The notes beneath the pieces are model-generated. The model was not told where the DNA came from. It searched no databases and saw nothing but the letters and a program-made list of their open reading frames with translations. Positions 1 through 64,000 of a stretch of 64,000 nucleotides of DNA are shown here, in pieces. Numbering within the stretch: position 1 is the first letter of the stretch; each line of letters starts with the position of its first letter. The DNA lies in contig CAYOVP010000001.1 of the NCBI GenBank assembly GCA_964407495.1, positions 11,829 to 75,828 on the forward strand, in the 5' to 3' direction. Position numbers and translations under genes: made by a program. This DNA comes from an uncultured Thermodesulfobacteriota bacterium (GTDB taxonomy: Bacteria; Desulfobacterota; GWC2-55-46; JADFVP01).

Positions 1-123
1 TCCGATCACCCTGTGGCCATGATAAAGGCCGTGCGCGAGGTGGTCCACAATAACCTCGACCCTGACAAGGCCTTTGACCTCTTCAATACCCTTGCCGGCG
101 AAAAACAGGCCGCCGGCGCCTGA
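1..123 (+). CDS. 3' end of an upstream gene running off the window start (product not identifiable from ~40 aa)
   Basis: Open frame from nt 1 to TGA at 121-123 (..NNLDPDKAFDLFNTLAGEKQAAGA*), co-directional with the following gene; not in ORF track because the start is outside the window. Confidence 0.3.
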   Translation, partial: SDHPVAMIKAVREVVHNNLDPDKAFDLFNTLAGEKQAAGA

Positions 124-260
124 GGCGTCTGAGACGCCGGCGCGTGACGCCGGCTGAGAGGCCTCGGCGTGAAGAAGGAGGGAGGGGGCATCGAGCGGGA
201 GTGAGAAGGCCGCCTGTGGGTTCGGTGGCAGGGGCCCTTTCGGGAAAGGATGAGCCTGGT

Positions 261-1283
261 TTGAAGGTAGCGGTATATTACAACAATAGCGACGTCCGTA
301 TCGAGGAGATGCCTCTGCCAGAAATCGGCCCTGACGAGATACTCGTCAGGGTAGAGGCCTCGGGCATCTGCGGTAGCGACGTCATGGAGTGGTACAGGAT
401 AAAAAAGGCCCCACTGGTGCTGGGCCATGAAGTGGCCGGCGTGGTGGAGAACGTCGGTAGGCTCGTTACGAAGTTTTGCCCCGGAGACCGCGTCTCCGTG
501 GCCCACCACGTACCATGCAATGCCTGCAGGTACTGCCTTCGTGGAGAGTTCTCTGTCTGCGATACGCTACGCACCACCAACTTCGACCCAGGCGGCTTTG
601 CCCAGTACATACGCGTGCCGGCCATTAACGTGGATAGAGGCGTCTTTATAATACCAGGTGATATGACCTTTGACGACGCCACCTTCATCGAGCCGCTCGG
701 GTGCGTAGTGAGGGGCATGAGAAGGGCCCGTTTCTCTGCAGGGCAGAGCGTACTCGTAATAGGGAGCGGCATATCCGGCCTGCTGCACGTGAAACTGGCC
801 CGCGCCCTTGGCGCTACCACCATCATAGCAACGGATGTAGTGGACGCAAGGCTCAAGATGGCCGAGACCGCTGGTGCTGATTTCGTCTTCAATGCCAGAC
901 TCGATATCCCAGAGAAGGTACGCGCCGCCCTTGGCCGTGGTGCGGACATGGTGGTCATAACAGCCGGAAGCGCCCCGGCCATAAGGCAGGCGCTGTCCTC
1001 TGTAGACCGGGGAGGCACCATCGTCTTCTTTGCCCCTGCCATGCCCGGCGAGACATTCCCAATGCCGCTCTTCGAACTCTGGCGAGATAATATTACTGTC
1101 ATCAATACCTATGCCTCGCCGCCTGTTGATACCGTCTCGGCCCTTGACCTCATTGGCAGCGGCGTAGTAGAGGTAGCGGACCTCATTACGCACAAACTCC
1201 CCATTGACGATGCGGCCCGGGGGTTTAGGCTCGTTGCCGAGGCCAATGAATCCATAAAGGTAATAATAGAGCCCAACGCTTAG
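261..1283 (+). CDS. Zn-dependent alcohol dehydrogenase (medium-chain dehydrogenase/reductase; threonine/sorbitol dehydrogenase-like)
   Basis: ORF 144-1283. Catalytic-Zn motif GICGSDVMEWY...GHEVAGVVENVG, structural-Zn Cys cluster CNACRYCLRGEFSVC, Rossmann motif VLVIGSGISGL. Likely real start is TTG 261 (M-KVAVYYNN...), about 10 nt after an AAAGGA SD; the upstream part of the ORF is Arg/Gly-rich read-through. Confidence 0.85.
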   Translation: MKVAVYYNNSDVRIEEMPLPEIGPDEILVRVEASGICGSDVMEWYRIKKAPLVLGHEVAGVVENVGRLVTKFCPGDRVSVAHHVPCNACRYCLRGEFSVCDTLRTTNFDPGGFAQYIRVPAINVDRGVFIIPGDMTFDDATFIEPLGCVVRGMRRARFSAGQSVLVIGSGISGLLHVKLARALGATTIIATDVVDARLKMAETAGADFVFNARLDIPEKVRAALGRGADMVVITAGSAPAIRQALSSVDRGGTIVFFAPAMPGETFPMPLFELWRDNITVINTYASPPVDTVSALDLIGSGVVEVADLITHKLPIDDAARGFRLVAEANESIKVIIEPNA

Positions 1284-1308
1284 GGTCTTTCTTTACGCTT
1301 CCTTCCCG

Positions 1309-2205
1309 TTGTCTTACCTTCGAGGGTGTCTTGTTGTGAAGAAGATTGGCATGATAGTCAATGAGTCCAACATGGGGGCCATTGATTTCGGCTCTGAACT
1401 CGCGGGCTGGATAAGAAAGTGCGGGGCCGAACTCTATGTTACCGAGGGGCTCGCAAGGTTCATAGACTCTTCTCTCGTGGCCGGAAGAGGCACGCCCTCT
1501 GAGATCTCCGAGCACGCCGATGCCATCGTGGTCCTCGGCGGAGACGGCACCATGCTCCGGGCCGCAAGGCTCATAGCGGGCCGCGACATACCCATCCTCG
1601 GCATCAACCTCGGGGGCCTGGGGTTTCTCACCTCTGTCACCGTGAGAGAGGCCAGAGAGATGGTGGAGAAGGTCATTGCAGGCGATGTCGCCATAGAGCA
1701 GAGGATGATGCTCTCCGTGGAGGTGAGGCGTGGTGGCGAGATCATCTCCACGCACAGGGTCCTCAACGAGGCGGTCGTAAAGGGGCTCACCGTGCGGCTC
1801 ATAAGGCTAGAGACGAGCATCAACCGAGAGTATGTCACCACCTACCGGGCCGACGGCCTCATAGTTGCCACGCCAACGGGCTCCACGGCCTACTCGCTCT
1901 CTGCCTCAGGTCCCATACTCTACCCTACTATACACTCCATAATCGTTGCGCCCATCTGTCCCTTCAACCTCATGAACCGCCCTGTTGTGATACCCGACTG
2001 GATGAGCGTGGATATAAGCGTCTGCCCTGGCCAGGACCGCATTGCCCTCGTACTCGACGGCGAGCAGGACGTATCGCTCGAGTGCGGCGATATCGTAACC
2101 ATCAGGAGGGCAGAGACGAGCGTGTACTTAATTAAGTATGAAGGGAAAAGTTATTTTGATATACTCAGGCAGAGACTCATGTGGGACGCAAGGGAAGAGG
2201 AATGA
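1309..2205 (+). CDS. nadK: NAD(+) kinase
   Basis: GGDGTMLRAARL motif, NLGGLGFLT, conserved NadK C-terminal region. Conserved nadK-recN synteny. Exact start uncertain (ATG 1309, or an internal ATG at 1351). Confidence 0.9.
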   Translation: MSYLRGCLVVKKIGMIVNESNMGAIDFGSELAGWIRKCGAELYVTEGLARFIDSSLVAGRGTPSEISEHADAIVVLGGDGTMLRAARLIAGRDIPILGINLGGLGFLTSVTVREAREMVEKVIAGDVAIEQRMMLSVEVRRGGEIISTHRVLNEAVVKGLTVRLIRLETSINREYVTTYRADGLIVATPTGSTAYSLSASGPILYPTIHSIIVAPICPFNLMNRPVVIPDWMSVDISVCPGQDRIALVLDGEQDVSLECGDIVTIRRAETSVYLIKYEGKSYFDILRQRLMWDAREEE

Positions 2206-2229
2206 GAAGACCTCAGAGGTCTCTTGGGT

Positions 2230-3975
2230 ATGCTTGTAGAACTGAGGATAAAGAACTTTGCCATAATAGAGAGCCTCGTTATTGAACTTGCAGGCGGGTT
2301 GAATGTCTTTACAGGCGAGACCGGCGCCGGCAAGAGCATCATAATGAACGCCATCTCCCTTGTGCTCGGAGACCGCGCCGCCGCTGACCTTGTGCGCACG
2401 GGAGCCCCTGGCGCCGAGGTAGAGGCCCTCTTCGATATCTCTGGCATGAGCGCCATCCGCCATGCCCTCGAGGAGGCCGGCATCGAGCCCTCCGATGACC
2501 TCGTCATAAAGCGCACCATAGCACGGGCCGGGAGGAACAGGATATACATAAACGGGAGCCTCGCCACCCTCGTAACCCTTACGGAGATTACGCGCAACCT
2601 TATCGACATTTACAGCCAGAGCGAGCATCAGAGCCTGACGCGCATGGAAGAGCACCTCGGTGTCCTCGATTCCTTCGGCGGCCTCGGGGAACTCAGGCGC
2701 CAGATGCAGGTGGCCTATGAAGACTACATCGCCATCTGTCGCGAGCGCGACTCACTCAAGGAGGACGACGGTGGCGCCACTGCCCGCAGGGAACTCCTTG
2801 CCTTTCAGGCCCGCGAAATAGAAGAAGCCGCCCTCACGCCTGGCGAGGAAGAGGAACTTAGGACACTGAGGCAGAGACTCCAGAACGCCGAGAAGATAAA
2901 GGGCGTTGCCGCACGGGCCGAAGAGGCGCTGTACTCGGCATCTGGTTCTGTCATAGAGCGCCTCGGCGCCGTGGTACGTGAACTCGGAGAGATATCTGCC
3001 TTTGACGATAAGGCCGCCTCGGCCCTCGAAGAGATAGAGTCCAGCCTTTACCAGATAGAGGACGCCGCGGCAACGCTCCGAGATATAGCCGGGGGCGTGG
3101 AGTTCGAGCCCGGAAGGCTCGAAGAGGTGGAGGACAGGCTCTACAGGATAGGTGCACTCAAGAAAAAATACGGCCCCACCATAGAGGCCATAGCAGAGTA
3201 CAAGAAAAAGATTGACGCCGAACTTGCCGGTCTTGACGACCTTGACGAGAGGCTCGCAGAGATAGAGGCAAGGCTCGAAGAAAAGGAAAAAATCGCGCGT
3301 GAGACCGCCGCGAGGCTCACGACGGCAAGGAGCAAGGCCGCAAGGGCGCTCAAGGCCAGGATGGAAGAAGAACTCGCCACCCTTGGGATGGAGGGGGCGG
3401 TCTTCGAGGTCCTCTTGAAGACAGAGGCGGACCAGGTCTCGGGCACTGCAAGGCTCACGGCCCGTGGTGCCGAGAGGGTGGCCTTTTATATCTCCACCAA
3501 TCCGGGTGAAGAGATAAAACCGCTGTCAAGGGTGGCCTCTGGCGGGGAACTCTCAAGGATAATGCTCGCCATAAAGAACATCAGCGCCGCTGGCAAGGTC
3601 CCCACGCTCATCTTCGACGAGATCGACACGGGCATAGGCGGTGCAATGGCCCACGTTGTGGGCGGTAAACTAAAGGCCCTCGCGAGAACTCACCAGGTGC
3701 TCTGCATAACGCACCTTCCACAGATAGCGGCCTTTGCGGACGAGCACTTTGTGGTCAAGAAGGAGACCATGGCCGCGGCAGGCGCAGGTGAGGACGCCAA
3801 GGACCTTTCAGAGAGGGAGGAGAGCACCAGGACGGTCACCACGGTACGGAGGCTCGAAGGCCGCGAGTGCTTAGAACAGATAGCATGGATGCTTGGCGGA
3901 ACCAATGTGACGGATACTACGCGGGAGCATGCAAGGGAACTCGTTGAGAGGGCGGTGCAGGGGAGTGTGGAGTAG
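2230..3975 (+). CDS. recN: DNA repair protein RecN
   Basis: N-terminal MLVELRIKNFAIIESL...FTGETGAGKSI (Walker A), long coiled-coil, C-terminal ABC signature/Walker B (PTLIFDEIDTGIGG). ATG at 2230 lies inside ORF 2224-3975. Confidence 0.93.
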   Translation: MLVELRIKNFAIIESLVIELAGGLNVFTGETGAGKSIIMNAISLVLGDRAAADLVRTGAPGAEVEALFDISGMSAIRHALEEAGIEPSDDLVIKRTIARAGRNRIYINGSLATLVTLTEITRNLIDIYSQSEHQSLTRMEEHLGVLDSFGGLGELRRQMQVAYEDYIAICRERDSLKEDDGGATARRELLAFQAREIEEAALTPGEEEELRTLRQRLQNAEKIKGVAARAEEALYSASGSVIERLGAVVRELGEISAFDDKAASALEEIESSLYQIEDAAATLRDIAGGVEFEPGRLEEVEDRLYRIGALKKKYGPTIEAIAEYKKKIDAELAGLDDLDERLAEIEARLEEKEKIARETAARLTTARSKAARALKARMEEELATLGMEGAVFEVLLKTEADQVSGTARLTARGAERVAFYISTNPGEEIKPLSRVASGGELSRIMLAIKNISAAGKVPTLIFDEIDTGIGGAMAHVVGGKLKALARTHQVLCITHLPQIAAFADEHFVVKKETMAAAGAGEDAKDLSEREESTRTVTTVRRLEGRECLEQIAWMLGGTNVTDTTREHARELVERAVQGSVE

Positions 3976-3984
3976 GAGGCGGCC

Positions 3985-4515
3985 ATGGACGAAGGGGCTG
4001 TGAATGAAGGCGCCATGAAGAGTGTTGCGAAGAGGGGGCCCCGGACTTTGCCTCTTGTCCAGAAGGCCAGGCTATCGGACGCCAGGGGGATACATGCCCT
4101 GGTGAGCGAGTCAGCGGCAAAGGAAGAGATGCTCGGGCGCTCTCTCGAAGAGATATGTTCGAGCATCAGGGATTTTTTTGTGGCAAGGCGGGGTAATGAG
4201 GTCCTTGGTATCGTCTCCCTCCATGTCTGGGACGAAGGACTTGCCGAGGTGCGCTCCCTGGCCGTAGGGGAGCCGTACAGGCGCCGCGGGCTTGGCAGGG
4301 CCCTTGTGGAGGCCGCCCTCGAAGAGGCCGGGGAACTTGGCATAAAGAGGGTCTTTGCCCTTACCTATGCAGTGGAGTTCTTCCTGGAAATGGGTTTTCA
4401 CGAGGTGGACAAGGCAGACCTTCCGCAGAAGATCTGGGGAGACTGCCTGGGATGCAGGAAGTTCCCGGGTTGTGACGAGAGAGCCGTGCTCCTGGACCTG
4501 AAGTGTGGTGGTTGA
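3985..4515 (+). CDS. GNAT-family N-acetyltransferase (possibly a short-form amino-acid N-acetyltransferase)
   Basis: Acetyl-CoA binding motif RRRGLGRALVEAALEEA, typical GNAT beta-strand pattern, ~150-170 aa. Confidence 0.75.
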   Translation: MDEGAVNEGAMKSVAKRGPRTLPLVQKARLSDARGIHALVSESAAKEEMLGRSLEEICSSIRDFFVARRGNEVLGIVSLHVWDEGLAEVRSLAVGEPYRRRGLGRALVEAALEEAGELGIKRVFALTYAVEFFLEMGFHEVDKADLPQKIWGDCLGCRKFPGCDERAVLLDLKCGG

Positions 4516-4578
4516 ACATAGCAGGCCAAGAGAAGAAGGTGCAGGCAGGTTGGTGTCTGAGTTTATGAGGGCTGGTGG

Positions 4579-5964
4579 ATGAAGAAGGATTCCGGTGCAG
4601 GAGGGGCAAAGGGGGCGGAGCATCGTTTTGACGAGGCCGCAGAGGCACTGCGGGGCATGCTCGAGGGACGGGGCTGCGCCTACGAGATTTTCTTCGAAGA
4701 GGATGAAGGACTTGGGGCAGAGGCAAAGGACGGCACTGTTGACGCGCTGAAGGTCAGGCACGGCAGCGGTGTGGGGGTACGCGTCATCAGGGGCCGAAGA
4801 CCGGGTTTTGCCTATGCAGGGGCTCTTGATATCGACGCACTTGCCGATACAGTAGAGAGGGCCCTCGATGCAAGCAACGGGGCCGATGAGGACGAGGCCC
4901 TGTCTTTTCCGGCCCCACCTGCAACCTATCCAGACGTCTGCGGGACCTGCGACGGGGCAGATTTTGCGGGGAAGACCGAGTCGGTCGTCGAGAGGGCCAT
5001 ACTCGTTGAAAAGGGAGCCCTCGAACGCTCGCCGGAGATAAGACGGGTGAGAAAGGCCTCTTTCGATGGCCGTCTCATAAGTACTCGCGTCATCAACTCC
5101 GAGGGGGTGGATGTCTCGCAGACCGCCACCTACTACACGGCTCAGGTAATGGCCGTGGCAGAGCGGGACGGTGAGGCCGAGATGGGCTGGGACATGGCCT
5201 TTTCGCATAGTGCCGGCGGCCTTGACCCCGGAAAGGTCGGGGCAGAGGCGGCTGAGCGGGCATTGAGGCTCCTTGGGGCAAGGTCCATGGAGACGGCCCG
5301 CCTCAGGGCGGTCCTCGAGAATACCGTTGTCTGCGAACTCCTCGAGGCGCTCTCAGGGTCTTTTCTAGGGAACAACCTCTTCAAGGGCAAGTCCATGCTC
5401 ATGGGTCGTCTCGGAGAAAAGGTCTTCTCAGATATAGTAAACATCTGGGACGACGGATTGCTCGAGGGGGGGTGGGGCACCTCCAGCGCAGACTCCGAGG
5501 GCATGCCCATGGAAAAGACCTGCCTCGTGGAGGCTGGCGTGGTAAGGGGTTTTCTCTTTGATTCGTACTGGGCCGGCAGGATGAAGGCAAGGCCCACAGG
5601 AAACGCCTCGCGCGCCGGGTACGCGGCAACGCCCGGCGTGGGTATCACAAACCTTTACATGGAGCCGGCCCAAGGTGCCGTCCCCCTTGAAGAACTCTTC
5701 GAAGAGGCCGGAAGCGGGATATTCATAACCGAACTCATGGGCGTTCATACCATAAATCCGGTAACAGGCGATTTTTCACTTGGCGCCTCAGGACTCCGCA
5801 TAGAGGGCGGGGCGCTCGCCACCCCGCTACGTGGTCTTGCCATAGCAGGCAACCTCATAGAACTATTCGAGAAAATCGTCGCCACAGCCGTGGACAGGAG
5901 GTTTCTTGGCCCTGTGGGCGCCCCGAGCATACTAATAAGCGAGTTAGAGGTTAGCGGATCATGA
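4579..5964 (+). CDS. TldD/PmbA-family metalloprotease (modulator of DNA gyrase family)
   Basis: 461 aa with characteristic PmbA/TldD layout and conserved C-terminal Gly-rich region (GVHTINPVTGDFSLGASGLRIEGG). Stop overlaps next start (ATGA at 5961-5964). Confidence 0.85.
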   Translation: MKKDSGAGGAKGAEHRFDEAAEALRGMLEGRGCAYEIFFEEDEGLGAEAKDGTVDALKVRHGSGVGVRVIRGRRPGFAYAGALDIDALADTVERALDASNGADEDEALSFPAPPATYPDVCGTCDGADFAGKTESVVERAILVEKGALERSPEIRRVRKASFDGRLISTRVINSEGVDVSQTATYYTAQVMAVAERDGEAEMGWDMAFSHSAGGLDPGKVGAEAAERALRLLGARSMETARLRAVLENTVVCELLEALSGSFLGNNLFKGKSMLMGRLGEKVFSDIVNIWDDGLLEGGWGTSSADSEGMPMEKTCLVEAGVVRGFLFDSYWAGRMKARPTGNASRAGYAATPGVGITNLYMEPAQGAVPLEELFEEAGSGIFITELMGVHTINPVTGDFSLGASGLRIEGGALATPLRGLAIAGNLIELFEKIVATAVDRRFLGPVGAPSILISELEVSGS

Positions 5965-6641
5965 TAAGAAAGATAGATGACGATGAGTTGGAGATGGTAA
6001 AGGAGGCGCTCGCGGCCAACCCCCTCTTCAGCGGGCTCGAGGAGTTTTACCTCGATGACCTCCTGGAAGTGGGAGAACTCAAGTACTGGCCCGGCGGGTC
6101 CCAGGTCATATGCGAGGGTGATATGGGAGAGGCCGTGTACTTCATAGTCTCGGGAAGGGCAAAGGTGACGCTGTACAGCGAACAGGGTCGCGAGATAGTG
6201 CTCTCTGTCCTTAAGAAGGGCGACATGTTCGGAGAGATGTCCATAATGGACGAGAAACCGCGCTCTGCGAACGTGGAGACCGTAAAGGAACTCAAGTGTC
6301 TCGTCGTAAGAAAGGATGCCTTTCTCAAGTACCTGGGCGTGCATCACCGCGTGTACCGAACCATGTTCGCCTATCTAACCACCAGGCTCCGAGAGGCCAC
6401 GCGAAAGATCGGAGGCCTTGCGCTCCTCGATGTCTGTGGCCGAATTGCCCATACGCTCATAGGAATGGCAAAGCCCTCGGAAGACGACCAGATAGTGACC
6501 ATAGAACGGCCAACACACGAGGAACTGGCGGCAATGATAGGGTCCTCGAGGGAGGTTGTGAGCAGGGCGCTGAAGAAGATGAGCAACGAGGGGTATATAA
6601 AGATAGAAAAGAAGCACATACTCCTCTTTCTGCACCAGTAA
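5961..6641 (+). CDS. Crp/Fnr-family transcriptional regulator (cNMP-binding domain plus C-terminal HTH)
   Basis: cNMP-binding beta-roll (GDMGEAVYFIVSGRAKV...GDMFGEMS) and C-terminal HTH (THEELAAMIGSSREVVSRALKKM). Confidence 0.88.
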   Translation: MIRKIDDDELEMVKEALAANPLFSGLEEFYLDDLLEVGELKYWPGGSQVICEGDMGEAVYFIVSGRAKVTLYSEQGREIVLSVLKKGDMFGEMSIMDEKPRSANVETVKELKCLVVRKDAFLKYLGVHHRVYRTMFAYLTTRLREATRKIGGLALLDVCGRIAHTLIGMAKPSEDDQIVTIERPTHEELAAMIGSSREVVSRALKKMSNEGYIKIEKKHILLFLHQ

Positions 6642-6929
6642 GGCCGGAGCGCTGTGACCTTTATCACTGTTTTTTCCGCAAATCGGCGTTGATAATCAGA
6701 GACCGGTTTAACCTTGACTTGAGGCGGCCACTGTGCTAATAATCAGAGAAAAAATGACGAGTTCCATGGCAAACAAACTCCAGAGGCGGAGGCTGTCTTG
6801 AGGTTAAAGTCACCCTTCAGGAGATCGGGCGAAGGCCTCTCGGGCGTAGGTGCGTCCCGCCCAAGGGGCAGTAGATACCTTACCCTATTCTTCCTCACCA
6901 ACGATAGCGCCGCGCCAAGGCGCCTGAAG

Positions 6930-7781
6930 ATGAGTATGGCCCTTGCCAAGGGGCTCGCCGTCCTCTCTGTATTATTCTTCCTGGGCGTCTCCTTCATGGC
7001 ATATGATTACCTGCGTCTTCGCGGCGATTCGCGCGAACTCTACCGATTGAAGAGCGAGAACGCCACACAGAAGATAGAACTGCAGGACTTCTCGTCGAGG
7101 ATCCGTGACCTCGAGGCAAAGATGGCCCGTCTCGAGATATTCGACAAGAAACTCCGCATCATCGCCCATATCGAGCCAGAGGGCAAGTTTGCCTCAAAGA
7201 CCACTCTCAAGGGCATAGGTGGGCCAGCCGCCGACAGCGCAGACTATCTCCTCACCCCGGGTGCGAGGGTCGACGAACTCGTGAGCCAGATACGCTCAGA
7301 CCTCGAGGGGCTCGAACTCAAGGCAGACCTTCAGGAGGCGAGTTTCTCCGATCTTCGCGAGGGCCTCATGAAAAAATCCCGGCTCCTCGCATCCACGCCA
7401 TCCATCTGGCCCGTTAAGGGTTGGGTGACGTCCACCTTTGGCTCGAGGATCTCTCCCTTTACAGGGCTCAAGCACGCCCACAATGGCATCGACATCGCCA
7501 ACCGCCTCGGTACGCCCGTAGTGGCCACTGCCAACGGCAGGGTGACCAAAGTAGGCCGTGACGCCAACCTCGGCAGGTTTATCACCGTCAGCCACGGCTA
7601 TGGCATAAAGACCGTCTATGGTCACCTCTCGCGCACCTATGTCAAGACCGGCCAGAGGGTCAAGAGGGGGCAGAAGATCGGGGCCCTCGGCAACACGGGC
7701 CGTTCCACAGGCTCACATCTGCACTATGCCGTTGCCGTAAACGGCGTCTACGTAAATCCCAGAAGGTATATCCTGAACTGA
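6930..7781 (+). CDS. M23-family peptidase (EnvC/NlpD-like murein endopeptidase) with N-terminal TM anchor and coiled coil
   Basis: C-terminal M23 motifs HNGIDIA...GRVTKVG...GNTGRSTGSHLHY. TM helix LAKGLAVLSVLFFLGVSF. ORF track gives 6798-7781; ATG 6930 (MSMALAKG) is the plausible start. Confidence 0.85.
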   Translation: MSMALAKGLAVLSVLFFLGVSFMAYDYLRLRGDSRELYRLKSENATQKIELQDFSSRIRDLEAKMARLEIFDKKLRIIAHIEPEGKFASKTTLKGIGGPAADSADYLLTPGARVDELVSQIRSDLEGLELKADLQEASFSDLREGLMKKSRLLASTPSIWPVKGWVTSTFGSRISPFTGLKHAHNGIDIANRLGTPVVATANGRVTKVGRDANLGRFITVSHGYGIKTVYGHLSRTYVKTGQRVKRGQKIGALGNTGRSTGSHLHYAVAVNGVYVNPRRYILN

Positions 7782-8132
7782 GAGTTCCGTCATAAGTGGT
7801 CTCGCCTGAACGCAGACAGGCCGGGGCTCAGGTGCGAAGTCCTTTGGCGGTCCTCCAGGCCTCCTTGGGGCAGGGACGGGAGATGGGGTGATAAGGAAAG
7901 CGGGGGGCTCTGACTGCGGCACCTGCCTTGGCGCTATGAGGTCTGTCTGGACGCTACAGCCCGGCTTGGGACTTGGAGGCCAGAAGGTGCCTGGCCCAGG
8001 CTTCCACGAGACAAACCCTCCTTCCTACGAATACCCTTTCTTTGGTCTGGAATCGGGAAACAAATAGTGTTATACTTTGATATTAAAGGAAATATACCAC
8101 CATATAAAATATAGACATACACAGGGAGCAAC

Positions 8133-10886
8133 ATGTTTGGCGGAATACTGAAGAAGGTTTTTGGCAGCAAGAACGAACGCGACATCAAGCGCATGCGTCC
8201 ACTTGTGGACAAGATAAACGCCCTTGAACCAGAGATGGAGAAAGTGGCGGACAACGGCTTCATCGCCCTTACGGAGAAGTTCAAGGAACGGATAGCAGGC
8301 GGGGCCACACTGGACGAGATACTGCCAGAAGCCTTTGCCGCTGTCCGCGAGGCCTCGAAGCGGGAACTCAGGATGCGCCACTTCGACACCCAGATCCTCG
8401 GCGGCATAGTCCTCCACGAGGGCAAGATAGCAGAGATGAAGACCGGTGAAGGTAAGACCCTTGCCGCCACACTCGCACTCTATCTCAACGCGCTTACAGG
8501 CAAGGGCGCCCATCTTGTCACTGTGAACGACTACCTCTCGCGCCGTGACGCTGTCTGGATGGGGCCACTGTACCACAAACTCGGCCTCACCGTGGGAGTC
8601 ATACAGCACGAGGTGAGTTTCATCTATGACCCCACCTTTACGGATGAGACGGGCGGGCACTATCACCTCCGTCCCGTGGAGCGGCGGGAGGCCTATTACG
8701 CGGACATCACCTACGGGACAAACAACGAGTTTGGTTTCGATTACCTGCGCGACAATATGAAGTTCTCCATAGATGAGTATGTTCAGCGCGAACTCAACTT
8801 CGCCATTGTCGACGAGGTGGACTCCATCCTCATCGACGAGGCCCGTACCCCTCTTATAATATCCGGCGCCCTCGAAGACTCCACGCAGAAGTACTATGAC
8901 ATAGACCGTGTCATACCAAACCTCGAAAAAGACAGGCATTATACTGTGGACGAGAAGGCCCGCCAGGTGCTCCTTACAGACGAGGGCGTGGAAAAGGTGG
9001 AGTCACTGCTCGGGATAAAGAACCTATACGACATCACCAACATAGAGACCCTTCATCACGTGAACCAGGCCCTCAAGGCCCATGTCCTCTTCCAGCGCGA
9101 TGTGGACTACGTGGTAAAGGACGGCTCGGTGGTCATAGTGGACGAGTTCACGGGCAGGCTCATGGAGGGCCGCCGCTGGTCTGACGGCCTTCACCAGGCC
9201 GTGGAGGCCAAGGAAGGGGTGAAGATAGAGAGCGAGAACCAGACGCTGGCCACCATTACCTTCCAGAACTACTTCAGGATGTATGACAAACTCTCGGGCA
9301 TGACCGGTACAGCCGACACAGAGGCCGCGGAGTTCAACTCCATATACAACCTCGAGGTGGTGGTAATCCCCACGAACAAGCCCATGATACGCATCGACCA
9401 CCGCGACCTCGTGTACAAGACCAAGGAAGAGAAGTTCCGCGCAGTAATAAAGGAAATAAAGGAACTCATAGAAAAGGGCAGGCCCGTACTCGTGGGTACC
9501 ATCTCCATAGAGGACTCGGAAAAACTCTCACGCATGCTGAAGGCCCAGGGCATACGCCACGATGTCCTCAATGCCAAGCACCACGAGCGCGAGGCAGAGA
9601 TAATAGCCCAGGCAGGCCGCCTCGGTGCAGTGACCCTGTCCACCAACATGGCTGGCCGTGGAACCGATATCATGCTCGGCGGCAACCCAGAACACATGGC
9701 CATGGCAGTTGCCGGCAAGGACGAGACAACGCCAGAATACAAGGCCGCCTACGAAGAGGCCTTGAGGATCTGCAATGAGGAGAAGAAGAAGGTCATAGAA
9801 CTGGGCGGCCTTCATATCCTTGGCACCGAACGCCACGAGTCGAGGCGTATAGACAACCAGCTCCGTGGCCGCGCGGGCCGCCAGGGAGACCCTGGATCGT
9901 CGCGCTTCTATCTCTCCTTCGAGGACGATCTCCTTCGTATCTTCGGGAGCGACCGCATCGCCTCCATTATGAACAAGATAGGCCTTGAAGAAGACGTGCC
10001 CATAGAGCACGGCCTCGTCTCCAGGGCCATTGAGAATGCCCAGAAAAAGGTCGAGGCCCATAACTTCGACATAAGAAAACACCTCCTCGAGTATGATGAT
10101 GTCATGAACCAGCAGAGGGAGGTGGTCTATGGGTACAGGCGTCAGATACTCGCCAAGGAGGGCCTTCGCGAGATGGTCAAGGAGTTTGCCGGCGAGATGG
10201 CAGAAGACCTTGTAAACACCCATATCGAGGACAAGGCGCATCCTGATGAGTGGGACATAAAGACCCTGAACGAGGCCGTAATGGCCCAGTTCGGGATAGT
10301 CCTCGATGAGGCCGAGGCCAGGGGTGTGGATAATGCCGAGGCACTCGCAAAACTCATAGTGGACAGAGCCTGGCCCGCCTACGAAGCAAAGGTCGAACTT
10401 GCCGGAGAGGAGAACTTCTCCGAGTTCGAGCGCATTATCACCATTACCACCCTAGACAACCTTTGGAAGGACCATCTCCTGTCCATGGACCACCTGAAGG
10501 GCGGCATAGGGCTCCGCGGTTTTGGACAGAAGGACCCGCTCCAGGAGTACAAGAAAGAAGGCTATGATCTCTTTGTGAACATGATCTATAACTTCAAGTC
10601 AGAGATAGTTGAGCGCCTCTTCAGGGTGGAGATTACCATAGACGAGGGTGAGGAGACTGCCCCTGCGCCCCCGCCGCCGGTGGCAGAGCCCGTGGCCGTG
10701 ACCTACGGGCGAGGCGAGGCCCCTGGCGTGGGAGTTGCAACCGCCGAACCAATGACCGAGGCCGTGGCCGAATCTGCCGAGGAAAAGCCGAGGCCCGTGG
10801 TGCGAAGCACCGAGAAGATAGGCAGAAACGACCCCTGCACCTGTGGTAGTGGCAAGAAGTATAAGAAGTGCTGCGGCGCTGCCTGA
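8133..10886 (+). CDS. secA: Preprotein translocase ATPase SecA
   Basis: 917 aa; N-terminal [25 protein letters not shown]-like motor motifs, C-terminal Zn-finger [22 protein letters not shown] before the ATG. Confidence 0.97.
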
Positions 10887-10984
10887 GGGGCCGATGGTCT
10901 CAGGGGGCGGCTGCCAGAACTGATACCGCTGTTCCTGTCATGCCTTTTGCTGTGGCATCATCGGGGCCCGGTGCATGGGCTGAT

Positions 10985-11069
10985 ACTGGTTTTCTTTGCT
11001 CCGCTTTCTTTTTTCCAAAAGAAAGCGGAAGGTTTTCTCTGTCTTACTTTCTTTTTCAAAAAAAGTAAG
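10985..11069. repeat. Intergenic palindromic element, copy A (two tandem stem-loops; the 5' 44 nt are nearly identical to 54581-54627)
   Basis: Hairpin 1 at 11001-11028: 12-bp stem CCGCTTTCTTTT/AAAAGAAAGCGG, loop TTCC. Hairpin 2 at 11043-11069: CTTACTTT...AAAGTAAG. Sits after the secA stop and upstream of argJ. Confidence 0.7.
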
Positions 11070-11113
11070 GAAATCTTTTCACCTCATATCTTTTCATCTC
11101 AGGGGTTTTTCTA

Positions 11114-12325
11114 ATGACAACCGAGAAGGCCGCAGGGCCTCTTTGCAGGCTCCGCGTTCCTGGCTTTAGGGCCTCTGGTACGAGCGCGGGCATAAAGAAA
11201 AAGGGCAGACCCGACATGGCCCTCATAGTGAGCGATGTGCCTGCAACCGTTGCAGGGCTCTATACCACCAACGTGGTGAAGGCCGCGCCGGTGCTCCTCG
11301 ACATGGAGCGGACCGCCTCGGACCGCCAGGTGCGCGCCGTGGTCATAAACAGCGGCAATGCCAACGCCTGTACCGGTGAGCAGGGCATGAGAGACGCCGC
11401 TGAGATGGTGACGCTGACCGAGAAGGCCCTGGGGCTCAATGCTGGCGAGGCCCTCGTGGCCTCGACAGGCGTAATAGGTGTACCCCTTCCTATGGAGAGG
11501 ATAAGGGCGGGTATCCAAGACCTCGCTGGTACGCTCCACAAGAGGGGGTTCTGCGCAGTATCCGAGGCCATGCTCACTACTGACGCCTTTACCAAGACAG
11601 CCCTCGTTAGGAAAAAGATTGGCTCCAAGACCGTCACCCTTCTTGGTCTTGCCAAGGGCGCAGGCATGATAAATCCTGATATGGCCACCATGCTGGCCTT
11701 TTTCATGACCGATGCCGCCATATCGAGGTCACTGCTCAAGGCCGCGCTGAGGTCTGCCTGTGTGCCGAGTTTCAACAGCATCATGGTGGACAATGATACC
11801 TCCACCAATGACACGGCCCTTGCCATGGCAAACGGCTTTAGCGGCGTACGCATCAGGCGTGGTACGGACGAATACTCTTGTTTCGTGGCGCTCCTCACCG
11901 ACGTTGCCACGCGCCTTGCAAAGATGATTGTCCGCGATGGTGAGGGGGCAACGCGTTTTGTGGAGATACGCATCACCGGGGCCTCCTCCAGGCGTGAGGC
12001 CAGAAAGGCCGCCCGTGTCGTTGCAGGGTCTTTTCTCGTAAAGACAGCCCTCTTCGGCGCTGATCCCAACTGGGGGCGTGTGGCCGCGGCACTGGGACGG
12101 GCAGGGATAAGGCTTGATGAGTCCAGGCTGGAGATTGCCTTCAACGGTGTGACCGTGGCACGGGGCGGGCTCGATACAGGAGAGGAAAAACGTGCGGCCA
12201 GGGCCATGAAAAGGAAGAATATCGTACTCGGCATAGGCCTGAACATCGGTGGCGCCTCGGCTACGTTCTGGACAACAGACCTCTCTTATGATTATGTAAG
12301 GATAAATTCCGAGTACAGGACCTGA
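11114..12325 (+). CDS. argJ: Bifunctional glutamate N-acetyltransferase / amino-acid acetyltransferase ArgJ
   Basis: Autoproteolytic site context PDMATMLAFFMTDA (A|TML), conserved ArgJ alpha/beta subunit blocks throughout. Confidence 0.93.
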   Translation: MTTEKAAGPLCRLRVPGFRASGTSAGIKKKGRPDMALIVSDVPATVAGLYTTNVVKAAPVLLDMERTASDRQVRAVVINSGNANACTGEQGMRDAAEMVTLTEKALGLNAGEALVASTGVIGVPLPMERIRAGIQDLAGTLHKRGFCAVSEAMLTTDAFTKTALVRKKIGSKTVTLLGLAKGAGMINPDMATMLAFFMTDAAISRSLLKAALRSACVPSFNSIMVDNDTSTNDTALAMANGFSGVRIRRGTDEYSCFVALLTDVATRLAKMIVRDGEGATRFVEIRITGASSRREARKAARVVAGSFLVKTALFGADPNWGRVAAALGRAGIRLDESRLEIAFNGVTVARGGLDTGEEKRAARAMKRKNIVLGIGLNIGGASATFWTTDLSYDYVRINSEYRT

Positions 12326-12376
12326 GGGGCAGCCCTCAGGGCCTCTGAACTTCAAACTCGACGGGGTGTTGATACC

Positions 12377-12799
12377 ATGGAGATACTTCTCAAAGAGGCG
12401 GCAAGGTGGCTCCGCCAGGCCGAGTACGACCTCAAGGTCTCGGAGTGGAACCAGCAGGGGGGCTTTCACGCGCCGGCCTGCTTCTGGGCCCAGCAGTCCG
12501 CGGCAAAGGCGCTCCGCGGCTTTCTCTTCCTCCAGAGAGAGGACGCCATGGAGACAAGGTCCGTGGCAGACCTCCTCGACAGGGCCATCACCTATGAAGA
12601 GTCCTTCAAGGACTTTGTGGGCGTATCCACCTCCCTTGACCTCTACTACAAGACATCGCGCTTTCCAGATGCCCTTCCCGGCGGCATACCTGCCGAGATA
12701 ATTACGGAGAAAGACTCGCGCGATGCCATAAAGCAGGCCACCAACATAGTAGGCATGGTGGAGAGGATAAGGAAGGACTACCTTCCAGAGACACTCTGA
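12377..12799 (+). CDS. HEPN-domain protein (orphan; no adjacent nucleotidyltransferase partner)
   Basis: Pattern ...AEYDL....GFHAPACFWAQQSAAKALRGFL... matches the HEPN (PF05168-like) helix pattern AxxDLxxA...CFHAQQAAEKALKAxL. No canonical Rx4-6H motif seen. Confidence 0.6.
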   Translation: MEILLKEAARWLRQAEYDLKVSEWNQQGGFHAPACFWAQQSAAKALRGFLFLQREDAMETRSVADLLDRAITYEESFKDFVGVSTSLDLYYKTSRFPDALPGGIPAEIITEKDSRDAIKQATNIVGMVERIRKDYLPETL

Positions 12800-12854
12800 G
12801 ACGTGGGGCGGGTGGCTGGCGCCGGTATGTCTGCCTTTTAGAGTTGGCCCGCCG

Positions 12855-13706
12855 TTGCGGGAAAGACCCTTGCCGGTCTTTGGCCCTTGCCGCACATCTC
12901 ATCCAAGAACCGGAGGTTACTTGATCCAGCAGAACTTGGTCCTCCTGCTCCCCTTTGTATTCGGGGCGGTCGTGGGCAGTTTTCTTAATGTCTGCATATA
13001 CCGCCTGCCCGAGGGCATGAGCATAGTCTCGCCTCCCTCGCGGTGTCCGGTCTGCAAGAGGCATATCCCCTTTTACTGTAATATCCCCATATTGAGTTAC
13101 ATCGTCCTCCGCGGGCGTTGCGGCCAGTGCAAGAGCCCCATTTCCATACAGTACCCCCTGGTGGAACTCCTAACAGGGCTCCTTGCAGTGGCGCTCTTCT
13201 ACCGTTACGGCCCTGACGTGAGGATCATCATACCCTTCTTCTTTGTCTGCGCCCTCGTGGTCAGCACCTTCATAGACCTTCGTCACAGGCTCATACTCGA
13301 TGTCATCACGCTCCCAGGCATAGTCATCGGCTTTGCGGCCTCTTTCTTTATGCCATCGCCTGGAGTAGTAGACTCCTTCACAGGCATAGTGGCCGGCGGG
13401 GGCATACTAATAGCCATTGCCATGACCTATCACTTCCTTACGGGAAAAGATGGCATGGGCGGTGGAGATATAAAGTTTCTCGCCATGATAGGGGCCTTCA
13501 TAGGTTGGAAGGGTGTCCTCTTCACACTGTTTACTGCCTCTGTCGTTGGGGCCTTCATAGGTGTCATAATGATGATCCTCTTCTCACGCACCAGCAAGCA
13601 CGCCTTGCCCTTTGGGCCCTATCTGGCCTTCGGGGCAGGCCTGTATCTTTTTTATGGTCCTGCCTTGATACAGTGGTATATCAAGAGCGTGGTCCAGGGA
13701 GTATAA
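12855..13706 (+). CDS. pilD: Type IV prepilin leader peptidase / N-methyltransferase (A24 family)
   Basis: Zn-binding tetracysteine CPVC...CGQC, GSFLNVCIYRLPEG, multiple TM helices. Start may be TTG near 12918. Confidence 0.92.
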   Translation: MRERPLPVFGPCRTSHPRTGGYLIQQNLVLLLPFVFGAVVGSFLNVCIYRLPEGMSIVSPPSRCPVCKRHIPFYCNIPILSYIVLRGRCGQCKSPISIQYPLVELLTGLLAVALFYRYGPDVRIIIPFFFVCALVVSTFIDLRHRLILDVITLPGIVIGFAASFFMPSPGVVDSFTGIVAGGGILIAIAMTYHFLTGKDGMGGGDIKFLAMIGAFIGWKGVLFTLFTASVVGAFIGVIMMILFSRTSKHALPFGPYLAFGAGLYLFYGPALIQWYIKSVVQGV

Positions 13707-13721
13707 GGCGGTTTTTTTCCG

Positions 13722-15260
13722 GTGAACCTGAAGTTAGGCATACGCGCGCAACTTGGGCTCGGTATAGCCCTCATCACCCTGGCCGGTGTGGGGTTCATAG
13801 GGCTTATGAGCATAAAGATAGTGGAGGACAAGGCCCTTTACTGGAAGACCCAGGAGGCTGAGCGCACGGCGCGCATGGTGCGTGCCTCCATGAAGAGGCT
13901 CGGTACATGGCTTGACGAGGAGAGGGCATTGAGGCTCCTTGGCGCCATGATGCGCGAGGCAGGCGTCAGGGACTATCGCCTTACTACCTCCACTGGCCGT
14001 GTTATTACGAAAAAGGGCGTATTGCCGCGGATAACTGCCAGGCCCCTCGTGCTTCTCGATGGTGTACGGGTAAGACGCATAGGAGGGGGCTGGCTGAGCG
14101 GGCCGGGGCGTTACCTGTACGTGAGCGCCGAACTGCGCGGTGCCGGCGTCCCTGACGGCAGGCTCGACTTCTCCGTACCGCTTACAGACATCAATACAGA
14201 ACTAAGCGGGGTAAAGAAGTTCCTTGTAGTGTACATAGTCCTTGACAGCGCCATTATAATTGCCTTTGGGTTCTTCTTTCTCTCCGGCTCCATAATAAAC
14301 CCCATAAGAAGGCTCACAGATGCCGCCTCACGCATAGCAGGCGGGTCCTTTGGCGAACGCGTCAATATAAAATCCGACAATGAGATAGGAGTAATGGCGG
14401 CCTCCTTCAACAAGATGGCAGGGAGGATAGAAGAAGAGATAAAGACATTGGAGAGGCTCAACAAGGAACTCGTGAGTGCCCAGGAAGAGGTTCTCCGTTC
14501 GTCCACGCTGGCAGCCGTAGGGAGGCTAGCCGCTGGCATTGCCCACGAGATAGGCAACCCCCTCGGCGCAGTGGGCGGGTATCTACAGATTCTCGAGCGT
14601 GGTTCTCTTGATAAGGCGGACGAGAAGGATATAATAGAGAGGGCCGGACGCGAGGTGGCCAGAATCGACGCCATACTCAGGGAGTTTCTCGAGTTCTCGC
14701 GGGCCGGCAAGAAGGCCATTGAGCCTGTGGACGTGAATGCCCTCATAGAAGAGAGCGTACGCGGGCTCGAAGGACACAGGGACTTCGAAGGGGTTCTGGT
14801 AAAGACCACCCTCGCAGGGGGCCTGCCGCCCGTCATGATGAACGAGGGTAAACTCCGCCAGGTCTTTGTGAACCTCCTCGTCAATGCCGCCCAGGCAATG
14901 AGCGGCATGGAGGGACGTAGAGTGATAAACGTCAAGACCGAGATAGGCAAACTACCGGTAAAGGATGCGAACCTTCGAAGGCGCAAGGACGACAAGCCCC
15001 TCAGGCCTGGCGAGACCATATACCGCGAGTACGTATTCGTAAGCATAAGCGACAGGGGTACGGGCATAAGCGAGGAAGACGCCAGACGTATCTTCGAGCC
15101 CTTCTTTACCACAAAGGAAGTAGGAAAGGGCACCGGGCTCGGGCTCTTTGTGTCCAAGAGCATACTGACGACCTATGGTGGAGAGATAGAGTTCGAGTCA
15201 AAGGTGGGCAAGGGCTCCACCTTTACTGTAAGATTGCCCTGCAGGAGGGGTGGAAGATGA
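13722..15260 (+). CDS. Sensor histidine kinase (TM - HAMP - HisKA - HATPase_c); PilS-like by context
   Basis: HAMP (IGVMAASFNKMAGRIEEE), H-box LAAGIAHEIGNPLGAV, N/G1/G2 boxes (NLLVNAAQAM, DRGTGIS, GTGLGLFVSKS). Directly precedes a sigma54 activator, downstream of pilD. Confidence 0.88.
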   Translation: MNLKLGIRAQLGLGIALITLAGVGFIGLMSIKIVEDKALYWKTQEAERTARMVRASMKRLGTWLDEERALRLLGAMMREAGVRDYRLTTSTGRVITKKGVLPRITARPLVLLDGVRVRRIGGGWLSGPGRYLYVSAELRGAGVPDGRLDFSVPLTDINTELSGVKKFLVVYIVLDSAIIIAFGFFFLSGSIINPIRRLTDAASRIAGGSFGERVNIKSDNEIGVMAASFNKMAGRIEEEIKTLERLNKELVSAQEEVLRSSTLAAVGRLAAGIAHEIGNPLGAVGGYLQILERGSLDKADEKDIIERAGREVARIDAILREFLEFSRAGKKAIEPVDVNALIEESVRGLEGHRDFEGVLVKTTLAGGLPPVMMNEGKLRQVFVNLLVNAAQAMSGMEGRRVINVKTEIGKLPVKDANLRRRKDDKPLRPGETIYREYVFVSISDRGTGISEEDARRIFEPFFTTKEVGKGTGLGLFVSKSILTTYGGEIEFESKVGKGSTFTVRLPCRRGGR

Positions 15261-16606
15261 AGGTAATGATTATCGACGACGAGGAGAGCCTTAGACACAT
15301 GCTCTCCGTCATACTCAAGATGGAGGGCTTTGAGGCCACTGCCTACGAGGACGCTGAGAAAGCGCTCTTGGCGCTCGACAAAGAGGACTACGACTTCATA
15401 CTCTGCGATATCCGCATGCCGGGTATGGATGGTCTGGCCTTTCTGAGGGCCCTTTCCGAGCGCGGTGATGAGCACACGGTCATCATGATGAGCGCCTATG
15501 GCACCATTGATACGGCCATAGAGTGTATGAAACTTGGGGCCTATGACTATGTCTCCAAGCCCTTCAAGTCTGATGAGATAATCCTCACGCTCCGGAAGGC
15601 CGAGGAGCGCGAAAAACTCAAGCGCGAGAACAGGCGTCTCAAGGAAGAGGTCGCAGGCCGCTTCAGTATCGAGAAGATAATAACCGTGGACCCAAGGATG
15701 ATCGAGGTCCTGGAACTCGTTAAAAAGGTTGCCAGTTACAACACCACGGTGCTCATACGCGGCGAGAGCGGCACTGGCAAGGAACTCATAGCCCGTGCCC
15801 TCCATACCGCAGGCTCCAGGGCCTCCGGGCCCTTCGTGGCCGTGAACTGCGCGGCCATCCCCGGCCCTCTCCTCGAGAGTGAACTCTTCGGCCACGTAAA
15901 GGGCGCTTTCACGGACGCAAGGCGCGACAAGGCCGGGCTCTTCGAGGAGGCCAGCGGCGGGACGATCTTCCTCGACGAAGTGGGAGAACTCCCCATGGAA
16001 CTCCAGGTCAAACTCCTGCGCGTCCTCCAGGAGGGTGAGATAAGGAGGGTTGGCGGAACCAAGGACATAAAGATAGATACGCGCGTGGTGGCGGCAACCC
16101 TCAAGGACCTGGCAAGGGAGATAGGCGAGGGAAGGTTTAGGGAAGACCTCTACTACAGGCTGAATGTGATAGAGATAACCCTTCCGCCGCTTCGCGAGAG
16201 GCCCGCAGATATAGAGAGGCTCGCAGAGCACTTTACCGGCCTATATGCCGCTAAGTTCGGAAAAAAGGTGAAGGGCCTCTCAAAGGATGCGCTCACAGCG
16301 CTTCTCAAGTACGGCTGGCCTGGCAATGTCCGCGAACTGGAGAACGTCATAGAACGCGCCATGATCCTGGAGGACGGTGATGTTATAAAGAAGTCGTCAC
16401 TCCCCATAGGGGTCTCTGCCCCGGCGCCGGGCCCCTCCTCTGCCCCGGCCACGGGGCTCTCCATCAAGAAGGCCCAGGAGGCCATGGAACGCGACCTCAT
16501 AAGGCGGGCCCTCGAGGCCACGAAGAACAACAAGACGCGGGCCGCAGAACTCCTGGAGATAAGCCAGAGGGCCCTCCTGTACAAGATAAAGACCTATGGG
16601 CTTTAG
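15257..16606 (+). CDS. Sigma54-dependent response regulator (REC - AAA+ sigma54 activator - Fis-type HTH), NtrC family; PilR-like by context
   Basis: REC (DDEESLRHML...DIRMPGMDG), Walker A GESGTGKE, GAFTGA motif (KGAFTDARR), sigma54-interaction ESELFGH, C-terminal HTH AAELLEISQRALLYKIKTYGL. Confidence 0.92.
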   Translation: MKVMIIDDEESLRHMLSVILKMEGFEATAYEDAEKALLALDKEDYDFILCDIRMPGMDGLAFLRALSERGDEHTVIMMSAYGTIDTAIECMKLGAYDYVSKPFKSDEIILTLRKAEEREKLKRENRRLKEEVAGRFSIEKIITVDPRMIEVLELVKKVASYNTTVLIRGESGTGKELIARALHTAGSRASGPFVAVNCAAIPGPLLESELFGHVKGAFTDARRDKAGLFEEASGGTIFLDEVGELPMELQVKLLRVLQEGEIRRVGGTKDIKIDTRVVAATLKDLAREIGEGRFREDLYYRLNVIEITLPPLRERPADIERLAEHFTGLYAAKFGKKVKGLSKDALTALLKYGWPGNVRELENVIERAMILEDGDVIKKSSLPIGVSAPAPGPSSAPATGLSIKKAQEAMERDLIRRALEATKNNKTRAAELLEISQRALLYKIKTYGL

Positions 16607-16872
16607 TTGACAGGCCTGATGGGCGCGCCTGCCTGAATCAAGTAACCGCATACCTCCCACTGCCGCACTATCTGGCCATAACCCTTTGATTGTAAAGGGG
16701 TTCTGGATACAGAGAGAGGTGACACATCTCGTCTCCATGGCCGCTTGGCCATGGCAGGTCTCTTGCCTCGCAAGACGCTTTCCTTATAAAAAGTAGGCAT
16801 ACTATGAAAAGTTTGCGGAGTTTTCTCTCCATGTCGGAGTGAAAACTTTTTTGTTTTCAGGGGGTTACCTCT

Positions 16873-16888
16873 TGGCATGGCTGTTGCT
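16873..16888 (+). promoter_or_regulatory. Sigma54 (RpoN) -24/-12 promoter, TGGCAT-N5-TTGCT, upstream of the minor-pilin operon
   Basis: cTTGGCATggctgTTGCTt: GG and GC elements at canonical 12-nt spacing, 38 nt upstream of ORF 16926. Adjacent upstream gene encodes a sigma54-dependent regulator. Confidence 0.7.
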
Positions 16889-16925
16889 TAATAATTGGTC
16901 GGATTCATAGTCCAGAAACCCGGGG

Positions 16926-17516
16926 GTGATAAGTAAGGCCATGAGTATAGGTGAAGAAATAAGAGAGAATTCAGGCCTGTTCCAGGTGGAGAGAAAACTG
17001 TCCAGAGCGCAAGGCCGGTCCCAGCGCGGGTTCAGCCTTGTAGAGATTCTCGTGGTCCTGGCCATATTCGGCACGCTACTTGCCATAGCGGCGCCCAATT
17101 TCCTCTCCACCACCTTCCCGCACATGAAACTAAAGAGCGCCTCGCGGGATATATTCTCCATCCTCCAGTACGCAAGGAGCAAGGCCGTGAACTCCACGCA
17201 GAAGTACGGCGTGCGTTTTGAACTCGACACATCTCCAAAGCAGTACATGGTGGTTACGAGGGCATCGGATACAGACCCCTGGACCAACGATACGAGTATC
17301 AGCCCGAGGGACCTCGAGGATGGCGCGGATATCTTCAGCGTAACCGTGGGAGCCGTAACCTACACCACGGGCACCACGGCGGTAATCGCCTTCGACCCCT
17401 TTGGGTCGGCCACCTCTGCTGAGATAAAACTCTACTCCACGGCAAAGGCCACGGACAGGTACAAGATAACGGTCTCGTCCGCCAGCGGGCGGGTGAAGAT
17501 ATCAACCACATGGTGA
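16926..17516 (+). CDS. Type IV minor pilin, GspH/FimT-like
   Basis: Class III signal/prepilin motif QRG|FSLVEILVVLAIFGTLLAIAAPNF (Gly-1, Phe+1, Glu+5). True start possibly GTG near 16986, giving a ~15-aa leader. Confidence 0.85.
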   Translation: MISKAMSIGEEIRENSGLFQVERKLSRAQGRSQRGFSLVEILVVLAIFGTLLAIAAPNFLSTTFPHMKLKSASRDIFSILQYARSKAVNSTQKYGVRFELDTSPKQYMVVTRASDTDPWTNDTSISPRDLEDGADIFSVTVGAVTYTTGTTAVIAFDPFGSATSAEIKLYSTAKATDRYKITVSSASGRVKISTTW

Positions 17517-17959
17517 GAAGAATGAAGGAAAAACTCTTTGAAGGTCAGGACGGCTTTACCTTGCTGGAGATAATGATCAGCATTTTCATCCTAACAGTGG
17601 CCCTCTTGACGCTCTCGGGCCTCATGACGAGCAGCATACGAAGTACGGACTTCGGGAGAAAGACGACAGAGGCCGCCAACCTTGCTCGCGAGACCCTTGA
17701 GCAGATAGAGCGCCAGGCCGCAGTCAACTTTGACAGCGTCCAGGACTCTGTGGCCGGAAGCGACCCTGTGGCCGGAGTGAACCCGGACCAGGTGGAGGAC
17801 TACGGCACCATATCAGGCCACCCGTCCTTCAGGCGCGAGACCTACATAACCGACGGCGCGGCGCCTGTAAACTCCAAGGACGTTGCAGTAAAGGTCATCT
17901 GGGACGACACCATAGGATCTGGCCACAACGTCATCTTCAGGACAGTCATCGCGAGATAG
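17510..17959 (+). CDS. pilV: Type IV minor pilin, PilV-like
   Basis: Prepilin motif G|FTLLEIMISIFILTVALLTLSGL followed by a small periplasmic domain. Confidence 0.8.
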   Translation: MVRRMKEKLFEGQDGFTLLEIMISIFILTVALLTLSGLMTSSIRSTDFGRKTTEAANLARETLEQIERQAAVNFDSVQDSVAGSDPVAGVNPDQVEDYGTISGHPSFRRETYITDGAAPVNSKDVAVKVIWDDTIGSGHNVIFRTVIAR

Positions 17960-17963
17960 AAAC

Positions 17964-20900
17964 ATGCGTTTAACTCGAATACTGCATAAAGAGCGCGGAT
18001 TCACCCTTGTAGAACTCCTCGTGGCCATGGCCATCGGGGTGCTCGTCATAGGCTCGGTGTACGCGCTCTACAATTATTATCTGCGTGCCTCCACGGGCCA
18101 GGACAACCTCCTCCAGATACAGCAGGAGACGAGGGTGACCATGGAGAAACTGGTGAAAGAGGTACGCGCCGCAGGGTGTTACTACAAGGATACGCCCATC
18201 ATAACCGCTGATGTGAGTACCTTTGAGTTCGAGTCTGATACAGACCCAGACCCCAATCTCGGCCCATGGAAGATAAAATACGAACTCGATACAACCACCA
18301 ATGAACTCAAGAGGAGCACGGCCACATGGAATGGTTCGGCCTATGGCGCATATGGAACGCCCGTGGTCCTTGCAGGCGATATTACGGCCCTTACCTTCAG
18401 TTATTATGACGAGAACGATACCCTGATCCCTGCGCCGGTCCAGTCACAGGCCAATAGAGACCGCATCCGGCGGGTAGGCATAGCCATGACGGCATCTACG
18501 CCATACCCCAACCCCTCTACCAACAAGATAGACACCATTGACCTCGAGACCAGCATATCCCTTCGGTGCATGGGTGTACAGCAGTCCACGGACACTACTG
18601 AATGTGCACTGCCAACTAATATACAGTCCACAGACCCAGGTGTATGCGGAAGGCTGAACATCACCTGGACCAAGAGTTCCAGTTCCGATGCCGCGGGATA
18701 CAAGTTGTATTACCGTCCCACCGGGACGGCCTTTTACACAGGCCTCATAGACGTACCCGGAGGGGCTACCGAGTCTTACACCCTTACGGGTCTTACCGAT
18801 GGACAACAGTATGATATTGCCATGAAGTGTTATGATACATCTGGCAATATCAATGAATCCTTTACAACTCCAATATCAGGTACGAGCGGAACTACGGACA
18901 CGAAGCCCGATGATTCCACGGCGCCGGAACTTCCGGCCAATACGGACGCCACGGCAGGGGACGGTGTGGTTACGCTCACATGGGACGCCAGTACCTCTGT
19001 GGACGCAGGCGGCTACCACGTGTACAGGAGTGATAATGGCGGCTCTACCTACTCGCAGATAGCGGAACTCGACTCCACCTATCTGACCTATTCCGACACT
19101 ACGGTCGCAAACTGCCCTTCAACCCCCTATTATTACAAGGTAGTCACTTGGGACTGCGCTGGTAACGAGAAGAATACTGCCTTACAGAGCGCCGTATACG
19201 GTGACGGCTCGGACACTGGAGCCGACCAGCCCACTGCAGGTGTAACGAGTACTGATCCCTACGAGACCGTGGCCCCGGCAGACCCTACGCCCTTCATTGC
19301 TGTGCCTGCGGCTGACAAGATATACATGAGCGATACTACGCCGGCAGATACGGACCTCGCTGGTGTACGTATCCTTCGAAGGACGGACCAGTACCCCAGC
19401 GGCCCCACAGATACTTCTGCCATAGGCCCCAACAACAGGCCGGATTACGGCGCGCTCCAGCCCTCGCAGACATATTCGCTCGTTGACAGTTATGGCATAA
19501 ATATCGGCACTACGTACTATTACAGGGCCTTTGCCTATGACAGGTGTGGCAACTTCAGCCCAGGGGCCTCATCCCTTGCCACTGCCGCCCCATGCGGTGA
19601 CGGAAGCCCCGGGTCCAAGCACTATGGCCCACCGTCTGCCCCTTCGTCGCTCTCAACATCCACCTGCTCTACATCTACGGTCTCATGGACAGACTCGGCG
19701 GGGAGTGAGAACGGTAACCTCTTCAACCCGGCTTCTGAGAGTGATGTGGTGGGTTACTACGTATACAGGAGCGATGTACAGGGAGGGCCCTATACAAAAC
19801 TCAATAGTACGCCTGTAACGGCAACGAGTTATGCCGACAGCACAGTAACCCCTGGCACCACCTATTACTACACCGTTACTGCCGTCGACTGCGCACTCAA
19901 CGAGAGCACGGTCATGTCTCCTGAGGTCACGGTCATGCCCACGGACATTGCCTGGGACCCTGCCATCACTGTAATTACCTCGGGGACCGCCTCGCTGAGC
20001 GGGAGCCAGCACAACGTGGTGACCATAGGCATAAAGAACACGGGTAACAGTTCAGTCACCATAAACTCTGCTACCTTTGTCTGGGGCGTTGCCACTGCCA
20101 AACTCCGCAAGGTGGTGCTCGAGCCCTTTGGGGGGAGCAGTAATACTCTCTGGGACGGCACGGACGTGGCCTCTGGATATGTGGTGGACTTTGCCTCCTA
20201 TGAGCCGGACGGTTCTCTCCGGAGGCTCTCCGGGTCAACGGGTCTGAACAAGTTCGTACTGGACTTCAGGGACTCGGCGGGCACAGGCTTTGTGGACATG
20301 AGAGGCGCCAGCATCGTAGTCACTCTCAACTACACGAACGACCTTGACGGCGCCTCCTGCAACTCGAGCACATTTACAGTGCCCGTGACCGTGGGCCCCA
20401 CCATCACGGCCAGTGTGCAGGACAGGCCCGTAACCCCGACTACGTCAAACGTAAATGCCGCTAACATAACGGTAAAGACGGGTACCCAGGATACGAATTA
20501 TAACTGGACTTCCTATGACGTGAACGTCAGCGACACTGTGAGCCCTGACACTGGCACCACCATAACCTCAGCAAAACTCTATTACAACACAACGGACAAG
20601 ACCACTGCCTCTGCCCCTGCCACGGATTATTCCTCTACGCCATCGGGATGGACAGCCATAGACATGTGCCAGGTGGGCACTACCAATACATACCAGACAG
20701 AGTCCTCTGGAACGTGTACATCGAGCCATGTGCCAGACCTTACGGGCAAGAGGGTCTGGTACTACATCGTCATGACAGACAGCGACGGCAATTATGATAT
20801 CCAGCCAGAGCCTTCGGTGGGTGTGTATACCTATGACCAGGACTCGAGGTTCGACATATATATGGTCGTAAATAGGAGCGGCAGTGGTGGTCAGGACGTG

Positions 20901-29743: not shown

Positions 29744-30120
29744 GAGAGCAAGTGGCACCGGTTTTCTTTGGGTCTACGGTGGCAGGCGTTGGAGTCGCAG
29801 GCCCGGAACCAGAGGTGTATCGAAGCCAAGGCAAATAGATGCCTTTTGAGATCTTGCCTGACCTGCGTAGTAGTAGGAATCTCTTTCGAAGGGGAGAGTA
29901 TCTCCAGGGATTCGAGCCTTAAGAAAGGGAAGAAAACTTCTTCTTGGGGCCTTGCCCTTTTCTCATCTGCTGAGTGCCGTCTTTACCCCCCCCCTCCTTT
30001 TTTTTCAGACAGCGGGACATGCTCTCTTGAGACCAAGAGGGCCTCGTCTTAGTCCCTTGCCGTCAGGAGGAGGGGGCGCAGTGCCAGGGGTTACCCCTCA
30101 ATGAGAAGGGGCCTCAAGGT

Positions 30121-31809
30121 TCAATTACCCTTAATCGGTGCCAGCGCCTTGTCCGTATACTTGGTGGCCCCTGGATCGGCCTTTATGCGCCTTCGCGTGA
30201 GGCCGCACCTCAAGAGGAGCGGCAGGAGCCTCAGGTGGCTGGAGGCGATTTTCCATGCCCACCTGGGGTAGAAGACAAGCGGGTTCTCCACTTGGAGGCC
30301 CGGTCTCCTGTCGAGGCGGCGCCTGATGCGGAGATACCCTCCCTCCAGCGGGTGTATGCCCTCGTACCTTATACAGTAATAGAACCAGATGAGGAGGAAC
30401 ATCACCTTCCCAATGCTCATGCCGCTGGCCCTTGCGCGCTTCAGCACGGTCTCCATGTGCTCGGGTGTATAGTAGGTCTCCCAAGCGGCGCGGTAGACTT
30501 CCTCCCACTCTTTCCGCGTCATACGCGGGTGGTCTGTGGTGGCATGGTTCAGGTCGTAGTTGTTCATGTCCGGGTCCATCCACTTGCCGCTCTCATAGAG
30601 GAGTCTGTGGTCTTCAGAGCCGGGTAGGGGCGTGAGAAAGAAAAACTCCAGGAGGTCTACCGGTAGTTCCCTCTGTATGGTCCTTATGTCATCGAGTATC
30701 CTCTCCGGCGTGTCCGATGGAAAACCAAGGATATAGCCTGCGCAGGTAATGACGCCTACGCTTCGCCAGGCCTGGAGCATCCGCCTGTACTCGGCCATCT
30801 TGTTCTGCCTCTTGCCTGCGGCCTCGAGGTTCTCGCTGTTTATGTTCTCAAGACCAATGAATACACGGGCCACCCCTGCCTTCCTCGCCTTTTCTATGAA
30901 GTGGGGTATACGATGGCACATGGTGTCCACCTGTATGGTGAGCCGTATGCTGGTCTTTTCCTCTTCCTGAATCTCTATGAGACGGTCGAATATGGCCTCC
31001 CAGTTCCTGTTTCGTGCAAAGTTGTCGTCTGTTATGAAGAACCGAGATATACCTTGATCCAGGTTCTCGCGGACGATCTGCTCCACGTCCTCTACGGAGC
31101 GGTGACGGGAGAGCCTGCCCTGGACGTTTATTATGGTGCAGAAACTGCACTTGAAGGGACAGCCCCTGCCAGCATCGAAACTCGTGAACTGGCCCATGGA
31201 GCGCGACAACAGCGACGCAGGAAGAAAGGGCCCTGGCTGGGACTCCACATCGGGGAGTTTCCCGAGGTAGTTGTACAGGGGCTTGAGCCTTCCGGCGTAG
31301 GCGTCTCTGAGGACTTCTTCGAGCCTGCCCTCGGCCTCGCCGGCAAAGAGCGTCACGCCCATCTCCTTGGCACGCCTTATGTCCTCTGGCCACTCCTTGA
31401 GCATGGCAAGGCACCCGCTCACGTGAAACCCCCCGATACAGACCTGGATGCCGGCAGAGCGAAAACGCTCGGCAAGGTCCATGGCGCGCGGAAACTGGTT
31501 GGACTGCACACCAGTAAAGCCCACTAGCCCGCCGCCGCTACTGGAGCGTATCTGGTCTATGATTTTATTTACCGGTATGCGCGTATTTGTCTCGTCATAG
31601 GCGCTTATGACGATTTCCACGTCCTCGCCGAGGACTTTCTTGCGTGCCAGGTCCCGCGTGAGGCCGTAGAGTACGGCAAGGGTGTTAGAGGGCACGGCAG
31701 AGCGGTACCACTGGATGACATAGCCGTCATCGTCATAATGAGAGGGTTTTATGAGGACTACATGGAATTCTTTCTTCCGCGGTTCTACGGTCATTGTCCC
31801 CTTTCTCAT
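30121..31809 (-). CDS. B12-binding-domain radical SAM protein (class B rSAM, DUF4070-like C-terminal region)
   Basis: N-terminal cobalamin-binding Rossmann fold, radical SAM CxxxCxxC (CPFKCSFC), elongated C-terminal domain typical of B12-rSAM. Confidence 0.85.
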   Translation of the reverse strand: MRKGTMTVEPRKKEFHVVLIKPSHYDDDGYVIQWYRSAVPSNTLAVLYGLTRDLARKKVLGEDVEIVISAYDETNTRIPVNKIIDQIRSSSGGGLVGFTGVQSNQFPRAMDLAERFRSAGIQVCIGGFHVSGCLAMLKEWPEDIRRAKEMGVTLFAGEAEGRLEEVLRDAYAGRLKPLYNYLGKLPDVESQPGPFLPASLLSRSMGQFTSFDAGRGCPFKCSFCTIINVQGRLSRHRSVEDVEQIVRENLDQGISRFFITDDNFARNRNWEAIFDRLIEIQEEEKTSIRLTIQVDTMCHRIPHFIEKARKAGVARVFIGLENINSENLEAAGKRQNKMAEYRRMLQAWRSVGVITCAGYILGFPSDTPERILDDIRTIQRELPVDLLEFFFLTPLPGSEDHRLLYESGKWMDPDMNNYDLNHATTDHPRMTRKEWEEVYRAAWETYYTPEHMETVLKRARASGMSIGKVMFLLIWFYYCIRYEGIHPLEGGYLRIRRRLDRRPGLQVENPLVFYPRWAWKIASSHLRLLPLLLRCGLTRRRIKADPGATKYTDKALAPIKGN

Positions 31810-32106
31810 GGCAGGGCCTGGCCCTTAACTTCTTTATGAGGTATATGGACTCTAATCACGGCATTTTCCATGGTCTCGAGAATAGGCACTTAGCGCTACA
31901 CCCTCCGAGAAGCACCGTGAGATTGGTAGAGGATGAATCGGGCCCGAGGTGGCGTCTTGCAAGCAAGGACGGCCTTTCATGGTTTTTGCATGACATGGTC
32001 TTGTTCTGGGAGGGGCCATGAAGACGCCATGGCGCCATACTATACGTATCATATAATAACAAAGGTGCGCGCATTGAAAAAGGAATTTATGGTGTCGCCA
32101 CCTCTT

Positions 32107-32122
32107 CCTTGCCATGGCAAGG
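32107..32122. promoter_or_regulatory. Perfect 16-bp palindrome CCTTGCCATGGCAAGG in the divergent promoter region between the rSAM and GGDEF-EAL genes
   Basis: Self-complementary 16-mer read directly. Located ~40-110 bp upstream of the candidate GGDEF-EAL starts (32161/32233), in an AT-rich stretch. Confidence 0.4.
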
Positions 32123-32160
32123 GCTGAAACTTTCAAATTTTTCTTTATTTTTTAAGACGA

Positions 32161-34227
32161 GTGTACTATATTTTATTTATAGTACCTCATGTGAGCACGC
32201 CTTTCTGCCTCTGGCAAAGGAGCCGCCCTGCCATGGCACCTTCCGAGTGTAAAGATACGACCTCCTTGCAGGGAAAACCCTTTATTCCCTTCCTCACCTT
32301 CATCGGTGTAATATTCATAGTCGAATTCTTTGTGATGTTGCTTCTCAAGTACCTCAGCGTGGAGGAGACGGTACTCGAGTTCGTGGGCGACTCTATCATG
32401 TTGTCCATAATTAGCGCTCCCTTCCTCTATGTCTTGGTAATAAGGGTCTTCGTCAAGCGCATCGAGGCCGAGAGCGAGAAGGCGAGGGTAGCCTTGGCCA
32501 ATGAGATAAAGGCCAGGGCCTCTGCCGAGAAACTGGCCCTCAAGGCATATGCAGATGATATCGTAAAGAGTGTACCCGCGGGCCTTCTCTCTGTCTCTAA
32601 AGACCTGAAGGTCGTCTCGGCCAATCCTGCCTTTTGCAAGATGTTTTCCCTCAAATCTGTTCCTGTGGGCAGACCCGTCTCAGAGTTGGAGTCCCTCGCA
32701 AAATGCATGGAAATGATACGCTCGGCCCTTGGTGAGAATGCGACCAAGGGAGAAAAGATAATCAAACGGGGAGAGGGAGCGGCTACGGAGTACTTCAAGG
32801 TAAATGTTACACCCATCGTTCACGCTGAAGAGTCGGGGGCGGGTGTCCTCCTCGTGGCCGAGAACATCACCAAGAGATGGGCTACGGAAAAGAAGATATT
32901 CCACATGGCCTACCACGACCCCCTTACAGGGCTGCCCAACAGGCGTCTTCTCCTCAACAGGCTTAAGCATGCCCTGGCGGGCATGGAACGGGAGGGCTTG
33001 ATGGTTGCCGTACTGCTGCTTGACCTCGACCGCTTCAAGTTCATAAACGACAGCCTGGGTCACGAGTCTGGAGACGAACTCCTAAGAGAGGTTGCCAGGA
33101 GGCTCCTCCTCTCGCTCCGTAGAGCCGATACGGTGGCGCGTTTCGGGGGTGACGAGTTTGTCATACTTCTTACGAGAATCAAGGAAGAAAGAGATGTCTT
33201 GCGGGTAGTAAGGCGCCTCACAGCCACCTTTGACGCCCCGGTGAAACTCAAGCATCACGAACTGCATGTAACAACGAGCATAGGAGTAAGTGTTTATCCT
33301 GCAAGCGGAAGCACAGCAGAGATACTTGTCAAGAACGCTGATATCGCCATGTACGAGGCCAAGAAGGAAGGGGGCAACAACTTCAAGTTTTACAGGTCTG
33401 AGATGGAGGCCATTGGTGCGGAGTGGATAAAACTTGAGAGCAAACTCCGGATGGCCCTGGAGCACGAGGAGTTCGTCCTCTATTACCAGCCCCAGGTCAG
33501 CGTGGCGAGCGGTGAACTCGTTGGCCTCGAGTCGCTCATACGCTGGCAGGACCCTTCTGCAGGCCTTATAAGCCCCGGTGAGTTCATATACATGGCAGAG
33601 GAAATAGGGCTCATCATACCCATAGGTGAGTGGGTGTTTCGCAGGGCCTGCGCCCAGTTAAGGGCCTGGCAGGATAAGAGTCTAAAGGCGCCACGCGTCA
33701 GCGCCAATATCTCCATGCTTCAGTTCAGGCAGGAGGGCTTCCTGAATTTCGTCATAGACGTCCTCGATGAGACGGGGATAGACCCCTCCATGCTGGAGAT
33801 AGAACTTACAGAGAGCATGGTCATGAAGAACGCGCAAGAGACTATCAAGAGGCTCCAAGCCCTGAAGGACCTGGGGCTCAGGCTTGCCATAGATGACTTT
33901 GGAACAGGGTACTCATCGCTCTCATACCTTAAACAGATGCCCATAGATGTATTGAAGATAGACCAGAGTTTTGTAAGGGATATTACCCTCCACCCAGGTG
34001 ATGAGGCGATTATCAAGGCCATCATACAAATAGGAGAGAATCTCGGTATAGAGACCATAGCAGAGGGCGTGGAGACAGAAGAACAACTCGCCTTTTTGAG
34101 GCATCATAACTGCGTAAATTTTCAGGGATACTATGTGTCGAGGCCCGTGCCCGCCGTAGACGTGGAGGTCTTTCTCGTTCCGGACTGGCGTTTCAGGCCC
34201 CCCCGCACCACCCCGCCGGAGCATTGA
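32161..34227 (+). CDS. Membrane-anchored PAS-GGDEF-EAL protein (diguanylate cyclase/phosphodiesterase)
   Basis: TM segments at N-terminus, GGDEF motif RFGGDEF, EAL-domain motifs ([23 protein letters not shown]). Start may be ATG 32233. Confidence 0.9.
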
Positions 34228-34932
34228 GCCCCCATGCGCCCGAAGTTGCCATGCTGAGAGGCCCATGGTCTTTTTCCCAACCGCTCCTTCACCAGCGGCC
34301 CCTCTACGAGTAGCCTCCCGTCCCCCTCTTCGCCTTCTCCTTTGACGCTCCGGACGCTCCCATAAAGAAGAAATGTCACAACCCATGAGCCAGACGCCGG
34401 CCAATTCACATTTTTTTTATTTTAATTCTAATATCTCGGCGTGAAAACCGCTTTAGCCCTACTTCGGTGAAAATACTATGTTTAATGTCTCCTTGCCAAG
34501 GTTATAAGATCTCCTATTTTTCACAACCTGTGTGTAGGAGGTCTTTTTTTTGCTTGCGCTTTAACTTTTTTTGGTATATTCTCAAATGGACAGCGTAAAA
34601 GACCTGTTCTGGCAACCCTGTTCTTTGACCCTTGCGCGCGTATTTTCCGAGGTATATAGAGCCTATGTAACATCCTTGAATCATGAAAGGTTTAGCAATG
34701 GCTTCGGAACCTCAGGCTTCACCAGGACATAGAGGGCCCAGAGAAAGACAACGAACATACGCAACGCCGCAAACGTACCCTTACTCCAGATCCAAGGGTC
34801 TATACATATCCCGAGGCACCCTGCTCCACTGGTACACCCCCATACCTGGCAATAACATTTTACAAGACGCCGCCCTCCATGAGACCTTCGCGCCTCACGC
34901 CTTCTCATTGCGCCTCTCTGACGAAAAGAAAG

Positions 34933-36915
34933 ATGTACCTCTCTTTTGGAAAGAAGATCTTCCTGGCACTCCTGGCCGTTGCCCTGCTCCCGCTCCTCTC
35001 GGCCGGGATAGTTGTCTACCGCCTGGCAGATAGTGCCATGAAAAAAGAGGTGCTCGATGGCCTCTCTGCCCTCTCTGTGAGCACCTTCGAGCACTTTGTG
35101 GATTATGTCGATGAGAAGGAAGACATTGTCAACCTCCTTGCAAGGACCCAGGTGGCGAAGAAGGCCCTGGAAGACCTTGAGAGGGCATATAAAGACGGCG
35201 CAAAGGACAGAGCCTCTTTCAGGACACTCATGGAGAGGTACAGAGAGATCTTCACCCCCTTTCTCCGTGCCGACTTCTCTAATATCTATCTTCTTTCAAG
35301 GGAAGGGGATGTACTTTTCTCTCTCGAAGGGAGAGAAGACCTTGGCCGGAACCTTGTCTCCGAGACCTACAAGGGTACGGAACTTGCCAATGTCTTCAGG
35401 AAGGTACGCGCGAGTTCGAGAATGAATATCTCAGAGTTACGGATCTTTCCCCCCACGGGGAAGCCGGCGGCCTTCATAGCCGCGCCGATAATGAAGGGCG
35501 GTAAGGCAAGGGGCGTCATTGCCTTCAAACTCGATACCAAGGGCCTGTACAGGCATCTGACCGATTACACGGGCCTTGGGATGACGGGCGAGATCTGCCT
35601 CGGTACGCGCCTTAACGGCAAGATAGTCTTCGCAGGCCCCCTGAGGCACGACCCTGCCGCCGCCTTCAGGAGAACGGTTACCCTTGGTTCTCCGCTTGCA
35701 AGACCTCTTCAGTATGCAGTTGCCAGGAAAAGAGGCTCGGGTATCGTCCTCGACTACAGGGGCAAGAAGACGGTTGCGGTCTGGCGGTACTTCGAACCCC
35801 TTCATCTCGGTTTTGTAGTGAAGCAGGACGTGGACGAGGCCTTTGCTCCGGTTGCGGCCATCCGGCGGTGGGCCCTCATAATAGGCGGCATTACTGTCAT
35901 CTTTGTCATGTTCGTCTCCGCTGTAGTTGCAAAGTCTGTCTCCAGGCCCATCAAGAGACTGCAGGATGGCGTAGAGAGGGTAGGCAGGGGAGACCTATCG
36001 CACAGGGTGGGAACTGATACCATGGACGAGATAGGACAACTCTCCAGAGCAGTGGACGCCATGACAGAGAACCTCAGCCGGATTACCGCCTCGCGCGACG
36101 AACTGGACAGGGAAATAGCCGTCCGCAAGAAGGCCGAGCGGGATATGCGAAAGAGCGAGGAGCGGCTCCGCGAGTACTCGAGAAACCTCGAGGTAATGGT
36201 GGACAGGCGCACTGCCGCGCTGAGAGACATGCAACGCCAACTCATACAGAAGGAGCGTCTTGCCGCCATAGGCCAACTTGCCAGCAGTATCGGGCATGAA
36301 CTCCGTAACCCCCTCGGCGTCATCGGCAACTCTGTCTATTACCTAAGGATGAAACTCAAGGCCCCTGAGGAGAACATCGAAAAGCACCTCGATATCATGG
36401 ACCGCGAGATAAGAAGGACCAACAGGATAATCTCCGATCTTCTCGATTTTTCCAAGGCCCGCGTACCGCAACTCCAGAAGGGTGACATCAACGACCTCGT
36501 ACGAGAGACGCTCCTCGACTTGCAAGCCCCACTAGAGGTACGGGTGAAGACAGACCTTGGAAAAGACCTGCCCCTGTTCCTCTTCGACCCCGACCAGGTA
36601 CGCCAACTCCTCGTAAACCTCATAAACAACGCCTACCAGGCCATGGACTCTGGAGGAAGGCTCCTTGTAAGGACGGCCCTTACCCATGGTTTTGTGGAGA
36701 TAACGGTACAGGACACGGGCCCCGGCATACCCGAGAAGGAACTTCCAAGGATATTCGAGCCCCTTTACTCTACACGGGCCAAGGGCACTGGTCTTGGGCT
36801 CTCCATAGTAAAGGGCATTGTAGAGAGACACGGCGGGTTCATAACCGTTGAGAGCAGGACGGGCGAGGGGGCTACCTTCAGGGTAAGGCTCCCCATTGCC
36901 CAGGAAGGTATCTGA
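34933..36915 (+). CDS. Sensor histidine kinase with periplasmic Cache-like domain, HAMP, HisKA, HATPase_c
   Basis: TM helix FLALLAVALLPLLSAGIVVY, second TM then HAMP, H-box LASSIGHELRNPLGVI, N/G boxes (NLINNAYQAM, DTGPGIP, GTGLGLSIVKG). ATG 34933 inside ORF 34879-36915. Confidence 0.9.
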   Translation: MYLSFGKKIFLALLAVALLPLLSAGIVVYRLADSAMKKEVLDGLSALSVSTFEHFVDYVDEKEDIVNLLARTQVAKKALEDLERAYKDGAKDRASFRTLMERYREIFTPFLRADFSNIYLLSREGDVLFSLEGREDLGRNLVSETYKGTELANVFRKVRASSRMNISELRIFPPTGKPAAFIAAPIMKGGKARGVIAFKLDTKGLYRHLTDYTGLGMTGEICLGTRLNGKIVFAGPLRHDPAAAFRRTVTLGSPLARPLQYAVARKRGSGIVLDYRGKKTVAVWRYFEPLHLGFVVKQDVDEAFAPVAAIRRWALIIGGITVIFVMFVSAVVAKSVSRPIKRLQDGVERVGRGDLSHRVGTDTMDEIGQLSRAVDAMTENLSRITASRDELDREIAVRKKAERDMRKSEERLREYSRNLEVMVDRRTAALRDMQRQLIQKERLAAIGQLASSIGHELRNPLGVIGNSVYYLRMKLKAPEENIEKHLDIMDREIRRTNRIISDLLDFSKARVPQLQKGDINDLVRETLLDLQAPLEVRVKTDLGKDLPLFLFDPDQVRQLLVNLINNAYQAMDSGGRLLVRTALTHGFVEITVQDTGPGIPEKELPRIFEPLYSTRAKGTGLGLSIVKGIVERHGGFITVESRTGEGATFRVRLPIAQEGI

Positions 36916-36916
36916 G

Positions 36917-37282
36917 ATGTATGGAAAAAAGATAAGGGTCCTCGTAGTGGACGACGACCACGGCATGAGAGAGACGCTCAGGGATATCCTCGGTGAGATG
37001 GGCCATGATGTGAGCCTTGCCGGAAACGGGCATGAGGCACTGGAACTTGTGCAGAGGCAGGACTTTGATATCGCCTTCATTGACATAAAGATGCCGGGTA
37101 TCAACGGCGTTGAGACCTTTAGGCGCATAAAAAAGATACAACCCGGCCTCAGGGTGGTCATGATGACGGCCTTTGCACTTGGCGAACTCATAGACGAGGC
37201 TCGTAGAGAGGGGGCCGTGGACATACTTTACAAACCACTGCAGATAGACAAGATGAAGCCGCTCCTTGCCTGCTCTGGTTGA
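36917..37282 (+). CDS. Stand-alone response-regulator receiver (CheY-like)
   Basis: KIRVLVVDDDHGMRE...DIAFIDIKMPGINGVE...VVMMTA. ATG 36917 after a GGAAGG SD; immediately follows the HK stop. Confidence 0.85.
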   Translation: MYGKKIRVLVVDDDHGMRETLRDILGEMGHDVSLAGNGHEALELVQRQDFDIAFIDIKMPGINGVETFRRIKKIQPGLRVVMMTAFALGELIDEARREGAVDILYKPLQIDKMKPLLACSG

Positions 37283-37368
37283 GGGGCCGGGGCGGTGCTG
37301 GGGCCGCCCTCTCTATGCTGTGGCTACGTAGTTGGACAGGGCGCAGTTCAAAAAAAACGGTAGAAAAA

Positions 37369-40300
37369 ATGGAGGAGACGAGAATTCTCATAATAGATGA
37401 CAACGCAGGCGCGCGTGAGACCCTCTCGGACATCTTGACGGAGAAGGGCTACAGCGTCACCGCCGTCGGTAGGGGTGTAGAGGCCCTGGACCTGGCGGCA
37501 AGGGAGAACTTCGCCCTGGCCCTCATTGACATATGCCTACCTGACATGGACGGTATCACCCTCCTTAGGGGGCTCAAGAAACTCAACCCCTCTATGCTCG
37601 CCTTCATCATCACAGGGCATTCCTCGCGCGATAATGCCATAGAGGCCCTCAAGGCAGGCGCAGACGATTACTTCATAAAACCCCTTAATATTGACGAGGT
37701 AATGAGGCGTGCGGAGCAGGGTCTTCGAGAGATGGAGTTGAGGGAGCGTCTTCGGCAGAGCGAGGAGAAGTTCCGTGGCCTCTTCGAGTCTTCCAATGAC
37801 GCCATAATGCTTCTTGACGAGAAGTCCTTTATTGACTGCAACGAGGCCACGCTCCGTGTCTTCAGGATGAAGACCAAGGAGGAGTTTCTTGGTTGTCACC
37901 CGGGCGAACTCTCGCCCCCCAGGCAGGAAGACGGTAGGGACTCTATTAGTGCCGCTAACGAGAAGATAAAAGTGGCGCTGCGCGAGGGCAGGAACTTCTT
38001 CGAGTGGACGCACATGCGCGCCGATGGCACCACCTTCCCGGCAGAGGTCCTGCTATCTGCCTTGACCATGGAGGGCAGGCGCGTACTCCAGGCCACTGTG
38101 CGCGATATTACGGAGAGAAAACGGGCCATACAGGACCTTGACAGGCTCTTCAACCTCTCAGGCTCCATGGCCTGTATCATCGACTTCAAGGGATTTTTCC
38201 GGCGCGTGAGCCCGGCCTTTACCGAGACCCTGGGATACACCACCGAAGAACTCCTCGCAAGGCCTGTCCTTGACTTCATACATCCCGAGGACAGGGCGAG
38301 GACCCTCGAGGCGCGTGAGTCCAAACTAATGAAGGGCACGGAGATAACGGACTTCGAGAACCGCTATGTATGCAAGGACGGCAGAGTAAAGTGGCTCTCA
38401 TGGACATCCCGCCCCATACCAGAAGACGGTATAATCCTTGCCATTGCCTATGACATAACAAGGCGCAAGGAGGACGAGGACGCCTTCGGTGCCCTCGTGA
38501 GGGCCACTGCCGCAAGCACGGGCCAGGAGTTCTTCGACGGCCTTGTAAGCGAACTCTCGAAGTGGCTCGGCGTGGACTGTTGTGCGATAGCGGACATCAG
38601 GGATGGCAAGGTGGTCTGCCTTTCCATGATTTGCGATGGCGATTATCTAAAGGATGTAGAGTATGACCTCGTTGGCTCGCCATGTGAGAAGGTCGTTTCC
38701 AGTGGCTACTGCGAATTTCCAAGGGATGTAAGGAAACTCTTTCCAGAGTATTTGCCCCTACAAGAGATGGGCGCCGAGGGTTACGTGGGTTCCGTTCTCA
38801 GGGACAGGCACTGCCGGCCCATCGGTGTATTGAGTTGCTTCTCCAGGTCGCCTCTTACCCTGCCCAAGAAGGCGAAGGAGGTCTTCTCCATAATGGCCGC
38901 AAGGGCCTCTGCCGAACTTGAGCGCATAAGGGCAGAGGAGGCGATGAGGGAGAGCGAGGAGAAGATGCGTGCCATCTCCGAGACGGCCCAGGACGCCATT
39001 ATTATTATAGATGACCTTGGGACCGTGGTTTACTGGAACCCCGCGGCAGTGAGGATATTCGGCTATGAAGAGGAAGAGGCCGTTGGAAGGGATTTCCCAG
39101 ATTTGCTGGGTTCGGAGAAGTCAAGAGAAGCCTTTATAAAGAGGTTTGGCGCCTTCAGGGATACGGGCAAGTGTCCCATGGTTGGCAGGGCCATTGAAAT
39201 GAAGGCAACAAGAAAGGACGGGTCGGTCTTTCCCATTGAGCATGCCATCTCTACAGTGAGGATCAAGGACAGGCTCTACGCCATCGGTATGATACGCGAT
39301 ATCAGCGAGCGCAAGGCCGCGGAGGAGAATATCAAGAAGGAGATGGAGATTACGCTCAACCTCCTCAAGATTACGGAGGCCATAGCCCACACCGACAACC
39401 TCGATGAACTCCTCGACCGCATAGTAGAGAGCACGGGGCCGGTTACTGGTTCGGACGTAACGCTATGTTATCTCGTTGAGAATGGCCGCGGCCAGCGCAT
39501 CGTGCCTACGAGTTCCGCGGGGCTTTCGCGCGACCAGGTCCCTCTTTTCAAGACAGAGTTTCTCGACCTCCACGGCTCCGCGCTCCGCGAGGCCTTTGCA
39601 AGAGGGCCGCAGGTAGTCCCTTCGGGCGACGTTGCCAGGCACTTTGGCTGGCTCCATGAGATCAAGACCCTCGCCATCATCCCCCTCAAGGGAAAGACCT
39701 CGGAGATAGGCGTACTCGTCCTTGGGTACAGGCAGGCGCGGGACGGTCTGGATGAGCGGGAGATGGCCCTCCTAAGGGGCATCGGCCACCATGTATCCAT
39801 TGCCGTTGAAAAGGCGCGCCATGCCAAGGACGCCATAGACCGGGCCATGGAACTCTCACACGAGATAGAGACCCTGGAGGTAATGCACGAGATAGACAAG
39901 ACCATACTCTCGACCCTCGATGCCTCGGAGATACGCCTCATCGCAGTGAATATGATAGGAAGGGTGGTGGCCTGCGACATGTGCACACTAAGGCTCGTGG
40001 ACAATAAAGGGGGCGGTCTCGTATATGCCGCAGGGTTCCAGTCACGCGGTGTCGATGAAGCGGAATTCGTCCCCCTTGGCGAGACGAGCGCCATCGAGGT
40101 GCTGGCCACGCAACGGCCCCAGTACATCTCTGACCTCAGAAAATTACACGAACGCCTCCCCTTTGAGGAGAGACTCCTCGAGGCAGGCTATCTCTCCCTC
40201 ATAAGGCTCCCCCTCATCGTAAAGAGCGAGATAACGGGCATAATGAGCCTCGCCTCGCGAAGGCCTGCGGCCTTTGGACCGGCAGACCTGGCCACCCTCG

Positions 40301-40962
40301 AGAAACTCTCTGCCCAGATAGTGGTGGCCCTCGAGAACTCGCGCCTCGTGGGAGACCTGGAGAACCTCCTCATCTCCACCATAAAGACCCTCTCCGATAC
40401 CATTGATGCAAAGAGCCCCTGGACGCGCGGTCATTCAGAACGGGTTACGGCCCTTGCGCTGAAACTTGCGAGAAAATTCGGGATAGACGGCGACAGGCTC
40501 AAGGACTTTGAGATAGGCGGGCTCCTCCATGACATAGGCAAGATAGGCACCTATGAGGACATACTCAACAAGCCCGGCAAACTCACGCCCGAGGAGACAG
40601 AGCAACTCCAGAAACACCCCCTCAAGGGCGCAGAGATACTCTCCAATATTCGTCAACTCGAGCACATCGTTCCCATCGTCCGCCACCACCACGAGTTCTA
40701 CGACGGAAGGGGGTATCCCGACGGCCTCAAGGGCGAACTCATCCCCTTTGAGGCGCGCATACTCTCAGTGGCAGACACGGTGGATGCCATGGCATCGGAC
40801 AGGCCCTACAGAAAGGGCCTTCCCATGAAGTTCATCTTCGAGGAACTCAAGAGATGCTCTGGCAAGCAGTTCGACCCAAAGGTCGTGAGTGCCTTCTTCG
40901 GACTTGTCCGCTCCTCGGATGGAGACTTCATGGAGGGCCTGACCCTCAACGGATCGCTATAG
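37369..40962 (+). CDS. Multidomain response regulator: REC - PAS/PAC x3 - GAF x2-3 - HD-GYP (c-di-GMP phosphodiesterase type)
   Basis: REC (ILIIDDNAGARE..DICLPDMDG), several PAS/PAC and GAF segments, C-terminal HD domain with HD..GK and HHEFYDGRGYPDGL (HD-GYP signature). Confidence 0.88.
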   Translation: MEETRILIIDDNAGARETLSDILTEKGYSVTAVGRGVEALDLAARENFALALIDICLPDMDGITLLRGLKKLNPSMLAFIITGHSSRDNAIEALKAGADDYFIKPLNIDEVMRRAEQGLREMELRERLRQSEEKFRGLFESSNDAIMLLDEKSFIDCNEATLRVFRMKTKEEFLGCHPGELSPPRQEDGRDSISAANEKIKVALREGRNFFEWTHMRADGTTFPAEVLLSALTMEGRRVLQATVRDITERKRAIQDLDRLFNLSGSMACIIDFKGFFRRVSPAFTETLGYTTEELLARPVLDFIHPEDRARTLEARESKLMKGTEITDFENRYVCKDGRVKWLSWTSRPIPEDGIILAIAYDITRRKEDEDAFGALVRATAASTGQEFFDGLVSELSKWLGVDCCAIADIRDGKVVCLSMICDGDYLKDVEYDLVGSPCEKVVSSGYCEFPRDVRKLFPEYLPLQEMGAEGYVGSVLRDRHCRPIGVLSCFSRSPLTLPKKAKEVFSIMAARASAELERIRAEEAMRESEEKMRAISETAQDAIIIIDDLGTVVYWNPAAVRIFGYEEEEAVGRDFPDLLGSEKSREAFIKRFGAFRDTGKCPMVGRAIEMKATRKDGSVFPIEHAISTVRIKDRLYAIGMIRDISERKAAEENIKKEMEITLNLLKITEAIAHTDNLDELLDRIVESTGPVTGSDVTLCYLVENGRGQRIVPTSSAGLSRDQVPLFKTEFLDLHGSALREAFARGPQVVPSGDVARHFGWLHEIKTLAIIPLKGKTSEIGVLVLGYRQARDGLDEREMALLRGIGHHVSIAVEKARHAKDAIDRAMELSHEIETLEVMHEIDKTILSTLDASEIRLIAVNMIGRVVACDMCTLRLVDNKGGGLVYAAGFQSRGVDEAEFVPLGETSAIEVLATQRPQYISDLRKLHERLPFEERLLEAGYLSLIRLPLIVKSEITGIMSLASRRPAAFGPADLATLEKLSAQIVVALENSRLVGDLENLLISTIKTLSDTIDAKSPWTRGHSERVTALALKLARKFGIDGDRLKDFEIGGLLHDIGKIGTYEDILNKPGKLTPEETEQLQKHPLKGAEILSNIRQLEHIVPIVRHHHEFYDGRGYPDGLKGELIPFEARILSVADTVDAMASDRPYRKGLPMKFIFEELKRCSGKQFDPKVVSAFFGLVRSSDGDFMEGLTLNGSL

Positions 40963-41112
40963 CCCCGGAAAGACCAGGTCATTACCATCTCTTTAGGCCC
41001 GGCCCTCCCCGTAAACCCGGCACCTTCCCGGTTCCCCACTTCCCTTCCCCCATCATCAGGGCCTTTTCCTGTAGGATCTCTTCAGGATAAAAAAAGCCCC
41101 TGGCGCGGGCCT

Positions 41113-41709
41113 TCAACCGGCGAGGTTCGCCTTAACAAAGTCCCAGTTTATGAGGTTCTCTACAAAGGCCGCAAGGTAGTCGGGGCGGCGGTTCTGGTAA
41201 TCGAGGTAATAGGCGTGCTCCCAGACATCTACTGTAAGGAGCGGCTTGAGGCCCTGGGCAAGGGGGGTATCGGCATTGGCGGTCTTGATTATCTCCAGTT
41301 TCTCGTTACGAAGCACCAGCCAGGCCCAGCCGCTCCCGAACTGCGTTGCCCCTGCATTCTTCAGGGCCTCGGCGAACTTTTCGTACCCACCGAGGTCGGT
41401 GTTGATCTTCGCGAGTACAGCACCCGTGGGCTCGCCCCCTCCGCCGGGCTTCATGCACTGCCAGTAGAAGGCATGGTTCCAGGCCTGGGCCGCATTATTG
41501 AAGAGGCCGGTCTGGTCGGCCTTGCCAGCGGTCTTTTGTATTATGGTCTCGAGGTCTGCGCCCTCGAGGTCTGTACCCCCTATCATGGCCTTGGTCTTGT
41601 CTACATAGGCCTTGTGGTGCTTGCCATAATGAAACTCCAGAGTGCGTTCGCTGATGTAAGGGGCAAGGGCGTCTTTTGCGTATGGAAGGTCGGGCAGTGT
41701 TATGGCCAT
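41113..41709 (-). CDS. Fe/Mn superoxide dismutase
   Basis: MAITLPDLPY..LEFHYGKHH.. and the C-terminal metal-ligand motif DVWEHAYYL. Confidence 0.95.
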   Translation of the reverse strand: MAITLPDLPYAKDALAPYISERTLEFHYGKHHKAYVDKTKAMIGGTDLEGADLETIIQKTAGKADQTGLFNNAAQAWNHAFYWQCMKPGGGGEPTGAVLAKINTDLGGYEKFAEALKNAGATQFGSGWAWLVLRNEKLEIIKTANADTPLAQGLKPLLTVDVWEHAYYLDYQNRRPDYLAAFVENLINWDFVKANLAG

Positions 41710-41983
41710 TTTCAGTCCTCCTTGGTAAGAGAGAGTTACGCAGTGCGCGGTCTCAGTGCTGGCGGAAGGGCCGGTGCGGGTCTCTCTCAGGCACTCTCCT
41801 TTATCCGCCTCTCATGCTCGATATATATGAAGCATACTTCAAAAACAGGCCCTGTCAAGGACCAGCGCCACGCTGGTCTGGGCAGACGGTGCCGCGCGCA
41901 GATGGAAAGGGGCAGGAGGGATGGTCCTCCCTTGGAAGTGCCGATAGGGGGAGGTATCGGAACTCTTGTCTATTGCCAGATGA

Positions 41984-42421
41984 TTATCTTCTCTTCTTTT
42001 TCCGCATTGGCACGCACTGGCACGTTGCCGAGAGGTCGGAGCAGATGATGTACCAGGGTGCGATTATATCCGTATCGTCTGTAGTCAGGGGTACGCGTTT
42101 ACAGAGGGGTCTGCCGTGGTCCTGGTTCATGGAGACCCCCATGCAGGACTTTATATGGTCTTTCTCTGAGACCCTCTGGCAGTAGGCCCTGCAGTCGAGG
42201 GCCCATCTTATCTGTAGATCTGCCACGGCAGGCGTCTCATCGGAGCAGACCCCTACGTCCCATATCGCTGTCATGCATGCCTCGATGGTGGGATAGGTGT
42301 CTCCATTGGCAACCCAGGGGTCGTGGTAATGCTTTGGCGGTGAGCAGGCGTAGTGTGTGCAACCGGCGATTACGAGGAGCGCGGCAAGGACAAGGGGGAG
42401 TATGGCTCTCTCTGTCATCAT
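41984..42421 (-). CDS. Cysteine-rich putative lipoprotein (11 Cys in 145 aa), hypothetical
   Basis: Signal peptide with lipobox LVIAGC, many Cys, basic KKKRR C-terminus. No recognisable domain. Confidence 0.5.
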   Translation of the reverse strand: MMTERAILPLVLAALLVIAGCTHYACSPPKHYHDPWVANGDTYPTIEACMTAIWDVGVCSDETPAVADLQIRWALDCRAYCQRVSEKDHIKSCMGVSMNQDHGRPLCKRVPLTTDDTDIIAPWYIICSDLSATCQCVPMRKKKRR

Positions 42422-42803
42422 ATCCTCTCTCTACCGGCTGGTCGGCACTGGCTCCTCTGCCGAGGGTTTGCCTGTACGGGTAAGGTGGGGCCCCTATCTT
42501 CGTGGGGTCCCGTTGCGTATCAGTTTAACAGAAGGCGGGCCTTTCTTCAATGACGATGGACAGGTGCTGCCCTGCCCATTTGCCATGCCTTTGTGGGACC
42601 GCTCCCTCTTGCAAACCCTGAGAAGGGGGGGCGCTTTCGAAGTGGGGGGCGGTCTTTTTGTCCTTCTGCTGGGAAGGGTCGGCAATTTTCTTCGGATAAT
42701 GCGACTAAAGACTTTTAATTTTCAGATAAATCAGGTATCTTGTCTCTTAATCCGTACAATCTATAAGGCAAGGTCAGGGAGAAGTCTAAAGGAGACCCTG
42801 CAG

Positions 42804-43187
42804 ATGGTAAACCACAAACTTGTCCTGCCAGAGCACCTCAATCACTACGGGTATCTCTTTGGCGGTTATCTACTTCGCTGGGTGGACGAGTATGCATATA
42901 TTACGGCCAACCTGGACTTTCCGGGCCACAGGTTCGTTACCATAGGCCTTGAGAACGTGGTCTTCAAGAAGGCCATACGCATGGGCTCTGTCCTGAGGTT
43001 CGAGATAGACCTTGCCAGGCGGGGACGCACGTCTGTTACGTACAATGTGCGCGTGTTCTGCGATTCCATCGAGTCTGGCGAGAAGACCCTTGTCTTCGAG
43101 AACCGCATAACATTTGTAAATATCGACAAGGAGGGCAAAAAGGAGCCCATCGAGGCGCAAGATACGAGAGGGGTCGTCAGGACCTGA
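42804..43187 (+). CDS. Hotdog-fold acyl-CoA thioesterase (YciA/4HBT-like)
   Basis: KLVLPEHLNHYGYLFGGYLLRWVDEYAY... matches the hotdog thioesterase N-terminus. ATG 42804 preceded by an AAAGGAG SD. The longer ORF 42357-43187 upstream part is non-coding read-through. Confidence 0.8.
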   Translation: MVNHKLVLPEHLNHYGYLFGGYLLRWVDEYAYITANLDFPGHRFVTIGLENVVFKKAIRMGSVLRFEIDLARRGRTSVTYNVRVFCDSIESGEKTLVFENRITFVNIDKEGKKEPIEAQDTRGVVRT

Positions 43188-43252
43188 CCGCCCACTGCCA
43201 AGGGTATGCCCCTTGTGCAAGACTACTACGAAGAAGCAGAGGAGGAAGAGAG

Positions 43253-43879
43253 ATGCAGTTGAAGGAACTCCTTGAGAGGAACAAGCACTGGGCCAAAAAG
43301 ATAACGGGTATCAACCCGACTTTTTTCTCCGACCTTGCCAGGGAACAGAAACCAGGCCTCCTCTGGATAGGTTGCTCTGACAGCAGGGCCCCTGCGATCG
43401 AGGTCGTAGACCTCCTGCCTGGTTCCATCTTCGTACACCGCAACATCGCGAACCTCGTGGTACATACAGACCTCAACTGCCTCTCTGTCATCCAGTACGC
43501 GGTACAGGTACTTAACATAAATGACATAATCGTCTGCGGACACTACGGCTGTGGAGGTGTGAAGGCCGCCATGGACGGTAAGGAGCACGGCCTCATAGAC
43601 AACTGGCTCCGTCACATAAAGGACATATACCGCTATCACCAGGAGAAGATAGACGCGGTGAAGGACTTCAGGGAGCGGTGGAACCTCCTCTCTGAACTCA
43701 ATACAATCGAGCAGGTCTATAATGTCTGCCACACCACCATCGTACAGAACGCCTGGAAGGCTGGCAGGCCCCTCAGCGTACATGGCTGGGTGTACAATAT
43801 CGAGACAGGCCGCCTCAAGGACCTCGGTGTCTCCATATCAGATGCAGAGGGGATTTCGCGTCAACACAGGATGGGCTGA
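43253..43879 (+). CDS. Beta-class carbonic anhydrase
   Basis: Zn ligands in CSDSR and HxxCGG motifs (GCSDSRAPA..., CGHYGCGGV). Confidence 0.92.
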   Translation: MQLKELLERNKHWAKKITGINPTFFSDLAREQKPGLLWIGCSDSRAPAIEVVDLLPGSIFVHRNIANLVVHTDLNCLSVIQYAVQVLNINDIIVCGHYGCGGVKAAMDGKEHGLIDNWLRHIKDIYRYHQEKIDAVKDFRERWNLLSELNTIEQVYNVCHTTIVQNAWKAGRPLSVHGWVYNIETGRLKDLGVSISDAEGISRQHRMG

Positions 43880-44142
43880 ACATGCTTCTACACCTGCAGT
43901 TGGGTTTGTGTAGCCCAGGCCCCTGTGCCAAGTTTTCCTCATGTCGTGGGGCAGAGGGGCGCCTACCCTAATTCACCTCATACGAGTTTTTTCCATTTCT
44001 TAACAACCCCTCAAGGCCCGGGTTTACCCTGGTGAGGACTCCCAGGTGGCAGTGCAGACCGTATGGCCGCCTGGCCCTGTATCTTCCGTCCTCCATGCTG
44101 GTTTGTCGCCTTGGGGTATACCCTCTGCCTAAAAAAAAAGAC

Positions 44143-44174
44143 TTGACTCTGGAGCCTACTCCAGGGTTTATACT
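44143..44174 (+). promoter_or_regulatory. MerR-type promoter/operator: TTGACT -35, 19-nt spacer with dyad CTGGAG-N4-CTCCAG, then -10 (TTATACT)
   Basis: TTGACT (44143-44148) + ctggagcctactccagggt (19 nt) + ttatact. The over-long 19-bp spacer with an embedded inverted repeat is the hallmark of MerR-family activated promoters. ATG of merR is at 44181. Confidence 0.75.
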
Positions 44175-44180
44175 CGGGGT

Positions 44181-44573
44181 ATGAAGATAGGCGAGTTCTC
44201 CAGACTGGCCGGCGTCTCTGTTGATACTGTGCGCTACTACGAAGGCAGGGGACTGCTGGAAAAACCGGCCCGCAGGGAGTCCGGTTACAGGGTGTACTCT
44301 GGCAAGGACCTCAGGCGTCTCAGGTTTATCATCCATGCCAAGGAACTGGGTTTCACCCTCCATGAGATAGGGCAACTTCTCTCCATACGCTCTGATGGGA
44401 GTGAGTGCGAGAGCGTCAAGGCCCTGGCAGAGCAGAAGGCGGAGGAAATGGAGGAGCGGATGAGAAAGATGGCCCGCATGAGGGACGTGCTCCTTGAACT
44501 TGCAGAAAAGTGCGGCGAGAGGGGAGGCCTTGACCCCTGTCCCATCCTGAAGGCCCTGGAGGAAGAAGGATGA
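44181..44573 (+). CDS. merR: Hg(II)-responsive transcriptional regulator MerR
   Basis: N-terminal HTH MKIGEFSRLAGVSVDTVRYYEGRGLL. Cys76/Cys111/Cys120 spaced 35 and 9 residues apart, the same spacing I recall for the Hg-coordinating Cys82/117/126 of Tn501 MerR, with C-x8-CP. Confidence 0.9.
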   Translation: MKIGEFSRLAGVSVDTVRYYEGRGLLEKPARRESGYRVYSGKDLRRLRFIIHAKELGFTLHEIGQLLSIRSDGSECESVKALAEQKAEEMEERMRKMARMRDVLLELAEKCGERGGLDPCPILKALEEEG

Positions 44574-44905
44574 ACGTGCCGGGCCCAAAGGGAGAGAAGA
44601 CGAGCCTCATTGGCGCGGTCATCGCAGGAGGGCTTGCCTCGGCCTGCTGCGTGGGGCCTCTTCTGGTGGTCCTCCTGGGCCTCGGCTCGGCAGGGGTTTT
44701 TGTGAAGATGGAACCACTGAGGCCCCTATTCGCCCTTATTACCCTTTCGCTAATCGGCATCGCGGGCTTCAGACACGTAAGGGGCAGAAGGGCGTGCGCC
44801 GCGGGCGGCTGCGCACCCCGTAGGCCTGTAATGCTCTTTATCCTCGGCGGACTCGCGCTCCTCCTGCTCCTTCTTCCCTCGGTCCTGCCCTATATTATCG
44901 AGTAA
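44570..44905 (+). CDS. merT: Mercuric transport protein MerT
   Basis: TM1 vicinal Cys pair in GGLASACCVGPLLVVLLGLG, ~111 aa with 3 TM helices, overlaps the merR stop. Confidence 0.88.
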   Translation: MNVPGPKGEKTSLIGAVIAGGLASACCVGPLLVVLLGLGSAGVFVKMEPLRPLFALITLSLIGIAGFRHVRGRRACAAGGCAPRRPVMLFILGGLALLLLLLPSVLPYIIE

Positions 44906-44917
44906 GGAGAACTTATC

Positions 44918-45214
44918 ATGGGAAAATTATTAATAGTCGTCATGCTCGCCGTCCTTGCGGCCATACCGGCAAGATACGCATCTTCAAAGGAGGCGACGGC
45001 TGTAATCCACGTATCCGGCATGACCTGCAACATGTGCCCCATAACCATACGCCGCCGCGTCCTCAAGATGGAGGGCGTACTGGAGGCACAAGTGGACCGA
45101 AAGGCCGGGAGAGCGAACGTGACGTATGACGACAGCCTGCTCTCTGCCGAGGCTATTGCCAGGGCCGTAACGGAACTTGGATATCCGGCGGAGTTGGAGG
45201 AAGAAAAGAAATGA
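44918..45214 (+). CDS. merP: Periplasmic mercury-binding protein MerP (HMA domain)
   Basis: Signal peptide plus GMTCNMCP metal-binding motif (GMTCxxC). Confidence 0.9.
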   Translation: MGKLLIVVMLAVLAAIPARYASSKEATAVIHVSGMTCNMCPITIRRRVLKMEGVLEAQVDRKAGRANVTYDDSLLSAEAIARAVTELGYPAELEEEKK

Positions 45215-45318
45215 AGAAGACAGAGAACAGGAAGGCGGGCTGGGCGGGGTTTATAATCTTTGCTGTAATACTCGTGGGCATCGTATATCTTATGACCAGG
45301 TGCGGCGGCACCTGTTAG
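45211..45318 (+). CDS. 35-aa single-TM peptide with C-terminal CxxxC (MKKTENRKAGWAGFIIFAVILVGIVYLMTRCGGTC), translationally coupled to merP
   Basis: ATG overlaps the merP stop (ATGA). GGAGG SD 10 nt upstream. Basic N-terminus, one hydrophobic helix, C-terminal CGGTC. Below the ORF-track size cutoff; coding status is an inference. Confidence 0.45.
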   Translation: MKKTENRKAGWAGFIIFAVILVGIVYLMTRCGGTC

Positions 45319-45322
45319 TGCC

Positions 45323-46991
<1,669 letters not shown>

Positions 46992-47063
46992 GGCCATGAG
47001 GCAGGACCCATCCCCTCCTTACACATTGACAAGCCAGAGGTAAAGATTGTAAGATATTGCCGT

Positions 47064-47136
47064 CTTTTCCAGCGCCCTCTGGGCCGCTGGAAAAGGTTTA
47101 CCCTGTCTTACTTTCTCTTTTCAAAGAGAGAGTAAG
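47064..47136. repeat. Two tandem intergenic stem-loops downstream of merA; the second shares the CTGTCTTACTTTCT...AGTAAGG core with the hairpin at 11039-11070
   Basis: Hairpin 47064-47095 (11-bp stem CTTTTCCAGCG/CGCTGGAAAAG). Hairpin 47107-47136 (12-bp stem CTTACTTTCTCT/AGAGAGAGTAAG with one G-T pair) followed by a T-rich tract. Confidence 0.65.
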
Positions 47137-47181
47137 GTCTTTTAATATTCGGGCCTTTCTCGTTTCTTGTAAGGAGGTAGC

Positions 47182-48957
47182 ATGTTTCTCGATAAAAAAC
47201 GGGGCCTTGGCGCCCTGTTGGTATTTTTTGTTCTGAGTCTTTTCGTTCTGGCCGGGTGCTCGAAGGGTCCTCAGAAGCCGGCTGGCAAGGCCTCCGTTGA
47301 GAAGGAGGCGACAGATGCGGCAAGGCCCGCCTCTGCCGAGAAGGCCGCAGCCGCTACGGAAAAGGCCGCCAAAGGTGGGGCCAGTACCCGGGCAGATGTA
47401 AAAACCGGCAAAAAGGTCTGGATAGAAAAGTGGATATATGCCCGCCCCATGCAGAAAAAGCGCGCAGGAGTGGCCGCCGTGGCCATAGGCAGGCGTATCT
47501 ACGCCATAGGAGGCGGCGAGTTCAGCAAGAAGGGGCTCAAGATCTTCAAGAGCGTTGAGTATGCCGATGTCCGGCCCGACGGTACGCTAAGCCCCTGGAA
47601 GTATTCCTCGCCCCTTACCATGCCCCGTGTCTACCCAGTTGCTGTTATTCACGATGGCTATATCTATGTCATGGGGGGCGAGTCCCTTGACGAGGTCTAC
47701 ACTGGCGCCGAGGACCAGAAGCCGCCGCGCCTTCTTAAATCCGTGGAGCGTGCACGGATTAACCCGGATGGTACCATCGGAAAGTGGACTCTCGAGAAGG
47801 TAAAGATGCACTTCCCACGCCGTGGTGGAGAGGTCTTCGCCGTGGACGGCTGGCTCTATGCCGGAGGGGGCTTTGGCGGAGACTTCCTGAACGACGTAGA
47901 GCGAGCCAGGATAAACACTGACGGCAGTCTCGGCACCTGGGAGGACGATAGTTTCTATAACCACGATAGGTACATCTCTGGTTTTGCCAGAAAGGGCCGC
48001 AGGCTCTATGTCATCGGCGGACACGTGAACAGCCCGGAGAGGGCCATGGAGTCCGTGGAGACTGCGGTGGCAAACCCTGACGGCACACTCACAGAGTGGG
48101 CAGAGACGAGCCCCCTGTATACGAGGCGTTTTCTGAATACGGCCTTAGTGGCGGGAGACACGCTCTATACCTTTGCAGGTCATAATACCATAAACCTGAC
48201 GAGCGTGGAGAGGGCAAGGATCCTTGAGGACGGGACCCTCGGGAAATGGGAGCCCGATACCTCTCTTAATGTGCCGCGCCGCGCCGCCTCCTCGGTTCTG
48301 GTGGGAGACAGGATCTACGTCATAGGCGGGATGATAAAGCCTATGGGGTTCTCCGACTCAGTGGACGTTGTGGAGACCGCCCAGATAGTGGAGGGAAAGA
48401 AACTCGGTAATTATGTTGCCCCTGACTCTGAGGATGCCAGGGAGTACGAGGTCCTTAAGGACACGGTGCCAACTGATGCGCGTAACCATATTTCGCACGG
48501 CAAGGCCTACTTCAAGAGAAGGGCATACAAGAGCGTACTCTTTGATGCCAAGGAGGCCCTAAAGGAGGCCCCCGGCCTGCCAGAGGCATACAACCTGATG
48601 GCTGACGCATACTTTGCCCTTGGACAGAAGAAGAAGGCAGAGAAGGCCCTCGAGGACTCGCTGCACTCAAAGGAGAACTTCTACGCCCTCATGGGCCTTG
48701 CATATGTTGCCTTTGACAGGGAAGACTTCGAGAAATCAATAGGTTATTACGAGCGTGCCGCGGCCCTGAAGCCCGATAACGTCACCGCGCGTTTCAACCT
48801 CGGCGAGGCATACCTCAATGCCGGGAGGTATGAAGACGCCGAGAAGGAGTTCAAGTGGGTCCTCGGCGTGCGGCCAGACCTCGAGGAAGCCAAACTATAC
48901 CTCAATATGAGCCGCAGGCACGTGGGGGGCAGAGCGGGCAAGAAGGGCCAAAAGTAG
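47182..48957 (+). CDS. Lipoprotein with Kelch-type beta-propeller repeats and C-terminal TPR repeats
   Basis: Lipobox LAGC. Six repeats with the Kelch-like hallmark (RIYAIGG, YIYVMGG, WLYAGGG, RLYVIGG, TLYTFAG, RIYVIGG). C-terminal TPR-like helices (..AYNLMADAYFALGQKKKAEKALE.., ..ARFNLGEAYLNAGRYEDAE..). Confidence 0.8.
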   Translation: MFLDKKRGLGALLVFFVLSLFVLAGCSKGPQKPAGKASVEKEATDAARPASAEKAAAATEKAAKGGASTRADVKTGKKVWIEKWIYARPMQKKRAGVAAVAIGRRIYAIGGGEFSKKGLKIFKSVEYADVRPDGTLSPWKYSSPLTMPRVYPVAVIHDGYIYVMGGESLDEVYTGAEDQKPPRLLKSVERARINPDGTIGKWTLEKVKMHFPRRGGEVFAVDGWLYAGGGFGGDFLNDVERARINTDGSLGTWEDDSFYNHDRYISGFARKGRRLYVIGGHVNSPERAMESVETAVANPDGTLTEWAETSPLYTRRFLNTALVAGDTLYTFAGHNTINLTSVERARILEDGTLGKWEPDTSLNVPRRAASSVLVGDRIYVIGGMIKPMGFSDSVDVVETAQIVEGKKLGNYVAPDSEDAREYEVLKDTVPTDARNHISHGKAYFKRRAYKSVLFDAKEALKEAPGLPEAYNLMADAYFALGQKKKAEKALEDSLHSKENFYALMGLAYVAFDREDFEKSIGYYERAAALKPDNVTARFNLGEAYLNAGRYEDAEKEFKWVLGVRPDLEEAKLYLNMSRRHVGGRAGKKGQK

Positions 48958-49185
48958 GAGAGATGGAGAAAGGGGAGTCAGTGGCCGAGGGCACGAAGGG
49001 CCCTTTTGTCTCCTTGATCCAGGGACGAATTATTCAGAGATTTTAGCATACAAGTAACCCCCGTCTTTTAGGGGAGAAACTATTCACCGGAAAGTGCCTT
49101 GGCCGGTGCAGGGCGCAGGGGTGTAGAAGGGAAAAACTCTTCCACCGGCCTTCTGGCCGGTGGAACAATAATGGACGGGACGAGG

Positions 49186-49227
49186 GGAATCAAGTAAAAA
49201 AAACGGTGGGCCTGGAGAGATGGCACA
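49186..49227. terminator. Bidirectional terminator between convergent genes (A8 - interrupted 9-bp stem - T7); additional perfect hairpin at 49142-49163
   Basis: aaaaaaaaCGGTGGGCCtggagagatGGCACACCGttttttt. Also CCACCGGCC-ttct-GGCCGGTGG at 49142-49163. Confidence 0.6.
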
Positions 49228-49241
49228 CCGTTTTTTTGTAT

Positions 49242-49610
49242 TCACTTTGCCGAGCACTTGCAGAGTTGGCGCAGGTAGTCTTTTAGTTCGCTTATCTCTT
49301 TCTTCGTGAGGGTATCGCCAAAGGGCGGCATCATGCGTGACCTGTTCGTAGCGGCCCCGCCTTCTCTTATGACGTTGATGAGGTCCTCGTCGCTGAGTTG
49401 GCTCATCTTCGCGGCATTGGTGTGGTTTCGCGGCCTGACAGGCTGTGTGGGGGTGTTGTTGGGGCCGTCACCCTTGCCATAGAGGCCGTGGCATGCCGCG
49501 CAGTAGAAGCGGTAGACTTCCTTGGCCGTTCCGGCACTGGCCGGGCCCATGGTAAGGGCACTGAGAAAGACGATGAGTGCCGCTGTCTTTAGAAGGATCC
49601 TGAAACTCAT
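49242..49610 (-). CDS. Monoheme c-type cytochrome (class I, secreted)
   Basis: Signal peptide, single CAACHG heme-binding motif, Met ligand region (MMPPFG). Confidence 0.85.
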   Translation of the reverse strand: MSFRILLKTAALIVFLSALTMGPASAGTAKEVYRFYCAACHGLYGKGDGPNNTPTQPVRPRNHTNAAKMSQLSDEDLINVIREGGAATNRSRMMPPFGDTLTKKEISELKDYLRQLCKCSAK

Positions 49611-49627
49611 GCCCTTTTCCAGTAGGT

Positions 49628-50383
49628 TTATTCCTGCGCCGCAACGTACTCCACAAGGGCCCTGAGTTTGACCTCTGAGAGCATCTTGGAGTACCTTGGC
49701 ATGGGGCTCGTGGGTGTGAAGGCCCCTGGGTTTTTTATGTAAGAGTAAATCCAGTCAGGGTTCAGCCTCTTTGCCGTCCCAATAAGGGTAGGGCCCGTGA
49801 GACCGCCCACAACCTTGGAGCCCCGCCTGATGGTGTGACACCCGTAGCACCCGAGTTTTTTCTGGAATATGAACCTGCCTCGCACCGTTGCCCGGGGCTT
49901 GATGTTGGCCTCCATTACATCAGGTGACTTGAGACCCCGGAGGTAGGCCGCTACCTCCACCGCCTCTCTTGCCGGGAGGGCCATATGATTGCCGTCGTTT
50001 TTCTCTGTAAGGGAGTTGTACTTCATCCCGCGTATGGGTGTTGGGTGGCGGAGCCAGGCCTCGATGAAGCCTTCTCTGAACTTGCTCCCTGCATACCAGA
50101 GCGCAGGCCCCTTCTCGCTGAGCCTCTCCTCTATGGTGGGCTTCTTTCCTGGTCTCTTTACGCTGTGGCAGGAGGCGCACTTGGCCCTGAAGATGGCCCT
50201 GCCGCTACCGGGCCCGGCCATTACCGTTGTAGCCATGAGCAACATGGCCGTAAAGAACGAGAGGACAAGAAGGAACTCGGTGCCCCTCCTGGGGATGCGA
50301 GGGTCTCTTGGGCCAGTTGGCCGGGCCTCCCTGGCAGGAGATTGCCATATTCCGCCCCTTCTCTGTTCTGCGTGCATTGCCAT
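49628..50383 (-). CDS. Diheme c-type cytochrome
   Basis: Two CxxCH motifs (CASCHS, CYGCHT), N-terminal TM/signal (FLLVLSFFTAMLLMATTVMA). Start may be an internal Met (~50287). Confidence 0.8.
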   Translation of the reverse strand: MAMHAEQRRGGIWQSPAREARPTGPRDPRIPRRGTEFLLVLSFFTAMLLMATTVMAGPGSGRAIFRAKCASCHSVKRPGKKPTIEERLSEKGPALWYAGSKFREGFIEAWLRHPTPIRGMKYNSLTEKNDGNHMALPAREAVEVAAYLRGLKSPDVMEANIKPRATVRGRFIFQKKLGCYGCHTIRRGSKVVGGLTGPTLIGTAKRLNPDWIYSYIKNPGAFTPTSPMPRYSKMLSEVKLRALVEYVAAQE

Positions 50384-50930
50384 ATTCTCTCTGTATATAG
50401 AAGAGATGGCCTTTTGTCAAGAATTATGAGGCAAGAAAGGCCACCTGGTGTCTCGGTCTTGCGACGTTGCGGTCTGAATGATCTCTCCGCCCGGCCTTCT
50501 CATGGCTCATGGCAGTATTATTCATGTGGAAGAAGAAGTACGAGTTGAGATTTATTAATATCTGGTGTATAATGACGAAGTTTGGAGAGATGAAGACAAT
50601 CGGCAAACCATTGGCAAGGGCACAGGGGCATCTGGGGGGAGGTGGGGTTTGTATCGCCTCACTCTGCATCCAAGGCCTGGTAGGTACTGTCAGTGGATCT
50701 GGGAAAACGGCGTATGGGGGGCAGGGTGAGAGGGGTATATGAAAGAGACCGGTCTTCATGGCACGGAAGGGCAGGAAAGGGTACATGCCCGTAGATGTAG
50801 GGCCCTGGCAGAGGGGCATCTCTTGACGAGTTTTGTAGCGAAGGTGCAACCTATTCAGATGTCATGATTTTTCATGCAGAAGAGGGTAGATCAGAAGAGG
50901 GTAGATTAACAAATCTTAATACTAAAATCC

Positions 50931-50959
50931 TTGACATTCTACAGAGCGTAGAATATAAT
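50931..50959 (+). promoter_or_regulatory. Consensus sigma70 promoter (TTGACA-17-TATAAT) with a palindromic operator ATTCTAC-N5-GTAGAAT filling the spacer; transcript predicted to be leaderless
   Basis: -35 TTGACA 50931-36, -10 TATAAT 50954-59, dyad 50936-50954. The ATG of the downstream repressor gene is at 50967 (~7 nt after the -10) with no SD. Confidence 0.7.
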
Positions 50960-50966
50960 TTTTATT

Positions 50967-51371
50967 ATGACTGGTAATACACAAAAAGGCATGCTCGGAA
51001 GCCTTGAGCAGGAAATCATGGACACCTTCTGGGACCTCGGTGGCATGAGCGGCAAGGCCGTCCACGAGCATATAAACAGATCGCGCCCCACGGCCCTTAC
51101 AACAGTACTAACTGTAATGGAGAGGCTCAGGAAAAAGGGCCTCCTGAAGAAAGAAAAGAGGGGCGGCGTCTTTATCTTCGAGGCCACCCTCACAAGAGAG
51201 GAGTTTGCCCGCAGGGTCTCTGCCAGGATCTTCAAGGATATCTTCGATCTCTCCACGGGTTCGGCGGCGGCGTCTTTTGTGGACACCCTGGCCGAGGTAG
51301 ACCCAGAAGAACTGAAAAGGCTCGATGAGTTGATTCAGAAGAAAAAAAAGGAACTGGAGAAAAAGTCCTGA
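50967..51371 (+). CDS. BlaI/MecI/CopY-family (penicillinase repressor family) transcriptional repressor; cysteine-free
   Basis: Winged-helix N-domain pattern LGSLEQEIMDTFWDLGGMSGKAVHEHI...PTALTTVLTVMERLRKKGLLKKEKRGGVFIFEA typical of BlaI/CopY. No C-terminal CxC metal motif, no adjacent BlaR1/M56 gene. Confidence 0.75.
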   Translation: MTGNTQKGMLGSLEQEIMDTFWDLGGMSGKAVHEHINRSRPTALTTVLTVMERLRKKGLLKKEKRGGVFIFEATLTREEFARRVSARIFKDIFDLSTGSAAASFVDTLAEVDPEELKRLDELIQKKKKELEKKS

Positions 51372-51646
51372 ACAAGCCCTGTATCCCGGGGCTGTGAGGC
51401 AGGGCGCAGGTGCAGGCGCACTCTGAGTTGTGGGCGATTTTTCGTGAGGGGGGAGGATAGGGACAGAGACCTGCCACTTGGCCCTGGCAAAGGATTGTTC
51501 TAAAGGATCTACAGGGTTGTCTTGGTATCATAGGCGGTCCCTCTTCCGGGGTAGAGGGCAGGGGCCAGGAGTTTTATAGAGTTATGGCCGTTCCAGGCCT
51601 GTGGTATGGTTGCAAATGGTCTGGAGACGGCGATGGCTTTTTTTTA

Positions 51647-51679
51647 CCCATCTTTTCTACTATTGGTAGAAAAGATGGG
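51647..51679 (+). promoter_or_regulatory. Perfect 14-bp-arm inverted repeat CCCATCTTTTCTAC-tattg-GTAGAAAAGATGGG upstream of cusC; the core TTCTAC-N5-GTAGAA is identical to the operator at 50936-50954
   Basis: Read directly; lies 22-54 nt upstream of the cusC ATG (51701) and downstream of a T8 tract. Confidence 0.65.
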
Positions 51680-51700
51680 CTGAGTAAAGAGGGGGCATTC

Positions 51701-53149
51701 ATGTTGAGCCTTGAGAAAAAAAGGATCGGTTGGGCCGTGGCCCCTGCTCCAAGGAGAGGGGGGCTCAGGGTTGGGACCATCTTTTCCGCGCTAATGCTCC
51801 TGGTCTTCCTGGTGCCCTTGGAGGCATCTGGCGCAGGCACTGCGATGGAGACTCCTTCTCGTGCCATGGTCACTTCACAACGCGAAGGGCTGGAGGTAGA
51901 CCGGGCCCCAAGGTCCGAGCCAGAGGACCCTCAGGCGCCCGAGAAGAAGGCAGGGCCGGCCAGGCGCAGTCTTGCCTATTTTATCGGCCTTGCAAGGGAG
52001 CGAAACCCCAGGCTCAGGGCCGCCTTTCGTCGCTGGAAGATGAGCGAGGAGAGGCCGGCCCAGGCAAGGGCCCTTGAGAACCCGGTTCTCAGGTACACCG
52101 AGCCCGCGCGCGAGATAGAGACACGCCTTGGCCCCGTGGACCGCGCCTTCTCGCTGAGCCAGAAACTGCCCTTTCCGGGCAAACTCGGCCTCAAGGGGGA
52201 CATAGCGTCCAAAGAAGCCGAAATAGCGCGCCTTGAGTATGAAAAACTCCTCCGTGACCTTACCGCAGAGGTCAAGAAGACCTACTATGAACTCTACTTC
52301 GTGGACAAGGCCATTGAACTTCAGAAAGAGAACGAGGCCGTTCTCGAGTACTTCGCTGAGATAAGCAGGCGCAACTATGGTCTCGATGTCTCGGAACTCG
52401 ACGAACTCGTCCGGGCCCAGAAGTCCTCGGCAGGCGCCACCTTCGCCCTGCTCAAGGCCAGGGACATGCGAAAGACCGTTACGGCGCGGCTCAATACCCT
52501 CCTTGACAGGCCGCCGGATACAGAAGTGGGCCCAATAGAAGAGCCAGACTTTCTGGACGTGGACCTCACGGTAGAAAAGATGTTTGACCTTGCAAGAAAG
52601 TACAACGAGAACATAAGGCTCGCTGGCCTTGGAGTGGAAAAGAGCGAACTGGAGAGGAAACTCGCGCGCTTCAGTTACCTTCCGGACTTCAGCGTTGGGG
52701 TGAATTACTCACAGATAGGCCAGCCTCCTTCCATGACGAGGAACGCAGGCGACGACGCCCTGTCTTTTACCCTCGGAGTGAGCATACCTATCTGGTTCAG
52801 AAAGAACAGGGCCTCTCTCGATGAGAAGAAGGAAGGGGCCCTTGCCTCGCGGTTCGAGAAGAGGGCCGAACTCCAGGAGATAAGCGGGCTTGTGAAAGAG
52901 GTTTACTACAACATGAGTACATCGAGAAGGATAGCCCTTCTTTACAAGAAACGCTTCATACCAGAGGCCAAGGACTCCATGGATTTTGCAGAGGCGAGGT
53001 ACAAGACAGGCAAGGAGTCGCTGGGAAGGCTCCTCGAGACCCAGTCCATGTGGATAGACTTCAGGCTCATCTATTACCGGTCATTTGCGGACTACCTGAA
53101 GGATATAGCCGAGCTCGAGAGGCTTACGGCCACGGAATTCACAAAGTGA
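51701..53149 (+). CDS. cusC: Outer-membrane efflux protein, TolC/CusC/CzcC family
   Basis: Signal sequence, two tandem OEP repeats with coiled-coil character. First gene of a three-gene RND efflux set. ATG 51701 after an AAAGAGGGGG SD (ORF track starts at 51584). Confidence 0.85.
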   Translation: MLSLEKKRIGWAVAPAPRRGGLRVGTIFSALMLLVFLVPLEASGAGTAMETPSRAMVTSQREGLEVDRAPRSEPEDPQAPEKKAGPARRSLAYFIGLARERNPRLRAAFRRWKMSEERPAQARALENPVLRYTEPAREIETRLGPVDRAFSLSQKLPFPGKLGLKGDIASKEAEIARLEYEKLLRDLTAEVKKTYYELYFVDKAIELQKENEAVLEYFAEISRRNYGLDVSELDELVRAQKSSAGATFALLKARDMRKTVTARLNTLLDRPPDTEVGPIEEPDFLDVDLTVEKMFDLARKYNENIRLAGLGVEKSELERKLARFSYLPDFSVGVNYSQIGQPPSMTRNAGDDALSFTLGVSIPIWFRKNRASLDEKKEGALASRFEKRAELQEISGLVKEVYYNMSTSRRIALLYKKRFIPEAKDSMDFAEARYKTGKESLGRLLETQSMWIDFRLIYYRSFADYLKDIAELERLTATEFTK

Positions 53150-53162
53150 GAGGTCTACATAA

Positions 53163-54554
53163 ATGAAAAAAGTCTTCTTGATATTACTGCTCCTCCTTCT
53201 GGGGGGCATAATGGGGGCAGGGGGGCTGTACATGACCTCCCGACACGGCAGGGAAGCGTCCGCACCGGCAGAGGGGGGGGCAGGGAAGAAGGGCAGGAAG
53301 ATACTGTACTACAAGGCCCCCATGGACCCGTCCTATATCTCCGAAAAGCCGGGGAAGTCGCCCATGGGCATGGACCTCATACCAGTATACGAGGGTGAGG
53401 AAGATACCATGGAGCCGGGTACGGTTAAAATAGACCCCGTGACCATACAGAACATGGGTGTGCGCACGGCCAAGGTGCGCCGCATGAGGTTAGAGAAGAC
53501 CATAAGGACCGTTGGCCGTATCACCTATGACGAGAAGAAGGTCTATCACATACACACCAAGATAGACGGCTGGGTGGAGAAACTCTATTTCGACTTTACG
53601 GGTCAGAAGGTGAATAGAGGTGATACGCTCCTCGAGTTCTACAGCCCCAAACTCATATCCGCCGAGGAAGAACTCCTCCTTGCCAGGAAGATGGCCGCGA
53701 GGATGAAAGAGGTGCGCAGGACCTCCCTCGTTGACCTCAGCAGGCGGAGGCTCGAACTCTGGGATGTGCCCGAGGACCAGATAAGGGAGATAGAGGAGAC
53801 TGGCAAGGCAAAGCGTACACTCCGTATCCTCTCGCCTGTAACAGGAATCATTGTGGATAAGCCCGTGGTCGAGGGCATGTACGTCCAGCCTGGAAGAAAC
53901 CTCTTCACCATAGCGGATATCTCCACGGTCTGGGCCTATGCCGATATCTACGAGTACGAACTCCCCTGGGTGAGGCTCGGCCAGGGCGTGGATATGACCC
54001 TTGCGTCCTACCCTGGGAAGGTCTTTCACGGCCATGTCTCGTTCATATACCCCTTTGTGGAGCCAAAGACAAGGACCATACGCGTCAGGGTGGAGTTCGA
54101 TAACCCGGATTTCAGACTCAAGCCCGATATGTACGCTGATATGACACTGAGGGCGGTAGTAAGCCGAAGGGCCGTGGCAGTACCCAAGGAGGCGGTCCTC
54201 CTCTCGGGTAAGCGGAGCGTCGTCATACTCTCGCGCGGCAACGGAAAGTTCAGACCCCAGGACGTGGTCCTCGGCGCAGAGACCGACGATTACTATGAGG
54301 TGCGCTCTGGCCTCAAACCCGGCGACACGGTGGTGACATCTGCGCAGTTCCTCATAGACTCGGAGAGTAGCCTCAAGGAGGCGGTCTCCAAGATGCTCGA
54401 GGCAAAGAAGATGAAGGGCTCGAAGAAGAAGGGCGGGGCCATGAAGGGTATGAAGATGCCCGGCATGAAGAAAGATATGCCCATGAAGGGCATGAAGATG
54501 GAAGGTATGAAGAAAGATATGCCCATGAAGATGCCCATGAAGGGTATGAAGTAG
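53163..54554 (+). CDS. cusB: RND efflux membrane-fusion protein (CusB/CzcB family) with Met-rich C-terminal repeat tail
   Basis: N-terminal TM, CusB-like N-terminal metal-site region (..KAPMDPSYISEKPGKSPMGMDL..), beta-barrel/lipoyl/alpha-hairpin MFP pattern. C-terminus GAMKGMKMPGMKKDMPMKGMKMEGMKKDMPMKMPMKGMK. Confidence 0.88.
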   Translation: MKKVFLILLLLLLGGIMGAGGLYMTSRHGREASAPAEGGAGKKGRKILYYKAPMDPSYISEKPGKSPMGMDLIPVYEGEEDTMEPGTVKIDPVTIQNMGVRTAKVRRMRLEKTIRTVGRITYDEKKVYHIHTKIDGWVEKLYFDFTGQKVNRGDTLLEFYSPKLISAEEELLLARKMAARMKEVRRTSLVDLSRRRLELWDVPEDQIREIEETGKAKRTLRILSPVTGIIVDKPVVEGMYVQPGRNLFTIADISTVWAYADIYEYELPWVRLGQGVDMTLASYPGKVFHGHVSFIYPFVEPKTRTIRVRVEFDNPDFRLKPDMYADMTLRAVVSRRAVAVPKEAVLLSGKRSVVILSRGNGKFRPQDVVLGAETDDYYEVRSGLKPGDTVVTSAQFLIDSESSLKEAVSKMLEAKKMKGSKKKGGAMKGMKMPGMKKDMPMKGMKMEGMKKDMPMKMPMKGMK

Positions 54555-54555
54555 C

Positions 54556-54672
54556 CCAGGCCGCGAAAAGCGCGGCCTGGAACTGGTTTTCTTTGCCCCG
54601 CTTTCTTTTTTCCAAAAGAAAGCGGGAAATAAAAGTTCTTTTCTTCAACTTTCTTTTTGAAAAAGAAAGTTG
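54556..54672. repeat. Structured cusB-cusA intergenic spacer: terminator-like hairpin, then palindromic element copy B (near-identical to 10985-11028), then a third 13-bp-stem hairpin
   Basis: 54556-54580 CCAGGCCGCG-aaaag-CGCGGCCTGG. 54581-54626 ACTGGTTTTCTTTGCCCCGCTTTCTTTTTTCCAAAAGAAAGCGGG. 54646-54672 CAACTTTCTTTTT-g-AAAAAGAAAGTTG. Confidence 0.7.
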
Positions 54673-54756
54673 CAAAGAAAACAATGCCAGCGGCCCAAGG
54701 GCCGGGGGGGCTATGGCACACTTACGAGGTATCAGGCCCTCGCAGGGAAGGTATAG

Positions 54757-57700
54757 ATGCTCAAGAAGATAATAGAATTCTCCGTAAACAACAGGTTTCT
54801 CGTAATTCTGGGAACCCTCTTCATCATAGCCTTTGGTGCCTACACCATGGGCCGTACGCCCCTCGATGCCATTCCAGATCTATCGGACGTGCAGGTCATC
54901 ATCTACACGCCCTATGAGGGACAGGCCCCGCAGGTGGTGGAAGAGCAGGTCACCTATCCCCTTACGACGGCCATGTTGTCTGTGCCCCATGCAAAGGTCG
55001 TTCGCGGGTACTCCTTCTTCGGCTTCTCCTTCGTATACGTTATCTTCGAGGACGGAACCGACATGTACTGGGCCAGGAGCAGGGTCCTTGAGTATCTCAA
55101 CTTCGTGGCGGGCCGTCTCCCAAAGGGCGTGAACCCCTCCCTCGGCCCAGACGCCACTGGAGTGGGCTGGGTCTTCGAGTATGCCCTCGTGGACAGAACG
55201 GGAAAGCACGACCTTGCAGAACTGAGGAGCCTCCAGGACTGGTACATGAGGTATGAACTCCAGACAGTGCCAGGGGTATCCGAGGTGGCGAGCATCGGAG
55301 GGTATGTAAAGCAGTATCAGGTGGAGGTAGACCCCAACAAACTCGCGGCCTTCGATATCCCCCTTGCCAAGGTGAAGCACGCCATCAAGAGGAGCAACAA
55401 CGATGTGGGCGGCAAACTCCTCGAGATGAGCGAGCGGGAGTTCATGGTGAGGGGCCTGGGTTATATAAAATCTGCCGAGGACATAAGGAACATAGCCATA
55501 GGTGTTGACAAGAACGGAACCCCCATAACCGTGCGTGACGTTGCCACCGTACACCTTGGGCCCGAACTCCGCCGCGGGGCCGCGGACCTCGACGGAGAGG
55601 GCGAGGTGGCCGGAGGCGTGGTCATAATGCGCTACGGCGGCAATGCCCTCGATGTCATCAAGAATGTCAAGAAGAAGATAGAGACGCTGAAGAAGGGCCT
55701 GCCCGGGGGCGTGGAGATAGTCCCTGTCTATGACCGCTCCGGCCTCATAGAGCGGGCCATAGAGACGCTTCGCGGCAAACTCGTGGAAGAGAGCATAGTC
55801 GTGGCTGTCATCTGCGTCCTCTTTCTCCTCCATGTGAGGAGCGCCCTTGTGGCCATCTTCACGTTGCCAGTTGGCATACTCATGGCCTTCATAATCATGT
55901 ACTACCAAGGCATCAACGCGAATATCATGAGCCTTGGCGGTATCGCCATCGCCATAGGCGCCATGATAGACGGCGCCATAGTCATGATAGAGAACGCCCA
56001 TAAGCATATAGAGGAAGCGCCACAAGGAAAGGACCACTGGCAGATAATCATGGACTCGGCAAAGGAGGTTGGGCCGGCCCTATTCTTCTCGCTTCTCATC
56101 ATCACCTTCTCCTTTGTGCCAGTCTTCACCCTCGAGGCACAGGAGGGCCGTCTCTTCAGCCCCCTTGCCTTTACAAAGACATACTCCATGGCCGCCTCGG
56201 CCATCCTTGCCGTAACCATTGTTCCCATACTCATGGGCTACTTTATCCGCGGCAAGATTCTGCCCGAGAAGAAGAACCCCATAAACAGGCTTCTTCTCTT
56301 CGTATACAGGCCTGTGGTGGGCTTTGTCCTGCGCTACAAGAAGACCTTCATACTCATCTCTCTTCTGGCCCTGGTCGCGACCTTGGTTCCGCTCAAGAAA
56401 CTCGGCGGGGAGTTCATGCCGCCACTCAACGAAGGCGATATCCTCTATATGCCTACAACTCTTCCGGGGATCTCCATCACCAAGGCAAAGGAACTCCTGC
56501 AGCAGACGGACAGGATACTGAAGACCTTTCCAGAGGTGAAGAGGGTATTTGGCAAGGTGGGACGAGCCGAGACAGCAACGGACCCTGCGCCCCTCTCCAT
56601 GATGGAGACGACCATAATGCTAAGGCCCCAGGAGGAGTGGCGACCTGGAATGACCATCTATAAACTCATGGACGAGATGAACAGGGCCATAAAGTTCCCT
56701 GGCGTGACCAACGCCTGGACCATGCCCATAAAGACGCGTGTCGACATGCTCAGCACGGGTATCAAGACACCAGTGGGCCTCAAGGTGGCGGGCGATGACC
56801 TCAAGACCCTCGAAGGCCTCGGCAAGGAGATAGAGGCCGTTCTGAGGGACGTGCCCGGCACCCTCTCCGTGTACTCGGAGCGCGTCGTGGGGGGCAACTA
56901 TCTGGACTTCGAGATCGACAGGAAGAAGGCCGCGCGATATGGTCTTACGGTGGGCGACGTGCAGGACGTGATACAGTCGGCCATAGGCGGAATGAACATT
57001 ACCACCACTGTGGAGGGCCTCGAACGTTACCCCGTGAATCTTCGCTATGGCCGGGAACTGAGGAGCGATATCCCGTCGCTGAGGCGTGTCCTAATCGCCA
57101 CACCCACTGGTGCCCATATACCCATAGCCCAGGTGGCCGAGATCCGCATAAGGAAAGGCCCGCCTGCAATAAAGAGCGAGAACGCGAGGCTCAATGCATG
57201 GATCTACGTGGACCTAAGGGGTGTGGACGTGGGTACATATGTGGCGAGGGCGCAGAAGATAGTCAACGATGCCGTGAAACTCCCGCCAGGCTATACCCTT
57301 ACCTGGAGCGGACAGTTCGAGTACATGCAGAGGGCCAAGGCACGGCTAAAGGTCGTGGTGCCTCTTACGCTTCTTATCATCTTCCTCCTCCTGTACCTCA
57401 ACTTCAAGAAGGTGGGCGAGAGCGTAATCGTCATGCTCTCGCTGCCCTTTGCCCTCGTGGGCGGCGTCTGGACTCTCTATATGCTCTCCTATAACATGAG
57501 CGTTGCCGTGGGCGTTGGGTTCATCGCCCTTGCCGGGGTCTCGGCGGAGATTGGTGTCATAATGATAATATACCTTAACATGGCCTGCAGGGAGAGGTTC
57601 CTGAAGGGAACTCTCAAGACGAGGGCAGACCTGGAGGAGGCCGTAAAGGAAGGGGCCTCGCGCCGTATCCGCCCGATCATGATGACAGTATTCGCCATTA

Positions 57701-57879
57701 TCGGCGGGCTACTTCCCATAATGTGGGGCTCTGGCACTGGCTCGGCAGTGATGAAGAGGATAGCGGCGCCCATGGTGGGCGGCATGATCTCGGCAACAAT
57801 CCTCACGCTTCTCGTCATACCTGCCATCTATACCCTCTGGAGAGAGAGGGAGTTCAGGAGAGAGGGAGGAGGGAAATGA
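54757..57879 (+). CDS. cusA: Heavy-metal-efflux RND transporter (CusA/CzcA family)
   Basis: 1040 aa, 12 TM with two large periplasmic loops, HME-RND signature region ..AIGAMIDGAIVMIENA.., conserved proton-relay TM4 region. Confidence 0.93.
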   Translation: MLKKIIEFSVNNRFLVILGTLFIIAFGAYTMGRTPLDAIPDLSDVQVIIYTPYEGQAPQVVEEQVTYPLTTAMLSVPHAKVVRGYSFFGFSFVYVIFEDGTDMYWARSRVLEYLNFVAGRLPKGVNPSLGPDATGVGWVFEYALVDRTGKHDLAELRSLQDWYMRYELQTVPGVSEVASIGGYVKQYQVEVDPNKLAAFDIPLAKVKHAIKRSNNDVGGKLLEMSEREFMVRGLGYIKSAEDIRNIAIGVDKNGTPITVRDVATVHLGPELRRGAADLDGEGEVAGGVVIMRYGGNALDVIKNVKKKIETLKKGLPGGVEIVPVYDRSGLIERAIETLRGKLVEESIVVAVICVLFLLHVRSALVAIFTLPVGILMAFIIMYYQGINANIMSLGGIAIAIGAMIDGAIVMIENAHKHIEEAPQGKDHWQIIMDSAKEVGPALFFSLLIITFSFVPVFTLEAQEGRLFSPLAFTKTYSMAASAILAVTIVPILMGYFIRGKILPEKKNPINRLLLFVYRPVVGFVLRYKKTFILISLLALVATLVPLKKLGGEFMPPLNEGDILYMPTTLPGISITKAKELLQQTDRILKTFPEVKRVFGKVGRAETATDPAPLSMMETTIMLRPQEEWRPGMTIYKLMDEMNRAIKFPGVTNAWTMPIKTRVDMLSTGIKTPVGLKVAGDDLKTLEGLGKEIEAVLRDVPGTLSVYSERVVGGNYLDFEIDRKKAARYGLTVGDVQDVIQSAIGGMNITTTVEGLERYPVNLRYGRELRSDIPSLRRVLIATPTGAHIPIAQVAEIRIRKGPPAIKSENARLNAWIYVDLRGVDVGTYVARAQKIVNDAVKLPPGYTLTWSGQFEYMQRAKARLKVVVPLTLLIIFLLLYLNFKKVGESVIVMLSLPFALVGGVWTLYMLSYNMSVAVGVGFIALAGVSAEIGVIMIIYLNMACRERFLKGTLKTRADLEEAVKEGASRRIRPIMMTVFAIIGGLLPIMWGSGTGSAVMKRIAAPMVGGMISATILTLLVIPAIYTLWREREFRREGGGK

Positions 57880-58238
57880 GAGAGATAAAGGCCTATATGA
57901 GGCGGGATAAGGCAGAGGAAGTGATAGACGCACTCATGGAAGGCGGGGTGGCCGGCTTTACACTCATAGATGTCTGTGGACTCGGTGCCGCCGCATCAGA
58001 GGAGAAGAAGTGGTCCATAGAGTACTGCAAGAAGTACTCCTCAGTAGTCAAAGTGGAGATTGTCTGTCATAATAAAGACGTGGAGCGCATTACAGGTATC
58101 ATAAAGGAGCACGCCTGGACAGGTCACAGTGGTGACGGCATGATCTTTGTCGCTCCCATAATAGAGGCCATAAGGATACGAACGGGCGAGCGAGGGTATG
58201 AGGCCATAGAGCCCTGTGCCAAGAAACCAGCATCCTGA
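57876..58238 (+). CDS. P-II (GlnB)-like family protein encoded within the metal-efflux operon
   Basis: MREIKAYMRRDKAEEVIDALMEGGVAGFTLIDVCG...GDGMIFVAPIIEAIRIRTGERG matches the PII fold signature (GDGKIFV..VIRIRTGE). ATG overlaps the cusA stop (ATGA). Confidence 0.75.
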   Translation: MREIKAYMRRDKAEEVIDALMEGGVAGFTLIDVCGLGAAASEEKKWSIEYCKKYSSVVKVEIVCHNKDVERITGIIKEHAWTGHSGDGMIFVAPIIEAIRIRTGERGYEAIEPCAKKPAS

Positions 58239-58291
58239 TAACTTGGCGTGTCAGGCTCAGCCGGAATTTTCACTCAGATGGAGGTCTCGAG

Positions 58292-58696
58292 ATGTCTACG
58301 ATAGAAGCGCGAAAGAGGGTTATATACAGGGTACTGGTCTTTTTGGCCGTCTTTTCCATGATGATGGGCAGTGGGTGGTTTATGGGCCTCTCCCATGCCC
58401 AGGACACTGTGGAGGGATATAAGGTTGACCATGGCATAGTCTGCATGGTAACTGATAAGGTAATGGGCAGGCCCCAGATACCCGTAGTGGTAGGGGGCAA
58501 GACCTATTATGGTTGTTGCAAGAACTGTGTCGGCAAGTTAAAGGGCAATCCTGCCATACGGTATGCAAAGGACCCGGTCACAGGCGCCCAGGTGGACAAG
58601 GCAAGGGCCTTTATCATGGAAGGACCCAACGGCGATGCCCTGTACTTCGAGTCTGCCCTCACGGCAAGGCGCTTTGTCGAGTCCATGAAGAGGTGA
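58292..58696 (+). CDS. Membrane-anchored/periplasmic YHS(TRASH)-type metal-binding domain protein
   Basis: N-terminal hydrophobic anchor, then ..GIVCMVTDKV......KTYYGCCKNC.. paralleling the YHS motif at the CopA N-terminus (DPVCGMTVD...[10 protein letters not shown]). Confidence 0.65.
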   Translation: MSTIEARKRVIYRVLVFLAVFSMMMGSGWFMGLSHAQDTVEGYKVDHGIVCMVTDKVMGRPQIPVVVGGKTYYGCCKNCVGKLKGNPAIRYAKDPVTGAQVDKARAFIMEGPNGDALYFESALTARRFVESMKR

Positions 58697-58725
58697 CCGG
58701 GACACTCATTTAAGGAGGCGTCCTC

Positions 58726-59313
58726 ATGATCTTGAGCCTGTTTTCATTCCTTCCCGGCATGGCGGCCATGGACAATGTCCATCCACTCTTTGTCCATTAT
58801 CCCATTGCGCTCTTCACGACATTTCTCCTGGCAGAGTTTCTCGGCGTAGTCACGAAGAACGAGAACTTCCGGTGTGCCGCTTCTTTCACCCTCTATCTCG
58901 GCAACATAGCCGCCCTCGTTACCGTTGCCGCAGGGTACTATGCCGCGGCCACGGTGGAACACAGCGAAGAGGTGCATGCCATCATGGAGAACCATGAGCA
59001 CTTCGGAGTAACGGTTCTCATAATAGCCACTATCCTCTCTCTCTGGAGGCTGTACGTGAGGAGACGCTTCTCGCCAAAGGCCCAGTTCCTTCACCTCGCA
59101 CTGGCCTTTATCCTATGCGTCATTATCGCCCTTGGCGCAGATCTGGGGGGGCTCATGGTCTACAAGTACGGCGTTGGCGGCGAGGCCGTGAGGATAGAGA
59201 GGGCCCGTATAAGTAGTGATATGGAGGCCCATGAAGAGGACTCTTCCGCCACTGGATCTGTGGCAGAACATAACGGCCAGCACCATCATCATCACCATCA
59301 CCAGGGTGGATAA
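58726..59313 (+). CDS. Four-TM membrane protein with natural C-terminal poly-His tail (QHHHHHHHQGG)
   Basis: Four hydrophobic helices with conserved His residues (HPLFVHYP, HSEEVHAIMENHEHF). Eight consecutive His codons at 59281-59304. Confidence 0.6.
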   Translation: MILSLFSFLPGMAAMDNVHPLFVHYPIALFTTFLLAEFLGVVTKNENFRCAASFTLYLGNIAALVTVAAGYYAAATVEHSEEVHAIMENHEHFGVTVLIIATILSLWRLYVRRRFSPKAQFLHLALAFILCVIIALGADLGGLMVYKYGVGGEAVRIERARISSDMEAHEEDSSATGSVAEHNGQHHHHHHHQGG

Positions 59314-59353
59314 GCCTGTTGAGTCCTTAATTCAGGCAAGGGGCTGAGGCTCT

Positions 59354-62074
59354 ATGGGGGTTGCAATGGAAAGAGATCCTGTCTGTGGCATGACCGTCGA
59401 CCCCGCCAAGGCCGCAGGCTCATTCGTCTACAAGGGTACTACCTACTACTTCTGCAACGTGAAGTGCAGGGAGAGGTTTGCGGCCTCGCCCCGGGATTTT
59501 CTCCACGCAGAGCCTGCGAGCATCTCAGGCCCGAGGGGGGGTGAGGGAGGAGGCGCGGCCAGGAAAGGGCCGCCTGCGCCTACGAGGAAAGGTATCGTGC
59601 CTGGCAAGGAAGGCCCCAAGGCTCAGGCCCTGACGCTCCCCCTTACGGGCATGAACTGCGCCTCCTGCGCCGCGAAGATAGAAAAGGCCCTTGCCGGGGT
59701 TCCCGGTGTCCTCAAGGCCTCGGTGAATTTTGCCGCAGAAAAGGCCTCTCTGGAGTATGACCCATCGGTCGTAGACGGAAAGGACCTCGTCTCTGTTGTA
59801 GAGGGCCTTGGCTACGGCGTACTTGCCTCGCGGATCACACTGCAGATAGGCGGCATGAACTGCGCCTCCTGCGCAGCAAAGATAGAAAAGGCCCTTGCCA
59901 GGGTCCCCGGTGTCCTCAAGGCCTCGGTGAACTTTGCGGCAGAGGAGGCGAGTGTGGAGTTCATGCCAGGTGAGGCAGGCATCGAGGCCATGAAGGCCGC
60001 GGTGACTGGCATAGGCTACAAGGTCATAGATACAGGTGGCGGGCAGGATGCCCTTCAGAAGAAGGAAGAAGCCCGCCTCAGGGAATACAGGGACCTTAGG
60101 CGCAAGATCGTAGTAGGCGCCCTCCTCTCCATCTCCATCCTCCTAATGACCCATCCGGGTCTTACGGGCCTCGACCGCGCCTTTGGTCTTAAGCGCGGCA
60201 CCTGGTTCTTCATCCAATTTCTCTTCGCACTACCCGTGCAGTTCTGGTGCGGCTGGCAGTTCTATGCCGGCGCAATCGCCTCAGCGCGTCACAGGACTAC
60301 GGACATGAACACCCTCATCGCCCTGGGTACGTCCTCGGCCTTCATATACAGCATGGCCGCCACCTTTGCCCCCTGGCTGTTTACCTCCAGCGGCTTTACA
60401 CCAGAGGTCTACTACGATACTTCGGCCATCATCATAGTCCTCATACTCACGGGGCGTCTTCTCGAGGCACGTGCAAAGGGCAGGACCGGCGCGGCCATAA
60501 AAAAACTCATGGGCATGCGCGCAAGGACGGCCCGCGTGGTACGCGCGGGAGTGGAGCAGGAGGTCCCTGTGGAGGAGGTCGTGCCCGGAGACATAGTCCT
60601 CGTGAGGCCGGGCGAGAAGATACCCGTGGACGGCAAGGTAATAGAGGGGCACTCCACTGTGGACGAGTCCATGATAAGCGGCGAGTCCATGCCAGTGGAA
60701 AAGAAAGAAGGTGATACTGTTATAGGCGCTACTCTGAACGGCAACGGGTCTTTCAGGTTCCGTGCCGAGAAGGTGGGTAAAGACACGGCACTTGCCCAGA
60801 TAATCCGCATGGTGGAGGAGGCCCAGGGCTCCAAGCCCCCCATAGCACGGCTTGCCGACCAGATAGCCTCGTACTTTGTCCCAGTGGTCATCGGTATCGC
60901 GGTCCTGACCTTCATCGTCTGGTACTTCTTTGGGCCCCAGCCCTCTCTTACATACGCAATGCTCAACTTCGTGGCAGTGCTCATAATAGCCTGTCCCTGC
61001 GCACTGGGGCTCGCCACCCCTACGTCCATCATGGTGGGTACGGGCCGCGGCGCCGAGAACGGTATACTGATAAAAGGGGGCGAGGCCCTGGAGACGGCCC
61101 ATAAACTCACGGCCATAGTCCTCGACAAGACAGGCACACTCACAGAGGGCAGACCCTCTGTGACAGACGTCATCGCCTCGGAGGGCTTTACAGAGGACGA
61201 TGTTCTCATGTACTCGGCCTCTTCCGAGAAGGCCTCGGAACACCCCCTTGGCGAGGCCATTGTGCGCGGGGCCGAGGAAAGGGGCCTTGATCTCGTGAGG
61301 CCGGAAAAGTTTGTTGCAGTGCCTGGCCGGGGCATACGGGCCACCCTGAGGGGCAGGGAAGTGCTCCTTGGCAACGAGGCCTTCATGAGAGATGAGGGCC
61401 TGGAACCGTCCAGTCTCCTTGAGAGCGCAAAGAGGCTTGCAGGCGAGGGAAAGACGCCCATGTTCGTGGCAGTCGATGGCCGCACCGCAGGCCTGGTGGC
61501 AGTTGCGGACAAACTCAAGCCTCACTCCAAGGAGGCAGTTGCCGAACTAAGGAAAATGGGCCTCGAGGTCGTCATGATAACGGGAGACAACAGGAGGACA
61601 GCCGAGGCCATTGGCAGGCAGATAGGGCTTACGAGGGTGCTGGCCGAGGTCCTACCAGGGGACAAGGCCCATGAGGTGAGGAAACTCCAGAGAGAGGGCA
61701 GGATTGTGGCCATGGTGGGCGACGGGATCAACGACGCCCCTGCCCTTGCGCAGGCAGACGTGGGCATAGCCATAGGAACAGGTACGGACGTTGCCATGGA
61801 GGCCTCGGATATTACACTCATAGGCGGAGACCTGCGCGCCATCGTTACAGCCATTGCCCTCAGCAGGGCTACTATCCGCAATATACGCCAGAACCTCTTC
61901 TGGGCCTTTTTCTACAATACAATACTAATACCCCTTGCCGCTGGTGCGCTCTATCCGTCCTTCGGCATACTCCTGAGCCCCATATTCGCCGCCGCGGCCA
62001 TGGGACTCTCTTCCGTGACCGTGGTCTCCAATGCCCTTCGCCTGCGGTGGTTCAGCCCACCGGCCATTACTTGA
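59354..62074 (+). CDS. copA: Copper-translocating P1B-type ATPase CopA with N-terminal YHS domain and two HMA domains
   Basis: [21 protein letters not shown]. Two [18 protein letters not shown] motifs. CPC ion-channel motif ([12 protein letters not shown]), DKTGTLT phosphorylation site, [10 protein letters not shown] motif (SEHPLGEAI). Confidence 0.95.
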
Positions 62075-62101
62075 AAATGATATGAAAGGAAAGGAGGTCT
62101 C

Positions 62102-62446
62102 ATGGACAACATAAGACATCACAGCATCAAGTTCAGGGAGTACGGCGACAAACTCAAGGACCCCGCCGGCGCCATCAAGAGGCTCAATGGGGTGCGGAGA
62201 GTTGAGATAGACCCCGAGAAGAAAGAGGTCTTCGTGGAGTACGACCTCCTCAAGTGCACTGAGGCCGATATAGAGAAAAAGATGATAGACGAGGGGTTTG
62301 TACTCGATAGTAGCCTTGGCGAGAGGCTCAAGAGGGGCTGGCTTCATTATAGCGAGGAGAACGAACGCGAGGCCATGCGCGCCGAGCCCAGGCCCTGTTG
62401 CACAGTGGATGAAAAAAAAGAGACCCACGACGAGCCCATGGATTAG
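62102..62446 (+). CDS. Small hypothetical protein (114 aa), possibly a ferredoxin-like/HMA-like fold lacking the canonical CxxC
   Basis: AGGAGG SD before the ATG; follows copA by 27 nt. Segment ..AIKRLNGVRRVEIDPEKKEVFVEYD.. resembles the HMA beta-alpha-beta pattern but without GMxCxxC. Single CC near the C-terminus. Confidence 0.45.
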   Translation: MDNIRHHSIKFREYGDKLKDPAGAIKRLNGVRRVEIDPEKKEVFVEYDLLKCTEADIEKKMIDEGFVLDSSLGERLKRGWLHYSEENEREAMRAEPRPCCTVDEKKETHDEPMD

Positions 62447-62611
62447 CGGCCCGCCGAGGTATGGTGGAAGATAGAACGGACGCCCTTATGATCTTTAAAC
62501 CAGATGGTCATGGTCCGCCTTCCTTTGTGGGCCTTTTATGAGTAACTATGCCTGAGATGGCGAGAAAAGCCAACCCTTTTACTTTAATGTAACAGAAAGT
62601 TTTTCAATTGG

Positions 62612-62640
62612 TTGACTATTGTTCAGCAACATAGTAGAAT
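62612..62640 (+). promoter_or_regulatory. Near-consensus sigma70 promoter TTGACT-17-TAGAAT preceding a ~160-nt leader
   Basis: Read directly; located in an AT-rich stretch upstream of the partial gene at 62803. Confidence 0.55.
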
Positions 62641-62802
62641 CTAAAAAAATTCAATAAATTGTCCCACATTTTGTCTTTTTGTGGTTCTTCCTCGTGGGAA
62701 TTCCGATCATATGGCGGTCTCAGTCCTCTCGACAGGTGGCAAGATGGAGGGCCTCTTTTTTCATTCCTAAAAGGTTGATCAGCAGTACCAAAGAGGTTTT
62801 TT

Positions 62803-64000
62803 GATGGGCAATGGATACTCCGTAGACCCTGAGAAGGTGGATCCCGAACATGCCGTGGAGATAGCGCCACGCATCTGGTGGGTGGGTCAGGAACTCCAGG
62901 ACGACGAGTTCCAGTGCCACGTATATCTCATCGAGCATGGTGACCAGTCCGTTCTCATAGACCCTGGCTCGGTTCTCACCTTCAAGGATACGCTACGTAA
63001 GGTAGAGGAGATAATCCCCTTCTCCAGTATACGCTACTTCATCTGTCACCACCAGGACCCTGATATCACCGGTGCCCTTGGCCTCATAGAAGACCTCGTG
63101 ACACGTGATGACGCCTGCATCATTACTCACTGGCGGGCGAACGTCCTCCTAAAGCATTACGACCTCCGCCTCCCTATCTGGCTCATTGACGCACATGACT
63201 GGTGCCTCGACCTCGGAGGCCGTGAACTCAAGTTCATCTTCACCCCCTATCTTCACTTCCCAGGCGCCTTCTGCACCCTCGACAAGAAGAGCGGAATCCT
63301 ATTCTCCAGCGACCTCTTCGGCGGTTTTGGCGGGGAGTTCTCCCTCTTCGCAAGGGATGTGGAGACCTGTTTTGACCCCATCAAGACCTTTCACGAACAT
63401 TACATGCCTGGAAAGGACATCCTCAGGCATTCGCTCCAGATCCTCGAGAAAGAACCCATACGCATGATAGCACCGCAACATGGCTCCATCATACCAGGCC
63501 CCCTCGTGAGGCCCATTATCGAGCGCCTGAAAGGACTGGAGTGCGGTCTATACCTCATGGCAAGGTCTGACACAGACTTACAACGCCTCATCCACCTGAA
63601 CCACATACTCAAGAGGTTCATGAAGTCCATGGTCCTGTACCGGGACTTCGGGGACATGGCCAGAAACCTCATCTCTCTGGCAAGAGAGGTCCTCCCTGTG
63701 GAGGATATAGAGTTCTTCGTCCAGGGAGATGAAGATGAGGGTGTCATGCATTTTCATGCCAGGAACCGCTACCACGGAGAGCCCGTGGACCCACCCTCTT
63801 TTTTCAGTGACCTCGATGGCCGCGTGCTTGGAGGCCAAGGCCAGGAAAAGACCGGGCAGGCAAGGGACTATGAGTGGTTGAGGGTGGAGCGTGATGGAGA
63901 GGAGAAACTGGCGCTGCTGCTGCCGCTGCGCACAAAGAGGCCGGGTATCACGAAGGCGGCCTCGCTCCTCATATTATCGCGCCCAACGGAGATAAGCGAC
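62803..64000 (+). CDS. Metallo-beta-lactamase-fold protein, flavodiiron/ODP-like N-terminal domain plus additional C-terminal domain (3' end outside window)
   Basis: Open frame from ATG 62803 to the window end (absent from the ORF track only because no stop falls in the window). ..RIWWVGQELQDDEFQCHVYLIEHGDQSVLIDPG...FICHHQDPDITGAL.. resembles the FDP/ODP-type MBL core (VYWVG..YLI.....LIDT; HxHxDH-like block). Confidence 0.6.

What the first reader, a model, noticed from the sequence alone, without database searches (positions are those of the whole stretch)
54555..54756. cusB and cusA separated by a 200-bp, three-hairpin spacer, including a terminator-like structure, inside what is normally a tightly coupled operon
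cusB ends at 54554 and cusA starts at 54757. In characterised cusCBA/czcCBA operons these genes are adjacent or overlapping. Here the gap holds three consecutive hairpins:
- a GC-rich hairpin (CCAGGCCGCG/CGCGGCCTGG) followed by a T-rich run, 1 nt after the stop;
- palindromic element copy B (54581-54626);
- a 13-bp perfect-stem hairpin (54646-54672).
This could decouple CusCB from CusA stoichiometry by partial termination (attenuation), or it could mark insertion of a small mobile palindromic element. The Met-rich 39-aa repeat tail on CusB (MKGMKMPGMKKDMPMKGMKMEGMKKDMPMKMPMKGMK) is also an unusual periplasmic Cu(I)/Ag(I)-binding extension.
Basis: partly seen in the sequence, partly recalled or inferred. 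Interest (0 to 1): 0.5.

Follow-up and report, generated by a model that had tools for sequence, protein, structure and literature searches.

The report
Triplex-forming repeat in cus operon spacer
The unusually long gap between two copper-efflux genes holds a small repeated DNA element, also found elsewhere in this and related genomes, whose three matching segments could fold into a triple helix; it belongs to a known but poorly understood class of bacterial repeats and is not a dedicated copper regulator.

Summary
cusB ends at 54554 and cusA starts at 54757. The 202-nt gap holds a GC hairpin (54556-54580) and two A/T-rich hairpins (54597-54626, 54646-54672).

The two A/T-rich hairpins are not cus-specific. 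They form an inverted pair of units of a dispersed intergenic repeat. A second copy lies downstream of secA (10984-11075). Related Thermodesulfobacteriota MAGs carry many copies. Orthologous cusB-cusA junctions lack the pair or hold different hairpins.

Each unit is TTTTCTTTG, a 3-6 nt connector, CTTTCTTTT, a loop, then AAAAGAAAG. The first block always lies 5' of the pyrimidine arm and is its mirror image. That means it copies the purine arm in parallel, T for A and C for G. The rule also holds in variants with other stem sequences. This is the arrangement needed for an intrastrand pyrimidine-motif triple helix.

G/C-rich repeats of this kind are already described in E. coli (BoxC/PIT/TM_ECO; Holder 2015), with no function assigned.

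Features I did not find in that paper: a loop-to-flank pseudoknot in some relatives, copies in viral contigs, and a bias towards gene 3' ends.

Any effect on the CusB:CusA ratio is untested. The Met-rich CusB tail is common in this clade.

The parts
53163..54554 (+). cusB (RND membrane-fusion protein, 463 aa) with a Met/Lys-rich C-terminal tail; its stop codon is the left border of the spacer
   Evidence: Pfam HlyD_D23 2.4e-83 and HMBD; translation; JGI gene call
54556..54580 (+). GC-rich hairpin (10 bp, 5-nt loop) 1 nt after the cusB stop; probably part of the older spacer rather than of the repeat
   Evidence: (-21.3 kcal/mol as RNA). Orthologues have other GC hairpins at this position. The following U-run is offset by 6 nt.
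54587..54595 (+). Unit 1, third-strand block TTTTCTTTG; mirror image of the pyrimidine arm, i.e. a parallel T-for-A, C-for-G copy of the purine arm
   Evidence: Mirror rule and 5' position shown across the family.
54596..54626 (+). Unit 1 connector plus hairpin: C (54596), CCCG (54597-54600), CTTTCTTTT (54601-54609), loop TTCC (54610-54613), AAAAGAAAG (54614-54622), CGGG (54623-54626)
   Evidence: 13-bp perfect stem; -18.0 kcal/mol as RNA and -13.8 as DNA; same sequence at 11000-11029
54646..54682 (-). Unit 2, inverted. On the - strand it reads GTTTTCTTTG (complement of 54673-54682), CAA, CTTTCTTTT, TCA, AAAAGAAAG, TTG. On the + strand it is a hairpin (54646-54672) followed by the purine tail CAAAGAAAAC.
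   Evidence: ('win - 9320')
54586..54682 (.). The whole 97-nt inverted pair of units. Its 11-nt ends GTTTTCTTTGC / GCAAAGAAAAC are complementary and close a two-hairpin structure.
   Evidence: Inverted repeat I4. MFE -39.0 kcal/mol as RNA. As DNA -31 and -33 kcal/mol on the two strands, z -6.8 and -7.2.
54683..54756 (+). Rest of the spacer: a small GC hairpin (GGCCCAAGGGCC region) and the cusA ribosome-binding site GGGAAGG (54745-54751)
   Evidence: The RBS-proximal bases resemble those of orthologues (GGAATATATAG, GGGAAGATATATAA).
54757..57879 (+). cusA (RND pump, 1040 aa); its start is fixed by the conserved N-terminus MLKKIIEFS
   Evidence: Pfam ACR_tran 2.3e-242; orthologue starts
10984..11029 (+). 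Copy A, unit 1, between secA (8133-10886) and argJ (11114-12325): ACTGG, TTTTCTTTG (10990-10998), C, then hairpin 11000-11029
11031..11075 (+). Copy A, second unit, direct and degenerate: GGTTTTCTCTG, TCTTA, CTTTCTTTTT, C, AAAAAAAGTAAG
   Evidence: -1.9 kcal/mol. A similar second hairpin occurs in related MAG locus L103.

Best explanation
The spacer is an older intercistronic gap of about 100 nt, consisting of a GC hairpin right after cusB plus the cusA ribosome-binding region. A 97-nt dispersed repeat (54586-54682) now sits inside it.

The repeat is an inverted pair of units of an A/T-rich 'intrastrand triplex motif'. Each unit carries three blocks on one strand:
- a 5' pyrimidine block, TTTTCTTTG;
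- a 3-6 nt connector, then the pyrimidine arm CTTTCTTTT;
- a loop, then the purine arm AAAAGAAAG.

The two arms form a Watson-Crick hairpin. The 5' block is positioned and sequenced so that it can lie in the hairpin's major groove, parallel to the purine arm, making T.A-T and C+.G-C triples. This is class IV of Hoyne/Maher and Holder et al. The complementary strand carries the purine-motif class II version.

The element is the A/T-rich counterpart of the E. coli BoxC/PIT/TM_ECO repeats. It is scattered through intergenic regions of the source lineage and differs between relatives at this junction. It is not a conserved cus regulator.

What is shown: the anatomy, the second copy, the family in relatives, non-conservation at the orthologous junction, the mirror rule, and the complementarity of the connector.

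What is inferred:
- A triple helix actually forms. On the cus mRNA, unit 1 is in the pyrimidine sense, which can form as RNA. There, however, the 11-bp outer stem competes for the same block.
- The extra -39 kcal/mol of structure acts like a REP element, as a barrier to 3'-to-5' decay or a weak pause site, which could favour cusCB over cusA.
- The element spreads or turns over by an unknown, probably single-strand-DNA-based, mechanism.
For: Anatomy.

Second copy in the window: 46 nt with 2 mismatches, at an unrelated locus (secA-argJ).

No Rfam family matches the window, the spacer or 18 related loci.

The same unit, with the same TTCC loop, occurs on at least 7 contigs of MAG CAZSAY01, 4 of CAYYJQ01 and 1 of CAYYUX01 (all Thermodesulfobacteriota), and between recF and gyrB in L051.

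Those same MAGs carry orthologous cus operons whose cusB-cusA gaps lack the pair: 63 nt in CAYYUX01, and 211 nt with a different, third-block-less hairpin in CAZSAY01. Other relatives have gaps of 65, 81 and 96 nt.

Mirror rule:
- With only the hairpin fixed, the mirror 8-mer lies within 20 nt 5' in 23 of 146 strand views. The direct repeat is found 0 times, and the mirror 8-mer on the 3' side once.
- By-catch variants with other stems keep the rule: arm CTTTTCTTTTT with block TTTTTCTTTTG; CTTTTTCTTTC with CTTTCTTTTTG; CTTTCCTTTTT with TTTTTCCTTTG; CTTTCTTC with CTTCTTTG.
- In a prospective scan with the swapped stem CTTTTCTTT/AAAGAAAAG, one search found 16 of 206 flanks with the predicted block TTTCTTTT (12 with the mirror only, 4 also containing the direct repeat, 1 with the direct repeat only). 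The re-tally gave 15 of 194 5' flanks and none on the 3' side.

Connector pairing with the 3' flank: mean run 2.15 against 0.84 +/- 0.08 when flanks are re-paired; 0 of 2000 permutations reach the observed value.

Prior art describes the class and its traits: intergenic, no link to gene function, frequent inverted pairs, elevated local variability. It also states that the pyrimidine motif can form in RNA and the purine motif cannot (PMC4666352).
Against: - No physical evidence of a triplex exists here. For the G/C-rich analogue, the triplex formed only in isolated single strands, not in duplex DNA or in vivo footprints (PMC4666352).
- The block ends in G where the rule predicts C.
- In copy B the third-strand block has a perfect 11-bp Watson-Crick partner (54672-54682), which the MFE fold prefers.
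- A third prospective stem (CTTCTTTTT/AAAAAGAAG) showed no enrichment. The family is therefore restricted in sequence, and part of the 'rule' could reflect common descent.
- No insertion boundaries, target duplication or transposase were found. No relative is close enough (best 80% CusB identity) to show an empty site.
Copy numbers and taxonomic spread are therefore samples.
- Gene orientation rests on my own crude ORF calls.
Confidence: 0.65

Rival explanations
1. A dedicated intercistronic attenuator. The GC hairpin plus U-run terminates part of the transcripts after cusB, or the hairpins stop 3' exonucleases. This sets a CusB:CusA ratio above 1, as the 6:3 stoichiometry of the CusB6-CusA3 complex would favour (established knowledge of E. 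coli CusCBA).
For: A terminator-like site was found by the scan at 54556-54580. All seven relatives whose sequence crosses the junction (the six orthologues, counting L211 read directly, plus L208, whose contig ends 33 nt after cusB) show some GC-rich or A/T hairpin shortly after the cusB stop. The gap is 63 nt or more in the six orthologues where it can be measured, against 31-45 nt in more distant homologues. REP elements do this in malE-malF (established knowledge).
Against: The sequences in the gap are unrelated between relatives. The U-run starts 6 nt after the stem and is interrupted by C and G. The same unit lies between secA-argJ, recF-gyrB and hisF-next gene. PIT/TM_ECO elements had no promoter or terminator activity (PMC4666352). 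The conserved regulatory site of this operon is elsewhere: an inverted repeat upstream of cusC.
Confidence: 0.2
2. An ordinary REP/REPIN- or MITE-type element moved by a transposase (a RAYT or IS200/IS605-like enzyme acting on single-stranded hairpins). On this reading the T-rich block is a protein recognition or guide sequence and the triplex potential is irrelevant.
For: The element is short, palindromic, extragenic and multi-copy, occurs in both orientations and as inverted pairs, and contigs break at it. The architecture of a hairpin plus a conserved 5' single-strand block resembles GTAG plus hairpin of REPs (own knowledge). Lineage-specific flanks extend the conserved core in each phylum.
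Against: A protein site gives no reason for mirror (rather than direct or inverted) symmetry that tracks stem changes. There is no GTAG and no target-site duplication (AACTG|...|AATGC). Copy A has no terminal inverted repeat. No transposase was looked for or seen in the window.
Confidence: 0.2
3. A DNA-level structure: an intrastrand triplex, H-DNA or cruciform that forms transiently on single-stranded or supercoiled DNA during replication or transcription. It stalls polymerases and makes the locus unstable. On this reading the cus spacer is simply a tolerated site, and the element has no RNA function.
For: This is what is reported for the G/C-rich analogue: DNA polymerase block in vitro and raised local variability between strains (PMC4666352). 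The content of this junction varies between relatives. In most loci the mRNA-like strand of the adjacent gene carries the purine (class II) version, which cannot form as RNA but can as DNA. Both strands fold well with DNA parameters.
Against: The loop-to-flank pseudoknot pairing and the G-T (never A-C) pairs on the pyrimidine-block strand point to a folded single strand of defined polarity, which could equally be RNA. No replication-strand information is available.
Confidence: 0.3
4. Chance: low-complexity T/A-rich hairpins that merely look alike.
For: A/T-rich triplex-like patterns are frequent in shuffled genomes when stems are short (PMC4666352). About 85 hits of the genome scan were antisense Lys/Ala-rich coding repeats.
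Against: The 22-nt hairpin core occurs 3 times in the window against 0.00 expected. Copies A and B are 46/46 alignable with 2 mismatches. An exact 10-mer block sits next to the hairpin in 20 of 89 matches from the metagenome scan plus the two window copies, where it was not part of the query. Permutation tests give 0/5000 and 0/2000.
Confidence: 0.01

Closest known systems
BoxC / PIT elements / TM_ECO intrastrand triplex motifs of E. coli and other Proteobacteria (Hoyne et al. 2000; Holder et al. 2015, PMC4666352)
   Same: Three 9-nt blocks on one strand separated by short loops: pyrimidine arm, purine arm, and a third block matching the purine arm by triplex rules. The complementary strand carries the other motif class. 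The elements are intergenic, multi-copy and in either orientation, and are often paired as inverted repeats (5 pairs among the 23 motifs in E. coli K-12; copy B here). Loops are less conserved than stems. There is no link to the function of neighbouring genes. The loci vary between relatives.
   Different: This family is A/T-rich (T.A-T with one C+.G-C) rather than G/C-rich. The connector is often base-paired with the 3' flank as an outer stem. Some relatives add a pseudoknot between the loop and the bases 5' of the third block. Copies occur in viral contigs, whereas TM_ECO was reported not to be associated with phages or plasmids. In my sample the hairpin side tends to abut gene 3' ends, whereas TM_ECO showed no such trend.
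REP/BIME elements and REPINs (e.g. the malE-malF REP of E. coli)
   Same: Short extragenic palindromes inside operons or after genes, present in many copies and often as inverted pairs. They add stable mRNA structure that can protect upstream mRNA from 3' exonucleases.
   Different: There is no GTAG head. The sequence is unrelated. A mirror-symmetric third block is present. No RAYT has been identified.
H-DNA at homopurine-homopyrimidine mirror repeats
   Same: A mirror repeat of a pyrimidine tract (TTTTCTTT ... TTTCTTTT) that obeys parallel Hoogsteen rules.
   Different: H-DNA needs only the mirror repeat in duplex DNA. Here an inverted repeat on the same strand supplies the Watson-Crick partner, so the whole triplex can form within one strand.
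Triple-helix H-type pseudoknots and ENE-type RNA triple helices (telomerase RNA, SAM-II and preQ1-II riboswitches, MALAT1/PAN)
   Same: A U-rich strand running parallel to the A-rich strand of a U-A helix. One C+.G-C interrupts the U.A-U triples, as in MALAT1. In some relatives the U-rich block is loop 1 of an H-type pseudoknot.
   Different: There is no Rfam match and no ligand- or gene-specific context. The window's own copies have 3-4-nt loops and no pseudoknot. No 3' A-tail capture is involved.

Membership tests
Intrastrand triplex motif (PIT/BoxC/TM; classes I-IV of Hoyne/Maher, Holder) | Three consecutive blocks of 6-15 nt on one strand, separated by loops of 1-6 nt | tested here: met
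   Blocks of 9 nt at 54587-54595, 54601-54609 and 54614-54622, with spacers of 5 and 4 nt. Criteria taken from PMC4666352.
Intrastrand triplex motif (PIT/BoxC/TM; classes I-IV of Hoyne/Maher, Holder) | The third block matches the purine block by triplex rules: parallel T.A-T / C.G-C for class IV, antiparallel A.A-T / G.G-C on the complement for class II | tested here: met
   TTTTCTTTG against AAAAGAAAG gives 8 of 9 triads; the last is G instead of C. The same holds for unit 2 and copy A. The rule holds in variant stems and in a prospective scan.
Intrastrand triplex motif (PIT/BoxC/TM; classes I-IV of Hoyne/Maher, Holder) | Intergenic, repeated, no functional link to flanking genes, inverted pairs common | tested here: met
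   Found between cusB-cusA, secA-argJ, recF-gyrB and hisF-next gene, and next to housekeeping genes in other phyla. Copy B is an inverted pair.
Intrastrand triplex motif (PIT/BoxC/TM; classes I-IV of Hoyne/Maher, Holder) | The triplex actually forms (CD, NMR, melting) | not testable with these tools
   ViennaRNA does not model triples. An experiment is needed.
REP / REPIN-RAYT | Short imperfect extragenic palindrome in many copies | tested here: met
REP / REPIN-RAYT | Conserved GTAG head 5' of the hairpin, and a cognate RAYT gene | tested here: not met
   The head is TTTTCTTTG; there is no GTAG. A RAYT gene was not searched for, as no complete genome was available.
MITE | Terminal inverted repeats and a target-site duplication | tested here: not met
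   Copy B has 11-nt complementary ends, but these are the third blocks of two inverted units. Its flanks are AACTG / AATGC, so there is no duplication. Copy A has no terminal inverted repeat.
Intrinsic (Rho-independent) terminator | GC-rich stem-loop immediately followed by a U-tract | tested here: inconclusive
   The stem is met: 10 bp with 9 GC pairs. The U-tract begins 6 nt after the stem and reads UUUUCUUUG. It passes a lax scan only.
Triple-helix H-type pseudoknot RNAs (telomerase, SAM-II, preQ1-II type) | A second helix between the hairpin loop and the flank, making the U-rich block loop 1 | tested here: not met
   The window copies have 4-nt (TTCC) and 3-nt loops. At most TGG/CCA could pair, at the cost of stem pairs. 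The feature is met in relatives with loops of 6 nt or more: mean helix 4.14 against 3.24 +/- 0.20, 0/5000 permutations, with compensatory changes in the Ignavibacteria family.
Any Rfam family | Covariance-model score at or above the gathering threshold | tested here: not met
   0 hits in the window. The spacer gave only generic hairpin matches of at most 31 bits against thresholds of 34 or more (well below the threshold in each case). 0 relevant hits in 18 related loci.
Sigma-54 promoter (considered because of TGG-N-TGC in CTGGTTTTCTTTGC) | GG and GC elements with fixed spacing (TGGCAC-N5-TTGC) | tested here: not met
   Read directly from the sequence: the G of GG to the G of GC is 10 nt, not 12. 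Other families lack the TGG.
CusCBA-type heavy-metal RND efflux operon | OEP, membrane-fusion protein and RND pump genes in a row | tested here: met
   Pfam OEP, HlyD_D23 + HMBD, and ACR_tran. The same order, with a BlaI/CopY-like repressor gene upstream and (wherever the sequence extends past cusA) a P-II-like gene downstream, is seen in the orthologues.

The most novel reading that the evidence does not exclude
The A/T-rich triplex hairpin may be a structure under selection, not a by-product of low-complexity sequence. Three observations point that way:
- Its third block tracks changes in the stem by Hoogsteen rules.
- Some lineages lock it with a covarying loop-to-flank pseudoknot.
- The same design recurs in Thermodesulfobacteriota, Ignavibacteria/Bacteroidota, gut Clostridia, Lentisphaerae, high-GC bacteria, phage-like contigs and one giant-virus bin, usually with its hairpin side a few bases from a stop codon.

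If so, it would be a general end-of-gene device: a roadblock for polymerases or exonucleases that works as single-stranded DNA or as a pyrimidine-motif RNA triple helix. It would also be the first comparative evidence that intrastrand triplexes are functional in microbes.
Probability: 0.25. Interest if true: 0.75.

Novelty: new variant of a known kind. Interest (0 to 1): 0.5.

Why it matters
For the cus operon the result is deflating. The long spacer is a tolerated repeat, not a copper-specific control element. The conserved control site appears to be an inverted repeat upstream of cusC.

For nucleic-acid structure biology the repeat matters more. Intrastrand triplex motifs were catalogued in bacteria in 2000 and 2015, but no function was found, and A/T-rich ones were largely set aside as possibly chance.

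Here one A/T-rich family shows mirror-symmetric co-variation between third strand and stem, a fixed 5' position, and a paired connector of constant length. In some lineages it also has a pseudoknot. That pattern is expected if the triple helix itself is maintained.

This gives concrete, short oligonucleotides (42 nt) and natural variants for a direct test. It also gives a natural operon context (cusB-cusA) in which an effect on mRNA ends can be measured.

Tried and rejected
- **Known RNA family:** an Rfam gathering scan of the window, an E-value scan of the spacer and a gathering scan of 18 related loci gave nothing relevant.
- **Literature search by sequence strings:** only primers and unrelated hits.
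- **Sigma-54 promoter in CTGGTTTTCTTTGC:** the spacing is wrong.
- **Riboswitch or operator for the downstream gene:** downstream genes are unrelated (gyrB, argJ, cusA, kinase, etc.).
- **A single-copy orthologous RNA in Ignavibacteria:** rejected, because the flanking genes differ between species.
- **Direct-repeat protein site or alternative Watson-Crick pairing of the T-block with the purine arm:** the mirror beats the direct repeat in every variant.
- **MITE:** no target duplication.
- **Pseudoknot in the window's own copies:** the loops are too short.
- **Third prospective stem (CTTCTTTTT/AAAAAGAAG):** no third block found, so the rule does not extend to arbitrary stems.
- **More copies on the source contig:** none in the extra 8.4 kb fetched.
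- **Strand assignment:** G-U against A-C counts favour the pyrimidine-block strand (about 9:0, partly biased by the search patterns). Gene orientation, however, says most mRNAs carry the other strand. This is left unresolved.
- **Not done:** I did not build a covariance model. The permutation tests in Python replaced it.
Full report
**What is there.** The window comes from a 114.5-kb JGI metagenome contig (3300023507, Ga0257019_1000020). Genes around the finding form a metal-resistance block:
- a BlaI/CopY-like repressor (50967-51371);
- an outer-membrane factor (51701-53149 by the JGI call);
- the membrane-fusion protein cusB (53163-54554);
- the RND pump cusA (54757-57879);
- a P-II-like gene overlapping the cusA stop, two small genes, and a CopA-type ATPase;
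- a mer operon further upstream.

It folds much better than shuffles, z = -6.2. An identical 12.7-kb stretch was assembled from a second metagenome, so the spacer is real.

**The two A/T hairpins are a repeat, not a cus feature.** The hairpin core CTTTCTTTT-N-AAAAGAAAG occurs three times in the window against 0.00 expected. The third occurrence lies downstream of secA and upstream of argJ. There, 46 nt (10984-11029) match 54581-54626 with two mismatches.

In copy B, the bases GTTTTCTTTGC (54586-54596) are complementary to GCAAAGAAAAC (54672-54682). The two hairpins therefore sit inside an 11-bp outer stem. Read on the minus strand, the second hairpin has the same anatomy as the first, so copy B is an inverted pair of units. 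Copy A is a unit followed by a decayed direct unit.

**Relatives.** CusB homologues at 72-80% identity come from uncultured Thermodesulfobacteriota. Their cus operons have the same gene order, but the cusB-cusA gaps are 81, 96, 63, 65 and 211 nt, with unrelated content.
- One (L206) has a degenerate A/T hairpin.
- One (L210, MAG CAZSAY01) has TTACTTTCTTTTGAAAAAAGAAAGT followed by a T-run, with no third block.
- The others have only GC hairpins.
- L211 (65% CusB identity) has no cusA gene call; reading its sequence directly gives a gap of about 94 nt with a GC hairpin.
- Two distant homologues have gaps of 45 and 31 nt.

The very MAGs whose cus junction lacks the pair carry the unit elsewhere. 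It has the same TTCC loop and a conserved CTATTGG head. It is on at least 7 contigs of CAZSAY01, 4 of CAYYJQ01 and 1 of CAYYUX01, and several of those contigs begin exactly at the element. A metagenome contig has it between recF and gyrB. This is the behaviour of a dispersed intergenic repeat.

**The anatomy of the unit.** I scanned public collections first with the hairpin alone, then with the T-block plus the first arm. The same three-block design turned up repeatedly, in contigs of 25-70% GC:

TTTTCTTTG, 3-6 nt, CTTTCTTTT, loop of 2-12 nt, AAAAGAAAG.

Lineage-specific repeat families carry it in Ignavibacteria/Bacteroidota, gut Clostridia, Oscillospiraceae, Lentisphaerae and high-GC bacteria. 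A scan of viral contigs found it in phage-like contigs and, in at least 15 copies, in one bin labelled as a giant virus. About 85 hits of the genome scan were irrelevant: they were the antisense of Lys/Ala-rich coding repeats.

**Mirror rule.** The T-block is the mirror image of the pyrimidine arm. Equivalently, it copies the purine arm in the same 5'-to-3' direction with T for A and C for G.
- When only the hairpin was specified, the mirror 8-mer lay within 20 nt on the 5' side in 23 of 146 strand views. The direct repeat was found in 0, and either on the 3' side in 1.
- Variants caught by chance in the fetched loci keep the rule while changing sequence: arm C-T4-C-T5 with block T5-C-T4-G; arm C-T5-C-T3-C with block C-T3-C-T5-G; arm C-T3-CC-T5 with block T5-CC-T3-G; arm C-T3-C-T2-C with block C-T2-C-T3-G.
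- In a prospective scan for the swapped hairpin CTTTTCTTT/AAAGAAAAG, one search found 16 of 206 flanks with the predicted block TTTCTTTT, usually followed by G and a 3-4-nt connector: 12 with the mirror only, 4 also containing the direct repeat, and 1 with the direct repeat only. The re-tally gave 15 of 194 5' flanks and none on the 3' side.
- A third stem (CTTCTTTTT/AAAAAGAAG) gave nothing. The family is therefore restricted in sequence, and common descent explains part of the pattern.

Mirror symmetry has no meaning for a protein site or for Watson-Crick pairing. It is what a parallel Hoogsteen third strand requires.

**Other structure.**
- The connector is complementary to the bases after the purine arm far more often than when flanks are re-paired: mean run 2.15 against 0.84, 0/2000 permutations.
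- Otherwise the connector is an unpaired CA or CCAA. In both cases 3-6 nt separate the block from the stem.
- In copies with loops of 6 nt or more, the loop pairs with the bases just 5' of the block: mean 4.14 against 3.24 +/- 0.20, 0/5000 permutations.
- That helix abuts the block, and it shows compensatory changes within the Ignavibacteria family: GAGAC/GTCTT, CGAT/ATCG, GCGAC/GTCGT.
- This makes an H-type pseudoknot in which the block is loop 1, the loop that runs in the major groove of the second stem.
- The window's own copies have loops of only 3-4 nt and lack this feature.

**It is a known kind.** Holder et al. 2015 (PMC4666352), building on Hoyne and Maher 2000, describe 'intrastrand triplex motifs' in prokaryotes. 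These are three blocks on one strand, in four classes. The pattern of the E. coli BoxC/PIT/TM_ECO repeat is CCCTCNCCC-N3-6-GGGNGAGGG-N3-GGGNGAGGG, which is class II. Their findings for it:
- It is always intergenic and shows no link to gene function.
- It is often present as inverted pairs.
- It has no promoter or terminator activity.
- It blocks DNA polymerase in vitro.
- It forms a triplex as an isolated strand, but none was detected in duplex DNA or in vivo.
- It is associated with raised local variability.

They also state that pyrimidine-motif intrastrand triplexes can form in RNA and purine-motif ones cannot. My element is the A/T-rich counterpart: class IV on the strand with the T-block, class II on the complement. 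They catalogued A/T-rich motifs only in bulk and regarded many as possibly chance.

**Orientation.** With my own rough ORF calls, the hairpin side of the motif often lies 2-50 nt from the stop codon of a gene on the opposite strand:
- 54 against 28 in genomes and metagenomes;
- 26 of 32 in viral contigs;
- 3-5 nt in several copies of the giant-virus bin.

Two copies abut tRNA genes in the same sense. A third (L084) looks the same by eye, but ARAGORN called no tRNA there. So most mRNAs would carry the purine version, which should not form an RNA triplex. Against this, non-Watson-Crick pairs inside the helices are G-T on the T-block strand and never A-C, about 9:0, partly biased by the patterns used. 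I cannot reconcile these two observations. A DNA-level role, or no role, remains open.

In the window both copies have the T-block strand as mRNA. Unit 1 of the cus spacer could therefore in principle form an RNA triple helix, unless the 11-bp outer stem wins.

**What it does in the cus operon.** Nothing is shown. The pair adds about -39 kcal/mol of structure between two genes whose products are needed 2:1, so a REP-like effect on mRNA decay or a weak pause is plausible. However, the lack of conservation at this junction argues against a dedicated attenuator, as does the presence of the unit in housekeeping operons. The negative results for PIT elements point the same way.

The conserved candidate control site of the operon is a TTCTAC-N5-GTAGAA inverted repeat preceded by a T-run, upstream of cusC. 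It is present in all eight loci compared.

**The Met-rich tail.** All close orthologues end in Met/Lys- or Met/Asp/His-rich repeats. 48 of the 120 best homologues have at least 8 Met in the last 40 residues. It is a clade trait.

**Limits.**
- The source genome is incomplete.
- No relative is close enough to show an empty site.
- Triple helices cannot be computed with the tools at hand.

Noticed in passing
window 51647-51679 (between the BlaI/CopY-like repressor gene 50967-51371 and cusC): A perfect 14-bp inverted repeat, CCCATCTTTTCTAC tattg GTAGAAAAGATGGG, preceded by a T8 run. All seven orthologous loci have (A/T)TTCTAC-N5-GTAGAA(T) after a T-run at the same place. This is a likely operator of the repressor, and the truly conserved control site of the operon.
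   Followed up: partly
window 54420-54551 (CusB C-terminus) and P0001-P0120: Met-rich C-terminal tails (MKGMKM... or MDHxGME...) are common in this CusB clade. 48 of the 120 closest homologues have at least 8 Met in the last 40 residues, and tail length varies (423-656 aa proteins).
   Followed up: yes
L090, L092, L113, L160, L184, L190 (Ignavibacteria/Bacteroidota); L214, L217, L225, L233, L238, L242, L326, L350 (viral contigs): In copies with 7-10-nt loops, the loop is complementary to the 4-8 bases just 5' of the T-block, with compensatory changes. This is an H-type pseudoknot, which I did not find described in the one paper on intrastrand triplex motifs that I read.
   Followed up: partly
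L212, L213, L216, L220, L221, L234, L235, L237, L240 (IMGVR GVMAG-M-3300023184-110, GC 24-30%): At least 15 copies of TTTTCTTTG[TC]CTCCTTTCTTTT-N3-AAAAGAAAGAG in a bin labelled giant virus. Several have the hairpin 3-5 nt from a stop codon on the other strand, and two lie inside a long ORF. The classification of the bin was not checked.
   Followed up: partly
L025 1329-1352; L232 5117-5153; L084 69-92: Copies directly abut tRNA genes: 3 nt after tRNA-Ile in L025, and filling the spacer between two tRNA-Ser genes in L232. In both, the purine-tail version is in the tRNA transcript sense. ARAGORN did not call the L084 tRNA (the contig is cut).
   Followed up: partly
L091, L133, L135 (contig starts); L208 (contig ends 33 nt after cusB): Contigs of related MAGs begin or end exactly at the repeat or at the cusB-cusA junction, as expected if the repeat breaks short-read assemblies. 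Copy numbers in MAGs are therefore underestimates.
   Followed up: no
L183 about 5848-6254: Four tandem 123-bp repeats, each containing the T-block and first arm. Only the last has the purine arm.
   Followed up: no
L206 5423-5460; L210 5468-5505: At the same cusB-cusA junction, two relatives carry A/T hairpins of the same sequence type but without a third block: CCTTACGTTCTTTTGGAAAAGAGAAGG, and TTACTTTCTTTTGAAAAAAGAAAGT followed by T6. These may be remnants or independent arrivals.
   Followed up: partly
window 57876-58238 and orthologues: A 120-aa P-II/DUF3240-like gene overlaps the cusA stop by 4 nt. It is present in every orthologous locus fetched whose sequence extends past cusA, and in one distant homologue (L481) but not the other (L482). 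It is followed by a TRASH-like gene, a DUF2231 gene and a CopA-type ATPase.
   Followed up: no
window 54657-54685: A weak sigma-70-like match (TTGAAA-17-AACAAT, 9/12) lies inside unit 2, about 70 nt upstream of cusA. This is a consensus hit only.
   Followed up: no
window about 44180-46990 (L001 1019-3829): A merR-merT-merP-merF-merA operon lies a few kb upstream of the cus block, so the region is a multi-metal resistance island.
   Followed up: no
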